Shown here piece after piece: positions 1-64,000 of a stretch of DNA of 64,000 nucleotides. Under the pieces are notes generated by a model that did not search any database, was not told the origin of the DNA, and saw only the letters and a list, made by a program, of their open reading frames with translations. Origin of the DNA: an uncultured Planctomycetota bacterium (GTDB lineage Bacteria > Planctomycetota > Planctomycetia > Isosphaerales > Isosphaeraceae); contig CAWJTV010000020.1 of assembly GCA_963845755.1 (NCBI GenBank), forward strand, positions 576,001 to 640,000. The letters are read 5' to 3'. A program made the position numbers and the translations under genes. Numbering within the stretch: the stretch's first letter is position 1; each line of letters begins with the position of its first letter.

Positions 1-99
1 CGACGTAGTAGAGATAGTTATGCCGGTTCAGATCGCCCCGCAGTCGCGCGGCCTCGCGCTCGATGTCCTTACTCGCCATGGCCGGCCCTCCCGCGACCT

Positions 100-408
100 T
101 TACGACTCGCCCGTCCGCTCCTTAGACTTCGCTCGTGACGAGAACCAAGAATCGGTCGCCATGCCCAGGATTCCTGCCAGCAGCATGACGATAAACTCAG
201 CACCGAGCGTCAACGGACCATTACGGTCGAACCACTCGGCCATCTTGATCGAGCCCGGGCCGGGCTTCTGGGCTGCGGGGCCGGGCTCGAGGACAAAGGG
301 ACTCATCAGGTAACCCAGGACGGTCAACACAAACAGCAGGCTCGTCGCGAGCAGAACCACAAAGAAGGGATTCGACAAGATCTCCCGACCGCGTGTCTGC
401 CCTGACAT
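100..408 (-). CDS. small two-TM membrane protein, hypothetical
   Basis: ORF from MSGQTRG with two hydrophobic segments (NPFFVVLLATSLLFVLTVLGYLM; LTLGAEFIVMLLAGILGMA); directly downstream of ndk. Confidence 0.6.
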   Translation of the reverse strand: MSGQTRGREILSNPFFVVLLATSLLFVLTVLGYLMSPFVLEPGPAAQKPGPGSIKMAEWFDRNGPLTLGAEFIVMLLAGILGMATDSWFSSRAKSKERTGES

Positions 409-470
409 GATCGATTCGTCCTGGCCCTTTCCTCTGGAGTGCCATGGTCCTCGGTCGGCTCGAACCGCTC

Positions 471-926
471 TCACAAGCCGGCAGAGACCCAGTTTTCGCC
501 GTCGATCGCGTAATCCAGGACCTCGTCGGGCCGGAACCAGAGTGCGATCTCGCGATGGGCCGACTCAGGACTGTCACTGCCGTGCATCAGGTTATTCTGC
601 TTGCTGATCGACAGATCGCCCCGGATGGTTCCCGGGGCGGCCGCGGCTCCGTTGGTTGCGCCCAGCATGGCCCGAACCACCGGGATCGCCTCATTGCCTT
701 CCAGGACCCCGACGATCACCGGCGCACTCGTGATGAAACCGATCAGGCCCTCGAAGAACGGCTTGCCGTGATGTTCGGCGTAATGTTTTTCGGCAAGCCC
801 GCGGTCAACGCGGATGAGTTTCAGGGCCGCGACTCGTAAGCCCTTCGCCTCGAAGCGTTGCAGGATCGTGCCGACCAACCGGCGCTGGACACAATCCGGT
901 TTGAAGATGATCAGGGTTCGTTGCAT
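471..926 (-). CDS. ndk: nucleoside diphosphate kinase
   Basis: MQRTLIIFKPDCVQRRLVG...HYAEH.GKPFF...PGTIRGD...NLMHGSDS are classic NDK motifs; ATG at 926. Confidence 0.97.
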   Translation of the reverse strand: MQRTLIIFKPDCVQRRLVGTILQRFEAKGLRVAALKLIRVDRGLAEKHYAEHHGKPFFEGLIGFITSAPVIVGVLEGNEAIPVVRAMLGATNGAAAAPGTIRGDLSISKQNNLMHGSDSPESAHREIALWFRPDEVLDYAIDGENWVSAGL

Positions 927-1003
927 GGAACTCGAAGTCTTTCGCAGCGTTATGATGATCCGATCCGGCCTGTAGTTTATGCCGCTGGGGCGTCCGTGCA
1001 ACC

Positions 1004-1471
1004 TCAAGCATCGCCGATCGCCTCGCCCGGCTCGACGAGTCGCCAGGGGAGTTCCTCGTATGAGGTGGGATCAAGCCGCCAGATGCGGACGACGGGGGTT
1101 TCATCGAGCAGAGATACGATGATCCGGGGTACTGGCCCGTAATAGTTCTCCTGGAGGTCGATCCGGCTCGGGATGGCCTCACACTCCGGATGGGAGTGAT
1201 AGATTGCCAGAATGTTCAGCTTCCGCTCGCGGAGCGTCCTGTCGACTTCGATCAAATCATGAGGGTCGGCATAGTAGCGCGTGGATCGGGTCTCGATGTC
1301 CGCGATGTTCCGTAGGGGCAGGAACAACGTGACCCTCTGGGCGAGCCCCGCGAGAATGCCGCAGCACTCCATCGGCGCCTCGCGTAAACAATGCGCCACC
1401 ATCGCGTCGTGGAGATTGCGAGGAATATCCAGGAGAATCGATTCGGGGATATCGGCGGATGTCTCGTTCAA
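1004..1471 (-). CDS. M67 family JAB/MPN+ metallopeptidase (Mec-like)
   Basis: PMECCGILAG and IYHSHPECEAIPSRID (JAMM HxH-x7-S-x2-D motif). Confidence 0.9.
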   Translation of the reverse strand: MNETSADIPESILLDIPRNLHDAMVAHCLREAPMECCGILAGLAQRVTLFLPLRNIADIETRSTRYYADPHDLIEVDRTLRERKLNILAIYHSHPECEAIPSRIDLQENYYGPVPRIIVSLLDETPVVRIWRLDPTSYEELPWRLVEPGEAIGDA

Positions 1472-1534
1472 CGCTCTTTAACCGCAGGGGAGCCGTCGCG
1501 GAACACTATGGCTGGGCCACGACCCTCGCCATCT

Positions 1535-2504
1535 TCATTCCGGGAACAAGGGTGTGGAGAGATAGCGTTCGCCGAGATCGGGAAGGATGACGACCACGAG
1601 TTTACCGGCATTCACAGGGCGGGAGGCCACCTCGATGGCCCCGACGGTGGCCGCGCCGCAGGAGATCCCGCAAAGCATTCCTTCTTCGCGCCAGCCGCCG
1701 AGCCATTTCGAAGGCATCCTCATCGCGGACCGTGACGACCTCGTCGATGACGGCCGTGTTCAACACGTCCGGGATGAAACCCGCACCGAGTCCCTGGATC
1801 TTGTGCGGTCCGGGGCGGAGGGGTTCGTTGCGCCGCAACTGGCCGATGACCGGCGAGGTCAACGGCTCGACGGCGATCATCTGGATCGTGGACTTGCGGT
1901 TCTTCAGGACTTCACCGCATCCCGTGATGGTGCCACCAGTGCCGACCCCACTGACCACGAAATCGACCTTGCCGTCGGTGTCGCGCCAGATCTCCTCGGC
2001 CGTCGTGCGGCGGTGGATCTCGGGGTTGGCGGGATTCTTGAACTGCTGCGGCATGAAGGCGTGCGGGGTGTTCTTCACCAGCTCCTCGGCCCTCCGGACA
2101 GCACCCGGCATACCCTCGGATGCCGGTGTGAGCACGATCTCGGCCCCGAACGCCTTCAGCAGCCGACGCCGTTCCAGGCTCATGCTCTCCGGCATCGTCA
2201 CGATCAGCCGGTATCCGCGAGCCGCGCACGTGAATGCCAGCGCGATGCCCGTATTTCCACTCGTGGGTTCAACGATCACCGTCTCGGGAGTGATCCGGCC
2301 CGCAGCTTCGGCCGCGTTGATCATCGACACCCCGATGCGATCCTTCACTGACCAGAGCGGATTGAAGTTCTCAAGTTTCGCGACCACGTCGGCGTGACAC
2401 CCTCGCACGACGCGCCGCAGGCGAATCAGCGGCGTGTTGCCGATCGTCTGCGTAATGTCATCATAAATCCGCCCGCGAAAGGAATTCGTCTCGACCGTCG
2501 GCAT
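1535..2504 (-). CDS. cysK: cysteine synthase A (frameshift near 1685)
   Basis: [36 protein letters not shown]; the C-terminus [12 protein letters not shown]...[14 protein letters not shown] is in a second frame. Confidence 0.93.
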
Positions 2505-2878
2505 GATTCCCTGCCTCCTCAATCGCACGTCCAGGTACGGGACACCCGTCCGCACCATTGACGTCAACACGAAGATCGCACCTTCGGAAGGTCTTTCGCG
2601 GCGGTGACCGAATCTCACGAGGTTGGTTCTCGATGGCACAGTCACCCAGAGGTACCGATCATCCTAGACGACAAACTCGGCTCGAACAAGCTCATTGGCA
2701 CCTAATCCTCGAGTCTTCGGTCCTGAGCCTGGACTTCCAGAGCGAACGGGTTTGATCGCGGTGGTGTGAGTAACCTCAGCACTCGGCGCTGGGCACGGGT
2801 CTCCTGACCTCGTGCGGGGACCGAACAAAGGTCTTCTCCCCTCGACGCCCATGTGATTCTCCTCAAGAGCGTCGCGCG

Positions 2879-3988
2879 TTACCGAATTGCCAGAGGTCGG
2901 AGAGTGAATCCAGCCGCGGCACCCTTGATCTTGTTGACCGCGGCGATATAGCAGAACGTATAGGCTCTGGACTTACTGAGCCCTTCCAGGTTGTGGAGCT
3001 CGCCAAGGTGGACGCCTTGGTCGACGAGGAGATAGCGATGAACGGGGATGCCGGTCCCGGGCGAATCGGCTGGGGGATTGACCTCGTAACCGCTGGTATC
3101 TGAGCCGACCATGATGACTCCTTGATCCTCGACCAGCCAGCGAGTGGCGGCGAGGTCGGGGCCTGCCGAGTCGTGCGCGGCGATCTTCGCATGATCGGCG
3201 CCGTCCTCGCCCCAATACCGGGCGGTGCCAGTACGGACCAGGACGACATCACCCGGGACGAGAGTCACCCCCTCCCAGGCCAGGGTGTCCTGGAGATCTC
3301 GGGTCGAGATCCGCGTGTGGCCCGGCAGCGCCTCGACCTTCTTGTAGGCTGCCACATCGATCAGAACTCCGCGGGCGATGATCGGCGGAATCGTCGAGGC
3401 GTCACATTTTCGAGGACCCCAGTCCCCACCCCATTCCGACTCCTTGAAACCGTTGTACCAGTGGTAGTCGAGACCGGCCGTGATGTGGCCCAGTCCATCG
3501 ATCTGGGTCGCCACGTTATCGGAGATGAACAAGGCGGCCGAATGCCAGTAGACGTGGTCGGTATTCTGATCGGCCGGCGGCGCGTCGGGGTCCTGCATCC
3601 GATGAACGCCGTCAGGGCTGCGGAACGTGATGATCTCGCCCGGACTATGGCCCGAGAACTTGTAACTGCGCCGGCTGTACGGCAAGCCCAGATCGAACAC
3701 CTCGCCTCGGGTCGCGAGTAAGAGTGCCGCGGACCTCGACCGATTCGAAAGGGCGTTCAGAGAGCCGATCTCATCGTCCTTCCCCCAAATCCAGCCCCAC
3801 CCCTTCCCCTTCTTCCAGCCTGCGATCGTTTCTTCCTGGGCCGACTCGGTTGCGGTGCGGCTCGCCTCTTCGCGTCGATTAGCGGTTTCGGCGGCGCCAC
3901 GCTCGCCTGGCGCAATGACCAGTCCACTCCCCAGCACACATCCCAGTCCCAGTACCGCCAGCGTTCTCATCATTTTCCCAACGCTCAT
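2879..3988 (-). CDS. exported cyclase-family (kynurenine formamidase-like) metal-dependent hydrolase
   Basis: WGKDDEIGSLN, TQIDGLGH, IARGVLIDV, GDVVLVRTG, VGSDT, VHRYLL, ELHNLE; N-terminal signal peptide; GGAGG RBS. Confidence 0.85.
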   Translation of the reverse strand: MSVGKMMRTLAVLGLGCVLGSGLVIAPGERGAAETANRREEASRTATESAQEETIAGWKKGKGWGWIWGKDDEIGSLNALSNRSRSAALLLATRGEVFDLGLPYSRRSYKFSGHSPGEIITFRSPDGVHRMQDPDAPPADQNTDHVYWHSAALFISDNVATQIDGLGHITAGLDYHWYNGFKESEWGGDWGPRKCDASTIPPIIARGVLIDVAAYKKVEALPGHTRISTRDLQDTLAWEGVTLVPGDVVLVRTGTARYWGEDGADHAKIAAHDSAGPDLAATRWLVEDQGVIMVGSDTSGYEVNPPADSPGTGIPVHRYLLVDQGVHLGELHNLEGLSKSRAYTFCYIAAVNKIKGAAAGFTLRPLAIR

Positions 3989-4393
3989 GATTCTCACCCT
4001 CCGAGATCGCGATCGCCGCGGATCCCCTGGAGGGGAATCCGGCAAGAGCAGGCTTCCTGATAGCCCAGACGACAAGCGAGGATTCTAGGCGTCGCAAAGA
4101 ACGGCCGCAATCCTCACGACGATTCTGGAATGCAATAAACACTCGAACCGAGATTTCCTCGTGAAGGCCGTTCTGCTCGGCTGCCTCTGACCATCCCGGC
4201 AGTCTGGCGCTGTTCGTGGAAGCCACGCTGGTCGCTCCCTACGGGACTCGGTAAAGAAACATCGTGCAAGCCGACCCGGGACCATGGATTGATGTCCAGG
4301 GACCAATGGATTTCTTGCAGCAGACGAAGCAGGAGTCGTAGAATAGCCGCCATGGGTCATGAAGGTTTGGTTTGCAAACCGGCAGGAGCAGGA

Positions 4394-5338
4394 ATGGGCG
4401 ACAACTTGCAGAACTCTCTGGAATCGACACGACGAGGCTCAGTGGTAAGCGAAGGCGCGACGAGTTCGTCAGAACCTCAAGCGGAGGCCGGCCACACGGG
4501 ACATCGTCCATCGGCCTCGGCTCAGGCCCCTGCGACATTAGTGCCCGAAACAGGATGGCATTTCCTCCATCTCTTCTACCAGGTCGATCGCTCGCGGCTT
4601 GGCGACATGTCGCCGGGACAAAGAGAGCAGGGACTCGAGGACTTGAGGCGAATCCTCGGAGCGAAGGCCCCCGGGGGGCCGGAGCAATTCCAGTGCTTCG
4701 CCGTGCCCGGCCACAAGGCCGATTTCGGGATCGTCATGGCCGGTCCCAATCTCCGTGGCGTTCACGACGTCCAGATGTCCATTCAAGCCTCGAGCCTGGG
4801 GCCGGCGCTCAGGCCCTCGTATTCGTTCTATTCGATTACCGAGATCTCGGAGTACGTTCCCGACGCCGAGCAATACGGAGGGATCCTCCGGAATCGCGAG
4901 GGTCTCGATCCGGAGAGCCCCACCTACAAGACGAAGCTGGCAGCGTATGCCGATCGGCTCGTGCCAATGAATCGACAACGGCTTTATCCCGAGTTCCCGA
5001 ACTGGCCTTGTCTTTGCTTTTATCCCATGAGCAAGATGCGCAATGCCGAACAGAACTGGTATCTGTTGCCATTCGAGGCTCGAGCCGAATTGATGTCGCA
5101 CCACGCCCGAAGCGGGATGAAATTCGCGGGGAGGGTGTCGCAGTTGATCACCGCATCGACGGGCCTGGACGACTGGGAATGGGGTGTGACCCTCTGGGGA
5201 CGCAATCCTTCGTATCTCAAGGAGATCGTCTACACGATGCGGTTCGACGAAAGCTCGGCCAAGTATGCGCTCTTCGGCGACTTCTATTTCGGGTATATCC
5301 TTCCGCCGGATGAATTGCTCGAAGCCGTCCGGCTTTGA
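4394..5338 (+). CDS. hemQ: chlorite dismutase-family heme protein, coproheme decarboxylase (HemQ/ChdC-like)
   Basis: GWHFLHLFY, GHKADF, CFYPMSK, NWYLLP..R..LM.HH, STGLDDWEWGVTL, MRFDESSAKYA; start codon uncertain. Confidence 0.8.
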   Translation: MGDNLQNSLESTRRGSVVSEGATSSSEPQAEAGHTGHRPSASAQAPATLVPETGWHFLHLFYQVDRSRLGDMSPGQREQGLEDLRRILGAKAPGGPEQFQCFAVPGHKADFGIVMAGPNLRGVHDVQMSIQASSLGPALRPSYSFYSITEISEYVPDAEQYGGILRNREGLDPESPTYKTKLAAYADRLVPMNRQRLYPEFPNWPCLCFYPMSKMRNAEQNWYLLPFEARAELMSHHARSGMKFAGRVSQLITASTGLDDWEWGVTLWGRNPSYLKEIVYTMRFDESSAKYALFGDFYFGYILPPDELLEAVRL

Positions 5339-5367
5339 AGATCGGGCGTTTTCAAGGCGGACAGACT

Positions 5368-5988
5368 ATGTCAGAAGGCGACATCGAGAGTCGATCCGGT
5401 CCTCAGCCGGTCATGGTCCTGGCGAGCACGTCCACGTACCGACGGGCCCAACTCGAGCGGCTGGGCGTTCCTTTCCGTTGGCGTGCGCCGTTGTGCGATG
5501 AGTCCGAGTTGCAGAGGACGGCGACAGACACGGAGCCCCGCCTTCTGGCCGAGAAACTGGCTTTCGCCAAGGCATCGAGCCTCTGTGGCCAGGAACCCGA
5601 GGCCGCGATCGTCGGTTGCGATCAGCTCGTTTCCTTCGAAGGCCGGGTCTATGGCAAGCCGGGGACGGCGGAGCGAGCGATCGCACAACTCGCCGCGATG
5701 TCCGGAAAGACCCACGACCTGATCACCGCTCTCGTCGTGATCCGAGGCGGCGATACATACCGCCATACCGATATTACGAGACTCCGGATGCGTCTGCTGG
5801 CTCGCGATGCTATCGAGCGCTACGTCGTCATCGATCAGCCGACAGATTGTGCCGGGAGCTACAAACTGGAATCGCGAGGGATCGTACTCTTCGACCGGAT
5901 CGAAAGCGACGATCAGAGCGCCATTACCGGCCTCCCGCTCATGGCGCTCGTGACCATCCTTCGCAAGTTGGGCTTCGCCATCCCATAA
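5368..5988 (+). CDS. maf: Maf family nucleotide pyrophosphatase (YceF-like)
   Basis: LASTSTYRR, GCDQ, GKPG, DCAGSYKLE, AITGLPL. Confidence 0.9.
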   Translation: MSEGDIESRSGPQPVMVLASTSTYRRAQLERLGVPFRWRAPLCDESELQRTATDTEPRLLAEKLAFAKASSLCGQEPEAAIVGCDQLVSFEGRVYGKPGTAERAIAQLAAMSGKTHDLITALVVIRGGDTYRHTDITRLRMRLLARDAIERYVVIDQPTDCAGSYKLESRGIVLFDRIESDDQSAITGLPLMALVTILRKLGFAIP

Positions 5989-6140
5989 GGGCCGTCGATC
6001 GGCTGGCCTATCCTTCCCCATTTCATACGGAAGCACCATGACTTGCCGCGGCCCGCGCGTTCAACTCTGGTGAGAGGAATGACCCAGCCGACGTCTCCCC
6101 GAACCTTCGCCCGAACGGCCGAGATAAGCCAGGAGTCCAC

Positions 6141-7187
6141 ATGCGATATTGGCAAATAATCCTCATAGCAATAACGCTCATCTCTCCGCTGAGGGTGATT
6201 GCGGAATCGGATCAGTCCGGAAGATCCCCGGACCAGGACCTGCCGCCACACATCACGCGTCTGACGCTCTTCGGCGAGCGCGCGGACTGGTCGCGCGACG
6301 GCCGGAAGATCTTGTTCCTCGAGAAGACCTTCGGCGATGCCTACGAGATGGACGTCGAAACGAGTCGGCCGCGTCTCCTTACCGGCCATTACCCCCATTT
6401 CGGGTATACCCGAGCGCTCTACCTCGCTAATGGCGATATCCTGCTCTCGGGACCGGAGCAATTCGACCCGAAGAATCCCGCACCCAGCCGAGCCCAGTGC
6501 TTCTTGTACGTCCTGGACGGGAGCGGCACCAAGCCCCCTCTCCCGCTTGGTACGAAGTGTTCGGAAGGACCGGCGGTCTCTCGCAAGCGGATGCACATCG
6601 CCTGGACTCACGTGGCTGTCCAGTATCCGGAGGAGATGCCACCCGGCACATCCCGGATTTACGAGGCGGACATTGTCTACGAGGGCGGGACTGCGAAGCT
6701 TGCCAACCAGAGACTTGTACTGGATAGCCGCGACCTCGCGTTCCGCTGCACGATGGAGTCACAGAACTTTCGCCCATCGTACGAGAACGAGCTGATCTTC
6801 AGCGCTTACGGGTATCAGGGCACGGATGTCTTCGGCGTCGACCTGGCGACGCGGAAGGTCGTGAACTACTCGGATGCACCGGACCAGTACGATGAGCCAG
6901 AGGGCATCTTCCCCGACGGTCGCGGGATCTGCGTCGAGTCCGACCGCGAGAGCCCGAACGGGAAGGGACCCGGGCATGTGGACATCTGGAAGCTTTCCCT
7001 CGATGGCCGCGGTGAGTGGAAGCGGCTGACTCAGTTCAACACGTACGCCGGTTACAAGGCGTCAAACCCGGTCATCAGCGACGATGGCAAGTTCATGGCG
7101 TTTCAGATGGCCCGGTCGCGCGACCCGGCGGGCGTCGGTTACGGCATCTTCCTCTACGACTTCGCCAGGGCCGCCCAGCGGAAATGA
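6141..7187 (+). CDS. exported TolB/PD40-like beta-propeller protein
   Basis: signal peptide; WSRDGRKILF, EGIFPDG, NPVISDDGKFMAF repeats. Confidence 0.7.
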   Translation: MRYWQIILIAITLISPLRVIAESDQSGRSPDQDLPPHITRLTLFGERADWSRDGRKILFLEKTFGDAYEMDVETSRPRLLTGHYPHFGYTRALYLANGDILLSGPEQFDPKNPAPSRAQCFLYVLDGSGTKPPLPLGTKCSEGPAVSRKRMHIAWTHVAVQYPEEMPPGTSRIYEADIVYEGGTAKLANQRLVLDSRDLAFRCTMESQNFRPSYENELIFSAYGYQGTDVFGVDLATRKVVNYSDAPDQYDEPEGIFPDGRGICVESDRESPNGKGPGHVDIWKLSLDGRGEWKRLTQFNTYAGYKASNPVISDDGKFMAFQMARSRDPAGVGYGIFLYDFARAAQRK

Positions 7188-7286
7188 GAGCAGCTTATTG
7201 GCGATTGTGGGCTCGGGCTCGAACGGACGTGACTCGATACGGCCGTTCGATGCGGCGCTGGCCCTCCGGTCGAAACCCGTGGGTTC

Positions 7287-9488
7287 TCAGAGATCGATCG
7301 CCACGACCTCATGGTCGAGAATCGATGGAACGGTCAGAGTCAGCCGCGTGCCATCCCGGTTGATGGGCAAGTCCCGGTCCGCCACGAGGAGGTGGACCCG
7401 TCTTACCGGGGATCCCTCGGGAAGCCGGAGGACGACCTTCTGTTCCCCGGTGGGGATCAACTCGCGGATTGGACCCTTCATCATCATGGGGTTCGTCAGA
7501 TTGACCAGGTGCACGGTCATCGAGGCCTTCTGCCGCCAGACAGTCACGTCGAGCACGCCGGGGCCCGTGACGCGTACCGTCGGCTCTTCATTCGTCGCCC
7601 AGTGGACCGCGTTACGAAGCAAGAAGCCGTGGTCGATCGCAAGGATCTCCCAGAAGATGCGGTCGATGTCCCATGGGAAAAAGACGATGCGGCTTGGTCC
7701 GACCTCGCGGAGGTATAACTCGGCAACGTCGGTCTTCGGCACGCGCGGATAGACCTTTTCCATCGGCAGGTCGGGGTAGCTGGGGATCAGTGTCAGCGGA
7801 GCCTGAGGAAACTGCTGGCGGGGTTTGACGTCGAGCCGATAAGTTCCGTGAATGATGCGCGTGGCATCATCAAGCCCGGTCAAGATGGGATGCCGCCGCC
7901 CGGTCGATTGATCGTCTTCCAACCGGAGGTACGCGTTCCGCATCGGACCCTCGACACGCCCGCGCGAGGAGACCCCGAAGAGATCAGCCAGGCCGAAGTC
8001 CTGGCGACGCACGCCCCACTCGTTGTAGAGCGAGGTCTCGAAGGTCGCCACGAGACTCCCGCCGTGGTCCACGAATGCGCGGATCTGTCGGCACTGCTCG
8101 TCGGACAGAGCGGCGATATTCGGCAAGATGAGGGTCTTGAATCGGTTCAGATGGACGGCATCGAGGAGTCGGTCATGAACCATTTCGAAGGGGACCCGGG
8201 CCTCGACGAGAGCCTGATACCATCCCAGCGCATGGTCCTCGACTTTCGTCCTGGCATGAGGACCGCCATAGAACCAGGCGGTCTGTTGCGAGTAGACGAG
8301 CCCGACCCGAGCCAAGGACTCGGTATTCCGCAAGTAGCCTTCAACCCCGTCATGCCACTGGTAAATCCGCTCGACGACACCAAGCCAGCGCCGATCGTGG
8401 ATCGTGCCGGAGAACTTGGTGAACCAGGGCCGCAGCCCATTGGCGATCCCGTCGGCGACCCAGATGCGGATTTCCGCCTCACCCTGGACCGAATCTTTCC
8501 AGCGATATGCTTCCTCCACACCCACGCTGAAGATGCCCCCGACGGGTTTGGAGCCCATCGTGGCGCGGTATTCCTTGGCGCTCTTGCCGATGGCCCAGGG
8601 GGGAATCGCACCACTCCGCGCCTGCCGGTCGGCGAATAGAGTCGGTGCCAGTTCCCCGATGACTTTCATGTCGAGGAGGCTCGTCGCGCCGCCGCCGGCG
8701 TTCGGTATCACGCACGAGTCGGGATGGATTCGCCGGACCTCGGTGTCCCAGAGTCGCCACAGGTCGAAGAGGCGCTGTTGTTGCCAGAGCAGATGAGCTC
8801 GTCGCGAGGGATCCTGCGGGTCGTCGGTTCGCGGCAATTCATGACCGGTGGCGGCCTTGAAGTTGTCGCGGCAGTGACCACAAAAGCACATGCCGGAGCC
8901 TGCCCACCGGTTGATGAAGATCCCGTCGACGCGGTAGCGGGTCATGATCTCCCGGTGCACCTCGGTCATCAACTCGAAGTTGTACGGCCCGAGGGCACAG
9001 GTTACCCACATCTCAGGAGAAGCCCAGTGACGCCGTTGCTGGCCGCGGGCGTCCACGGCGATCCAGTCCGGGTGGGCTTCGTGTACGTCGTCGTAGGTTG
9101 CATGCGGGTCGGTCCGTGCGAGGACGACCATGCCGAGTTCCCGGCACCCGGCGACCAGTTCACCAAATGGGTCGAGGTCCTCGAGCCACCGGCTACGGTG
9201 GTGGAGAGGCACCTTCGTGGGGTAATACGCGACGCACCCGCCGGCACTGAGGCAGACTCCATCGCTGCGCGTTCTTCGGAAGTAATCGAGCCAGAACTTG
9301 AGGTCGAATCGACCCGGGTCGTCCTCGACCAGAGTGAGTTGAGCCCAGCGCATAGGGCGATCGACCCAACTGGGCGCTGCGGCGATAGGCGACGTGGCCT
9401 GTCCGACGGAGCCTTCACCAATCGCAATCGCGGCCCCGGCCACGTTGCACGTCCTCAAGAAGGATCGTCGCGAAATGTCGGGCTGCAT
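7287..9488 (-). CDS. Tat-exported putative glycoside hydrolase with beta-galactosidase trimerization/GATase1-like domain
   Basis: SRRSFL Tat motif; AYYPT, HPDW, DGIFIN, CFCGHC; LILPNIAALSD...GGSLVATFETS. Confidence 0.75.
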   Translation of the reverse strand: MQPDISRRSFLRTCNVAGAAIAIGEGSVGQATSPIAAAPSWVDRPMRWAQLTLVEDDPGRFDLKFWLDYFRRTRSDGVCLSAGGCVAYYPTKVPLHHRSRWLEDLDPFGELVAGCRELGMVVLARTDPHATYDDVHEAHPDWIAVDARGQQRRHWASPEMWVTCALGPYNFELMTEVHREIMTRYRVDGIFINRWAGSGMCFCGHCRDNFKAATGHELPRTDDPQDPSRRAHLLWQQQRLFDLWRLWDTEVRRIHPDSCVIPNAGGGATSLLDMKVIGELAPTLFADRQARSGAIPPWAIGKSAKEYRATMGSKPVGGIFSVGVEEAYRWKDSVQGEAEIRIWVADGIANGLRPWFTKFSGTIHDRRWLGVVERIYQWHDGVEGYLRNTESLARVGLVYSQQTAWFYGGPHARTKVEDHALGWYQALVEARVPFEMVHDRLLDAVHLNRFKTLILPNIAALSDEQCRQIRAFVDHGGSLVATFETSLYNEWGVRRQDFGLADLFGVSSRGRVEGPMRNAYLRLEDDQSTGRRHPILTGLDDATRIIHGTYRLDVKPRQQFPQAPLTLIPSYPDLPMEKVYPRVPKTDVAELYLREVGPSRIVFFPWDIDRIFWEILAIDHGFLLRNAVHWATNEEPTVRVTGPGVLDVTVWRQKASMTVHLVNLTNPMMMKGPIRELIPTGEQKVVLRLPEGSPVRRVHLLVADRDLPINRDGTRLTLTVPSILDHEVVAIDL

Positions 9489-9762
9489 GTTCGATAGGCC
9501 TCCTGGCGATCCTCGCAAGCATTTCTCGCAAAGAACCGGGGCAATCTTGGCGGTACACCGATGGGGCGCCCCAGCACGACCTTATGGTAAGCTCCGCGCA
9601 CGATCCATGCGATGTCTCAGTGGGACGACCTTGTCCTTCGCCGATGCTCCGCAGTCGAACCGGTCGGCTGCTCCGACTCATTCCCGATGGCGTTCGAGTC
9701 GAGAGACCCTTGAAGGCGGGTCGAAGGGCCGTCATAATGAAGGTGGTGATGTTTCGACCCTT

Positions 9763-9836
9763 GTGCCCGTAGCTCAATTGGATAGAGCGTTAGCCTCCGG
9801 AGCTAAAGGTTACAGGTTCAACTCCTGTCGGGCATA
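9763..9836 (+). tRNA. tRNA-Arg (anticodon CCG)
   Basis: GTGCCCG/CGGGCAT acceptor stem, GCTC/GAGC D-stem, TTAGC-CTCCGGA-GCTAA anticodon arm, ACAGG-TTCAACT-CCTGT T-arm; CCA not encoded. Confidence 0.95.
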
Positions 9837-9945
9837 CTCAAGCCACGAAAAGACTTACCGTGAACGGCTCGGCCCATTTCCTACGACATTTCCAGTAGAC
9901 CCTACTGAAGCGTCCAGCGATGGCTGGTCGATGGGGAGGATACCC

Positions 9946-10059
9946 ATGTCGAAGAGTACTGGTCGTTTCCGGAGGCTGATCCACCGCAAGGCCTGTGGAC
10001 AAAGGGCCGTCCGGCTCGACCGCAAGGACATCTTCCGTGGACCCTTCAATTCCTCATGA
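9946..10059 (+). pseudogene. N-terminal relic of a tyrosine integrase
   Basis: GGAGG RBS then MSKSTGRFRRLIHRKACGQRAVRLDRKDIFRGPFNSS*, resembling the planctomycete integrase N-terminal pattern (HK.SGQAVV.L.G.D.YLG); about 110 bp after the tRNA 3' end. Confidence 0.55.
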
Positions 10060-10390
10060 CCTCCAACGCAACTCGCCGATCGGCCCGCCCTCCTGGAGGG
10101 TGATCGCCAGAGGAATCTGAGCCACGAGCTGATCACCACCTCGCTCGCTCACGCACCTCCGCCGCGAGCTGTCAGGGATCCGCTTCGACATGGCCCAGGC
10201 CCTGATCGCCGACGCCGCGGCCGATCCGGCGAGACTCGAAGACCTCTCCGGTCGGATCACGGCGTTCCGGCTCCCTTGTGACTGCCAGCGGCTGAGGCGA
10301 GTGGGGCGGTTCAAGTACGGGGAATGATGCGCTCTTCGGTGCTCGCAATCCCCTCCCGACCGGACTTGGGCTGCGAACTTGGAGGATCTG

Positions 10391-11487
10391 ATGAACGTCC
10401 AAGACTCTTCACTGAGCGAGACGCTTGCCCAAGGCCGGACGCTTCCCGCCGAGTGGTACACAGACCCCAAGCGATTCGAATGCGAGCAGGATCGCATCTT
10501 CGCGGCGAGTTGGAACTATATCGGCCGAGTCGAACAGGTCGCGAGAGTCGGCGATTTCCTGACCGGCCGAGTCGGTGAGGTTCCGGTCGTCATCGTCCGC
10601 GATGAAGCGGGGACGCTCCGGGCCTTCGCGAACGTCTGCGGCCACCGAGGCAGCGAGTTGGTGTTGGAGAAGTGCGGCAATCGCCGCACTCTCCAGTGTC
10701 ACTATCACGCCTGGACCTGGGGTCTCGACGGAACCCTGCGCCAGCCCCGCACTGCCAGGAGCAGCCAGGCTTCGACAAGGCCCACTTCCCGCTAACGCGT
10801 CTTGGAGTTGAGACATTCGGGCCGTTCATCTTCATCAACCCTGGCTCCGCATCGTGTTCATTAGCGGCCACGCTCGGCCAGTTGCCCGCAATCATCCGGT
10901 CGGGTGGTGCGGACATCGACACGCTCAAGTTTCGCGAACGGAGACAGTATGCGATTCAGGCCAACTGGAAAGTCGTGGTCGAGAATTTTCTCGAGTGCTA
11001 CCATTGCGCGGTGTCCCATCCGGGCTTCGCCGATCTGATCGACCTGGACAAGTACCAGGTCGTTGCTTACGACCGTTGCTCCGTACAACGCGGCCCGCGC
11101 AAGGCGAGCGCCCGACCGCCTTGCAAGGAGGGGTTCGGGGCCGACGAGGGGCGGGAAGGGCTCTATACCTATCTCTGGCCGAACTTCATGCTCAACGTGT
11201 ATCCCGGCGCCAGCAATGCTTCAACGAATCTCATCCTTCCGATCGACGAGCATCATTGCCTTGCGGTCTACGAGTTCTTCTTCGCCGAGAATATGCCAGA
11301 GGAGGAGCAGCGCGCAATGGTCGATTTCATCGATCAGGTCCAGCGGGAGGACATCATCATCGTCGAGTCGGTGCAGCGTGGGTTACGATCCGGGTTCTAC
11401 AAGCAGGGCCAATTGATTCTTTCGCGCGAGAACGGGATTCAGCACTTCCAGAGGCTGGTGTTCTCTGCCCTGGCCGGCTCGCTCTGA
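10391..11487 (+). CDS. Rieske aromatic ring-hydroxylating oxygenase alpha subunit (choline monooxygenase-like; frameshift near 10740)
   Basis: NVCGHRG...CHYHAW Rieske motif; NWKVVVENFLECYHCAVSH and EDIIIVESVQRG catalytic motifs. Confidence 0.88.
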
Positions 11488-11629
11488 GGCGTCTTTTTTC
11501 ACGCGGCGGTTTGCTCCTCCCAACCGGGAATTCATCGCGACCCGCACACCAAATCGGTTGACACCATCTCCCCGAGATTCGAGACGTGTTGGCGCAGGCT
11601 GAGCATTGCAACGATAGGGAACCGACTGC

Positions 11630-12277
11630 ATGAGTTTGGGCGCGGTCGTACTGTGTGGCGGCGAGAGTCGCCGGATGGGCTGCTCGAAAGCCTGGCTGCC
11701 GTTCGGGTCCGAGCGGATGCTCCAGCGCGTCGTCCGGCTGGTCGGCGAGGTCGCCTGGCCGATCGTCGTCGTCGCCGCACCCGGTCGAGCACTCCCGGAG
11801 CTGGCTGCCGACATTGCGATCGCTCGCGACCCGATCGCCGGCCGCGGTCCCCTGCAAGGCGTGGCGACCGGCCTCGCCACCTTCCCCGATTCGGTCGAGC
11901 TGGTCTATGCCACCGCGACGGATGTCCCCTTCCTCGAACCGCGCTGGATCACCCGCCTCGCCGAGCTGATCGGCGATCACGACCTCGCCATTCCGTTCAT
12001 CGGCGAGCGTTACCATCCGCTAGCGGCCCTCTATCGGAAGGACGCCTTTCTGCCAGTCATCGAACGTCTGTTGAAGGCGGATCGACTACGTCTGACCTCG
12101 GTCGTCGATGAGGTCAAGACCCGCTACGTCTCGGAGGAGGAGTTGCGAGCCGTTGATCCGATCCTCGGGACCATCCGGAACTTGAATGACCGGGACGACT
12201 ATCAGAACGCGCTTCGCGAGGTCGTCACGGGCGACACGGCCTTCCGGTCCCATGAGGTTCAGGACGGATTCGCGTAA
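11630..12277 (+). CDS. mobA: molybdenum cofactor guanylyltransferase
   Basis: VVLCGGESRRMG.SKAWL, GPLQG, ATDVPF, HPLAALY, NLN. Confidence 0.88.
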   Translation: MSLGAVVLCGGESRRMGCSKAWLPFGSERMLQRVVRLVGEVAWPIVVVAAPGRALPELAADIAIARDPIAGRGPLQGVATGLATFPDSVELVYATATDVPFLEPRWITRLAELIGDHDLAIPFIGERYHPLAALYRKDAFLPVIERLLKADRLRLTSVVDEVKTRYVSEEELRAVDPILGTIRNLNDRDDYQNALREVVTGDTAFRSHEVQDGFA

Positions 12278-13855
12278 GTCGCAACGACGACCCGCGCGGT
12301 TCGCAAGCCATCAACGGCCGCACTCATGATTCCGCCGGCATATCCGGCCCCCTCGCCGCAGGGATAGAGTCCGGCCACGCCGGGACTCTCGCGGGTAGCC
12401 GGATCGCGCGTGATGCGGACCGGGGAGCTGCCGCGGGCCTCGGGACCGGTGAGCGTCGCATCGCGGAGGAATTGGCCTCCGAACCGCCGGTCCATCTTCG
12501 GCAGACCGCGTTCGAGGGCCTCGACGACCGTGCCGGGAAGGAACAGGCGCAGGTCTACCGTCGTGCCACCGCGACGATAGCTGGTCGGGATCGTCCCGCG
12601 GCTCGGCCGCCCGGCGAGGAAGTCGCGCCGCCGACTGGAGCGGCGCCGCATAGTCTCGTCCCCCCGCGACGTAGGCGAGACTCTCGATCCGTTGCTGATA
12701 CTGCACGCCCGCCAGGGGATGGGTGCTTCCGGTTTCCTCCGGCTCGATGGTGACGACCAGGCCGCTATTGGCGAACGGAGAGTCGTGGCGGCTTTCACTC
12801 ATGCCGTTGGTGCAGAAGTACCCCGGGTCACTGACGCTGGGCATCACATAGCCGCCGGCGCACATGCAGAACGTGAACAGGTCGCGATCGCCCGTGCGGA
12901 CCGTCGCCACGTAATCCGCCGCGCCCAGGGCGGGATGGCCGGCATGATGGCCGTATCGGGCTTGATCGATGGCCGCCTGCGGCTGCTCGATCCGCACGCC
13001 CAACTGGAACGGCTTGGCCTCGATCGGGACCTCGCGGCGCAGCAGCATGCCGTAAGTATCGCGGGCACTGTGGCCGATCGCGAGGATCGCCAGGTCCGCG
13101 GCGATATAGCCGGTGGACGTCGAGAGGCCGCGGAGTCGGCCATCGGTGATGTCGAGGTCCTCCACGAGGCATCCGAAGCGGACCTCGCCGCCGAGCGATT
13201 CGATCTTGCGACGGAGCGTTCGGACCACCAGGGGCAGCCGGTTGGAGCCGAGGTGAGGCCGATGCTCGTACAGGATCGTCGGACCGCCGTGACATTCCGC
13301 CAGGATCTCCAGAACACGATGGATGTCGGGCCCGGTGCCGCGCGAGGTGAGCTTGCCATCGCTGAAGGTGCCGGCCCCCCCCTCCCCGAACAGGTAATTG
13401 CTCTCGGGGTCCACCGGCCCGTTCTCGTCGAACCGGCGCACGTCGGCGACCCGATCCTTGACGGCTCGGCCCCGCTCGAGAATCAGTGGTCGGAACCCCG
13501 ACTCAGCCAGGAGGTATCCGGCGAGCAGGCCGGCCGGGCCCGAGCCCACGATCACAGGTCGATGCCGGAGTGGGCGCGAGCCGGGCTCGGGCCAGTCGAA
13601 CCGCTCTGGGGCGTAATCCTGGACGTCCGGGGATGAGCCAGCTTCGATTCGAGGACTGGCTCCCTCCGCGAGTCGGACCTCGGCCGAATAGATGAAATGG
13701 AGGTCGTCGTGACTTCGGGCGTCGAGGCTCTTGCGGAGGATCCGACACCCTGCGATCGCATCCGGTCCCAAGCCGAGGCGGTCTGCGGCCTTTCGCGGAA
13801 GTCCCTCCTCGGGTTCACCCAGCTCCAGGCGAATGTTGGCGACTCGGAGTGACAT
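12259..13855 (-). CDS. NAD(P)/FAD-dependent oxidoreductase (frameshift near 12630)
   Basis: IVGSGPAGL, FGEGGAGTFSDGKL, FTFCMCAGG, GLYPCGEGAGYAGGIMSAAVDG. Confidence 0.88.
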
Positions 13856-13872
13856 AGGTGGAAATCAATTCC

Positions 13873-13940
13873 AGATTGCGGATTCGAGATTGCGGGATCG
13901 AGATTCCTGGCCGTGATTGCGGACCGGGATTCCGGATTCC
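13873..13940. repeat. degenerate 7-bp tandem repeat (RGATTSS)
   Basis: agattgc ggattcg agattgc gggatcg agattcc ... ggattcc ggattcc in the intergenic spacer. Confidence 0.5.
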
Positions 13941-14013
13941 CCTTGAAACTCGGGCGCCGAGATACGCGATCGGTCCTCCCCCATGCGCGATCGCCCATGA
14001 CCCTCCGTGCGCT

Positions 14014-15723
14014 TCACCGAGCCAAGGGGCCGAAGCAGATCAGGGTGATATCGTCAACCTGGACGTGGTTCGCGGAGAATTCACGGATGTCTTGCAGGAT
14101 CGCCCGGCCGACGGCTTCCGGGCCACCCTGGGTCTCGGCCAGCCTCCGGAGCAGGCGGCGGTTCTCTCGCGACTCGTACAGTTCCTCGCGGAGGTTGCGC
14201 GCATCGGTCACGCCGTCGGAGAACACGGCAACGACGTCGCCGGGAAACAGTTTCACGTCGGTCTGCTTGTAGTCCGACTCCGGGATGATTCCCAGCGGAA
14301 ACCCGGCGATCTCCTCGCCGATCTCGTCAATGCTTCCGTTGGCCCGGCGGATCACGACCGGTAGGTGACCGGCCGAGGTCAGCGTCAAGATGCGCCTGGG
14401 GATGTCGAGGACGCTCAGGCTGAGCGTGATGAACTTCTCTTCGATCCCGGCCGAAAAGAGCAGGCTGTTCAGCTCGTTGGCGGCGGCCGAGGGGGAATCC
14501 TCGGTCAGGATGCAGTAGCGAGTGTCGCCCGAGAACTTGGCCATCATCAGCGCCGCGGCGACGCCTTTCCCCGAGACGTCGCCCACGGCGAAGGCCAGCC
14601 GATCGTTGGGCAGCGGCACGAAATCGTAGTAGTCGCCACCCACCTCGTAGGCCGGGTCGTAGTGGGCGAAGAACTCGAACCCGGGGACCGAGGGGACCGA
14701 CTGGGGCAGGAATCGTTTCTGCACCTGCTCGGCCAGTCTCAGGTCTCGGTTGAGCCGCTCCCGTTCCAGTAGCGACTCGTGCATCGCCGCGTTCTGGATC
14801 GCGATCGCCGCCTGGCTGGCCACCGCGGCCAACACGTCGAGGTCCTCCTGGAGGAATTGCTTGCGGTCGCTGGTGTCGAGCTGGATGATCCCCAGGGCTT
14901 CGCGGTCGGGCGCGAGCAGAGGTACGCACATGACCGACCGGATCTTCAGATCGGCGATCGAGGCGCTGGTCGGAAGGTTCTGATCGGAACTTGCATCCTG
15001 GCTGAGCACGGCCTTCTTCTGCCCCAGGACATGATTGACAATCGAGCGGCTGATGCTCATCGGGATCTCATCGACCGGGATCGTGGTCGAGAACTGGGCC
15101 CGCCGGATCGGCCGATACTTGAAGGCCTTGCGGACGAGGCGCTTGGTCTCCGGGTCGACGAGGACGAGGAAGAGCCGCTCGGCTTGCGGGAACAATTCCA
15201 TCAACGAATCGAGGATCTTGGGGGCGACAGTGTCGATTCTTAGCTCGGTCGAGAGGTTACGCGCGATCTCCAGGATCGCCTTGAGCTTGATCTCGGGCTT
15301 CACCAGGCTCGCCAGGGCACTGGAACGCGAGGCGTCGAGCGTGTGGAGTTGGGGCGAGTCCTGGTTCTCGCCCTCGTTCACGATCATGATATCCCCGCCA
15401 TCCTTGCCGGTCCCGTCGGAGGGGAGCCGGGGATAGAACAGGAACTCGACGTCGCAGATATTGATCCGGTCCCCTGGCGCGAGGCGGTGGTCTACTCCCG
15501 GCAGGACCTTGGTATTGTTGACCTTGGTCATATTGCGAGAGTTCAGGTCGGCCAGGTAGAACTCTTCGCCCTTCCGATAGATCTCGGCATGCCTGCGGCT
15601 GACCCCGTTGGGGTCGAGAATGATGTGGCAATGCTCGGGGGATCGGCCGATCACCACACGATCCGGCTTGAGCTCGATAATCTGACCAGCGGTCTCGCCG
15701 TTGGCCCGCTTCAGGAATGCCAT
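14014..15723 (-). CDS. FHA-GAF-SpoIIE (PP2C-type) serine phosphatase
   Basis: IGRS...VSRRHA...DLNSRN (FHA); SVMCVPL...GIIQLD (GAF); VGGDYYD, GDVSGKG, FSDGVTDA, DDITL (PP2C). Confidence 0.92.
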   Translation of the reverse strand: MAFLKRANGETAGQIIELKPDRVVIGRSPEHCHIILDPNGVSRRHAEIYRKGEEFYLADLNSRNMTKVNNTKVLPGVDHRLAPGDRINICDVEFLFYPRLPSDGTGKDGGDIMIVNEGENQDSPQLHTLDASRSSALASLVKPEIKLKAILEIARNLSTELRIDTVAPKILDSLMELFPQAERLFLVLVDPETKRLVRKAFKYRPIRRAQFSTTIPVDEIPMSISRSIVNHVLGQKKAVLSQDASSDQNLPTSASIADLKIRSVMCVPLLAPDREALGIIQLDTSDRKQFLQEDLDVLAAVASQAAIAIQNAAMHESLLERERLNRDLRLAEQVQKRFLPQSVPSVPGFEFFAHYDPAYEVGGDYYDFVPLPNDRLAFAVGDVSGKGVAAALMMAKFSGDTRYCILTEDSPSAAANELNSLLFSAGIEEKFITLSLSVLDIPRRILTLTSAGHLPVVIRRANGSIDEIGEEIAGFPLGIIPESDYKQTDVKLFPGDVVAVFSDGVTDARNLREELYESRENRRLLRRLAETQGGPEAVGRAILQDIREFSANHVQVDDITLICFGPLAR

Positions 15724-15786
15724 GCGCATCGACTCCCAACCGAACGCAGCCTCATTCAAGCCAGGTCAAGGTATCCTCACGCGATC

Positions 15787-17630
15787 CTACTGAGTCGACC
15801 GCCCCTCGGCTCCTCCGGTCGGCCTGGGCTGGACCAGACCCGCCGAGGCCGGCTTGGCCACTTCGATCCGATTGAGTCGCCGGAGTAGGGCCTGGATCGC
15901 CCGGCGAAGGGGCACCGCCATGGTCTCAGTCCTCGACTTCTGCACGATCTGGAGGGCGTCCCAGCACAATTCCAGGTTCAAGGCCACCAGTGCCGGATCG
16001 TGCATGGCCGTCACGTTGGCTTGCAATCGTTTCTCGAACGCCTGAGCGACCGCGTCGATATCCCCCTTCTTCAGTTTGATGGCGGCCTGGATGACCCCCA
16101 CGAGTTCATGGTCGCGCGTCTGAGCGTCCTTCCAGGTGTCGAGCTCCGACTGCAGGACTTCGAGCGCGTCCAGGTTGTTCGTGCGATACCAGGTCCGCGC
16201 GAGCTGCGTGTAGGCCTTCGAGACGGCCTCGTGCGAATGAGGATAGTAGCCGAGCACGGCGAGCCAGGCCGTGTCCGATTCGTCGCGCAGGCCTCGAAGA
16301 GGCCATACCTCAGTTGTTCATCCGGGCTGGACTGCTGGGGGATCTCCCGCCAGTGCGGATTGAGCCACAGGGCGGGCAGGGGGGTTGCCGGTTCCATGGG
16401 GCTCGTCATCACGTCCGGAGCCCGGGACGACCAACCCGAGACCGCGCCCACCAACAGGCCGGCCGCCAGGGCCATGATCGCGATCATGCCACGGAACTGG
16501 CCCCGATCGGCGCCCGCGGCGGCCTCCGGGACTCCCTCAGCCCGATTCGAGTCGGGAAGGGCCCGGGGCTCCGCGGGCCGGCTCGTCTTTGCGGTGGCGG
16601 CAACGGCCGGAGCCGGCCTGGACTCCCTGACCGCCATCGGACAGTGCGCGGCCGGTTCTGGCACCTCCTCGGTGCGTGTGATCGCTGCATCGAACTGCTC
16701 GGGAAGCTTCTCCGTCGCCCCCGCCTGGACCAGGTCGCGGATCTTGGCGAGGTCGGCCAGCATCATCGCGGCGGACTGGTAGCGATCCGCCGGATCCTTG
16801 GCCATGAGTTTCATCACCAGCCGGTCGATCTCCAGCGGTAGGTCGGGTCGATGACTCAGCAGACTTCGAGGGATCTCACGCACGTGCTTCAAGGCCAGGG
16901 CCACCGCCGTGTCGGCGCGAAACGGCGGCTCGCCGACCAGTATGAAATAGTAGGTCACCCCCAGCGAATAGAGGTCGCTGCGGTGATCCAGAGCGTGCCC
17001 CTGAGCCTGCTCGGGACTCATGTAGAGCGGCGTACCCATGGTCACGCCCGACTGGGTCAGGTTCAGCGCATCCTCACCTTCGAAGCGGCAGAGGCCGAAG
17101 TCCGCCACTTTCACCCGACCTCGCTTCGTAATCAGGATGTTCTCCGGCTTCACATCCCGGTGGATCAGCCCTTCCTCTCCGGCCGCGCCGATCGCCTGCG
17201 CGGTCTGCTTCATGATCGTCAGGGCCACCGGAATCTCCAGCGGCCCCTTCTTCCGGATGTACTCGCGGAGATTCGTCCCTTCGACGTACTCCATCGCGAT
17301 GAAATGGACCTCGTCGATGTTTCCGATCGCATAGACGTGGACGATATTGGGGTGATTGAGCCGCGCGATCGCCGTGGCTTCCGCCCGAAACCGGTTTAGA
17401 TAAGCACCTTTGGTCAAATAATCAGGACGGAGGACCTTCAGGGCGACCACTCGATTCAAGCTGATCTGGGTCGCCATGTAAACTTCGCCCATTCCGCCGC
17501 GCACCAGCAACTGCTCGACCTGGAAATCGCCGAGCGTGACCCCCGTCAGGTCCCCGAGCGGCACGCGATTGCCTTCGATGACCCAGCCGAGGGTGTCTTC
17601 GTTCGGGGATTGCCGGTCAACTTGGTTCAT
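15787..17630 (-). CDS. membrane-anchored Ser/Thr protein kinase (frameshift near 16270)
   Basis: GGMGEVY, VALKVL, HRDVKPEN, DFG, GTPLYMSPEQ, DLYSLG; TM segment IAIMALAAGLLVGAV. Confidence 0.9.
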
Positions 17631-18060
17631 GATCTCGATCCGTCTGCATCGGCAAAGGGGCTGTGCGACCTGGCGTCCGGGTTGCGACATCGCGACTTCC
17701 ACATCTAGTCTACGGAAATCGCAAATCGTCGGCAAATGGCAAAGCCCCGCGCCGTGAATTTGATACGTTCCTGGGAGTAAGATGGATCACTGACCTTGAG
17801 TGCAGATTCGGTTACGGGAGGCGAGATAAGCATTCCTGCCACCGGCCGGCGACGAGATACCAAGAAAATGGCGAGGCGACATTGTCTCGGGGCGAGTTGA
17901 CGGGGTATCGTAATGATGTTGGTCCCAACCTCGAGGTTCGATGGTCCGGGCTGGAGATGCTTAACCAGAGTGAACCCTCTGCGAGCATCGAAGAGTGCGG
18001 CCTGGAGATCATCCATCGTCGTCGATCGCATGACGACTCCATCCATTCTGGCGGAGGCCG

Positions 18061-18873
18061 GTGATGCGTCAATCACGCAAGTTATGGCCCCGATTTGTGG
18101 CGATGGGCATTGGCTGTGCGCTCATCCCGGCCGTGGCAACCCTCGCCCAGCCGATGGATCCCGCCTTCAACCAGATCGTCGGGAATCCGCGGGGACTTCC
18201 CCATCTCCCACCGCAGGGGGCCTGGGGTGAGATCATCAACGTCACCTCGCGCTGGGTGGTCATCCAGAACCACTCGGGTCAGCAGTACCCGATATCCGTC
18301 AATGACTTGGGCGAATTCCTGGTTCGATGGCCCAGCAGCGTCGAAGCCCTGGGAAATCAGTCGCTCGTGGAGGCGGTCGGACGACATCTCGGTAACAATA
18401 TCGTCCAGACCGAGCACATCGACGTCTTCGAGGGGGGCGACCAATCCCTCGTCAGCCCAACCTATAACACCATTTTCAACAACAACGCCATGGCGGCGAT
18501 CATCGATCCCAGTTTCAACCAGTATTATAGCCCCTGGCATTTCGGCGGTGGGCTCAACATGCTCTACGGTTGGGCGTATCCCACGGGTGCCGGTCTGACC
18601 GCCGACATTCCCGCCCGCATTCATGTCGTCGGTAATCCGGTTAACCTCTCGCCGTTGCAACTCAATGTTCCCGGGAACAACCTCGCGACGGTCGGCAGTC
18701 CGCCAGGGACAGGGTTTACGGTCACCCAGGTGACGCGGGGCGACATCGCCTTCGTCAGGAAGGGGGATCACGTCTTCCTGATGCCGCAAGCGATCACGCC
18801 GAGAGGATTGATCCTCTCGCAGTTCATTCTGTACAAGACGATCCCGTTGCGGCTGTTCAACAGGGCGCGCTGA
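18061..18873 (+). CDS. exported hypothetical protein
   Basis: GGAGG RBS, N-terminal signal peptide, 270-aa ORF with plausible composition. Confidence 0.7.
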   Translation: MMRQSRKLWPRFVAMGIGCALIPAVATLAQPMDPAFNQIVGNPRGLPHLPPQGAWGEIINVTSRWVVIQNHSGQQYPISVNDLGEFLVRWPSSVEALGNQSLVEAVGRHLGNNIVQTEHIDVFEGGDQSLVSPTYNTIFNNNAMAAIIDPSFNQYYSPWHFGGGLNMLYGWAYPTGAGLTADIPARIHVVGNPVNLSPLQLNVPGNNLATVGSPPGTGFTVTQVTRGDIAFVRKGDHVFLMPQAITPRGLILSQFILYKTIPLRLFNRAR

Positions 18874-18905
18874 CTTTCAGAGTCTGTTCCCTAAGTCCCC
18901 TCCTG

Positions 18906-19402
18906 AGCCCCCGGACGGGGGCGGAAGCACGTAGCCAGGGCGTGAGCCCTCGTTGTTCTACACAAGTCATAGATCCATAGGGAACAATGGGTTCCGTCAA
19001 GTTGCCGTGGCCAAATCGATCATTTTATACTAATAATGCTATATGTGCACTAGATAATTTATCGGTTTTTCGCGGGAAATCTCAATATCGGCGAAATCCT
19101 GATAAAAATATGCGTCGCAGGTGTATATACTGTACATGTAGTGTACACTGCCCGCGCGTGGCCCTGTTTCCCATTGCAACTCATTACTTCAAAATGGGTT
19201 ACGACTTGTGTAGATGACCGAGGCGTGAGCCCCTGGACGAGGGGAGTTCCTCCGATCGGGGAAGCCCCGGAGGGGCGACAGAAACCCTGTGGCCCTGAGG
19301 ACGTCTGTCGCTCCTCCGGGTCTCGAAGGACGGTCGAGGGGGTCGCGGTCGATCGTCCAGGGGCTCACGCCCCTGGTTACGTCCGGTCGCTCCTCTGGGG
19401 CT
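18906..19402. repeat. REP/REPIN-like nested inverted repeat interrupted by a MITE
   Basis: GTAGCCAGGGCGTGAGCC[..]CCTGGACGA pairs with TCGTCCAGGGGCTCACGCCCCTGGTTAC; inner pair CCCGGAGGGGCGACAGA (19266-19282) / TCTGTCGCTCCTCCGGG (19304-19320); lies between convergent genes. Confidence 0.75.
18949..19222. mobile_element. 274-bp AT-rich MITE (non-autonomous IS derivative)
   Basis: TIRs CTCGTTGTTCTACACAAGTC / GACTTGTGTAGATGACCGAG (17/20 match); 9-bp direct repeat GCGTGAGCC at 18940-18948 and 19223-19231. Confidence 0.85.
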
Positions 19403-19474
19403 ATTGGAGCCGACTCTCATGATGTCGGCGACGTCTGAACGGTCCGCTTCTTGGCGACGACGCCCGCCCACGAT

Positions 19475-21120
19475 TCACTCGGACTTGCGGATCCCCTTGG
19501 GGGCGGGTTCATCCCGGTCGGGGAAGTCTTTCGTGGACGGATCGCTCTTCAGCAGGGGATCCTCGTTCTCTTGATCGTCATCATATCCCCGATAAAGCGG
19601 TAGATAACGATAGTAGACCTCGAGCGTGAGGATGGACAACGAGGTAACATACAGGCGGCCCGCCGTTTGCCCCCAGTGGTCGGGAGCGGGCAGATCGGGA
19701 TCCCAGCTTCCCAGGGCGCAGCCGTCTTCCTTGACCTGCATGCTGATCAGGAGTTCGCGGACCTTGGGATTCCAACTCTCCCAGTCCTTGTTCTTCATGT
19801 TGTGCAAGAGCTGGGTCGCGTAATACCAATAGTAGATGTTTCGTTCGTCGAGCGTCTCGAGGTGGGCCGCGATCTGCGCGGCCCCCTTGACCAGTGGAGG
19901 ATAGTTTCGGGGCCAGCCGAGCAATTGCCGGCTCAGCAAGCCCTCGGCCGTCATGACGTAGGAGAGGCCGCCGCGGCCGGGTTGATAGGAATACCCGATC
20001 CGATGCCGATCGACGGCGGCCAGGTCGAGATATCGCGAGCAGGCTTTGAGCACGTGCTTCGGAGGCTTGATCCGAGCAATGTGGGCGGTGCGCAGGGCGA
20101 AAATCTGCCATCCGAAAACCGACGTATCTCCATCTTGACCCGGGGAATAACGCCAGCCGCCGGTGTTCGCGCTCTGGGCATCGACGATGAACTGGACGGC
20201 CAACTGCGCCGGTTTCTTCAGGCGGGCATCTTGCGAGAGCCCGTACGCCTCACAGAGCGCCATCGTACCGATGGCGTGGCTGTACATGAAAGCGATCCCG
20301 CGCTGGCCGGTGTACAGGTTGCCGTCGGGGCTCTGGTGATCGATCAGCCAGGCGATCCCCCGGCGGATGGAGTCTTGATGCCGACTCTTGACCGTGTGCG
20401 TATAGCCGGCACCAGGAGAGGCAACAGGGACAGGCCGGTCGCGGCGGTGTCCGCCTCCATAACCTGGCGGTGGGAGCATCCTCCTCCCTGACACTGTTCG
20501 GCGTAATTCAGGCTCCACGACCCATCGGGCCGTTGATGCCGGACCAGCCAGTCGAGGCCATCTTCCACCGACTTCTCGGAGCGAGCGGTCCCCCCTTCGC
20601 GTTGCACGAGCCGGGCGCGAGTCAACCCTTGCCGGCCCGAGAACGGTGCCGAGACCGTCGCCGATAACTCGGGGAGTCGCACCGGGACCATCGAGGCGCC
20701 CTTGAGCTCCGTGAGCGGCGTCGGCCCGGCGAGGACCGGGGCGTAGTGGCTGAGGGAGGCAACTTCCGGCTGGCCGATGAGCTTCAGGTCCGGATCTTCC
20801 GGCCCCACGCCCAGCGAGGGCGGATCGGCGCTGTCTGTCAGCGTGAACGGATCTCCGGAGCGATTCGCCGGGACCAGCGACGTCACGTCGCCAAGTTGAG
20901 TATCCACGATCGCTCCCTCGATCGAGGCGTGACGGTTCGGATCGCGTCCCCACTGGATGATCAGGGCGAGGATTAAGAGAAAGAGAGCGTGCATCAGCAC
21001 GCTGAGTCCCCAGGAGGGGATCGATCGAAGCGTGCCCAAATCATATTCACCCTCACGCAACTGCTCCCAGCGGTTGCGGATTCCCTGGCTCAGCGAGATG
21101 ACCGGCCAGCCTTTAGCCAT
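19475..21120 (-). CDS. prenyltransferase/squalene oxidase repeat membrane protein (frameshift near 20415)
   Basis: TM SWGLSVLMHALFLLILAL; GLDWLVRHQ..DGSW, GGWRY.PG..GDTSV.GW, YYWYYATQ, GRLYVTSLSILTLEVYYRYLP. Confidence 0.85.
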
Positions 21121-21267
21121 CGGCAGACCCTCATTCAGACGTGATCGACAGCGGTCGCCGCCTCGAAGAACGAATTCTTTCCTATTCTAATTCAACGAGA
21201 AGCCAGTCCGCTCAGCCGCGCCAACGAGGAATCCGGAGAACGAGGGCCGGAGCCGCTCTCCTCGCGG

Positions 21268-21873
21268 CTATCGGCCGCGTGCTGAACCGGCGGGCGCCTG
21301 GCCGCGACTCGGAACGGAGGGACGAGACATCATCCCCGACCGAGTTCGAGAGGTCTGTGCTTTGTTCGCGTTGGCATATTGCCCGTTCCGAATGGTGGGA
21401 TAATAGTTATGCGGCGTTGTCCGGACCATGACCGGCTGGCTGCGAGGCTGCGATCGGGTTTGCCAGGTCGAGCCCGCCGGGACCTGGGAATTCGCCCCCG
21501 GCGCCATCCCTGGCCGGCCCGGAGAGGGTCGCTGTGGACCGTTCTGCGGTTGCCTGCCGATGGAGGGCGTGGATCCGACGGTCCCACCCTTTGTGACCGG
21601 TCCCGAGGAGGCCACGTCGCGCCGTACCGTGGTCACCCGACCATAGTACTGGGCCTGTCGGGATACCGCGGGCTTACCTTTTCTTGAATTCAGGGGGGCG
21701 CCACTCGGTGGAACGGCGGAGTCCGCGCCGACGGAACCGATCGGTGCGCTCTGGACAGGGGGTATGGCAGCCCCGCCGAGATTGGAGGACCCCACGTCCT
21801 GGGCCCTCGCGACAGCCTCGCCGCCCAGGACTACCAGGCCCAACACCACGCCGATTCGCCAAGTGCCGATCAT
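21268..21873 (-). CDS. exported low-complexity hypothetical protein
   Basis: signal peptide MIGTWRIGVVLGLVVLGGEAVARA followed by P/G/S/R-rich sequence. Confidence 0.5.
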   Translation of the reverse strand: MIGTWRIGVVLGLVVLGGEAVARAQDVGSSNLGGAAIPPVQSAPIGSVGADSAVPPSGAPLNSRKGKPAVSRQAQYYGRVTTVRRDVASSGPVTKGGTVGSTPSIGRQPQNGPQRPSPGRPGMAPGANSQVPAGSTWQTRSQPRSQPVMVRTTPHNYYPTIRNGQYANANKAQTSRTRSGMMSRPSVPSRGQAPAGSARGR

Positions 21874-22235
21874 GAGTGCCTGCCCATCTGTGATTCGTGG
21901 GGATGGCGACCAGAGACCGATCCTCAACCCGTACACCTTCTGATCGCCCCGGTTCCTCTGATTATCCGCTCAACCGCCCCGAACTCAAGAACTCAGTCGC
22001 CCGGATCGAGGGATTCATCAAGCCGACCTTCAGGATCATGCCATCAATCACTCGTCCTCGTGAACGAGATCAAACGGGAGCCGCTCGCAATCGGCCAGGG
22101 GTTCAGCGACAATGACGCGACGTGGCCGCAACGGCTCCGGGGTCGGGGGATGCGGCTTTGAGGCGAGGCGTGCGGGTCGCCCGGCGCAGGCGCCTCGTCC
22201 AGGGGTGGATACCGGGTCGTAGGAGTTTGCTTCTA

Positions 22236-23610
22236 ATGAACATGACCACGAACCGTCGATCGTTCCTGTTCGGGGCCTCGGTCGCGGGCTTCGGCATCCT
22301 GGTCGAGGGCCGGAGGGGCTGGGCCGGGGGCGTCGGGCCGAACGAGACCTTGCAAATCGCCTGCATCGGCGTGGGCGGCAAGGGATCCGGCGACACGGAC
22401 CAGGCGGCCAACCACGGCCGGGTCGTCGCCCTTTGCGACATCGACCAGAAGCGGCTGGACCAGAAGGCCGCGAAGCACAAGGACGCCAAGCCGTACAACG
22501 ACTACCGCGAGTTGCTCCATGAGCTAGGCCCGCGGATCGACGCGGTGGTCGTCTCGACGCCGGACCACCACCACGCCCCGGCCGCCGTGACGGCCATGCG
22601 CATGGGCAAGCACGTCTACTGCCAGAAGCCGCTGACCCATTCCGTCTGGGAGGCCCGGCTGATGCGCGAGACGGCCCGTCAGAAGAAGGTCTGCACGCAG
22701 ATGGGCAACCAGGGGACGGCCCATCCAGGCTTCCGCCGGGGCGTCGAGCTGGTGCGCGCGGGAGCCCTCGGCGACATCACCGAGGTCCACGTCTGGACCA
22801 ATCGGCCGTTCAAATACTGGCAGCAGGCGCCCGACATCGTGGCGCGGCCCAAGGAGGAACCCGTCCCGGAGCATGTCCACTGGGACCTGTTCCTGGGTTC
22901 GGCCCCCGAACGGCCCTACAATCCGGTCTACCATCCCCACAACTGGCGAGGATGGTGGGATTTCGGCACCGGCGCCCTGGGCGATATGGCCTGCCACACC
23001 ACCAACCTGCCCTTCATGGCCTTGCAGCTCGGGCTTCCCGTGAAGGTCTCGGCCAAGAGCAGCGAGATCAACTCCGAGACCTATCCCGCCTGGTCGACGA
23101 TCACCTACGAGTTCCCGGCCCGAGGCAACCTGCCCCCGGTCAAGCTCACCTGGTATGAAGGCGCCAAGGACGGCAAGCGCAACCTGCCGCCGGCGCCGCC
23201 TGTTCCCTGACGGGAGCTTCCAGCCTTCCGACAGCGGCTCGCTGATGCTGGGCTCGAACTGGCGGATGTACTCCCCCAACGACTACGGGGCCAACCAGGT
23301 GTTCTGGCCCAGGGGCGAGTACAAGGATCTCAAGGTCCCCGAAGCGTCATTGCCACGTCTTGCGGGCGGGCGTGATATCGACAACAACCACAAGCGCGAG
23401 TGGGTCGAGGCCATCCATGCCGGCAAGCCGGAGATCGCCCTGTCGAACTTCGATTACTCCGCGACGCTCACCGAGGCCATGCTCCTGGGCAACATCGCCG
23501 TCCGCTCGGGCGAAGCCTTCGACTACAATCCCGAGACCGGCGAGATCACCGGCAGCTCGAAGGCGTCCCAGTACCTCAAGCCGTATTTCCGCAAGGGGTG
23601 GGAAATCTGA
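22236..23610 (+). CDS. Tat-exported Gfo/Idh/MocA family oxidoreductase (frameshift near 23195)
   Basis: NRRSFL; IACIGVGGKG; STPDHHH; HVYCQKPL; WRGWWDFGTGALGDMACH. Confidence 0.92.
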
Positions 23611-23613
23611 GCG

Positions 23614-24455
23614 ATGGCCGGTAACACGTCATCGAAGCCGAGTAATGCCGAGCTCTTGAGGGGCCTCGAGCACCTCTCGATCGAAGATGCGTATTTCCAG
23701 GCCTGGGGAAGGGTCGGCGGGGCCGGAAGGCTCCGCCGGACCTTTTCGCTCTACGCCGAGATTCGGCGGATGGTCGAGTTCCAGATCCGCAAGAAGCATC
23801 CAGAACTCGACGCCTGTGAGGTTCAGCGCCTGACAGCCCAGCGGATGTATCTGTCGGATGATGCGCCGCAGCAGTTGCTCGATCGCTCGAGAGGCGGACC
23901 CGTGCAAACAGAAGGCCTGCCGGAAACCATGCGAAGAATCATGACGATTCTCGAAGACCTCGGACCAAGATTCCACTTCACTGGAGGCATTGCAGCCACA
24001 TACTACGGTGACCCTCGGCTCACGCAGGATCTGGACTTGGTGATCCAACTGGCCTCCGAAACGCCCAAAACCCAGGCCTTTCTCGAACATCTCGCGTTGG
24101 GATATCTCTTCCACGAACAGGCTGCGAGGGAGGCCATCGCGAACCACTGCCTCTTCCAGGCGATTGACGAAGCGTCCACGATCAAGATCGATTTCCACGT
24201 CGGTGAAAAGATCCCGGGCGAGCTCGACAGAAGCACTGCGCCGCGAGGTCTTGACGAGACTGGTCGTCCCACTGGTCTCCCAGGAAGACGCGATCCTTTC
24301 CAAGCTCCTCTGGATGAAACTAGGGTGCCATAAGGCCCGGCACGATCTCCGGGCGATGTTGAAGCGCGACGAAGAACTGGATCTGCGCCGTCCTTCACGA
24401 ACGGGCGATGATGCTCGGACTGAGCGATCTCTTGGCCGAGATCGATGCAGAATAG
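23614..24455 (+). CDS. small helical partner plus nucleotidyltransferase-fold protein (toxin-antitoxin-like module; frameshifts near 24238 and 24385)
   Basis: TGGIAATYYGDPRLTQDLDLVI NTase motif, KIDFH, EDAILSKLLW; an upstream segment of about 96 aa reads in frame; internal GTG at 23902. Confidence 0.65.
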
Positions 24456-24518
24456 TAAACCCACCGCATTGTTCGCGAGGTCCGGGATGCGGACAATGGC
24501 CTGGACTGGGATTAGCGG

Positions 24519-24750
24519 CAATACCGTTGAATTCGTGATAAACCGTAGGCAGAGAAGGGCCTGGTTCTCGTTCCCACGCTCCCGCGTGGGAATGCCGTCC
24601 TCGACGCTCCGCGTCGGCTGCGTCACGCCGCAGTGGAGACACCGCGGGGACGCAGAGCGTCCCAGAAGGGTGTTCCCACGCGGGAGCGTGGGAACAAGTC
24701 GTTCGCAAGTCCTGTCCTTACTCCTGGTTAGCGCTAATTCAACGGTATTG
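24519..24750. mobile_element. 232-bp MITE with IS4-like ends
   Basis: perfect 15-bp TIR CAATACCGTTGAATT / AATTCAACGGTATTG; 10-bp direct repeat GGATTAGCGG at 24509-24518 and 24751-24760. Confidence 0.88.
24567..24698. repeat. REP-like palindromic doublet inside the MITE
   Basis: CTCGTTCCCACGCTCCCGCGTGGGAA ... TTCCCACGCGGGAGCGTGGGAACAAG inverted pair, with inner GACGCTCCGCGTC / GACGCAGAGCGTC. Confidence 0.8.
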
Positions 24751-24891
24751 GGATTAGCGGGTCGTTGAGAACTCCTCGACGATCCGGACCGGCCGCCCAG
24801 ATCCGACAAAGTAGCCATTAGACCGGCTGTCCGGCGGCGGTTACAGTCAGGGCAGCCATCAGGACCGCCCGAATCCTAGGGAGGAGATGCA

Positions 24892-25137
24892 ATGAATCAT
24901 GATCAACTCTTTGACTTGATGCACACGCATCCCTTTCGCCCTTACCGTCTCAAGACAGCGGGCGGGCGTGATATCGCGGTCACTCATCCCGAGGCGATCG
25001 CCTACGGCGGCGAACGCACAGTCGTCGTGGTTCTGCCCGGCGATCGCTGGGAAATCATCGATATCGAGCTGATCGAGTCCATTGAAGGGACGAACGAGCC
25101 GGCCCCGGCCGGAGAGAGCAGGGAGGAGGAAGGCTGA
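24892..25137 (+). CDS. small conserved hypothetical protein
   Basis: GGAGGAG RBS; PFRPYRLKTAGGRDIAVTHPE resembles a common planctomycete small-protein family. Confidence 0.7.
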   Translation: MNHDQLFDLMHTHPFRPYRLKTAGGRDIAVTHPEAIAYGGERTVVVVLPGDRWEIIDIELIESIEGTNEPAPAGESREEEG

Positions 25138-25274
25138 TCGCGCCACCCGGCGGAGCGGCGAAAGCTGACAGGATGAATCGCGCCGATGGCGATGTCGAAG
25201 AATTCCACCGCCGCGACGAATGATACTATCTGAGGTTGGTTCACCGCGTCATCCCGTCGGATTGGGTTGCATCC

Positions 25275-27480
25275 ATGCGCATGCCCGTCAACTTGATGCT
25301 CGCGATTGGCAAGGCGGCCTTGAACCTCGCCGGTGTCGGCCTGGTCGGCGATGCCGTCGAGATCGCCCGCGCCGCCTGGGAAGACTGGAAGAAAAGCCCG
25401 GAGGAACGGCTGGAGGAGCTGGAGGCCCTGGTCGGGGCGGATGACGAGGAGATCGCGTGCGCGGCCGAACACATGGCCGCGGAGCTGACCCCGGGTGAGT
25501 CGGAACCGGTGCGCACGAAACTGGCGACCTTCCTGAAGCAAGTGCCGAGCCGGATTCGCCAGTCCCAGCGCCGACCGGCCGATCCCACCGGACGGACGAT
25601 CCGCCCGGGGTTCGCCGTCAGCCGGCCTGACGACCTGATCCCGTTCATCCCCGACCAGCTTCCTCGCTTCCAGGCCGGAGATCGCCCGCTGCCGGGCTTC
25701 CCTTGGGTGCTGGTCGAGTTGCTGGGCATCGGGGGGTTTGGCGAGGTCTGGAAGGCGCGCCATGCGCACCTCCAATCTCGCGCCCCCGTGGCGCTGAAGT
25801 TCTGCACGGATCCCCAGGCTCGCCGGGTGTTGCGGCACGACGCCAAGGTGATCGATCAGGTCATGCTCCAGGCCCAGCAACTGGGCCTGCATCTCGGGAT
25901 CGTCACGTTGCAGGATGCCAACCTCGACAGCGAGCCGCCATACCTGCAATACGACTACGTCGAGGGCGGCGATCTGGCGGGGCTGATCGGCGACTGGCAT
26001 CGGCAAACAGAGAAGGCTTCCGCCGAGTTGGTCGCGAGAGCGATACTCGAACTGGCCGAGATCGTGGCCTTCGCCCACCGGCTGGATCCGCCGATCGTCC
26101 ATCGCGACCTCAAGCCGGCCAACATTCTGGTACAGAGGGGAGCCGATGGCAGGATCGCGTTCAAGATCACCGATTTCGGTATCGGCGAGATCGCGACCTC
26201 GAAGGCGATCCAGACCAGCCGGCAGGTCACCAGTCCCAGCCAGTTCCTGGCCACGGCCGTGCGCGGCTCGGGAAGCGATCTCTACGCCTCGCCCCAGCAA
26301 TTCGAAGGCAAAAATCCCGACCCTCGCGATGACGTCCACGCCCTCGGCGTCATCTGGTACCAGATGATGACCGGCGACCTGACGCGGGGGCCGTCCGTCG
26401 GCCAGGGCTGGCGCAAACGATTCCTCGAGCAGGGTATGTCGGACGCCATGCTCGAGCTGCTCGGCTCCTGCTTCGAGGAACAAGCGGATCGGCCGACTGA
26501 TGCGGTCGTCCTGGCCGAGACGCTCGCGGCGCTCCTCCAGCCGCCGGTTGTCGAGGCCATGGAGGCGAAGATGACCGAACCCGTGAAGCCCGAGCCGGCG
26601 AAGGTCTCGGAGTCTCCGAAGGAGCTCGTCAACTCGATCGGCATGAATCTGAAGTGGATCCTGGGCGGTGAGTTCCTCATGGGATCGGACGATAGCGACA
26701 AGGACGCCGGAGATAATGAGAAGCCCCAGCATCGCGTTCGCATTACGCAGCCGTACTACCTGGGCGTGCACCAGGTCACGCGCGGTCAGTTTGGACGGTT
26801 CGTCCAGGCAACCCGTTACCAGACCGAAGCCGAGAAGGATGGGGAGGGTGGCTACGGCTGGGACGCGTTGACCGGCGAGTGGGCGGTGGACCCGAAGTTC
26901 ACGTGGAGGTCGCCGGGCTTCGACCAGACCGACGACCATCCGGTCGTAATCGTGGGTTGGAAGGATGCGCTGGCCTTCTGCGACTGGCTGGGCAAGCGAG
27001 AGGGACAGCAATACCGGTTACCAACCGAAGCCGAATGGGAATACGCCTGCCGGGCAGGGAGCACGACGCGATACTACAGTGGGGATGATCCGGAGACATT
27101 GGTGCAGGTGGGGAACGTGGCGGATGCGACGGCCAAGGAGAAGTTCCCGAAATGGACGACGATCGCAGGTCGTGACGGCTATGTATTCACGGCGCCGGTC
27201 GGGCAGTTTCGTCCGAATGCTCTTGGACTCTTCGACATGCACGGAAATGTCTGGGAGTGGTGTTCGGACTGGTATGGTGGCGATTACTACAAGCAATTCA
27301 AGCAATCGCCTGCGATTGACCCGCTGGGGTCTGAGCGGGCCGGGTCCCGGGTGATCCGGGGCGGGGGCTGGTTCACCCACGCGCGGTACTGCGCGGTCGG
27401 CGTACCGGCGCGGCGATGAGCCGGAGGCCGGGAACATCAACCTGGGCTTCCGCGTCGCCCGGGTTCAATCCGGTGGTTGA
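25275..27480 (+). CDS. Ser/Thr kinase fused to a C-terminal FGE-sulfatase (SUMF1/C-type-lectin fold) domain (frameshift near 27395)
   Basis: LGIGGFGEVW, HRDLKPAN, DFG; NSIGM, RLPTEAEWEYACRAG, DMHGNVWEWC, RVIRGGGW; NLGFRVAR after the shift, stop at 27480. Confidence 0.9.
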
Positions 27481-27644
27481 GTTCAGTAGGTCAGGTTTTC
27501 CAGTGTGATGGAGTTCTCAGGAGCGATTCTGGGATTGCGCAGGCATGGCGGGCGACACCGCGAAGCTGCCCCTGGGGGCTCAATCCGGATGGCCAGTCAT
27601 GCTATACACTTGACATGGATTGCCCATCGCTCGGAGAGACACCC

Positions 27645-28241
27645 ATGAGCGCCTACGACGAACCCCACCCGGGAGAACGAAGCAACCATCCTCTTGCGCC
27701 GCTTCACAGATTCGAGCCCGGCGCGCGGGAGGAGGCGATCTCGACCCTGAGGGCACTCGATCGCGAAGCGGTGATTCGCGAATTGACTGGACTACTCAAC
27801 GATCGAGACCCGGAGTCCCGTTGCGATGCTTCGGAAGCCTTGTTGCTCATCGACGCTGATCAGGCGATCGATCGGATTCCGCCCCTCGTGACGGATCCCG
27901 TGAGCGCCGTGCGATGGAATACCTGCGGGTTGCTCCACGATTTCGGCGATCGGCGAGCGATTCCCATGCTCGTTCAGGTGTTGCTCGGCGATCCCGAAGG
28001 TGACGTTCGATTGATGGCCGCTTACGCCCTGGGCGAGATCGGGGATCACACCGCTGTGTCAGCTCTTCGGCAGGCGTCACAGTCGGATGATGGCACCGAC
28101 CACGAAGGTCGTCGCGTTCGCGACGCTGCTGCGGAAGCCGCCGAGCGTATTGTGGCGCAAGCCGTGAAATTTCTCGAAAGCGGCTGTCTGCAACGACATG
28201 CAGCATCCGCCATTGACCACACCAGCCTGGTAAGCCCTTGA
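27645..28241 (+). CDS. HEAT repeat protein
   Basis: LLNDRDPESRCDASEAL, DPVSAVRWN, DPEGDVRLMAAYALGEIGD repeats. Confidence 0.8.
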   Translation: MSAYDEPHPGERSNHPLAPLHRFEPGAREEAISTLRALDREAVIRELTGLLNDRDPESRCDASEALLLIDADQAIDRIPPLVTDPVSAVRWNTCGLLHDFGDRRAIPMLVQVLLGDPEGDVRLMAAYALGEIGDHTAVSALRQASQSDDGTDHEGRRVRDAAAEAAERIVAQAVKFLESGCLQRHAASAIDHTSLVSP

Positions 28242-28408
28242 CGTGCACGACCTAACGCTGTGGTGGAGTACGGTCTCGAATTCCTTCGGTGTTTCGGCGA
28301 CAATCAGCTCAGAGGCTTCAGTCCGATCGTAGACCGGCCGTTGGTGTTCGGTCTGTCGCAACCCAACCGAACGAGTTCCCGCCGAGTCGCCCACCGGAGA
28401 TTCCGTCG

Positions 28409-30612
28409 ATGCGCGTTTCCTTGACCAGGTTCGGGACGTTCCTCGCCGCAGTGTTTTGTTGCTGCCCCTCTCCACACGTTCACGGCGACGAGCCGGTCAA
28501 GCCGACCGCGTCGGCCTCCGAGACCAACCCAGCCGTCCCGGCGCCCGGCCATTCGGTGCACGGCGAGGCGTTCAACGACGGGCCTCGGCATGCCGCTTAC
28601 CTCATGCCAGGGATGGGCAAGTCCCACTTCGCGGCGACCACCAAGAAGCCCGAGGCGCAGGCGTTCATCGATCAGGGCGTCGCACAGCTCCATTCGTTCT
28701 ATTACCTCGAATCGGAGCGGTCGTTCCGACAGGCCGCCAGGATCGATCCGGATTGCGCCATCGCCTACTGGGGCATGGCCATGTCCAACGTCAATAACGC
28801 CAAGCGCGCAAGGAGTTCCTCAAGGATGCCCGCAAGCGGGCCGCTTCGGCTTCCCGCCGCGAGCAGCTCTATATCGATGCCCTCGAGGCTCTCTACAAGG
28901 AGGGCGGCAACCAGGGGAACCGGCAACGGAACTGGCTCCATGGGCTCGAGCTGGTTGTCCAGGACTTCCCCGACGATATCGACGCGCCGCGCCTGGGCGT
29001 CGATGGTCGCCTGGCAGTCGGCCGGTAGCGGGAGCCCGAACCGAGTCTGGATGGATACCATGATCGACTCGGTCCTGCTGGCCGAGCCAATGCATCCCGG
29101 CGCATCACTACCGCATCCACCTCTGGGACGGCGTCAAGCCGATCCTGCGCCGAGAAGTCGGCGGCGCTGTTCGGCCCATCCGCGCCGGGGATTGCCCATG
29201 CCTGGCACATGCCCGGACATACTTACACCGGGCTGAAGCGTTATGCCGACGCCGCCTACCAGCAGGAGGCATCGGCACGCGTCGACCACGCCTACATGAT
29301 CCGCGACCGCGTCATGCCGTTCGAGATCCACAACTACGCCCACAACAATCAGTGGCTCTGCACGAGCTACAGCCACATCGGCCGGGTTCACGACGCGATC
29401 GCCGTGGCGCGGAACCTCGTCGAACAGCCCCGCGACCCGCAGAAGAACGGCCCGAACGACGGCGGCTCGCCACAGCGGAGCGGCCGGATCCGCTGGGCGG
29501 AGATCCTGACTCGGTACGAGCTCTGGGACGACCTGATCGAAGCGACCACCTCCGGCGTGCTCGACTGGTCGAACGTCCCCCAGGAGCAGCGCGAGAAGGC
29601 GTACGCCCTCGGCCAGGCGTATGCCGCCAGGAACGATGCCAAGAAGCTGGCCGAGCAGATTGCCGCCCTCAAGAAACTGACCATCGCGTCGGCCAAGACC
29701 GCGCTGGCGGAGCTGGAAGGCTACCAGCATCTGGCCCGCGGCGAGATCGGCCCGGCGTTCGACCAGTTCGCCAAGGCGACCTCGATGCGCCCCGAAGGGC
29801 TGGCTCGTGCCCACCTCGCGGCCCGAAACTACGGCTTTGCGGAGACCACGGCGCGGAAGGGCGTCGATCAGAATCCGAACCTGGTCGCCCCGCTGGCCGC
29901 CCTGGTCGAGATCCTCCAGGCCGCCGGCAAGGAGAAAGACGCGCGCGAGGCCTACGGAAAGCTCGTCCCCATCGCCCGATGGGCCGACCGCGACCTGCCG
30001 GTCTTCCGTCGCCTCGAGCCGGTCATCGCTCGCTGGAAGGCCGACAAGTCCTGGTCGCCCCCCACTTCCGAGCCCGCCCAGCGCACCGGTTCCGATGAGA
30101 CGGCCATCAACCGGATCAACCTGACGACCCTCGGGCCGCTGGTCTGGTCGCCCACCTCCGCCGCGCCGTTCTCCGCCGCCGATACCACCGGCAAGCCGTG
30201 GTCCCTGGCCGCCCATAAAGGGAAGAACATCCTGGTCCTCTTCTACCTCGGCGGCAAGTGCGCCCACTGCATGCAGCAGCTCGAGACGTTCGGCAAGGAG
30301 TACGAGGCCCTCAAGAAGTTGAACGTCGAGACCGTCGCCATCGGCAGCGACGACGCCGACGCCACCAGGACCCTCAAGAACAACAAGGATGCCGTCAAGT
30401 TTCCCATGCCGATGCTGGCCGACCCCAAGCTCGACGTGTTCAAGCGCTACCGGGCCTACGACGATTTCGAAAGCCAGCCGCTCCACGGCACTTTCCTCAT
30501 CGACGCGCAGGGCAACGTCCGCTTCCAGCGCATCTCATCCGACCCGTTCCTCGAGGTCGAGTTCATCAAGGCCGAGGCCGAGCGAGTCGATCGGATGATG
30601 AAGCGGAAATGA
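28409..30612 (+). CDS. exported TPR-like plus peroxiredoxin/redoxin domain protein (several frameshifts 28810-29145)
   Basis: signal peptide; GHSVHGEAFNDGPR, AIAYWGMAM, AHAWHMPGH; C-terminal FYLGGKCAHC...HGTFLID redoxin domain. Confidence 0.8.
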
Positions 30613-30735
30613 CGGAGTGCGATCGGATCGGAAGGGCATCACGTTGCGACGTCTCTTCCGATCGGGCACCGCCGTAACGGCCATCCCTTTCACGACTAAC
30701 GTGTGACGCTGCTCCAGGAAAACGAGGAGGTTCTC

Positions 30736-31211
30736 ATGCCAGTCGACACGGGCAAGGTCCAGAACCGTCGCAAGGTCGAATACGCGTCGCTCCAGGATGT
30801 GCTCGTCGATGCCGAACGGATGGCCTCGGGCAACGCCAAACCCCTGGGCAACTGGTCGGCCGGCCAGATCTTCGCGCATCTCGCCAAGATCATGAACAAC
30901 TCGATCGATGGCTCCGACCTCAAGGTGCCCTGGTATTTCCAGATGTTGGGACGTCTGTTGAGAAAGAAGATGCTCCGGGGCCCGATGTCGCCAGGAATCA
31001 AGCTCCCCGATTGGGCCGCCCGGTCTCTCGTGCCGGGACCGACCTCGACCGAGGAAGGTCTCGACGCCCTGAGGAACGCCATCGCTCGGCAGGAACGCGA
31101 ATCCACCCGCGCCCGGACCCCCTCTTTGGGCCCCTCACTCGTGAGGAGTGGATGCAGATCCACCTCAAGCATGCGGCTCTTCACATGAGCTTTCTCGCTC
31201 CGCAGAATTGA
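30736..31211 (+). CDS. DUF1569 (DinB-like) protein (frameshift near 31120)
   Basis: GGAGG RBS; GNWSAGQIFAHLA; FGPLTREEWMQIHLKHAALHMSFL. Confidence 0.85.
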
Positions 31212-31366
31212 CCGCGACGCGTTGGTGGCTGAGAAACGCCGGCCTCGTGCCGCGATCGACGAATGCGGCACGCTCCCAACCTTGACCGCCGGATGAATTG
31301 TTGTAGAACTTAATAGTTAGGATTCCGAGGAAATGAGGGAGGACCCCTCGCTGCCTGGCCGGTCTG

Positions 31367-32630
31367 ATGAGAAATGGGTCCCGGTTCTTGCCGGGATTCA
31401 CGAGGAGGGTCATCCTGATCGCTCGAAATGGAGAGGGATTCGGACGTGGCGCCGGAAGGGGCGTGCTCGTCATCGGCGCCGGCGTCAGTGGCCTGACGAC
31501 GGCTCTCTGCCTGCGCCAGCGAGGTTTCCCGGTCACGGTAGTTGCAGACCGATTCGCCCCGAGGGTCACCTCGGTCGTTGCCGGTGCCCTGTGGGAATGG
31601 CCGCCCGCAGTTTGCGGTCACCACCAGGACCAGGTCTCATTGGCTCGCTCCAAGACCTGGTGTGAGACCTCCTACGAGGTATTCTCGGACCTCGCCGCCA
31701 ATCGGAAGACGGGCGTATTCCTCAGGCCCGCCACGTTTTATTTCCATAGGCCGATCGAGGAAGACCCTCGTCAGGCCGTGAAGATGCGAGAGGTGAAGGG
31801 TAAGGTTCGGGGCTTCCGCCATGATGCCGGACGGATCGAGGCCAATCGCATCAATCCTGCGCTGGGACTCCGGGACGCCTATTCCTACCTGGCCCCGATG
31901 ATCGATACGGACGTCTACATGACGTGGCTACTCGGTGAAGTTCGGAGGGCCGGCTGCCGCATCGTCGAGGCGCAGGCTCATCGGCCCTCTTCGCGAGCAG
32001 GAGGACGTGCTGGCAAGCCAGTACCAGGTTGACGCGATCGTCAATTGCTCGGGCCTGGGAGCCGCGGAGCTGGCCCAGGACGCGATGTATCCGCTCCGAG
32101 GCGCGCTCGTCCGGGTCCGCAATGATGGAAAGCGGTTCCCGCGCGTCACCCAGGCGCATTGCGTCTCCCACGACGGCTCGACCGAGGAGCCGGGCTTCAT
32201 CTTCATCGTGCCGCGTGGCGACGACCTGCTCGTCCTGGGCGGCCTGGCCGAGGTCGACGCATGGGACCTGGACATCGGTCTGCATAACCACGAGCTCATC
32301 CGCGAAATGTATCGTCGATGCCTCGAGTTCCTCCCGATCCTGGAAAGAGCGGAGATCGATGCTGTCGAGCCGGTCCGCGCGGGCTTGCGGCCGTGCCGTC
32401 GCCAAAATGTCCGGCTGGAATGGGAAGAGGGCACGCGGATCATCCACAATTACGGCCACGGCGGCTCGGGGGTCACGTTTTCTTGGGGTTGTTCCCTCGA
32501 AGTCGCTCGGCGCGTGGAGGAACTCCAGCGGCGCAGTGGGTCCGGGTTTCCCGCCTGTCGAGTCATCATACTTGAGATGGAAAGCCTGATCGACATCACG
32601 CCTATGGCTCCGCCCGCACGTCCCAGATGA
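31367..32630 (+). CDS. FAD-dependent D-amino acid oxidase family protein (frameshift near 31970; start uncertain)
   Basis: VIGAGVSGLTTA, TSVVAGALW, VNCSGLG, GLRP.R, HNYGHGGSGVTFSWG. Confidence 0.88.
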
Positions 32631-35600
32631 GGATCGAGGCATCGGCCATCCCCGTGACCAATCGCTTGCCATCGGGCGTGAAAGCCAAAACACCGGAGGC
32701 GAGTGACGGGGTGTCGATCGTCTGGATTTCCTTTCCCGTCGCGACCTCGAAGAGATGAATCTGCCCGGTCGCTCGACCTGTGGTGGCGGCCAGCGTCTTG
32801 CCATCGGGCGAGAAGGCCATCGCTCGGACCTGGGAGCCCACCACAGGTATCTGACGTGTTTCCCTACCAGTTTCGCCGTCCAGCAGGACGATTGTCCCGT
32901 CGGGATCGAGTTGAAGGAATCGATAGGTCACCGTCCCAGTGGCGAGGCCCTGAGTGACCAGCTCCATTTCGGAAGGTGTCCGACTCCGAGCGATGGCCAG
33001 GGTCCGTTCATCCGGAGACGCGGCGAAGATCTTCGCTTTACCGACTCCAAAGAGTTCTCTCCTGGCGGAGAGATCCGAGACCTGAAGCCCATTGTAGGAA
33101 TCGATCACCGCGAGTCTTCTTCCGCCGGCAAGGAAGGTACCCTGCTGGTAATGACCCTGTTGATAAGGCCTCTCACCTTGTGAAAATGACGGACGATCCA
33201 GTGCCTTCATTCGCCGATTCTTGGGATCCCACTCGCGAAGCTCACCAAGCTGGTCCAGCTCCACGACCGATCGATTATGCTCGTCAAATCGGACAACCAA
33301 GGTGAGCGCCCGGTCGAGATTTCTCGCGTCAAATCGTCCGGCTTCATCCGATCGGGCAACCGGTTCATCGGCTTTTTCGAGATCCCAGACGAAGAAGCCG
33401 GTGGGGTGTTTCGTGGCGGAGACCAGAAACCGCCCGTCTGTTGACAGTCCCATCCTGCTGACGGCCGAGGTGCGCGTCGATTCGGGAGCCGGGTCGGTGT
33501 GTTTCAGGACCTTGCGCTGTCGGCCAGTCGCGAGGTCCCAGAGGCGGATGGTTCCATCGTCGCTGGCGGTGAGAAGCGTCTTTCCATCCGGCGTGATGAG
33601 GAGTTCATTCACCATGTCGCAATGGGAAGCCGGCATGGCGAGCCGATCGCGATGACCGTCGAGGTCCCAGAGATGAACGACCTGAGTTCCCCCGACAGCG
33701 GCGAGCGTGCGAGCGTCCGGTGAGAGCGCCACGGGCCCCCCCCATAACCCCATCGTGCCGCCCGGGAAATCGAAGGAGTCTGTCAGGCGTCGTGTGTCCG
33801 GATCGCAGACGCTGATCTGGCCGATGTTCGAGATCGCGGCCAATCGCCGGCCATCGGACGAAAAGGCCGCAAAGTCCACGGGGACCGGCTTATAGAGCGA
33901 GAAGATCAGCACCTCCTTGACCACGTTCTTCAGGGAAGACAACTCACCCGTGGCTATGGAACAGAGCTGGAAACGCGTTGAGTCACGAACCGCGAGGGTC
34001 TTCCCATCGTGGGAGAAAGCCAGAGTTCTCATATCGTGTTCGCTTTCGAGGCGCCTGATCTCTCGGGCTTTGTCGATGTCCAGGACAACTACGCGATATT
34101 TCGTTCCCATCGGGCGGTATTCCATCAGGTCTACGGCGAGTCGCTTGCCGTCCGGTGCGAAGGTCATTCGCTCGATCTGATCCACCAAGTTAAATCGGCA
34201 CACTTCGGCGCCGCTGGTCGTCCTGATGATGCGCAATGGGCTGGACCCGACCTCCGGACCCATCGCAAGAAGCTGGCGGTGGGGACAAAGCGCGAAGCGC
34301 GGGAAATCGAAATGCAGACCTTCATTGGACCAGGTGGTTTCCGACACGCGTCGCCCGGTCGCGAGGTTGGTGGAAGTCACATGGAAGGTGATCGGTTTCC
34401 CCTGATTGCGATTGTCACGGAAGCCGCTGGCCGTGACGGTGTTCGGATCGGACCCCAGGGCGAAAGCACCCATCAGTCCGACCCCGGGATCAATGCGACG
34501 GATCAGGCGGCCGTCGGCGGCATCCCAGACTCTGAGGATGCTATCCTCACCGTCGGTGACCACGTACTTCCCGTCGGCGGTATAGGCGATGTGATAGATC
34601 GGCGATTCCTGGCGATAGCGGACTGTGCCCATCCGGAGCACAGCCCCGGCCGGCAGCGGATCGCCGTAGAGGTCGCGGCGCTGGCCATCGGCTTTCGCGG
34701 GCAGAGAGTTTCACCTTGTCGGATTGAGGAGGATCGGCCTTGGCAGCAGCCTCCTGGAGGGCAGTCCGGACGAGCGATCCACCATGCCGAAGCCGCCCAG
34801 ACCAGCCCTCCCACAGCCATCAGCCCGAGGGCCACGACGAGGAGACGACCCAGTCCCATCGTCCGCAAAACCACTCGAAGCAGGGTCGCAACCGAGGCGC
34901 TGACTGCGGCCCCGGCGTGGCTCGAGGGATTGGCGACGAGCTCGGCCGCGACACCGAGGGTCCGGTGCACCAGTTCGGGCGGGACGATGGAGACTGTTAT
35001 CAGGCTGCCATCCCATCGAGACAATGCGATCATGCTCGACGGTGCCAGGCCGCGCCGACTCAGACGGCGCACCAGGGTCGCGCGACCTGCCGCGAGCCGG
35101 CTCTTGACCGTCCCCAGCGGCCAGCCCAGCGCCCGTGCCGCCGCCTCGTGAGCGAGGCCCTGGACCAGGCAGAGATCGACGGCCAACCGCTGGTTCGCCG
35201 GAAGTCGGTGGATTTCCGCATCGACCATCGCGGAAAGTTCCCGGCCAGTCGCTTCCGCGGGGGGAGTGCGATCGATCGATGTGGGCATGACTCTTTGGCG
35301 TGTCGCGATGACTCGCGCTTCGCGTTCCTGCCGCCGCAGAGCCGTCGTCCGCGCCCGGCGGGCCACCCGGTGCGAGACCCCATAGAGCCAGGAGGTCACC
35401 GAATCCCGGTCCCGGAGGGAGCCTGCCTTGCGCACCAGGATCAGAAACGTCGACTGGAACGCGTCCTCGATGTCTTGGGGCTCCTCGAGCCAGCGCCGAC
35501 AGACAGACAGGACCATCGGCCCGTGACGCGCGATCAGCTCAGCAAACGCCGTCTCGTCGCGAAGGGCGACGAAGCGGTCCAGTAGCTCGCCTTCGCCGAG

Positions 35601-35672
35601 GCCGGCGAGCGTACCCCGGCTGAAGAAGGCGCGGAACTCCTTGATCAGGCCTCGCGATCGCAGCTTGGTCAT
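32602..35672 (-). CDS. ECF sigma factor with TM helix and C-terminal WD40 propellers (frameshifts near 34690-34790)
   Basis: AFAELIARHGPMV..VCRR, EDAFQSTFLILVRKA, WLYGV, LGWPLGTVKSRL; TM segment; DLYGDPLP..A.LRMGT..R linker then WD40 repeats. Confidence 0.88.
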
Positions 35673-36385
35673 CGGCGACGCTCCTCTCACAGCGGGTCTC
35701 TCTCTTTGTACTGCATCGCCGTCCCCGATTGGATCGACTCTTCTCGGAAAAAAGGAGACTTCTCGACGAACACCACCGGTCTTCGCGCCACTGGTGGCGG
35801 CGGCGTGGTTGAGCGAGTTGATCCTGAGGTTGAATCTCTTTCTTCTCCACTCCCCACCGAACCGAGTGACGGGAAGCCGTCGCTAATCCACCATCGATTA
35901 TTTTTTTGGGATTTTTTTATCTCCCACCGTGGTTAGGAGTTCGGGAGCTCAGACGTCCGGTTTCGGGACTAGGTGCATTAACATTTTTTGCAAGTTGAGG
36001 CATCCTAATAATAAGGGAGCATCGTGCGACCACCGCGACACGGCGCCCGAACACGTCAGCGACCCATGACCAGGGAATATTTGAACACCTCGCCTTCCAC
36101 TTTTTGGCATGCCGCCGGTCGGGAAACCGGCCCGACCCATGTCGGGACGTGCTCGTCCCGAACTCGCTACCGGCCTTGGAGATCGGCGATGACGGCCCGC
36201 CGAATTGTTATGATCGAGTGCCATCGAGTGCCACGGTCCGTGGTGGGTCGCGCCCCATCAAAGGCGGGCGCGCTCGCCGATTCCTGCCTCCTTCTCGACG
36301 TCCACCTCAGCTTTCATTAAGGGTCGATTCCCTCGCTCCAACGCCCCGAGAAAACCGGCTCGGCGATCCCGCTAGGAAAAAATTC

Positions 36386-36447
36386 CGAAATACGTCGTTG
36401 ACAGACTGTCCCTGCTGGCGATATTTGTAGTCATGCGACGTGTTCCG
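36386..36447 (+). promoter_or_regulatory. candidate blaI promoter/operator
   Basis: TTGACA at 36398-36403 overlapped by the palindrome GACAG-A-CTGTC (36400-36410); bracketed by an imperfect inverted repeat CGAAATACGTCG / CGACGTGTTCCG. Confidence 0.45.
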
Positions 36448-36469
36448 TAACCTTAAGGGAAAGTACCTC

Positions 36470-36874
36470 ATGTCTCGCGAGATGCCCGAGCCGTTGACGG
36501 TTGCTGAATGGAAGGTGATGAAGATCGTCTGGCGCCGAAAGAGCTGCTCCGCGAGGGACGTGTACGAGGAAGCCCGTGATGCCCACGGGTGGGCCCCGAC
36601 CACGACGAAGACCTTGTTGCGCCGGCTGGTAGAGAAGCGACATCTCGTCGTGACCCCCGTCGGGACGAGCTATCTCTATCGGCCGGCGCGGCCGGCCTGG
36701 CCTTCGCTCGCCGGCGCGGCCGACACGCTTCTGGACAACACCCTCGAAGGCATGGACGGTAAACTGTTAGCCTACATGGTGAAGAAGAGCCGTCTGACTC
36801 CGGACGACCTGGCACAGTTGCGTTCGGTTCTCGATGAACATCTCGTCGCCGAAGGCGGAGAGCCTGAGCCATGA
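36470..36874 (+). CDS. BlaI/MecI/CopY family transcriptional repressor
   Basis: LTVAEWKVMKIVW, WAPTTTKTLLRRLVEK, YLYRP; overlaps the start of the M56 gene. Confidence 0.92.
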   Translation: MSREMPEPLTVAEWKVMKIVWRRKSCSARDVYEEARDAHGWAPTTTKTLLRRLVEKRHLVVTPVGTSYLYRPARPAWPSLAGAADTLLDNTLEGMDGKLLAYMVKKSRLTPDDLAQLRSVLDEHLVAEGGEPEP

Positions 36875-39800
36875 ACCCGGTTGACTTGCTGAACGCCTGG
36901 GGTGCATCCTGGTTCGGCTTCATGTCGCGAGCCCTGATCGATGCCTCCTTGCTCCTGGCTGTGATCCTGGTCGTCTGGCTGCCCATGCGACGCCGGGTGT
37001 CGGCCCAGCTCGCCCACGGGCTGTTCTGCCTGGTGCTCCTGAAACTGATCGTCCCCGTACCGGTCGAGTGGTCCTGGTGGCAGTCGTTGACTCGGTCTCG
37101 ACCGGCTGCGCCCGCACCGCCGGCTGTGGTTAACGCCGAGCCGCTCGCTCGGATCATCCTTCCGACGACGGGTGACGTGGGTGCCAATCTGGTGGACGCC
37201 TCGGTACTCGAGCCGGTCGCGATCGTGGAGCCGGCCCAGGATGCCACGCAGAGCGGAGTCATGGCCGGTTCTTCGGCGAAGACCGCGCGGCTTGCACTTT
37301 CGCTCCAGGCCTGGTTGATGCTGGGTTGGGCCTCGATCGTCGTGCTGCTGCTGGCGCGGTTCCTGCGGGCCACGCGGACCACGCGCCGGCTGATACGCGA
37401 GGCGGTCCCCCTTCGCCCGGAATGGTTGCCGATCGACGTCCAGGCGCTGCCGAGTGCCCTGGGACTTCGGCGCCCGTGCGGTGGGCCATCAGCCACCAGC
37501 TCAACTCGCCCGCCGTCGGCGGCCTGGTTCGCGCCGCCGTGATCATCCCTCCCGACCTCAGCGATAGCCTCACACCCAAGCAATTGACCTGGGTCCTGCT
37601 CCACGAGCTGGCCCACGTGCGCCGTGGCGACCTGTGGGTCGTCATGGTTCAGCGGGTCGTGCAGGCGGTCTTCTTCTTCCACCCGGCGGTCCACCTCGCC
37701 AACTGGATCATCGACGAACTGCGCGAATATGCCTGCGACGACGTGGCCCTGGCCGCCTGCAAGACATCGCGGCGCGTCTGCGGTGAAGGATTCCTGGCGA
37801 TCGTCGAGCGGTCCGTCGAGCCGGTCCCGGCAGCCGTCCCGGTGCTGGGACTCTTCGACTCGCGATTGCTGATCCGCCGTCGGCTGATCCGTATCCTCGA
37901 CAATAGCCGCACGGTCCATGCCCGGCTCTCGCCCGGCGCGGCACTGGGCCTGTTGCTCCTGGCCCTGGTCGTGTTGCCGTTCGGTCGGCCGCGGGATGTC
38001 TCCGCGGCTCCCGACGCGCGCCTCCGCGCCCTGGAGGACCAGGCTCTCGCGACTCGGAACTTGACGATCGACCGCGACGAACCTACGAGTTATCGGCCCG
38101 GAGCCGTCTGGCATCGACAGCGCGAGGCGGGGCAAGTCCGCGTTGACCTCGGCGGCGAATCCCCGGGGCCCGAGTCCCGCTCGGTGGTCCTGGCCCTGGC
38201 GTATTCGCCGGATGGATCGACCCTGGCCTCGGCAGGCGACGATTCCGTGGTGCTGTTGCGAGATGTGGCCTCCGGCCGGATGATCGGCCGGCTCGAAGGG
38301 CACCGCGACGCCATCTCGTCCCTGACCTTCTCGCCCGACGGCAAGACGCTCGCCACCGCCAGCTACGACCACACATTGAAGCTCTGGGACGTGGCTTCGG
38401 GCCGGGCGAAAGCCACGCTCGAGGGACACACTAACTGGGTCTTCGCGGTGGCTTTCTCACCCGACGGTTCATCGCTAGCCTCGGCCGGTCACGACAAGAC
38501 GGTCCGGATCTGGGACGCCGTCACGGGCCGGGAGACCGCAAGACTGTCCGGACACAGGTCCTCGGTCCGGACCGTGGCCTTCGCGCCCGAGATGGCCGGG
38601 CGCGTGCTGGCCTCCGGCGGGGCGGACCGCACGGTCATCCTTTGGGACCTCCGCACCCAATCGCCTCGCGCACGCCTCGAAGGACACAAGGGCTCGGTCC
38701 GCGCCCTGGCCTTCTCTCCCGATGGCGCTACCGTGGCGACGGGCGGCGAGGATGGTGAGGTCCGGTTATGGGATGAGAATTCCGGTCATGAGCGTGCGAC
38801 CTTGGTGGGACACTCGGACATGGTGACCTGCCTGGCCTTCTCGCCACGGGGCGGCCTTCTCGTCACCGGCAGCCTCGATACCACGCTCAAGGTTTGGGAG
38901 CCCACGGCCGCTCGCGAGCGCGCGTCGCTCCAGGGGCATCGCGACGGGGTGGGGATCTCCGCCCTGGCGTTTGCACCGGATGCCCGGCAGATGGCCACCG
39001 GGGGCTTCGATGGCTCGGTGCGTCTCTGGGAACCCACCGCCCCGATCTTCTCCCCTACCTCTTGTCTGTCTTACCCGGGAGAGGCCCAAAGCCTGGCCTT
39101 CTCGCCCGATGGCCGCTCCTTGCGTGCCGCTGGAGAGGGAGGCATCGCCCGCTGGGACGTCCCCACCGGGGCAACCCTCACTCCGCCGGTAAAGGGCGAG
39201 GCAACCGCCAACACCATCGCCATGGCCCCGGACGGCGCCTACTACGCTACGGGCGGACCAGACGGTCGGATCCGCCTGATCGATGCCCGTTCCGACCAGG
39301 TCCTCGCCACCCTCGTGGGACACGCGGGCAAAGTGCGTACGATCGCATTCTCACCCGATTCCCGATTCCTCGCCTCAGGCGGCCAGGATGGGGCCGTGCA
39401 GCTCTGGGATGCAATCGGCCGGAAACCCTCGCGATTATTGCACGCTCGGGGGCTCCCGGTAACGACCGTCCAGTTTTCACCCGATGGCCGGACACTCGCC
39501 GCCTCGACCGGCGATGATCGCGACGCTTCCTCGGGCGAGGTCCGTCTCTGGGATCTCGCCAACCGAAAAATGCTGGGCTCTCTCGGGGGACCGGGGCATG
39601 GCATGACTCCGATCGCCTTCTCGCCCGACGGAAAGAGCATCGTCTCGTCGGGCTCGGACGGAGTTGTCCGGTTCTGGAACGTGGCGACCCGGGCACCCCG
39701 TCAGGCCTTGAAGTACAGTGAGTGCCACTCGCTCGCCTTCTCGCCCGACGGCCGATGGCTGGCCTCTGCCCACGTCGGCGGCGATGTGGTCCTCTGGGAT

Positions 39801-40919
39801 GTCGGCGGTAGCCGGCAGCTCGGGTTGCTCAAGGGACACCGCGGCTCGGTCCGGCAGGTCGCGTTCTCGCCGGATGGCGGCTCGCTCGCCACAACCGGTC
39901 AGGACCGGACGGTCAAACTCTGGAACTTGACGACGCGCCGGCAGACGGCACGGGCCACGCTGAAAGGCGACCTCACGCCCGTCTGGTCCGTCACCTACTC
40001 GCCCGATGGCAAGACCCTCGCCGTCGCCGACGGACACGACGCCCCCGGCACGGTCACGCTCTGGGAGGTCGCGACCCGCAGAGTGAAGGCGACGCTCGAT
40101 GGGCACGAGCGGGGTGTCGCCACGGTCGTCTTCTCCCCGGACGGCACCCTGGTGGCTTCAGGGAGCTGGGACAGCACGATCCGGATCTGGGACGCGAGGA
40201 CCGGTGAACAGCTCCACGAGCTGGCAGGACTCAATGGTGTCACCGAGCTGGCGTTCTCGCCCGACGGCCGCCTCCTGGCATCCGCCGGCGAAGGGAAGAT
40301 CGTCACACTCTGGGACGTGGACACCGGCGCCGAAGAGTCCCGGCTCACCGGCTTCCGCTGGACCGTGCAATGCGTCGCGTTCTCGCCCGACGGCAAGCTC
40401 CTGGTGACCGGCGGAGGTGCCCTGAACAACCAGCCCGGCGGCCAGGGTGAACTGAAGCTCTGGGACACGGCTGCCTGGTCGGTGGTCCGGGCGCTCGAGG
40501 GGCACACGCGGGCGATTCTGTCCGCGACCTTTACGCCCGACGGTACGGGACTGGCCACCGGCGGCCTGGACGAGACGATCCGCCTCTGGGACGTGAATTC
40601 AGGACGGCACCGGCTCACCCTGGGCGGCCTCTCAAATTGCGTCCAGTCGCTCGCCTTCTCGCGCGACGGCCGGGTACTCGCCTGGTCCGGGCGCGGCGAT
40701 GGGCTGGTGTCGCTCCGCGATGCCACGACCGGCGCCGAGCTCGCCCGACTGGTCGGCCACAGCGCCGTGGTGCGCGGGATCGCGTTCGCCCCAGACGGCT
40801 CCGGCCTGGCCACCGGTGGCGCCGACCGAACCATCAAACTCTGGGACCTGCCCGCGTATGAGCCGTCCCTATCTCTGTCCGCGAAGCCTCGAGGGAATTC
40901 CTTGGGAGGTTCGAGATGA
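36871..40919 (+). CDS. M56 family (BlaR1-like) membrane metallopeptidase fused to about 21 WD40 repeats (frameshift near 37450)
   Basis: TM helices; VLLHELAHVRRGD, REYACDD; 21 repeats of the GH..V..LAFSPDG...LWD type counted by eye. Confidence 0.92.
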
Positions 40920-42559
40920 AGCCCCATCCTCGGTACTGGATCGGCACGGTTGGTCTCGTCCTGGGAGGTTTGTGTCTTGTCGCATCGGCCGGGGCGGGCG
41001 ACACACCGGACGCCCGGACTCCGACCCTACCCATGGGGCCGCGGCGCGGCGGGTGATGCACGGGGGCTCGCCGATCAGATCGACCGCCTCCTGGCCGCCA
41101 AGTGGTCCAAGTCCAATGTGCGGCCGGCTCCGCCCGCCGATGACGCCGAATTCCTCCGCCGCGTCTACCTCGACCTGGTCGGCAAGATCCCGACGGCCGC
41201 CGAAGCATGCTCGTTCCTCGACGATCCCAGCACCGACAAGCGCACGCGTCTGGTGGAATCCCTGCTGGAGAGCCCGGCGTATTTGAGCCATGCCACCGAG
41301 AATTATCGGTCGCTATTGCTGCCCGAAGCGGACACCGACGGCCAGGTCCGCAGTCTGACGCCGACCTTCGAGGCGTGGCTCCGCAAGAAGGTCGCGGAGG
41401 AAGCCGGCTATGAGCAGATCGTCCGCGAGGTGCTGACAGTGCGGCTCGGCGGCCGGGGCAGCCGCGGGGGCAACGCGTACGACCCTCGGGCCGAACCCTC
41501 CCCGCTGGCCTTCTACGTCGCGAAGGATGCCAAGCCCGAGAACCTCGCCGCCGGCACGGCCCGGACGTTCCTGGGCCTCCGCCTCGAATGTGCCCAGTGC
41601 CACAACCACCGGTTCGACCACTGGAAGCGCGAGGAGTTCTGGGGCCTGGCCGCATTCTTCGCCGGCGTCTCGAAGCAGGGGAAGGATGAGGGTTTCGGAC
41701 CGATCCGCGAACTAGCCAACCGCCGCGAGCTGCTGATCCCCGACACAAGCCGCATCGTCAAGGCCGCGTTCCTCGACGCCAAGAAACCCCAGTGGGGACG
41801 GCGGACCTCCGGCCGTGAGCTGCTGGCCGACTGGGTGACCGCGCCCGACAACCCGTACTTCGCCCGCGCGACAGTCAACCGGATCTGGGCCCGGTTCTTC
41901 GGCACCGGGATCGTCGATCCCGTGGACGACTTCCGCGACGACAATCCGCCGTCGCATCCGGAGCTGCTCGACGAGCTGGCCCGACAATTCCAGTCCCACG
42001 GATATGACCTGAAGTTCCTGATCCGGGCAATCACGGCCACGAAGGCATACGCCCTCACCAGCGCCGTGGGACGCTCGGAGCTGGCTCCGCCGGGCATGTT
42101 CGCCGCGATGGCCGTCCGGACGCTGTCACCCGGCCAGCTCTTCGAATCACTCACCCAGGCAACCGGCTTTCACGAGGGCTCCGGTGGCCCGTACGGCTAC
42201 GAAGGGGTGTCGAAGCAACGGTTCGTGGAGTTGTTCACCAACCGCGACGAAAAGCCGACCGAAGGGGAGACCACGATCCTCCAGGCACTGGCCTTGATGA
42301 ATGGACCATTCATCGCCAATGTGACCAGCCTGGAGACCAGCGACACGCTGGCCGCCGTGGCCGATGCTCCCTATCTCGACACTCCGGGCGCATCGAGACA
42401 CTCTTCCTGGCGGCTCTGACCCGTAGACCCCGTCCGGATGAGCTGGAAAAGCTCGTTCCCTATGTCGAGCGCGGTGGTCCCTCCAGCGATCGATCCAAGG
42501 CACTTGCCGACGTCTTCTGGGCGTTGCTGAACAGCCCTGAGTTTCGATTTAACCATTGA
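40916..42559 (+). CDS. DUF1549/DUF1553 (PSCyt2/PSD1) protein (frameshifts near both ends)
   Basis: DDAEFLRRVYLDLVGKIP, LECAQCHNH (CxxCH), NPYFARATVNRIW, PPSHPELLDELA, QALALMNG; C-terminal WALLNSPEFRFNH. Confidence 0.9.
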
Positions 42560-42591
42560 CATGCTCTGACCAGAAGGGGAGAGGAAACGCC

Positions 42592-43956
42592 ATGAACCGA
42601 ACGAACCAGATCCCCGGTGGGCTGTCACGCCGCCAGATGTTCCGGCTGGCCGCGGCCGGCGTCGTCGGCATCTCGACGTCCGGCTGGATCGAGGCCCTGG
42701 CTGCCGACGTGGCCTCGCACCCCAAGCGTCGCAAGTCCTGCATTTTGCTCTGGATGAGCGGAGGTCCCAGTCAGACCGACACGTTCGATCCCAAGCCGGG
42801 CCATGCGAACGGTGGGGAGTTCAAGGCCATCGAGACGTCCGTGCCCGGAATCCTGGTCAGCGAGCATCTCCCCAAGCTGGCCAAGCAGATGAAAGACATG
42901 GCGATTATCCGTTCGATGAGCACGAAGGAAGGGGATCACGGGCGCGCCACCTTCAACCTGCGCACCGGCTATCAACCGACCGGCCCGATTCGCTACCCAA
43001 CCTTCGGCTCGCTCGTGGCAAAGGAGCTAGGGTCAGAGGACGCGGAGCTGCCGAACTTCGTCAGCATCGCGCCGAATCGCGGATTCAACCCCGCCGCCTT
43101 CGGGCCGGGGTTCCTCGGGCCGCAGTATGCACCCCTGGTCGTCGGCGAAGGCGCCGTGATGGATCCCAATGGAGCCAATGACGCGCGTAATCTCTCGTTC
43201 AAGGTGGAGGACCTGAACTTGCCCGCGGGCGTCAACACCCCGCGGGCGGATGCCCGGCTCGGGCTGCTCGATTCCTTGCGAAAGGACTTCCTCTCCAGCC
43301 ACCCGGGTATCGGACCCGTGAGCCACCAGGACGCCTACCTACGTGCCGTCCGGCTGATGCGCTCGGCGGCGGCCAGGGCCTTCGAGCTCGAGGAGGAGTC
43401 GGCCACGGTGCGCGATGCCTACGGCCGGACTCCATTCGGACAGGGATGCCTCCTGGCCCGACGACTGGTCGAGCGAGGCGTTCCCTTCGTCGAAGTCACG
43501 CTCTCCTCGGCCGCGGGGGCGGCGGCGGTCGGCTGGGACACGCACCAACAGAACTTCGAGGCTGTCAAGAAGCTCAGCGAAGTGCTCGACCCGGCGTGGG
43601 CCGCGTTGATGGACGATCTGCGTGGCCGCGGTCTGCTCGACTCGACGCTGATCGTCTGGATGGGTGAGTTTGGCCGGACTCCCAAGATCAATCCCCAGGC
43701 AGGTCGCGACCACTTCCCCGCGGCCTGGACGACGGTCATGGCCGGCGGCGGGATCAAGGGCGGCCAGGTCATCGGCAGTAGCGGCGCCGCCGGGATGGAG
43801 GCCAAGGATCGCCCGGTATCCGTCCCCGACTTCCTGTCCACCGTCTGCAAAGCCATTGGCGTCAACCCCATGGTCCAGAACCTCGCCACCGACCTCGGCC
43901 GACCGATCCGGCTCGTCGACCCGAAGGCCAAGCCAATCCAGGAGGTACTCGCATGA
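42592..43956 (+). CDS. DUF1501 family Tat-exported protein
   Basis: SRRQMF Tat motif; LWMSGGPSQTDTFDPKP, GCLLARRLVERGV, WDTH, GEFGRTP, GRDH. Confidence 0.93.
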   Translation: MNRTNQIPGGLSRRQMFRLAAAGVVGISTSGWIEALAADVASHPKRRKSCILLWMSGGPSQTDTFDPKPGHANGGEFKAIETSVPGILVSEHLPKLAKQMKDMAIIRSMSTKEGDHGRATFNLRTGYQPTGPIRYPTFGSLVAKELGSEDAELPNFVSIAPNRGFNPAAFGPGFLGPQYAPLVVGEGAVMDPNGANDARNLSFKVEDLNLPAGVNTPRADARLGLLDSLRKDFLSSHPGIGPVSHQDAYLRAVRLMRSAAARAFELEEESATVRDAYGRTPFGQGCLLARRLVERGVPFVEVTLSSAAGAAAVGWDTHQQNFEAVKKLSEVLDPAWAALMDDLRGRGLLDSTLIVWMGEFGRTPKINPQAGRDHFPAAWTTVMAGGGIKGGQVIGSSGAAGMEAKDRPVSVPDFLSTVCKAIGVNPMVQNLATDLGRPIRLVDPKAKPIQEVLA

Positions 43957-45658
43957 TCTGCCGCTGCCGTGCTGGTCTGCTGGTCCTGGTCGCATCGGCT
44001 TCGCTTGCAATGGGACGTTCACCCGCAGCCGCGGACGACGGCCGCCGACCGGAGCCGGGCGCGAATCCGACCGACCGCGAGGCCACCCAGGATATTATGT
44101 TCCTCACCGACGCCCGGCCCATCTTCATCCGGCTGCGGTTGGGTGCCGGGGGTAAAGCGTTCCGCTCAGCCTGGATCGATGCCGTCAAGGCGATCCACAC
44201 CTACCTCGATCGCGACGGTGACGGCACCCTGACGCGGCAAGAGGCAGATCGTGGCGCTTTGCCCGATATGGTGCGATCCGCCACGGGCGGCGCGGCGGCG
44301 CTGCCACGTGCCGACCTCGACACCAACCCGAAAGACGGCAAGGTCTCCCTGGAAGAATTGGCCGATGTCCTGCGCCCCGCCCTCGGCCCATTCCGCGTAC
44401 AGGTCGGCCGCCTGGCGATCGATCGCAACGATGCCCTGTTCAACCACCTCGATCGCGACAAGGACGGCACACTCACCAAGGACGAGCTTGCCGCCGCCGT
44501 CTCGTCGCTCCACCGCTTCGATCTCGACGACAACGAGTTGATCGACCCGAACGAGCTGGAACCCTTCAGCAATCCGATCGCGGCACTCACCCAGGACCAG
44601 ACCCGGCGGGGAAAATACTCACCCGTCCCCGCGGTCATCGAGCTCTCGTCCGACGACCCCTCGTTCCGTCCCGTGCGACTCCTGCTCAAGAAGTACGACA
44701 ACGGGACGGGCGATAGTGCAACCGCCGGCGACAACCGGCTCAGCGCCGGCGAATTCGGGATCGGCGCGAAGGACTTCGTGACGGCCGACACCGACAGCGA
44801 CGGCGAGCTCGATAGCGAGGAGCTGCGCCGGTACCTCGGCCGGGTTGGACCCGACCTGGAGCTGGTCGTCAAGCTCTCCGGCAATGGGGCTTCGGCCGCG
44901 ACGACCATCGAGGCGACCGGATCGGGCACCCATCCCATGTTACCCCCGGGGGTCCACGTTCATCGGCTTTCCGAGGCCGACATCGAGATCGCCGTCGGCG
45001 AGGTCAGCCTCGAGTTCCACGCCGACGGCGGCGAGCAAGCCGCCGATTTCGCCAAGAGCTACTACGCCGGCCAGTTCCAGGCCGCCGACAAGGACAACAA
45101 CAAGTACCTCGAGAAGTCGGAAGTGAAGGACCATGGCCCGTTCGTCTCGCTCTTCGACATGATGGACCGTGACGGTGATGGGAAGATCTATATGAAGGAG
45201 GTCGACGAATTCGTCGACCGCCAGTCGAACGCCGGCGCAGTCAGATGGTCCTGTCCGTCGCCGACCAGGGTCGGGCGATCTTTGCCATCGTCGATCTGAA
45301 CCACGACCGCCATCTGGGCGTACGCGAGATCCGCGGTGCAGTCGCGCGGGTGTCGTCGTGGGATCGCAACGGAGACGGCCTAATACGCTCCGACGAGATC
45401 CCGCACCACTACGAGCTCTCGATCGGACGGGGCCAGATCACGGCCGTCGGCATGTCCTCGTTCCGTTCCCCGGTCATGGCATCCCCCTCCGCAACGCCGA
45501 CCGCCGAAGGCCCGAAGTGGTTCCTCAAGATGGACCGGAACCGCGACGGCGACATCTCCCGGCGTGAGTTCCTCGGCCCCCGCGCCGCTTTCGAGCGACT
45601 CGACGCCGATGGCGACGGCCTGATCACTTCCAAGGAAGCCGCCATGCCGAAGAAGTGA
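43953..45658 (+). CDS. exported multi-EF-hand protein (frameshift near 45240)
   Basis: signal peptide; about 10 DxD/NxDG-type loops (DRDGDG, DRDKDG, DTDSDG, DRNGDG, DRNRDG, DADGDG). Confidence 0.88.
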
Positions 45659-45852
45659 GCGGGCGAGCTCGCCCGCTCCATTCGCCGTGTTGTCGGACGA
45701 AGGCGCCGCCTCCGCGATCATTCCCTGGAGCTATTCACGAATGGGTTGCACTGGCCACGGCCTCCGGGTGGCGTTCACGAACCAGGCGTGAAGCGCTCGC
45801 GAGGCGTCCACCAGGGAACGGGTGCAGAACCGGTGGAGGAACCGTACAGCAG

Positions 45853-46746
45853 ATGACGATAGCGAATCCAGGTGATCAGCCGGACCGCAGATGCGATCAG
45901 CGATCTCCCGCCACAAGACGGTCGTTCCTGGCAATGATGACGGCGCTCATCGGTCCCGCCGCGTCCGCCCAGGACGACTCGGAGGGCCGCCGCAAGTCGA
46001 GCGCGCGCCTGGAGGCGATGCGGCGGTTGGTGAAGGAGGTCAAGGTCTGCGAAGTCACAGAGGGGAAGCCGGGACCGCCGCTGGCGCTCCGACCGGATCC
46101 GCTGCTTCGCTATACGAACCCCACCCTGCGTGTGATCGACGGGACCCTCTGGGCCTGGGGCGAGCGCGGACGGCCGACCGCAGTTCTGAAGCTGGGATTC
46201 ATCAGACAGGAGGGTGATCCGAGCCATTGGCGATTTCGCGTCAACGTGCTGTCGCCGAAGCCGATCGAGGTCGAGTTCCCCGATGGCCCGACCTGGACCT
46301 CGCGAACGCCTGGGCTGGAGCTACGGCCGCTGCCCAACGCGCCGGCGCCGACCGGCTCGGCGGCTCAGCGTCTCGCCCAGGCCAAAGCCATGGCCCGGCG
46401 GTTCTCGGCCAGTGCGAAACCTCTCAATCAGAGCGGCCGGACCCAGTTCCGGCTGCTCACTCAGCCGATCGCTCGATATAGTGACCAGGCAGCCGGTCTC
46501 CTCGACGGGGTGTTTTTCAGTTTCGTCTACACGAACAACCCATCCGTTCTCCTCGTGCTCGAGACCTGGTCGGAGGGCGCCGGAGTGAGCACCTGGCGTT
46601 ACGCCTTGGTCAGGCAGGGCGCAGGCGAGTACTCCGCTCTCCTCGACGGCAAACCGGTCTGGAGCGTGCCGGCCGCCGGCCCACCGGCTGATGCCGGATT
46701 GTTCATCGTACGACAAATGTCCGCAAGCCCAGCGGAACAAGATTGA
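45853..46746 (+). CDS. uncharacterised exported protein family, paralog P1 (Tat-like signal)
   Basis: TRRSFL; DGTLWAWGERGRP, PNAPAP...RLAQ, FRLLTQPIARY, DGVFF..V...P.VLL.LE. Confidence 0.8.
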   Translation: MTIANPGDQPDRRCDQRSPATRRSFLAMMTALIGPAASAQDDSEGRRKSSARLEAMRRLVKEVKVCEVTEGKPGPPLALRPDPLLRYTNPTLRVIDGTLWAWGERGRPTAVLKLGFIRQEGDPSHWRFRVNVLSPKPIEVEFPDGPTWTSRTPGLELRPLPNAPAPTGSAAQRLAQAKAMARRFSASAKPLNQSGRTQFRLLTQPIARYSDQAAGLLDGVFFSFVYTNNPSVLLVLETWSEGAGVSTWRYALVRQGAGEYSALLDGKPVWSVPAAGPPADAGLFIVRQMSASPAEQD

Positions 46747-46868
46747 CCGAATCGAGCCGACGTGGAAGGCTGGAGGGCTACAGGCCCGCACCCGACCACC
46801 TCCCAGGTGATCGACCAAGACTCCCCTGACCCCGAACGGCTCCGACACATATCCCAGGAGATGCCTCT

Positions 46869-47753
46869 ATGGAGCGAGCGATCGGAGATGATCGACGGCA
46901 CCTCACCCTCGAGGAGCCATGCTCCGCCACGAGGCGGTCGTTCCTGGCCATGGTGGCGGCCCTCATAGGCCCCGCTGCGTCCGCCCAGGAAGAGGTCGAC
47001 GACCGCGACCAAGCAACGCGCCTGGAGGCGTTGCGGCGGGTGGCGAAGGGGCTCAAGGTGTGCGAGGTCAGAGAGGGGAAGCCGGGCCCGCCGCTGGCGC
47101 TGCGGCCCGAGCCGTTCCTGCGCTTCAGTTCTCCCGTCTGGAAGGTGGTCGATGGCGCGCTGTGGGGTTGGGGCGAGCGTGGGCGGCCTTCCGTACTCAT
47201 GAAGGTGGTACGCCGGGGACCGAGGCGCGATCAGTTGCACTGGCACGCCAACGTGTCCGTGTTGTCGCCGAGACGGGTGGAAGTTGAGTTTCGCGATGGT
47301 GTGAGATGGTCGTCCCGATTGCCCGGGCTCGAATTGCGGTCCTTCCCCGATGCACCCGCGCCGGCGGACTCGGCGGCCCATCGCTTCATTCAGGCCAAGG
47401 AGATTGCCCGGCGGATCTCGATCAGCACGCAGGTCCCCAATCCGATCGGCCGGGTCCAGCTTCGGTTGCTGCCCCGACCGATGGATCGCTATAGCGACCC
47501 AAAGGTCGGTCTTTGGGACGGAGTGTTTTTCTGTTTCGTCAATGAGAGCTCACCGGCGGTTCACCTGATGCTCGAGGCGTGGTCCGAGGGTGTGGGGGAG
47601 CGCACCTGGCGTTACCTCTTCGCGAGGCAGGGCGCAGGCGAGGGGATCGCCTTCCTCGACGGCAAACAGCTCTGGAGCATGCCGGCCGTCCACTTACCGG
47701 CCAATACGGACTTGTACATGGGGCGACCGCTGCCCGATAGCGCCGCGGAATGA
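46869..47753 (+). CDS. same family, paralog P2 (Tat-like signal; close relative of P1)
   Basis: TRRSFL; EGKPGPPLALRP identical to P1; LRLLPRPMDRY, DGVFF. Confidence 0.8.
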   Translation: MERAIGDDRRHLTLEEPCSATRRSFLAMVAALIGPAASAQEEVDDRDQATRLEALRRVAKGLKVCEVREGKPGPPLALRPEPFLRFSSPVWKVVDGALWGWGERGRPSVLMKVVRRGPRRDQLHWHANVSVLSPRRVEVEFRDGVRWSSRLPGLELRSFPDAPAPADSAAHRFIQAKEIARRISISTQVPNPIGRVQLRLLPRPMDRYSDPKVGLWDGVFFCFVNESSPAVHLMLEAWSEGVGERTWRYLFARQGAGEGIAFLDGKQLWSMPAVHLPANTDLYMGRPLPDSAAE

Positions 47754-48059
47754 TGACGACTTCGCGTTAGTCCTGAGGAATCCGCGAGGATCGCCTCTCC
47801 AGTCGGGTTCGCGCCACGCTGGCGGATGTCCCACGGTCGTGCGACGGACGACTCGGCGCGGTATGCTCAGAGTGACCCGGAAGTGGCGGTTTTCCCGTCC
47901 GACTCAGTTGGACGAGAAAGCGGTCAGGTGTCGTTTTTCGGATGGTTTCGGGGACGATTCCAGGGACGGAACGACGACTCCAGACCAAGCCGGGCCGCAA
48001 CCTCAGCCTGTTTTCGAGATTATCGTCGTTTCGAAAGTGATTTGAGCGAGGGCGCGGAA

Positions 48060-49046
48060 TCAGTCGCGTGCCGAGGGGGCCTGGGGCTTCCGCGCCAGGA
48101 AATACGTATCCTCGGGCGTGGGGACCGCTTTGAACAGATGCGTCCAGACGTCCTGCCGGCCGAGTCGGAGCGTCGGCTCGGCGCGGGTGAGCGGCCCCGC
48201 GGCATACTTCCAGACCGGCGCACTTCCGCCACGTCTCTGCGCCTCGAGGACGAGCAGTACCTCGGGATTGGTGCCGTTGGCGAACGCGAAGACCGCTCCG
48301 TCCATCAGGCCCGATTCCGCATCCGCGTAGCGGTCGATCGGATGAGAGACCGGGCGAAGCGTGTAGTCCTGGGAATTGATGTTGTAGAATTCGGCGCCGA
48401 GAATCGCTTGGCCAGATCTCTCATCTGCCGCAGCCGCTCGGCTTCACCCGCGGCGGGGGCCGGAGCGTCGGGAAACTCGCGGAACGCGAGCCCGCCCTTC
48501 ACGGGTGCCCATCGCAGCCGGCCGTCCGGACGGGGCGGGAACAAGTCCGAGTAAGTCGTGTCGAAATGCTCACCGCCTTCGACCTCGATCGGTCCGATCG
48601 CGAGCGACGTGAACTCGATGCCGCCAGACCGGGCCAAATGCCTTGTTTTGTGGATAGAGCTCGATGGCGAGCACGGCGATCGGCCGGCCCGAAGACCTCC
48701 AGGCCCAGAGCGTGCCGTCGCTGTTCTCGCGCGTCGGGTCGGTCCATCGGTAGAGCGGGTCACGCGTCAGGGCGGCCGGATTTTTTTTGCTGCCGCCGTC
48801 GATCGTAGCGGCCTGAAACGAGGCGGCGATCTGCTTCATCTCGGCGAGGCGCTGAGCTCGGGCGTCCTCCCTCGCGACCGGCGAACTGGGAGCCTGGGCT
48901 GCCGCCCACTGGCCGGCAGCCCCGAGCGCGATGAGCAGCGCGGCGAGCGCGGGCAAACGTCCGGACAGCTGCGGCGCGTCGAGACGCATGGCGGACATAC
49001 TCCGGTGACGAGATGAGCCATGTCCGGTCGGACTGATGTCGTTCAT
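48060..49046 (-). CDS. same family, paralog P3 (frameshifts near 48615 and 48395)
   Basis: PLYRWTDPTR..DGTLWAWRSSGRP; PDAPAPA...RLRQMRDLAKRF; DGAVFAFANGTNPEVLLVLEA, spread over three frames. Confidence 0.8.
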
Positions 49047-49142
49047 GGTTTGGCTTTCTTCGTCGGTGTGAGTTCGCGGGCCGAGAAGCGCCGGGGTACC
49101 AGGATGTCGTAGTAAAGGTCACCGGGGGTTGCGGGTCGTCCC

Positions 49143-49192
49143 GCGTCGATCAAGAGGAGAGCCTCAGGGTTGGTGCCGTTGGCACAGACGAA
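49143..49192 (-). pseudogene. orphan fragment of another family paralog
   Basis: reads FVCANGTNPEALLLIDA right after the P4 stop; differs from P4 at synonymous sites. Confidence 0.7.
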
Positions 49193-49193
49193 G

Positions 49194-50057
49194 TCACGGC
49201 ACGCCCTGATCGCGCCGCATCAATCCGAAGAAGTAGGTTTCCCCCGAGAGATAACCATACTTGTTCGGTGAGGTCCACACATCCTTCCGGTCGAGCTTGA
49301 GTGTCGGCGCAGCCGTGGTCAGGGTCGCGGCGGCGTACGTCCACTTCGGCGGACCGTTGCCTCGCCGACTCGCTTCGATCAAGAGCAAGGCCTCTGGATT
49401 GGTTCCATTGGCGAACATGAAGATCGCACCGTCGATCAGGCCGGAGTCGGCGTCTTTGTAACGGTCGATCGGGTGGGGGAGTAGTCGAAGCGGGTAGTGT
49501 TGTGAGGTGACGTCCCAGAACTCGGTCGCCGAGAACCGCTTGGCCAGTTCGTGCATCTGCCGGAGCCGAGCCGCTTCGCCGGCAGCGGGGGCCGGTGCGC
49601 CGGGAATCTCCTGGAAGATAACTCCGGGCTTTTGGGGTGTCCATCTCAACCTGTCATCGGCCGACTCGACGAGCCCGGTCGAGAGCGAGATGAACTCGAA
49701 CGACCATTGCGAAAGGTTCTCGAGATTGAGCTCGATCGCCAAGGCCGCGACCGGCCGGCCCGAAGACCGCCAGACCCACAAGGAGCCGTCGGGCTTCGCT
49801 CGGGTCGGATCGGTCCAGCGGTGGAGCGGCTCGCGCTCTAACGGGACGGGGATTTTCTTGTCTCCCTCGATCGCGACGGTCTGGAATGCCTTGACGGTGC
49901 GCCTCATTTCTTCGATCCGTTTGGCACTCACGTCGTTCTTGACGGCAGGTGTAGCCGGGTCCTGAGCGCCCGCGTTGCGTTCGGAGCCACCCAGTGCGAT
50001 GGCTAACGCCGTGAACGCTAAGGCCCACTGGAACACACGGGCGAGATGAGGATACAT
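49194..50057 (-). CDS. same family, paralog P4
   Basis: signal peptide; PLHRWTDPTR..DGSLWVWRSSGRP; LRLLPHPIDRY; DGAIFMFANGTNPEALLLIEA. Confidence 0.85.
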   Translation of the reverse strand: MYPHLARVFQWALAFTALAIALGGSERNAGAQDPATPAVKNDVSAKRIEEMRRTVKAFQTVAIEGDKKIPVPLEREPLHRWTDPTRAKPDGSLWVWRSSGRPVAALAIELNLENLSQWSFEFISLSTGLVESADDRLRWTPQKPGVIFQEIPGAPAPAAGEAARLRQMHELAKRFSATEFWDVTSQHYPLRLLPHPIDRYKDADSGLIDGAIFMFANGTNPEALLLIEASRRGNGPPKWTYAAATLTTAAPTLKLDRKDVWTSPNKYGYLSGETYFFGLMRRDQGVP

Positions 50058-50124
50058 GGCGATCGGTCTCCGTAAGAATGAGAGGGCGAGCGCACCCGCG
50101 AGACTGGTCGAGATCGGCCGACAT

Positions 50125-52636
50125 TCATGCCAGGCCGATACGACGGCGCCAGACCCATTCGATCGTGAGCAGGCCGATCAGCAGTACCAGGAGCCATGCC
50201 TGACTCCAGGCGGGAGTCATCTTGACCGACGATGGCCCGATGATCCGCGGCAGCCGCTCGATCATCGCCGTGAGGTCTTTCGCCCCGTGCAGCACGCTGC
50301 CTCCGGATTGACCGGCGATCCGGCGCAGCAGGTCGTGGTCGGGGAGTGGGTTCTGCTGCTCGGACGGGTCGTCCAGGACCTGCACATCGAGCGACGTACT
50401 ATCAACCTGGGTGTTATTCTCATAGGCCGTCAACTCGATCCGCAAGCCCTGAGTCAGAGTGACCCCGGGTGCGACCGATTTGGCATCGGCGATCGGAAGT
50501 GTCGCGCTGTACGACGATTCCGACGTCTGGCGGACGAGGTCGAACTCTTCGCTCCAGGGGAGCAGACGCCCACCGGCTCCGGCCGGCTTTGGCACCTCCT
50601 GGGGACGTAGTAGCGGCGAGTCATCCGACGTGGCATCGCTCGCCGATCTCGGCTCGACCGTCACGGCCACGCGGTACTCGAGCGTCGGCGCCGCGTTCTC
50701 GTCGAACGTCCGGCGCGGAGCACGATCGGCTCGCCGGGCCGATAGAGGAGCTTGTCCGCCTGGGCCAGCAGGCGCCGGCGACCGATTGACGAATTCTCGG
50801 TCAGCCAGTAGACGACATTGCGCCAGAACTTCTTGTAGTATCGCGCGTCCGGCCCACCCCACGACTGGGTGAACTCGCTAGCCCATCGGCGCATGATGGC
50901 CGTGGTCATGGCCATGGTGCGACCGCGGCCATAGGGCTGGACAACGATCGCCGGCGTCCCTTCGCCATTCGCGCCGGCCGAATCCGTCCGGGCCAGCACG
51001 TCGGCCCCCTCTTTGACCCGGCCGACCCGATTGTTCCCCAGGAAGTTGGGCAAGGTCGTGAGCAACGATCGATTCTGCGCCTCGTCCGACGTGATGTGCC
51101 AGATCGGATGCGTCGATTCCGTCGTGATCGGATGGACCGTCGTGATCGTTTCCGCCCAGTCACGAGCGGCGGGGATGAGATCGACGGGGAGCATTCTGCT
51201 GACCGGAGTCTCATTCCACTGGCCGGAGGCAAAACTGTTGGGACCCCCGACCATACAGAGGCCGCCCCCGCGCCGGCCGATCCATTCGTCGATCCAGGCC
51301 AGGTGCTGGTCGCTGAGGGCTTCACGTGGGACGTTGCTCAGGATGATCGCGTCATAGGCGAACAGCTCCGACGGCGTTTCGGGGAGCCCGCGCCCGCGCT
51401 CGTCGCTCCGCACCAGCACCGAGAAATCGCCGCCGGGTCCGCCGGGCATGACGGCCGTGCACTCCACATCCGGATCGGCCATCAGCGCCTCCTGGAGCGA
51501 GGTGTAAGCCCCGCGCACCGGATTGCCCGCGAGCCTCGCGACGAGTTGCTGCATCACGTAGGTGTCGGTCGCTCCTTCCAGATAGAGCACGCGGATCTTG
51601 GTATGGTCGATGGCCAGGTCGGCTCCGAACGCGTTGTTCGAGGTCGACACTTCGCCCGGTTGCGGCTCGATTCGCGCCTCGATCCGAAGATCCTGGTCAC
51701 CCGCCTCGAAAGCCAGCGCGGTACTGTGCCAGGCCATCGCTGAGGACGACTGGAGTACGCGCGAGCTCCACGTCCGGCCTGCCGTCGGCCCCGACCGCCA
51801 TCATCTTCAGCTCGCCGCGTTTGCCCTGGAAACCGTAGCTCCTCACGAAGACCTGCGAAAGGATCCTGGAGAACTTGCGCGCCTGGGTCTGGCGCGACCA
51901 TGCTGACGATGGCGATGTCGCCGCCGACGTCCTCGTCGCCGACCGGCAGGACGTGGAGCGGTACCTTCATCCGGCCATAGGCGTGGGCGATGGCGTCGGC
52001 CTTGTCGAGATCGCGCGCGCGGCCGTCGGAGAAAACCACGACGGCCTGGGGGGGTACCTGGCCGAACCGATCCGCGAGACCTTCGAGCGAGCTACTCAGG
52101 AGCGTGTCGGAATCGGTCGGCGCCGGCGCCGGCTCGGCGGGACGCGGTGGCTCGGCGGCAAGCACGGCACCGGGCGCGCCTCGAGGAATGGGCGTCGAAT
52201 CCGGTTTCCGCCAGAAACCGTCGTTCACGGCGGCGAGGCGGCTCCCGAAGCGGAATGCACTGACCTGGGCCCCGGTGCGGGAGTCAAGCGACTTGTCAAC
52301 GTTGCGGATCGTTTCCAGCACCTGGTCCCAGCGGGTTGGTCCCTTGCCGATCGCCATGCTCTGCGAACTATCCAGGAGGTAGAACACTTTCGGGCGCTCC
52401 ACCGTCCCCGGAGTTTCGTCAACCCTGACGGGATTGAACATGATCAGGGCGAGGATTGCCAGGATCGCCAGTCGAACGACCAGCAGTCCGACACGGCGGG
52501 CCGGCGCGATCGGACGCCCCGACGCCCAGCGCCACAGCGCGAAAACCGCCACGGTCCCCAGGGCCAGCGCCAGGATCAGGCCGACGGAATAGGGTGTTGC
52601 CCAATGAATGCTCGACTTCACGTTCATGGATGCCAT
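50125..52636 (-). CDS. membrane protein with vWA-like and GATase1-like (DUF1355-type) domains (several frameshifts)
   Basis: N-terminal TMs; LLDSSQSM (MIDAS-like), VVVFSDGR; YDAIILSNV, GGGLCMVGGPNSF, YGRGRTMAM; C-terminal TM LLTIEWVWRRRIGLA. Confidence 0.8.
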
Positions 52637-52739
52637 ACTCTGGGTAGGGTGCTCTGCGAGCACCGAAGAGGGCCAGTCGCGCGGATCGGTGCTCGCAGAG
52701 CCCCCTACGCGCTCGCGTGCAATGCGACCGTGAGGCGCT

Positions 52740-52772
52740 CGTACGGCGAGGTCGAGGGCCCCTCGCCGTACG
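52740..52772. other. perfect 12-bp intergenic hairpin
   Basis: CGTACGGCGAGG-N9-CCTCGCCGTACG inside the operon spacer; no U-tract. Confidence 0.45.
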
Positions 52773-52820
52773 CTCGAAATCGGGCGGTTGTTACCAGACC
52801 ATTCCCGGAGTCCCGCCACT

Positions 52821-55800
52821 TCACTTGTTTGTCCCCCCTCCGGAGAGCACCTGGAAATAGCGTTCGACCAGCTCTTTGAATTCGGGTGGTGTCGCCTCGT
52901 CTCGGGCCGATACCATGTCCTTCAGGATCAGGTCCTGGATCTTGTCCTGAATCTGTCTCGCGACGGATGAAAGGGCGATCGCATAGCCTCCGGGGGCGAA
53001 TCGGTCGTAGTGGAAATCCGCGCCCAGCGCCAGCCGCCAGATTCGAGCATTGCGGTCAGTGCGGCGGCGGCGTTGGTCAATCCGGCTTTCTCCAGGTCCC
53101 GGATCAATGCCGTCGCCATCCGGTGCCACTCCTTGATATCCGCCTCGAGCTTGACCGTCTTGAGTTTGTCTGTCAGCTCGGCCAGTCGCTTGTCGAACTC
53201 CACGAGTGCGGCGAGCTCCGGCGCGACGATGCCCCGATGGAGCACGTCGAGCTGGCGGGCAAGCAGCTCCAGGATTCGCGCCAGCTCCTTCGCATCGCGA
53301 CGAGCCTCCGGCTTCTGGCCGCCGAGATGGAGCTCGCCGATGCGCTCGACGCGCTCGACGATCTGGGTGACATCGCCTTCCTCGATCATCTCGCGAATCC
53401 GATCTCTCGTCGAGCCTTCGGCCCGAAGGCTGGCGTCCTTCAGCCACTGCTCGAGGGTCCTGGCGGCCTCCTCCAACCGTTCGATTCGCTCGGCGTCGGT
53501 CAGCGCATCCCAGCCGCTCCCCCCGCGCTGACCCCGGCCGCCGGGACCCGCGTCTCCCGGGCCGTCTTTGCCGGACGAGCCGTCATGGCCCTTTTCGCCT
53601 TTCTCGCCCTGACCGGATGGCGCCTCCTGGCGGCCGGGCTCTGGACCCGCGCCGGGATCCTCGCCGGGCATTCCGCCGAATTGTCCCTCGCGCTCGGCCA
53701 GCTCATCGGCCAGGTCGCGGGCCATGGCCAGCTCCCGTGCGACGTCGCGCGCCAGCTCGCCCTTGACCTGCCGGGCGAGCTCGTGGAGCTGCGCGGCGCC
53801 CGACTTGGTGGTCTCCGTCGCCTCTTTCGTATTGCCGCGGGACAGGGCCCCTGAGGCTTTCTCCGCCGTCTCAGCCGCTTTGGTCATCCGGACCTTCGCC
53901 AGGTCCGATGCGGCTTCGAGCTTCTTCATTTTCTCTTCCAACTCACGGGCCCTATCGACGATCTTTTCCTGCCGTTCCCGGGCCTCGCGACGAGGGTCCT
54001 TCCCGGGCTCTCCGTCCTCCTCTCCGTCCTCCTTATCGCCCTTCTCGCCGGTCTGTCCCCGGCCTTGACCGGCCTTCCCGGCGCCCTTCTGTCCCTTCGC
54101 CTCCTGTTTTTTCTTCGGCTCCTCCGCCTTCTTCTCGGCAGGCTCTTCCTCCTTCTTGGCCGCCTCGTCCTCCGACTCCGCCGGTCCGTCTGACTTCCCT
54201 TCGGCGGCCTCCTGTTCGATCATCAACCCGGAGAGCGTGGCATAGACGAAGTCTTCTTCCTGGGCCAGCTCTTCGATTCGCTCGGCGATCTCTTCGGCTT
54301 CTTCCGCGTCCTTCTTGGGCTTGCGGATCTTCTGGGCCTGCTGGCGGTCGAATTGGCGCACTTTCTGGCTGGCCTGGGTATCCTGGCCGATGAGAACCTG
54401 CAGCGTGAGGCGCGCTTCGATGAGGTGCCGCAGGGCATCCCCCATGTGGCCAGGAGCCCGCATGTTCTGGCCATGATCGAGTGCTGCTACCGCCGCCAGC
54501 ATGGATTCCTCGGCCGCGTGCAGGGGCTCGACCCGCTGACCGACGATCCCCTCGACGCCCTCGGTGAACTCGCGGGTCATCTGGACCAGCATCTCCTCGA
54601 AGCCGGCGATCTTGAGCGGGTCCTCCGCCATGGTCTTATCGGTCGGCTTATGCCTGGCCAGCCGATTGGCCCGGTTCAGGTTGAAACGCTGGCGGGCGAT
54701 CAATTCGGCCAGTGTGGCGAATTCATCTTCCGCCTCCATTCCGGCGTCGGAAGAATCGGCTAGCTTGTACTCGCGTTTGAACGGGCGGATGTCGATGTAG
54801 CGCAGGTCGGTCTCGGTCCGCTTCGCGCCGGCGGGGTAGTTGTCCTCGGCAAACGCGTAGTAGGTCAGGCTGTCCGTCGACTTCGCGGCAAGTTTCTCCA
54901 TCATGAGCATCTCCTGGATTGCCGCGGTGGTCACGGAAGTTGTCGTCTCCTTTCCGAAGTCCTTGAGGATCAGTGTCTGCTCGTCCCCATTGTTGAACTG
55001 GAACACGATTCCGGCCCTAGTCAGTCCAAAGTCGTCACCCACGCGGACGCGGTTCAAGACCTCGGCGACGGGATGGACTTCCAGGGCCTCGTCGGGCTGC
55101 TCGAAGGTCACGCGCGGCGGGCGATCCTCGAGGACCTCGATCTTGTACCGCGTTTTCGGCAACGCCCGACCATCCGGAGTGATCGCATCGATCTGATAAA
55201 TTGAGCTCTTGGTCAACTTGAGCCCGGCGGTGTGGGCGATGCTGTTTGACCCAACCTTGAGCTCGAGCGGAATGACCCGCGGCGCGGGCGGCTCTTTGCC
55301 CTTCCGCGGGCGGACCGATGGATCGGTCATGACCAAGGATGCCTTGGCCGGCGGGGAATCGAACGCGATCTGGAACGTCGCATCGGTCCCCTCGACGACG
55401 CGCAGATCGCCGCCCTTCACCATGCTGGGCTTGATACCCGTGTATGAGGGCGGAGCCAGGTCCACCTCGAAGGACTTGATCGCCAGCGGCATGCGGACCC
55501 CGATCCGGAACGTCGGGCTCGATATCGAGCCGGCGACCACGCGGTATTCCAGCGACTCCTTGATCTTCTCCAGTCTTCGCGCGTGATTCGGGCCGTCGCC
55601 ACGGTCCGGGGCGTCGAGCCGAGTGGCTTTCCAGTCCACGTCCGCCTGCTTTTCCGGGCGGGTGAAGAGGACAACATCGCGCGTGAGCCGCCCGGCGATG
55701 GCCACCGTAATCGGCAGGATTTTCGAGGGGAGGTCCTGCCCCGCGTCCGAACGCGTGGACGAGACGGCATCCGGTTTGAGTTGCCCGCCCCGTGCCACGA

Positions 55801-56441
55801 CGATCGGGACGTCATCTCCCTGTTCGACCGTGAGATTCCCCGGAGCAACGGTCAAGGTCGTGTATGGTCGACGGCTCAGGAGTGCCCGCTGGAGCGCAAT
55901 GCGCCACTCCCGATCGGTCGTCGTGGCGATGATCAGCATGAGTGCCGGCAGTGCCGCCAGCGCCGCGATGGCCCAGATGCGACGCCAGGGCACGATCCGA
56001 TCCAGCGGGAGCGGCTCCGCCTGGATTTCCGTATCTTCCTCCAGCGCGTCCACGAGACTGGGAGTGACGCCCTCGGCATGAAGGCTCGTCTCGGTTAGAC
56101 CGGCATACTGGACGACGGTCCGGATTCGCTGGCCGAGCTGAGGGAAGCGGCTCTCGATCTCGGTGGCGGTTCGCCGCCTGGTCCACCATCGCAACGGCGA
56201 GATGACTCGCGACCAGAACATGATGAGCGTCGCGACCAGGACCCCGACGAGTCCGACCGCTCGCGTGTTCCAGGGCAATTCCAGGCGGTAATCGGCCAAG
56301 GTCAGGAGGGCCAAGCCGAGTGCACAGGCCAGGAACGACCAGCCCAGACCCTCCCGGACCTGGTATCGACGCAACGAGGTCCAGATGTGTTGGAAGCGCG
56401 AGGAACGTCAGGTCCCTCAGTTCGGAAGTCGCGAGGCTCAT
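52821..56441 (-). CDS. large membrane-anchored protein with Ig-like and coiled-coil regions (DUF4175-like; frameshifts near both ends)
   Basis: N-terminal TMs, IESRFPQLGQRIRT, PPSYTG, EDRPPRV, DDFGL, IDIRPFKREY, long helical tail ending PPEFKELVERYFQVLS. Confidence 0.75.
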
Positions 56442-56463
56442 GATCGTCCCTTTCAAATACCCC

Positions 56464-56632
56464 TCACCACAGAGGCACAGAGAGCACTAAGAAGGCAAGA
56501 AAACGATTCATTCTGATCTCGGCGTTGATGGAGGACGCATCGCCTCCCCACCCGAGGGAAGTGATACCCGATGGGTTCACGCGAGTACGACGCGTGCCGG
56601 TCTTCTCTGTGTTCTCTGTGACTCTGTGGTGA
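56464..56632. repeat. REP-like inverted repeat doublet (CACAGAG type)
   Basis: TCACCACAGAGGCACAGAGAGCAC ... GTGTTCTCTGTGACTCTGTGGTGA, between operon genes. Confidence 0.7.
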
Positions 56633-56686
56633 ATGTTTTCAAACATATTCACACCGGTCTTAAGTCCCTGGAGCAAGACAAAGCAA

Positions 56687-58637
56687 CTATGACGCCGTCC
56701 GGTTCGCGAGGAAGTTCTCCACCAAGAGTAGGCCGACTAGAGTCAGAGCGAGCCAGGGCCAGATCTCGTCGTTCCGCAATCGATCGTCGGCGATCCTGCG
56801 CGTTCCCGGCTGGGTAGCGTCCTGGGGAGCCGGGCCGGGCAGTTGGAAGCCATATCGCTCCGCGAACTCCTTGGGGGTGCAACGGGCCGTTTCGGATTCC
56901 AGCGGGTCCGGGTTGAAGACGTGAACGAGTCCTTCGGACTCGACCACGCCCGGTTTCTGTTCATCCGCGACGATCACCTGACGGATCGGGCCCCCTTCAG
57001 CCAGTCCGGAGACGTAGGAGACCATCTGGTGGAGCATGGGCAGGTACATCCGACCGCGCGGCCAGTTGCTCCAGGCCCGGTCGCATGCGGAGGTGAACCA
57101 GACGACCTTGCCCCGTCCCTTGGTCCGCTCCAGGAGTGCGGGCTCACCGCCGCGGAACCAGGCCAGCACACGGGAATCCGGGCCGGGCTTGATCCGTGTG
57201 ATCGTGGAAAACGCCGAACGGTGAAGGTCGCCGTGCTCGGGATCGGCGAATGGCTGGAAGATCGGATGTCGCCCCTCCCATCGCTCGAGCCGCCAGGGCA
57301 GTTCGGTCGCAGTGGCGGGCCCGAGGATCTCGCCGACGTCGAGGCCGGCCGCGGCGAGCTCGCGCGTCCCTTCGGCTCGGACGCGGTCGCCGGTAAACAC
57401 GAGCAGCCCCCCTCCACGCTCGACGAACTCGCCCAGGCGTCGCGTCGCAGCCGCGCCCAGGCTCTCGACGTTCGCCAGGATGACGGCGCCTGTCCGGTCC
57501 AGGTCGGGCAGGCTGGCGTCTCCGGCGAGATCGACCGTTGCGACGTCGAATGGTGTACGGGTAAACCGCTCGCCGGGTGGCGCGAGCCGTAGCGCAGCCT
57601 GGAGGAAATAGGTCTCCGACTCGTACGAGGCCCGGCCGGGGTCCCCGTCCACGATGAGTACCCGGGCTGGGGCGGCGACCGAGAGGGCCAGGAAGCGCCG
57701 GTCGTCGAACGGTAACTCATCGCCGATGGACGCCTCGACGTGGCCACGCCAGAGCCCCTCGGACAGTTTCTCGATCGGGAACTCGAGCCTCGCGGTCGCG
57801 CCGCCCTCCAGGTCGATCGTTCGCTCCAGGTCGTGCTTCTGGTCGCCGGCCTCGATGTGGAGACGGACCGGACACTTGGCGACGGGCAGCGGCGACGCGT
57901 TGAACACGTCCGTCGTGATCGAGGCCGACTCGCCCGGCCGGACGGTCTTCGGTGAGATCCTGACGGACGTCACGGCGACGTTCCTGGGGAATGAGCGTCC
58001 GACGTCATGCAAATGGACCTCAGCATCCGCGGGGAAGAGCATCGATTCCCCGCGATCGAGCCCCGAACGCTGGAGGTCCGTCAGGATATGCAGCTCCTTG
58101 ACGGCTTTCCGCGAGCGGATCAGGATGTCGCGCGCCCAGGCCATCGCGGCGACGTAATCCGTGCCGCAGGCCGTCGGCTCGATCGTGGCGGAACGCAACT
58201 CGGCCGGCCGCGCGAGTGGGTGAATCGTTCGGTCGAACGTGCCGGCTTCCAGTTGCGTGTCCTGACCGGCTCGCGCAACGATTGCACGCACCTCCGCCAG
58301 AGCCTGCTCGATGGGCCGTGTACCGCCTTGAAGTCCCATGCTGGCCGAGCGGTCGAGCAGCACGACGACCAGGCGCTCTCCTGGCGCTGTCTCGGTCGCG
58401 AGCATGTAAGGCCGGGCGAACAACGCGGCGATCAGGGCGATACACGCCAGCCGCAACGCCAGAAGCAGCCAGCGCCTCAGCCGTCGCCGTCGCGCGTTGT
58501 CCTTGAGCACGATCTTGAGAAACTGGAGCGTGCCCAGGTCGAACTGGGCGTGCCCGCGAGCGAAACATCAGGTGGATGATGATCGGGATCGCCAGGGCGC
58601 CCAGGGCGCCGAGCATCCCGAACTGAATGAATTGCAT
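56687..58637 (-). CDS. BatA and vWA domain membrane protein (frameshift near 58545)
   Basis: ALAIPIIIHLM, WLLLALRL...FARP (BatA); LLDRSASM (MIDAS), ILTDLQ; C-terminal TM EIWPWL. Confidence 0.88.
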
Positions 58638-58716
58638 GGTGCCTCGGATGGAAACGGGAACTCAAACTTAGACTCGCTCGTGCCTTGTTCCGTTCGCTGC
58701 TGGCGGCTCGTCGCCG

Positions 58717-59541
58717 TCATTCACCGACGATCGGCTTGCTAAAGGTCCAGTAGATGTCGTCACGCCCCCTGGAGTAACCGCCCGGATGCGACCAGATCTC
58801 CTTGCCCTCGAAATCCACGTGAATCTCCGCGATTGCGATCCTTGCGAAGCCGTAATGCCATGCGAAATCGGATGGGCCTTCACGGCGTGCTTCCAGTAGT
58901 AACACGAGTTCCGGGTTCAATCCATAGCAGATACTGAACATACACGCATCGATCAGGCCGGAAGCCGTGTCCGCATAGCGGTGAACCGGCTGGGGAAGAA
59001 CCCGTAGCTCGTAACGCTCCTTCGAGGGTTGATTGTTCGGCTTGAAGTACTCATGAACCTTGATCTGTCGGATCAGCTCCTTCATCTGCCTCAAGCGTTT
59101 CGTCGCATCTCCAGCCGGGACGGGGGCCTTGGGGAACTTCTGCATCTTGACTCCTGGGTCCGATGGTCCCCACGTGCCGAACCCCGGAACTGTGGCGGAG
59201 ATCGGTCCGGGCGCCAACGATGTCATCTCGGCGATCCATCGCAACCCCTCGGTAGGCGATCGATCCCTCGACAATGTCAAGAGGGCGGCCGGCCGACCCG
59301 ACGGGCCCCAGGCCCAGACCGTCCCGTCGGAATATTGACGTGCCGGGTCGTCGAAACGGTAGACCGGTTCGGCCAACCGTTCCAATTTGACAGGGACGCC
59401 CCGAGCGGTCTTCTCGACCACGATGCTTTCGGCGATCGCCCGCATTGCGACCAGCCGCGCGGCTGGAGTGCTGGAGCTTTGCGGACTGTCTCCCGTCGCC
59501 AGGAGGCCGATGATCAGGATCGGTGAAGCCCGTAAGAACAT
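58717..59541 (-). CDS. same family, paralog P5, located between DUF58 and BatA
   Basis: own RBS and ATG at 59541; signal peptide; DGTVWAWGPSGRP, RLRQMKEL, LRVLPQPVHRY, GLNPELVLLLEAR. Confidence 0.82.
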   Translation of the reverse strand: MFLRASPILIIGLLATGDSPQSSSTPAARLVAMRAIAESIVVEKTARGVPVKLERLAEPVYRFDDPARQYSDGTVWAWGPSGRPAALLTLSRDRSPTEGLRWIAEMTSLAPGPISATVPGFGTWGPSDPGVKMQKFPKAPVPAGDATKRLRQMKELIRQIKVHEYFKPNNQPSKERYELRVLPQPVHRYADTASGLIDACMFSICYGLNPELVLLLEARREGPSDFAWHYGFARIAIAEIHVDFEGKEIWSHPGGYSRGRDDIYWTFSKPIVGE

Positions 59542-59558
59542 GACTACTCTCCCTCGGC

Positions 59559-60453
59559 TCAAAAGGTCTTCGCGCCGGACGAGGTAATCCAGCAGCGCCC
59601 GGTCCGGCGGATCCTGCGTGGTCAGTTCGATGCGGTCGATGGCGCGCTTGCGGCACTCGAGCTCGAGCGCCTGCCGCCAGTCGTCGACGGCCCGCCGATA
59701 CGCCTCGCGGACGCCCTCGGCCTGGGTGGTCAGCGTCTCGCCGCTCTCCAGGTCGCGGAAGCGGATGTGGCCGTCCACCGAGAGATCGCGCTCCCAGGGG
59801 TCCATGATGTGGAAGATGATCACTTCGTGGTTGCTATAGCGCAGGTGATCGAGGCCGCCGACGATCGGGGCGAGGTCGCCGAAGAGGTCGCTGAGGACCA
59901 CGACCATCCCGCGGCGCCTGGCGAACTCGGCCGCCTGATGCAGGGCGCGGTCGTTGTCGGCCGCGGGGCGGACCTCGGCGGCGGCGACCGTCGCGAGCAC
60001 CTCATCGAGCTGGGTCGGTTTCGCCCGGGGGGCCAGGTGGGCCGTCACCTTATCAGAGAACACGGTCAGGCCCACCGCGTCGCGCTGCTTGAGCGCCAGG
60101 TGCGCCAGCGCCGCCGCCAGGGATGCGGCGTAGTGCAGCTTGCTCCGGCCGGCGTTGGCGCAGCTCATCGAGGCACTGGCGTCGAGCAGCAAATAGAGGT
60201 TCAGGTTCGTGTCGGCGTCGTACTCCTTGATGTAAAGACGGTCGTGGCGCGCGTAGAGCTTCCAGTTCAGGTGCCGGAGGTCGTCGCCGGGCGTGTACTC
60301 GCGGTGCGAGGCAAACTCGACACTCAGCCCGAGGTACGGGCTGCGGTGCAGGCCGTGCATCGACCCCTCGACGATCGAGCGGGCGCGAAGCTCGATCGAC
60401 TCGAGTCGCGAGAAGAATACCGGGTCGATCAGGGTTCGGGGATCGAAGGGCAT
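59559..60453 (-). CDS. DUF58 domain protein
   Basis: GLHRSPYLGLSVEFASHREYTPGDDLRHLNWK, LLLDASASM, VVVLSDLF; true stop probably at 59559, masked by an indel. Confidence 0.92.
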
Positions 60454-60459
60454 CGGGGC

Positions 60460-61503
<1,044 letters not shown>

Positions 61504-61551
61504 CGGTCGCGGGCCTCTTTCGGTTGGGGTCTCATTCCAGTCGGTTTTTCT

Positions 61552-62414
61552 TCATCGCATCACGAATGACAGATACGGTCCTCGAGGATCCGCGACCTCG
61601 CCATAGGAGACCAGAGGTATGCTCCACACGGCCTTACCCCGATGGCTGACGCGCTGTTCCAGACTCGTCATTCGGGCCAGTCCGTACAGCCACTGGGGCC
61701 TGTCGTCGACCTGCGCGCTTCGATGAGCAGCCAGAGCTCCGGGTCGGTCCCCTGCACGAATGCAAACAACGAGCCGTCGATCAAAGGGGGCTCCGTGCCC
61801 TCGTACCGGAAGATCGGCTGAGTCATCAGGCGATTCTCTTGCTCGACGCCGTCTCGCCGTGTCTGACGGTTCGTAAACTCCTTGGCCAATTCACGCATCT
61901 GGCGGAGCCGTTGGGCGGCCGTCTCGCCGGGGGTCGGGGCATTCGGGATCGGCTTCATCTCGATTCCGGGACGAGACGTATTCCAGAGTTCTCGGCCGTC
62001 CTTCTCCGCGATGATCCTGTCTGTCGTGAGCGAGAGGTATTCGACCGCCTCGTGAGGCCCGGTGGTCGGCGAAAACCATCGATGTAAACACCAAACCACA
62101 TCGGGCCGACCCTTCGACGTCCATACGAAGACCGCTCCGTAGTTCTCGCCGACGAGTGGGTTCGTCCACTTCAGAACCGCATCGGACCTCAGCGCGAGCG
62201 GACGTCCATCCGACGCGTGGCGCATGACGTGGGACTCGGCCTCGTGTTTCGCGAAGGCGAGGAGATCGTCGGCGCGCGTCTTCCCATCCCCCGGCGGATC
62301 GGCCCGGAGCGTTACTCCCATAACCGGCAAGGACATGACGAGCATCGCGACTAGGCGCCGAGCTCGGACTATCCTCCGCGTCGCCTCACCCTCGCGGGTT
62401 CTCGGGTTTTCCAT
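61552..62414 (-). CDS. same family, paralog P6 (frameshift near 61712)
   Basis: GAVFVWTSKGRP, RLRQMRELAKEF, RLMTQPIFRY, DGSLFAFVQGTDPELWLLIEAR; C-terminus WLYGLARM...VWS in the next frame, stop at 61552. Confidence 0.82.
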
Positions 62415-62467
62415 CGGTCGTGGGCCTCTCGCGGTAACGACGGGGTTGGTGCGATTCGCCGCAGGGT

Positions 62468-63280
62468 TCAGGGTTCATACTTCGTGACGAAGAAGGGTTT
62501 GGAGGGGTCCAGGGCAGGGCCCCGGTTGGGGAGTTCCCAGGCGGCCTTGCCTCGATAGGAACATTTGACGGCGAAGATGGTCATCGGCGCCAGGGCATAC
62601 TGCCATTCCAACGCGTCTTTGCCCGGCCGTGCCTCGAGGAACAGGAAGACTTCGGGGTCGGTGCCGTAGACGAAGGCGAAGAGCGCGCCGTCGAGGATCC
62701 TGGTCCCCGACTTACCGTACCGGGAGATCGCCGTGGGGAGTAGCCGGAGTTCCGACCAACCCTTGCCACCGAAGTCGTCCGTGGCGCGGAAGCCATCGGC
62801 GAGGGCACGCATCTGGCGCGCTCGCCGCGCCTCCGAATCGGCCGGCTGGGGGGCGCCGGGAACCGGACGAAACTCGAGCCCCGGCATCGTGGGGGCCCAC
62901 CAGGTTCGCCCGTTCCGATTGGCCGAGAGGGGCACCGGCGATAACGACGAGAATTCGTGGATCCACAGGACCTGCGGATCTCGGGAATCTCTGAACACCT
63001 GCATCGCAACCTCGGGTCGGCCATGATCCCCGGTCCAGAGGAAGATTGCCCCATCCTCGAGGGTGTTCGTGTGCTGCTTGCCCAGGCGGAATGCCGGCGT
63101 TTCCTGAAGCCTGAGTTCGGCACCCGGATTGCCGCTCAGGGTGAGTTGATAACCTCGAACGGAATCCTTCATGACTTTCAGGCGCTCGGCGCCCGCGTCG
63201 GTCGCGTTCTCCCCGCGGGTCGGGGCCTGGGCAACGATCACAAGGATTAGACAGGCCGGAGTGAGGAGTGTCATGCTCAT
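62468..63280 (-). CDS. same family, paralog P7
   Basis: signal peptide; DGAIFLWTGDHGRP, LRLLPTAISRY, DGALFAFVYGTDPEVFLFLEAR. Confidence 0.85.
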   Translation of the reverse strand: MSMTLLTPACLILVIVAQAPTRGENATDAGAERLKVMKDSVRGYQLTLSGNPGAELRLQETPAFRLGKQHTNTLEDGAIFLWTGDHGRPEVAMQVFRDSRDPQVLWIHEFSSLSPVPLSANRNGRTWWAPTMPGLEFRPVPGAPQPADSEARRARQMRALADGFRATDDFGGKGWSELRLLPTAISRYGKSGTRILDGALFAFVYGTDPEVFLFLEARPGKDALEWQYALAPMTIFAVKCSYRGKAAWELPNRGPALDPSKPFFVTKYEP

Positions 63281-63310
63281 TCTCCCGTAGATTCGAGGTC
63301 CCCGGCCGAG

Positions 63311-63648
63311 TCAAGGTAAGTAAATTCGACTGTAGAAGGTCCGGAACGGGATGTCGCTGTTGCGTTGCGTCAAGCTCCAGACGGGTCGGCCCTTGTGCTC
63401 GGACTTGAGCGCCCAGCACGTCATCGGGGCGAAGGCGTATTGCCACACGAGGCCCTTCGCGGCCGGTCGTGCCTCGATGAACAGGAACGACTCGGGATCG
63501 GTCCCCAGGACGAAGGCAGACCCCTTCATGAACTTCAGGCGCTCCGCATTCTCGTTGGGCGTATCCTGCCGCCAGCCGGTACTCCGGCCGCCATTGCGGA
63601 CAGGAGCAGGAGGATCATTGGGTCTCGCAATGCTGATGCACTCGCCAT
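63311..63648 (-). pseudogene. same family, paralog P8 with a large internal deletion
   Basis: signal peptide and AERLKFMKGS joined directly to AFVLGTDPESFLFIEAR; about 160 codons missing relative to P7. Confidence 0.78.
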
Positions 63649-63709
63649 GATCGATCGCCTCCCTCCGACAGAACGACGGGTCCTTCATATTCGTGAGACG
63701 AGGGCCGGG

Positions 63710-64000
63710 TCAGGGCCGGTAGACGCAGTCGAAAAAGGGCTTGGATGGGTCCCAGCAGGGCTGCCGATCGGGGAGTTCCCAAACGGGCTTGCCTCGATAC
63801 TTGCCTTTGATCGCATAGACCGTCATGGGTGCCAGAGCATATTGCCACTCCGGTCCATCGTCGCCCGTCCGTGCCTCGAGGAACAGGAACACCTCGGGGT
63901 CGGTGCCCAGGACAAAAGCGAAGAGGGCCCCGTCGAGCACCCTGCTCTTGGGCTCGCCGTACCGGGCGATCGGAGTGGGGAGGAACCGCAGCTCCGACCA
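63710..64000 (-). CDS. same family, paralog P9 (5' part lies outside the window)
   Basis: SELRFLPTPIARY...DGALFAFVLGTDPEVFLFLEAR...WQYALAPMT. Confidence 0.82.
   Translation of the reverse strand, partial: WSELRFLPTPIARYGEPKSRVLDGALFAFVLGTDPEVFLFLEARTGDDGPEWQYALAPMTVYAIKGKYRGKPVWELPDRQPCWDPSKPFFDCVYRP

Follow-up and report, generated by a model that had tools for sequence, protein, structure and literature searches.

What could a large set of divergent exported proteins be doing when their genes are woven through a MoxR/DUF58/vWA operon? This question is raised by a locus of an uncultured bacterium of the Isosphaeraceae (Planctomycetota), in a window of 64,000 nucleotides (contig CAWJTV010000020.1, positions 576,001 to 640,000). 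The initial annotation described here at least nine paralogues, P1 to P9, of an exported protein without a named domain, and proposed that they form a variable repertoire of clients, adaptors or ligand-binding modules of an envelope machine. The reading we consider best, to which we give about even chances, is that they are inducible periplasmic binding modules, putatively giving a membrane vWA complex its specificity.

The array and the core genes

All nine copies were found in place, and Pfam confirmed their MoxR, DUF58 and vWA neighbours. “At least nine” holds for the window but undercounts the locus, which has 15 copies including six beyond the window; with 12 dispersed copies, the genome carries 27. 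The copies align end to end in a dedicated check, P1 to P8 have hydrophobic N-terminal segments that fit the claimed export, and the divergence is genuine (identity 31–74%, median 37%, among 13 locus paralogues). P1 (45853..46746, plus strand) and P2 (46869..47753, plus) are intact, share a Tat-like signal (TRRSFL) and are 57% identical. On the minus strand lie P3 (48060..48989) with two frame breaks, a remnant of 19 codons from a further copy (49136..49192), the intact P4 (49194..50057), on which the structure model is based, and P5 (58717..59541), which has its own start and stands between the DUF58 and BatA genes. P6 (61552..62414, minus) has one break near its 3′ end, and about 55 nt of the moxR leader and first codons recur at its 5′ end. 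At higher coordinates on the same strand lie P7 (62468..63280), intact, P8 (63311..63648), a remnant in which an internal deletion has left only the signal peptide and the final quarter of the domain, and the 3′ part of P9 (63710..64000), a copy that starts outside the window and is intact in the genome. Past the window the array runs on, six further copies and a C13-like gene being found there (C20:640.6-647.3 kb).

A fusion of DUF58 with P5 was considered and rejected; the shared frame is due solely to the loss of one base immediately ahead of the DUF58 stop, and this stop, ahead of P5, is present in 5/5 relatives examined. Since core genes at the locus are broken too, the frame breaks in the array are probably uncorrected assembly indels.

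The conserved locus has 11 genes: BlaI, M56-WD40 sensor, DUF1549/1553, DUF1501, EF-hand, MoxR, DUF58, BatA-vWA, DUF4175-like, vWA-GATase and C13-like. The plus-strand genes start with blaI (36470..36874), a penicillinase-repressor family regulator (Pfam Penicillinase_R, E 2.4e-26). It lies directly upstream of an M56 HExxH protease gene, as in BlaIR-family systems; the product of the latter (36871..40919, plus; a single frame break near 37.4 kb) is a BlaR-type membrane protease (HELAH) with C-terminal WD40 propellers. Three further plus-strand genes encode a DUF1549/DUF1553 (PSCyt2-PSD1) protein with a CxxCH motif (40950..42556, one frame break), a DUF1501 protein with a Tat-like signal (42592..43956) and an EF-hand protein (43953..45657, one frame break). 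Some loci also have a giant DUF1583 protein, part of which is 3-keto-disaccharide-hydrolase-like.

The minus-strand core contains a MoxR ATPase (60460..61503; AAA_3, E 4.8e-61, with AAA_lid_2) whose Walker A and B motifs are intact (GVPGLGKT, LLADEINR) and, starting 6 nt after it, a vWA-like DUF58 gene (59559..60453; DASASM; DUF58, E 1.1e-46). Both products are without a signal segment. Next on this strand are a BatA-type protein with a double TM and a vWA domain (56687..58637; DRSASM MIDAS; one frame break), which reaches 25.1 bits with TIGR02226 (cutoff 23.05) and falls below the Pfam BatA cutoff on both frameshift pieces, a DUF4175-like membrane protein (52821..56441; break near the 3′ end) and a membrane-anchored vWA-GATase1-like protein (50125..52636; DSSQSM MIDAS; frame breaks). 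The C13-like gene beyond the window continues the array operon and encodes a caspase-like pseudo-peptidase; G95-H96 is invariant in 35 sequences, no conserved Cys of the clan CD His-Cys dyad was found in the same 35, and its C13 and metacaspase matches are weak (E 0.018 and 0.11).

An exported family of two repeats

The ordered motif set described for the paralogues is real. Across 150 sequences, G62, W67, G71, R72, P73, R135, Q138, L161, R162, P167, R170, Y171, D180, G181, F184, T190, P192, E199, W210 and W232 are 90–100% conserved, and the family has no near-invariant His or Cys. It comprises 3,769 clusters at 50% identity and was seen in Planctomycetota only, with the cultured species Paludisphaera borealis (P0087) and Stieleria tagensis (L093) among those encoding members. 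In a phylum-wide sample 2/300 other genomes were positive, a weak estimate of range since just seven candidates were scored per genome.

That no named domain is involved was supported by searches of Pfam, NCBIfam, PADLOC, PHROGs and PDB sequences, which gave zero matches; the ESM Atlas returned just unnamed, Planctomycetota-rich clusters, with no named match, and no paper on the family or the locus was found in a literature consisting largely of open-access main texts. The confident part of the AlphaFold model is a domain of two internal repeats, and hhalign shows its halves to be homologous (98.9%, E 3.5e-17). Each half is a complete folding unit, and the second repeat is better conserved than the first. 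Foldseek found nothing at E<=1e-3 against PDB and BFVD (whole domain) or PDB (one repeat), and the best scores of a VIA-wide structural comparison, Z 7.2 (over 78 residues) and 5.6, are at background level. These blank searches leave a new fold unproven, and the fold matches are too poor to imply a ligand.

The same matches bear on the possibility that the paralogues are periplasmic enzymes or carbohydrate-processing modules acting on different substrates, with the machine maturing or positioning them. Glycoside hydrolase beta-sandwich domains and a PL26 lyase are among the best structural rows (Z 5.2–7.2), a polar cluster is conserved (R135, Q138, R162, R170, D180, E193, E199) and the hydrolase-like DUF1583 giant of some loci would suit such a role. 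However, these matches span 78–117 of 258 residues with Z values typical of background, and several of the conserved residues recur at matching positions of the two repeats, which is what structural positions would show; we consider enzymes unlikely. The binding-module reading is instead supported by the lack of a near-invariant His or Cys, by the homologous halves and by sequence P0269, the one sequence with a kinase fusion, in which the family domain follows a kinase and a hydrophobic segment in the usual position of a sensor. A second candidate fusion, the 1,281-aa P0270, was discarded, as it looks like a read-through of two genes.

Export also bears on the narrow version of the initial annotation, in which the paralogues would be folded directly by MoxR and DUF58 before export. 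The operon they have in common with moxR and the Tat-like signals of P1 and P2 speak for it. Nevertheless, just 1/147 family representatives has a Tat-like motif, against 129/147 with a Sec-like hydrophobic segment, and lone copies exist without an island MoxR locus. Because the array proteins are exported and MoxR and DUF58 have no signal segment, being direct clients of a cytoplasmic MoxR is topologically unlikely, and we regard this version as highly improbable.

Linkage to one MoxR clade

The expected co-localisation with moxR was found for arrays, which stand at one MoxR clade across four families, with 1–20 copies per locus; a single genome has as many as 43 matches. All 25 island MoxR rows fall in one clade, apart from 13 others (SH-aLRT 99). 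In 5 distant genomes with 12–16 MoxR matches each, the array lies beside the one match that scores best. Of 40 genomes, exactly the 8 that are family-positive have a close BatA-vWA subtype (E<=1e-70; the next best match is at 2e-42). Likewise, among 150 class genomes the island-type C13-like gene (E<=2e-79, with the next match at 8e-41) marks exactly the 7 multi-copy genomes, all with the locus, one of which (G423) may be the source of a locus used in the C13 profile. Family copies are interleaved between the core genes in every slot, again in four families, and no class genome of the 150 has the island without the family. These co-occurrences overstate independence, since the genomes are related to one another and the island may be transferred as a unit.

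The linkage does not extend to all copies. In this genome 0/12 dispersed copies lie within 10 kb of any of the 15 moxR genes, and of 10 family-positive class genomes, 3 carry a lone copy but lack the island. No family gene was found in 5–20 kb stretches around a sister C13-moxR-DUF58-BatA operon (L114-L116, L118-L120), and toxin-like genes were not recurrent among the neighbour clusters.

A shared promoter-operator box

What the initial annotation had missed is a BlaI-type box which, together with the M56-WD40 sensor, unites both operons. Upstream of blaI (36398..36452, plus) the box reads TTGACA, 17 nt, GATATT, then TGTAGTCATGCGAC and TCCGTA, and the array start outside the window has the same box (C20:647364 and C20:646266, minus). 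It precedes blaI, array starts and some dispersed copies, and was present in 9/9 family-positive relatives (five relatives plus 4 more family-positive genomes) versus 0/6 family-negative ones, for which reason both convergent operons apparently form one predicted BlaI regulon; the array would thus be under the control of this BlaI.

With a profile trained on the relatives, the genome gave 7 strong sites, versus one weak match in the reversed control, at blaI, two array promoters, two dispersed copies (just 2/12) and two other genes. The five relatives have 23 exact sites versus 0 in the control: 14 before family genes, 5 before blaI, one each before a C13-like gene and a BatA paralogue, and 2 without a clear target. 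Distant lineages use a different box, which, trained on blaI genes alone, precedes 11/45 lone copies versus 8/695 other ORFs. The box is separable from background only as a longer pattern or profile; its short form gave 7 matches versus 6 in the control. A generic promoter and terminator scan stayed at chance level, and the consensus of the mycobacterial-type BlaI motif, tried in a genome scan, was discarded with 2 sites, 0 of them on this contig.

Many co-oriented and closely spaced exported paralogues, as seen in the array, might also be structural subunits, exchangeable for one another, of a fibre or surface layer that the MoxR/vWA complex assembles, and MoxR ATPases are described as helping complex assembly (PMC3893208). 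Yet the repressor box stands over single copies, one by one, one family domain is fused to a kinase and each half is a complete folding unit, which makes such subunits very unlikely.

Selection and turnover of the paralogues

Pairwise counting, without a site model, gave dN/dS values of 0.15–0.47 (20 pairs), and with 17 pairs pooled every ten-column block past the N-terminal linker was at or below 0.36. No hypervariable signature with a variable patch, of the antigenic-variation or DGR-like kind, was seen. The paralogues are old subfamilies under purifying selection that are gained, lost and swapped between slots; the proposed “variable repertoire” is therefore right as to gain, loss and slot replacement and wrong if hypervariation is meant. 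The family tree (FastTree) carries a long-branch warning and omits, from the locus rows, remnants and frameshifted copies whose longest piece is below 130 profile columns; a second tree left out all frameshifted pieces.

Old subfamilies that are patchily kept resemble immunity arrays. Perhaps, then, the paralogues are stand-alone protective binders (scavengers, enzyme inhibitors or immunity-like decoys), co-induced by BlaI without contacting the machine. Dispersed copies with their own box and lone copies in genomes without the island would agree with this, as would weak partial cystatin-like and SciW-like matches (Z about 4), although a Z of 4 is background. On the other side, no class genome bears the island without the family, copies occupy every slot between core genes in four families, no toxin-like neighbour recurs and a PADLOC match is absent. 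We consider protective binders possible, if somewhat unlikely.

A possible mechanism

The binding-module reading would join the putative binding role, and a putative contact with the vWA complex, to what was observed, namely a family linked to one MoxR clade, a shared box, and purifying selection with turnover of subfamilies. The unnamed repertoire, its MoxR/vWA linkage and the shared switch make the array proteins candidates for variable binding parts. The locus would then be one inducible cell-envelope system. Judging from the BlaIR family, the BlaR-type M56 protease may sense a signal through its outside WD40 propeller and cause inactivation of BlaI, whose loss would free the boxed promoters of operon 1 (blaI-M56-DUF1549/53-DUF1501-EF-hand), of operon 2 (array-C13-like-moxR-DUF58-BatA-DUF4175-vWA/GATase) and of some dispersed family genes. 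Cytoplasmic MoxR and DUF58 would act on proteins anchored in the membrane, namely BatA, DUF4175-like and vWA-GATase; the vWA domains of these proteins are predicted from sequence to face the periplasm. There, the array proteins, as exported and putatively non-enzymatic binding modules of two alpha+beta repeats, may each have the fixed specificity of an old subfamily, with the better-conserved second repeat as a common docking face, and the set kept by a genome would define what the system captures or handles.

Tentatively, and with clearly less than even confidence, the family may be a swappable adaptor set with targets per subfamily, docking on vWA/GATase by the second repeat, released by MoxR/DUF58 across the membrane and switched by a WD40-sensing BlaIR pair. 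If so, its domain fold would be new, a Bat-type MoxR machine would have its first defined class of partners, and the bacterial envelope would have an analogue of modular substrate-receptor systems.

Operons of the Bat-type MoxR/DUF58/vWA kind occur widely and have been connected with the integrity of the envelope, but little is known of their partners and signals. Most BlaIR systems are described as lacking a known stimulus or output, with about 6% of M56 proteins having a transpeptidase domain (PMC13492132). In this one locus a predicted operator and a defined regulon come together with an exported family that is variable; the two-repeat fold of this family is apparently unmatched and has thousands of members. 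Loss of blaI should switch on the whole set, making its partners directly testable.

Comparison with known systems

MoxR-proper (MRP)/Bat-type operons such as Rhizobium leguminosarum RL3499 and Francisella FTL_2000, whose group has been linked to the integrity of the membrane and to tolerance of stress (PMC3893208), have in common with the locus an AAA_3 MoxR, an adjacent DUF58, TM-anchored MIDAS vWA proteins and a DUF4175-like protein. Unlike them, the locus adds a C13-like pseudo-peptidase, DUF1549/53, DUF1501 and EF-hand proteins, a BlaIR pair and 1–20 copies of the unnamed exported family. The Bacteroides bat operon proper carries batC/batD/batE TPR and SH3 genes; none of this type was found among the scanned locus ORFs.

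With BlaIR systems (staphylococcal BlaI/BlaR1 and, as described in PMC13492132, C. difficile CenIR) the locus shares a repressor gene upstream of M56 and a conserved box at the repressor's own promoter. It differs from canonical beta-lactam BlaR1 in the C-terminal part of the sensor, which is WD40, the extracellular transpeptidase domain being absent, and from BlaIR systems in its predicted regulon, a MoxR/vWA machine with a repertoire of paralogues, and in that a beta-lactamase was not seen among its genes.

Finally, the MoxR-vWA ternary conflict systems, which are present in planctomycetes, likewise combine a MoxR-vWA core with variable accessory genes, their third components being VMAP, iSTAND, FtsH and beta-propeller proteins, while DUF58 is absent from the main text describing them (PMC7159879). 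VMAP, iSTAND, FtsH and vWA-beta-propeller proteins, as defined in that source, were not found in the gene scans of the locus, and its MoxR matches AAA_3 (E about 5e-61) far better than bpMoxR (E 9e-11). In contrast to those conflict systems, the variable parts of the present locus are exported and under purifying selection.

The array and its protein family

The data directly support a real protein family with export signals, found at a conserved locus, sharing a common promoter-operator box and under selection. The nine copies listed in the initial annotation (P1-P9) were all recovered where it had placed them, by ORF listing, tblastn and a six-copy profile; P1, P2, P4, P5 and P7 are intact inside the window (n=5), P3 and P6 carry frame breaks, an internal deletion has reduced P8 to a remnant, and the window end truncates P9. 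Beyond this end the array goes on with a C13-like gene and six further copies, which bring the locus total to 15; the rest of the 14.3-Mb genome holds 12 dispersed copies. Since core genes including M56, DUF1549/53, EF-hand and vWA-GATase are likewise broken relative to intact homologues, the frame breaks are probably assembly indels. A P5-DUF58 fusion was considered and rejected: the DUF58 stop is present in 5/5 relatives examined, and one base is lost there in the window. Beside the array start, the fetched locus L001:10744-20000 (C20:647.7-657 kb) encodes an exported 603-aa protein without Pfam match; the opposite strand carries a Gly/Asn-rich repeat gene that is very long and broken at multiple points. 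Divergent from blaI, WD40 repeats follow an ECF-type sigma factor region (window 32602-35690, minus strand); the two are probably one broken gene.

Profile searching returned 3,769 family representatives at 50% clustering, and the view that the family has no named domain is supported by zero matches in Pfam, NCBIfam, PADLOC, PHROGs and PDB sequences. A one-motif scan of genome contigs yielded 80 loci, 77 of them with titles naming taxa of Planctomycetota and 3 with titles that give no phylum. Occurrence is patchy, in 8/40 genomes of the same taxonomic family (4-43 matches each) and 10/150 of the class. A hydrophobic N-terminal segment is found in 129/147 representatives, a lipobox in 2/147 and a Tat-like motif in 1/147. 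In the AlphaFold model of the domain (pLDDT 94.9, pTM 0.91) each half is a helix followed by a beta-meander; the halves are homologous to each other (hhalign 98.9%, E 3.5e-17), the second repeat is more conserved than the first, and a single half modelled alone reaches pLDDT 95.3. Fold searches gave no clear relative (top row Z 7.2, rmsd 2.2 over 78 residues), and the family alignment contains no near-invariant His or Cys. Longer homologues are rare; P0269 fuses a kinase, a hydrophobic segment and the family domain, P0121 is a tandem double and P0270 is a probable read-through.

Association with the MoxR locus

The 11-gene core (BlaI, M56-WD40, DUF1549/1553, DUF1501, EF-hand, MoxR, DUF58, BatA-vWA, DUF4175-like, vWA-GATase and C13-like) recurs in four taxonomic families, with 1-20 family genes occupying any slot. 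It is divided into two convergent operons in the source's taxonomic family and is mostly one co-directional run in the others, at times with a giant DUF1583 gene. Kinship among genomes inflates all linkage counts: of 40 genomes, those with the close BatA subtype coincide with the 8 family-positive ones (some BatA-like gene in 37/40); in the class sample of 150 genomes, chosen without regard to the family, the locus is present in 7/7 multi-copy genomes, and the island-type C13-like gene is confined to those 7, the single-copy genomes (n=3) being without it; and a core gene was seen in 37/80 motif-scan loci (27/32 multi-copy, 10/48 others), with moxR within the 10-kb flanks in only 3/80. Island MoxRs form one clade in the tree, and in five distant genomes the array adjoins the best of 12-16 MoxR matches, one case spanning a contig break. 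The proposed co-localisation with moxR holds for arrays, which adjoin this one clade; against an obligatory link, besides the motif-scan figures, none of the 12 dispersed copies in the source genome has one of its 15 moxR genes less than 10 kb away.

Family-positive genomes also contain a second C13-like-moxR-DUF58-BatA-DUF4175-vWA/GATase operon subtype (L114, L115, L116, L118-L120); such sister operons hold no family copy inside the fetched stretches, which also speaks against such a link. In L115 an 8-kb insert, containing a box ahead of a further BatA paralogue, separates DUF58 from BatA. An exported DUF1583/DUF1581 protein of 1,900 aa, which includes laminin-G and 3-keto-disaccharide-hydrolase-like parts, is an optional locus member in other taxonomic families (L071, L078, L090, L102 and related).

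A common promoter-operator box

The blaI promoter (window 36398) and the array-start promoter share TTGACA, a 17-nt spacer and GATATT, and in both a box containing an inverted repeat overlaps the promoter elements. Because the BlaI family autoregulates, according to PMC8457756 and PMC13492132, the locus BlaI is the predicted binder of this box. A profile trained on sites from relatives only found 7 strong sites in the source genome, with one weak match in the reversed control; one lies before blaI, two are at array promoters, two precede dispersed copies (only 2/12) and two, at G000:C11:810393(-) and G000:C20:269636(+), stand before other genes, which by eye resemble single exported WD40 propellers and are possibly further regulon members. 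Across five relatives the exact pattern matched at 23 sites, against 0 in the control; 14 of the 23 stand ahead of family genes, 5 ahead of blaI and one each ahead of a C13-like gene and a BatA paralogue, with 2 left unassigned. In genome G320 the blaI operon lies on a separate contig, yet the box is kept at both halves. A slightly looser pattern is present in four additional family-positive genomes and absent from six family-negative ones, two of which share their genus with a positive genome. Distant lineages have a different box, AGAC-N5-GTCT, whose profile (built on 16 sites that 20 blaI genes supplied; at least 15 bits) matches upstream of 11/45 lone copies versus 8/695 other ORFs, several of these 8 ORFs having their site in common with a family gene or standing first in the core operon. 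A close blaI-M56 paralogue at G000:C32:60564-62013 (L142; 64% BlaI identity), whose upstream sequence differs, could cross-talk with this box.

The main rival explanation is that the family proteins are independent protective binders co-induced with the core; we consider it rather unlikely.

Evolution of the repertoire

In the paralogue tree, copies fall into subfamilies that span genomes rather than clustering genome by genome, and forcing the source genome's 11 intact locus copies together was rejected (p-AU 1e-45). Some subfamilies keep their slot; the DUF58-BatA slot is occupied by two unrelated subfamilies (p-AU 4e-5, for a group defined only after inspecting the tree), and some of the dispersed copies branch as sisters to array copies. 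Family dN/dS is 0.15-0.47 (20 pairs), compared with 0.04-0.05 in MoxR and DUF58 and a range of 0.09-0.32 among the other core genes, and no mature-region block exceeds 0.36. The moxR leader and first codons are duplicated at the P6 start (window 61475-61530 and 62380-62436, minus strand; 82% over 55 nt), a trace of how a copy got placed ahead of moxR. This duplication and the remnants (P8 and 49136-49192) indicate that duplication and deletion are still under way. The "variable repertoire" of the initial annotation is thus retained as to copies gained or lost and slots swapped, but not as hypervariability, given the dN/dS range; judged from sequence, it is a birth-and-death set with predicted fixed specificities.

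Four dispersed copies lie in a common 1.1-kb unit with 87-90% DNA identity and fairly sharp ends (L002:4835-5965, L003:4147-5277, L005:4624-5706 and L013:4566-5799, on contigs C3, C8, C12 and C42). It has its own TTGACA-type promoter, without a BlaI-type box, and in two of the four cases an ISL3 transposase or group II intron RT lies close by; the unit is possibly a recently mobilised cassette.

Proposed mechanism and known systems

The WD40 propeller would read an outside signal, the M56 protease would then remove BlaI, and core and repertoire would be expressed. A signal segment is lacking in both MoxR and DUF58, which would act inside the cell; outside would be the family proteins and the vWA domains of both membrane proteins. 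We judge it most likely, with about even confidence, that the family proteins are predicted binding modules setting the target range of this membrane complex. The C13-like neighbour keeps the clan CD peptidase His, not the Cys, and may be a scaffold.

The protein family appears to be new, and the literature covered yielded nothing on the combination of core and switch, the box or the family. The core is of a known kind, MoxR-proper/Bat-like, as described in PMC3893208, and the switch is likewise of a known type, BlaIR without a transpeptidase domain.
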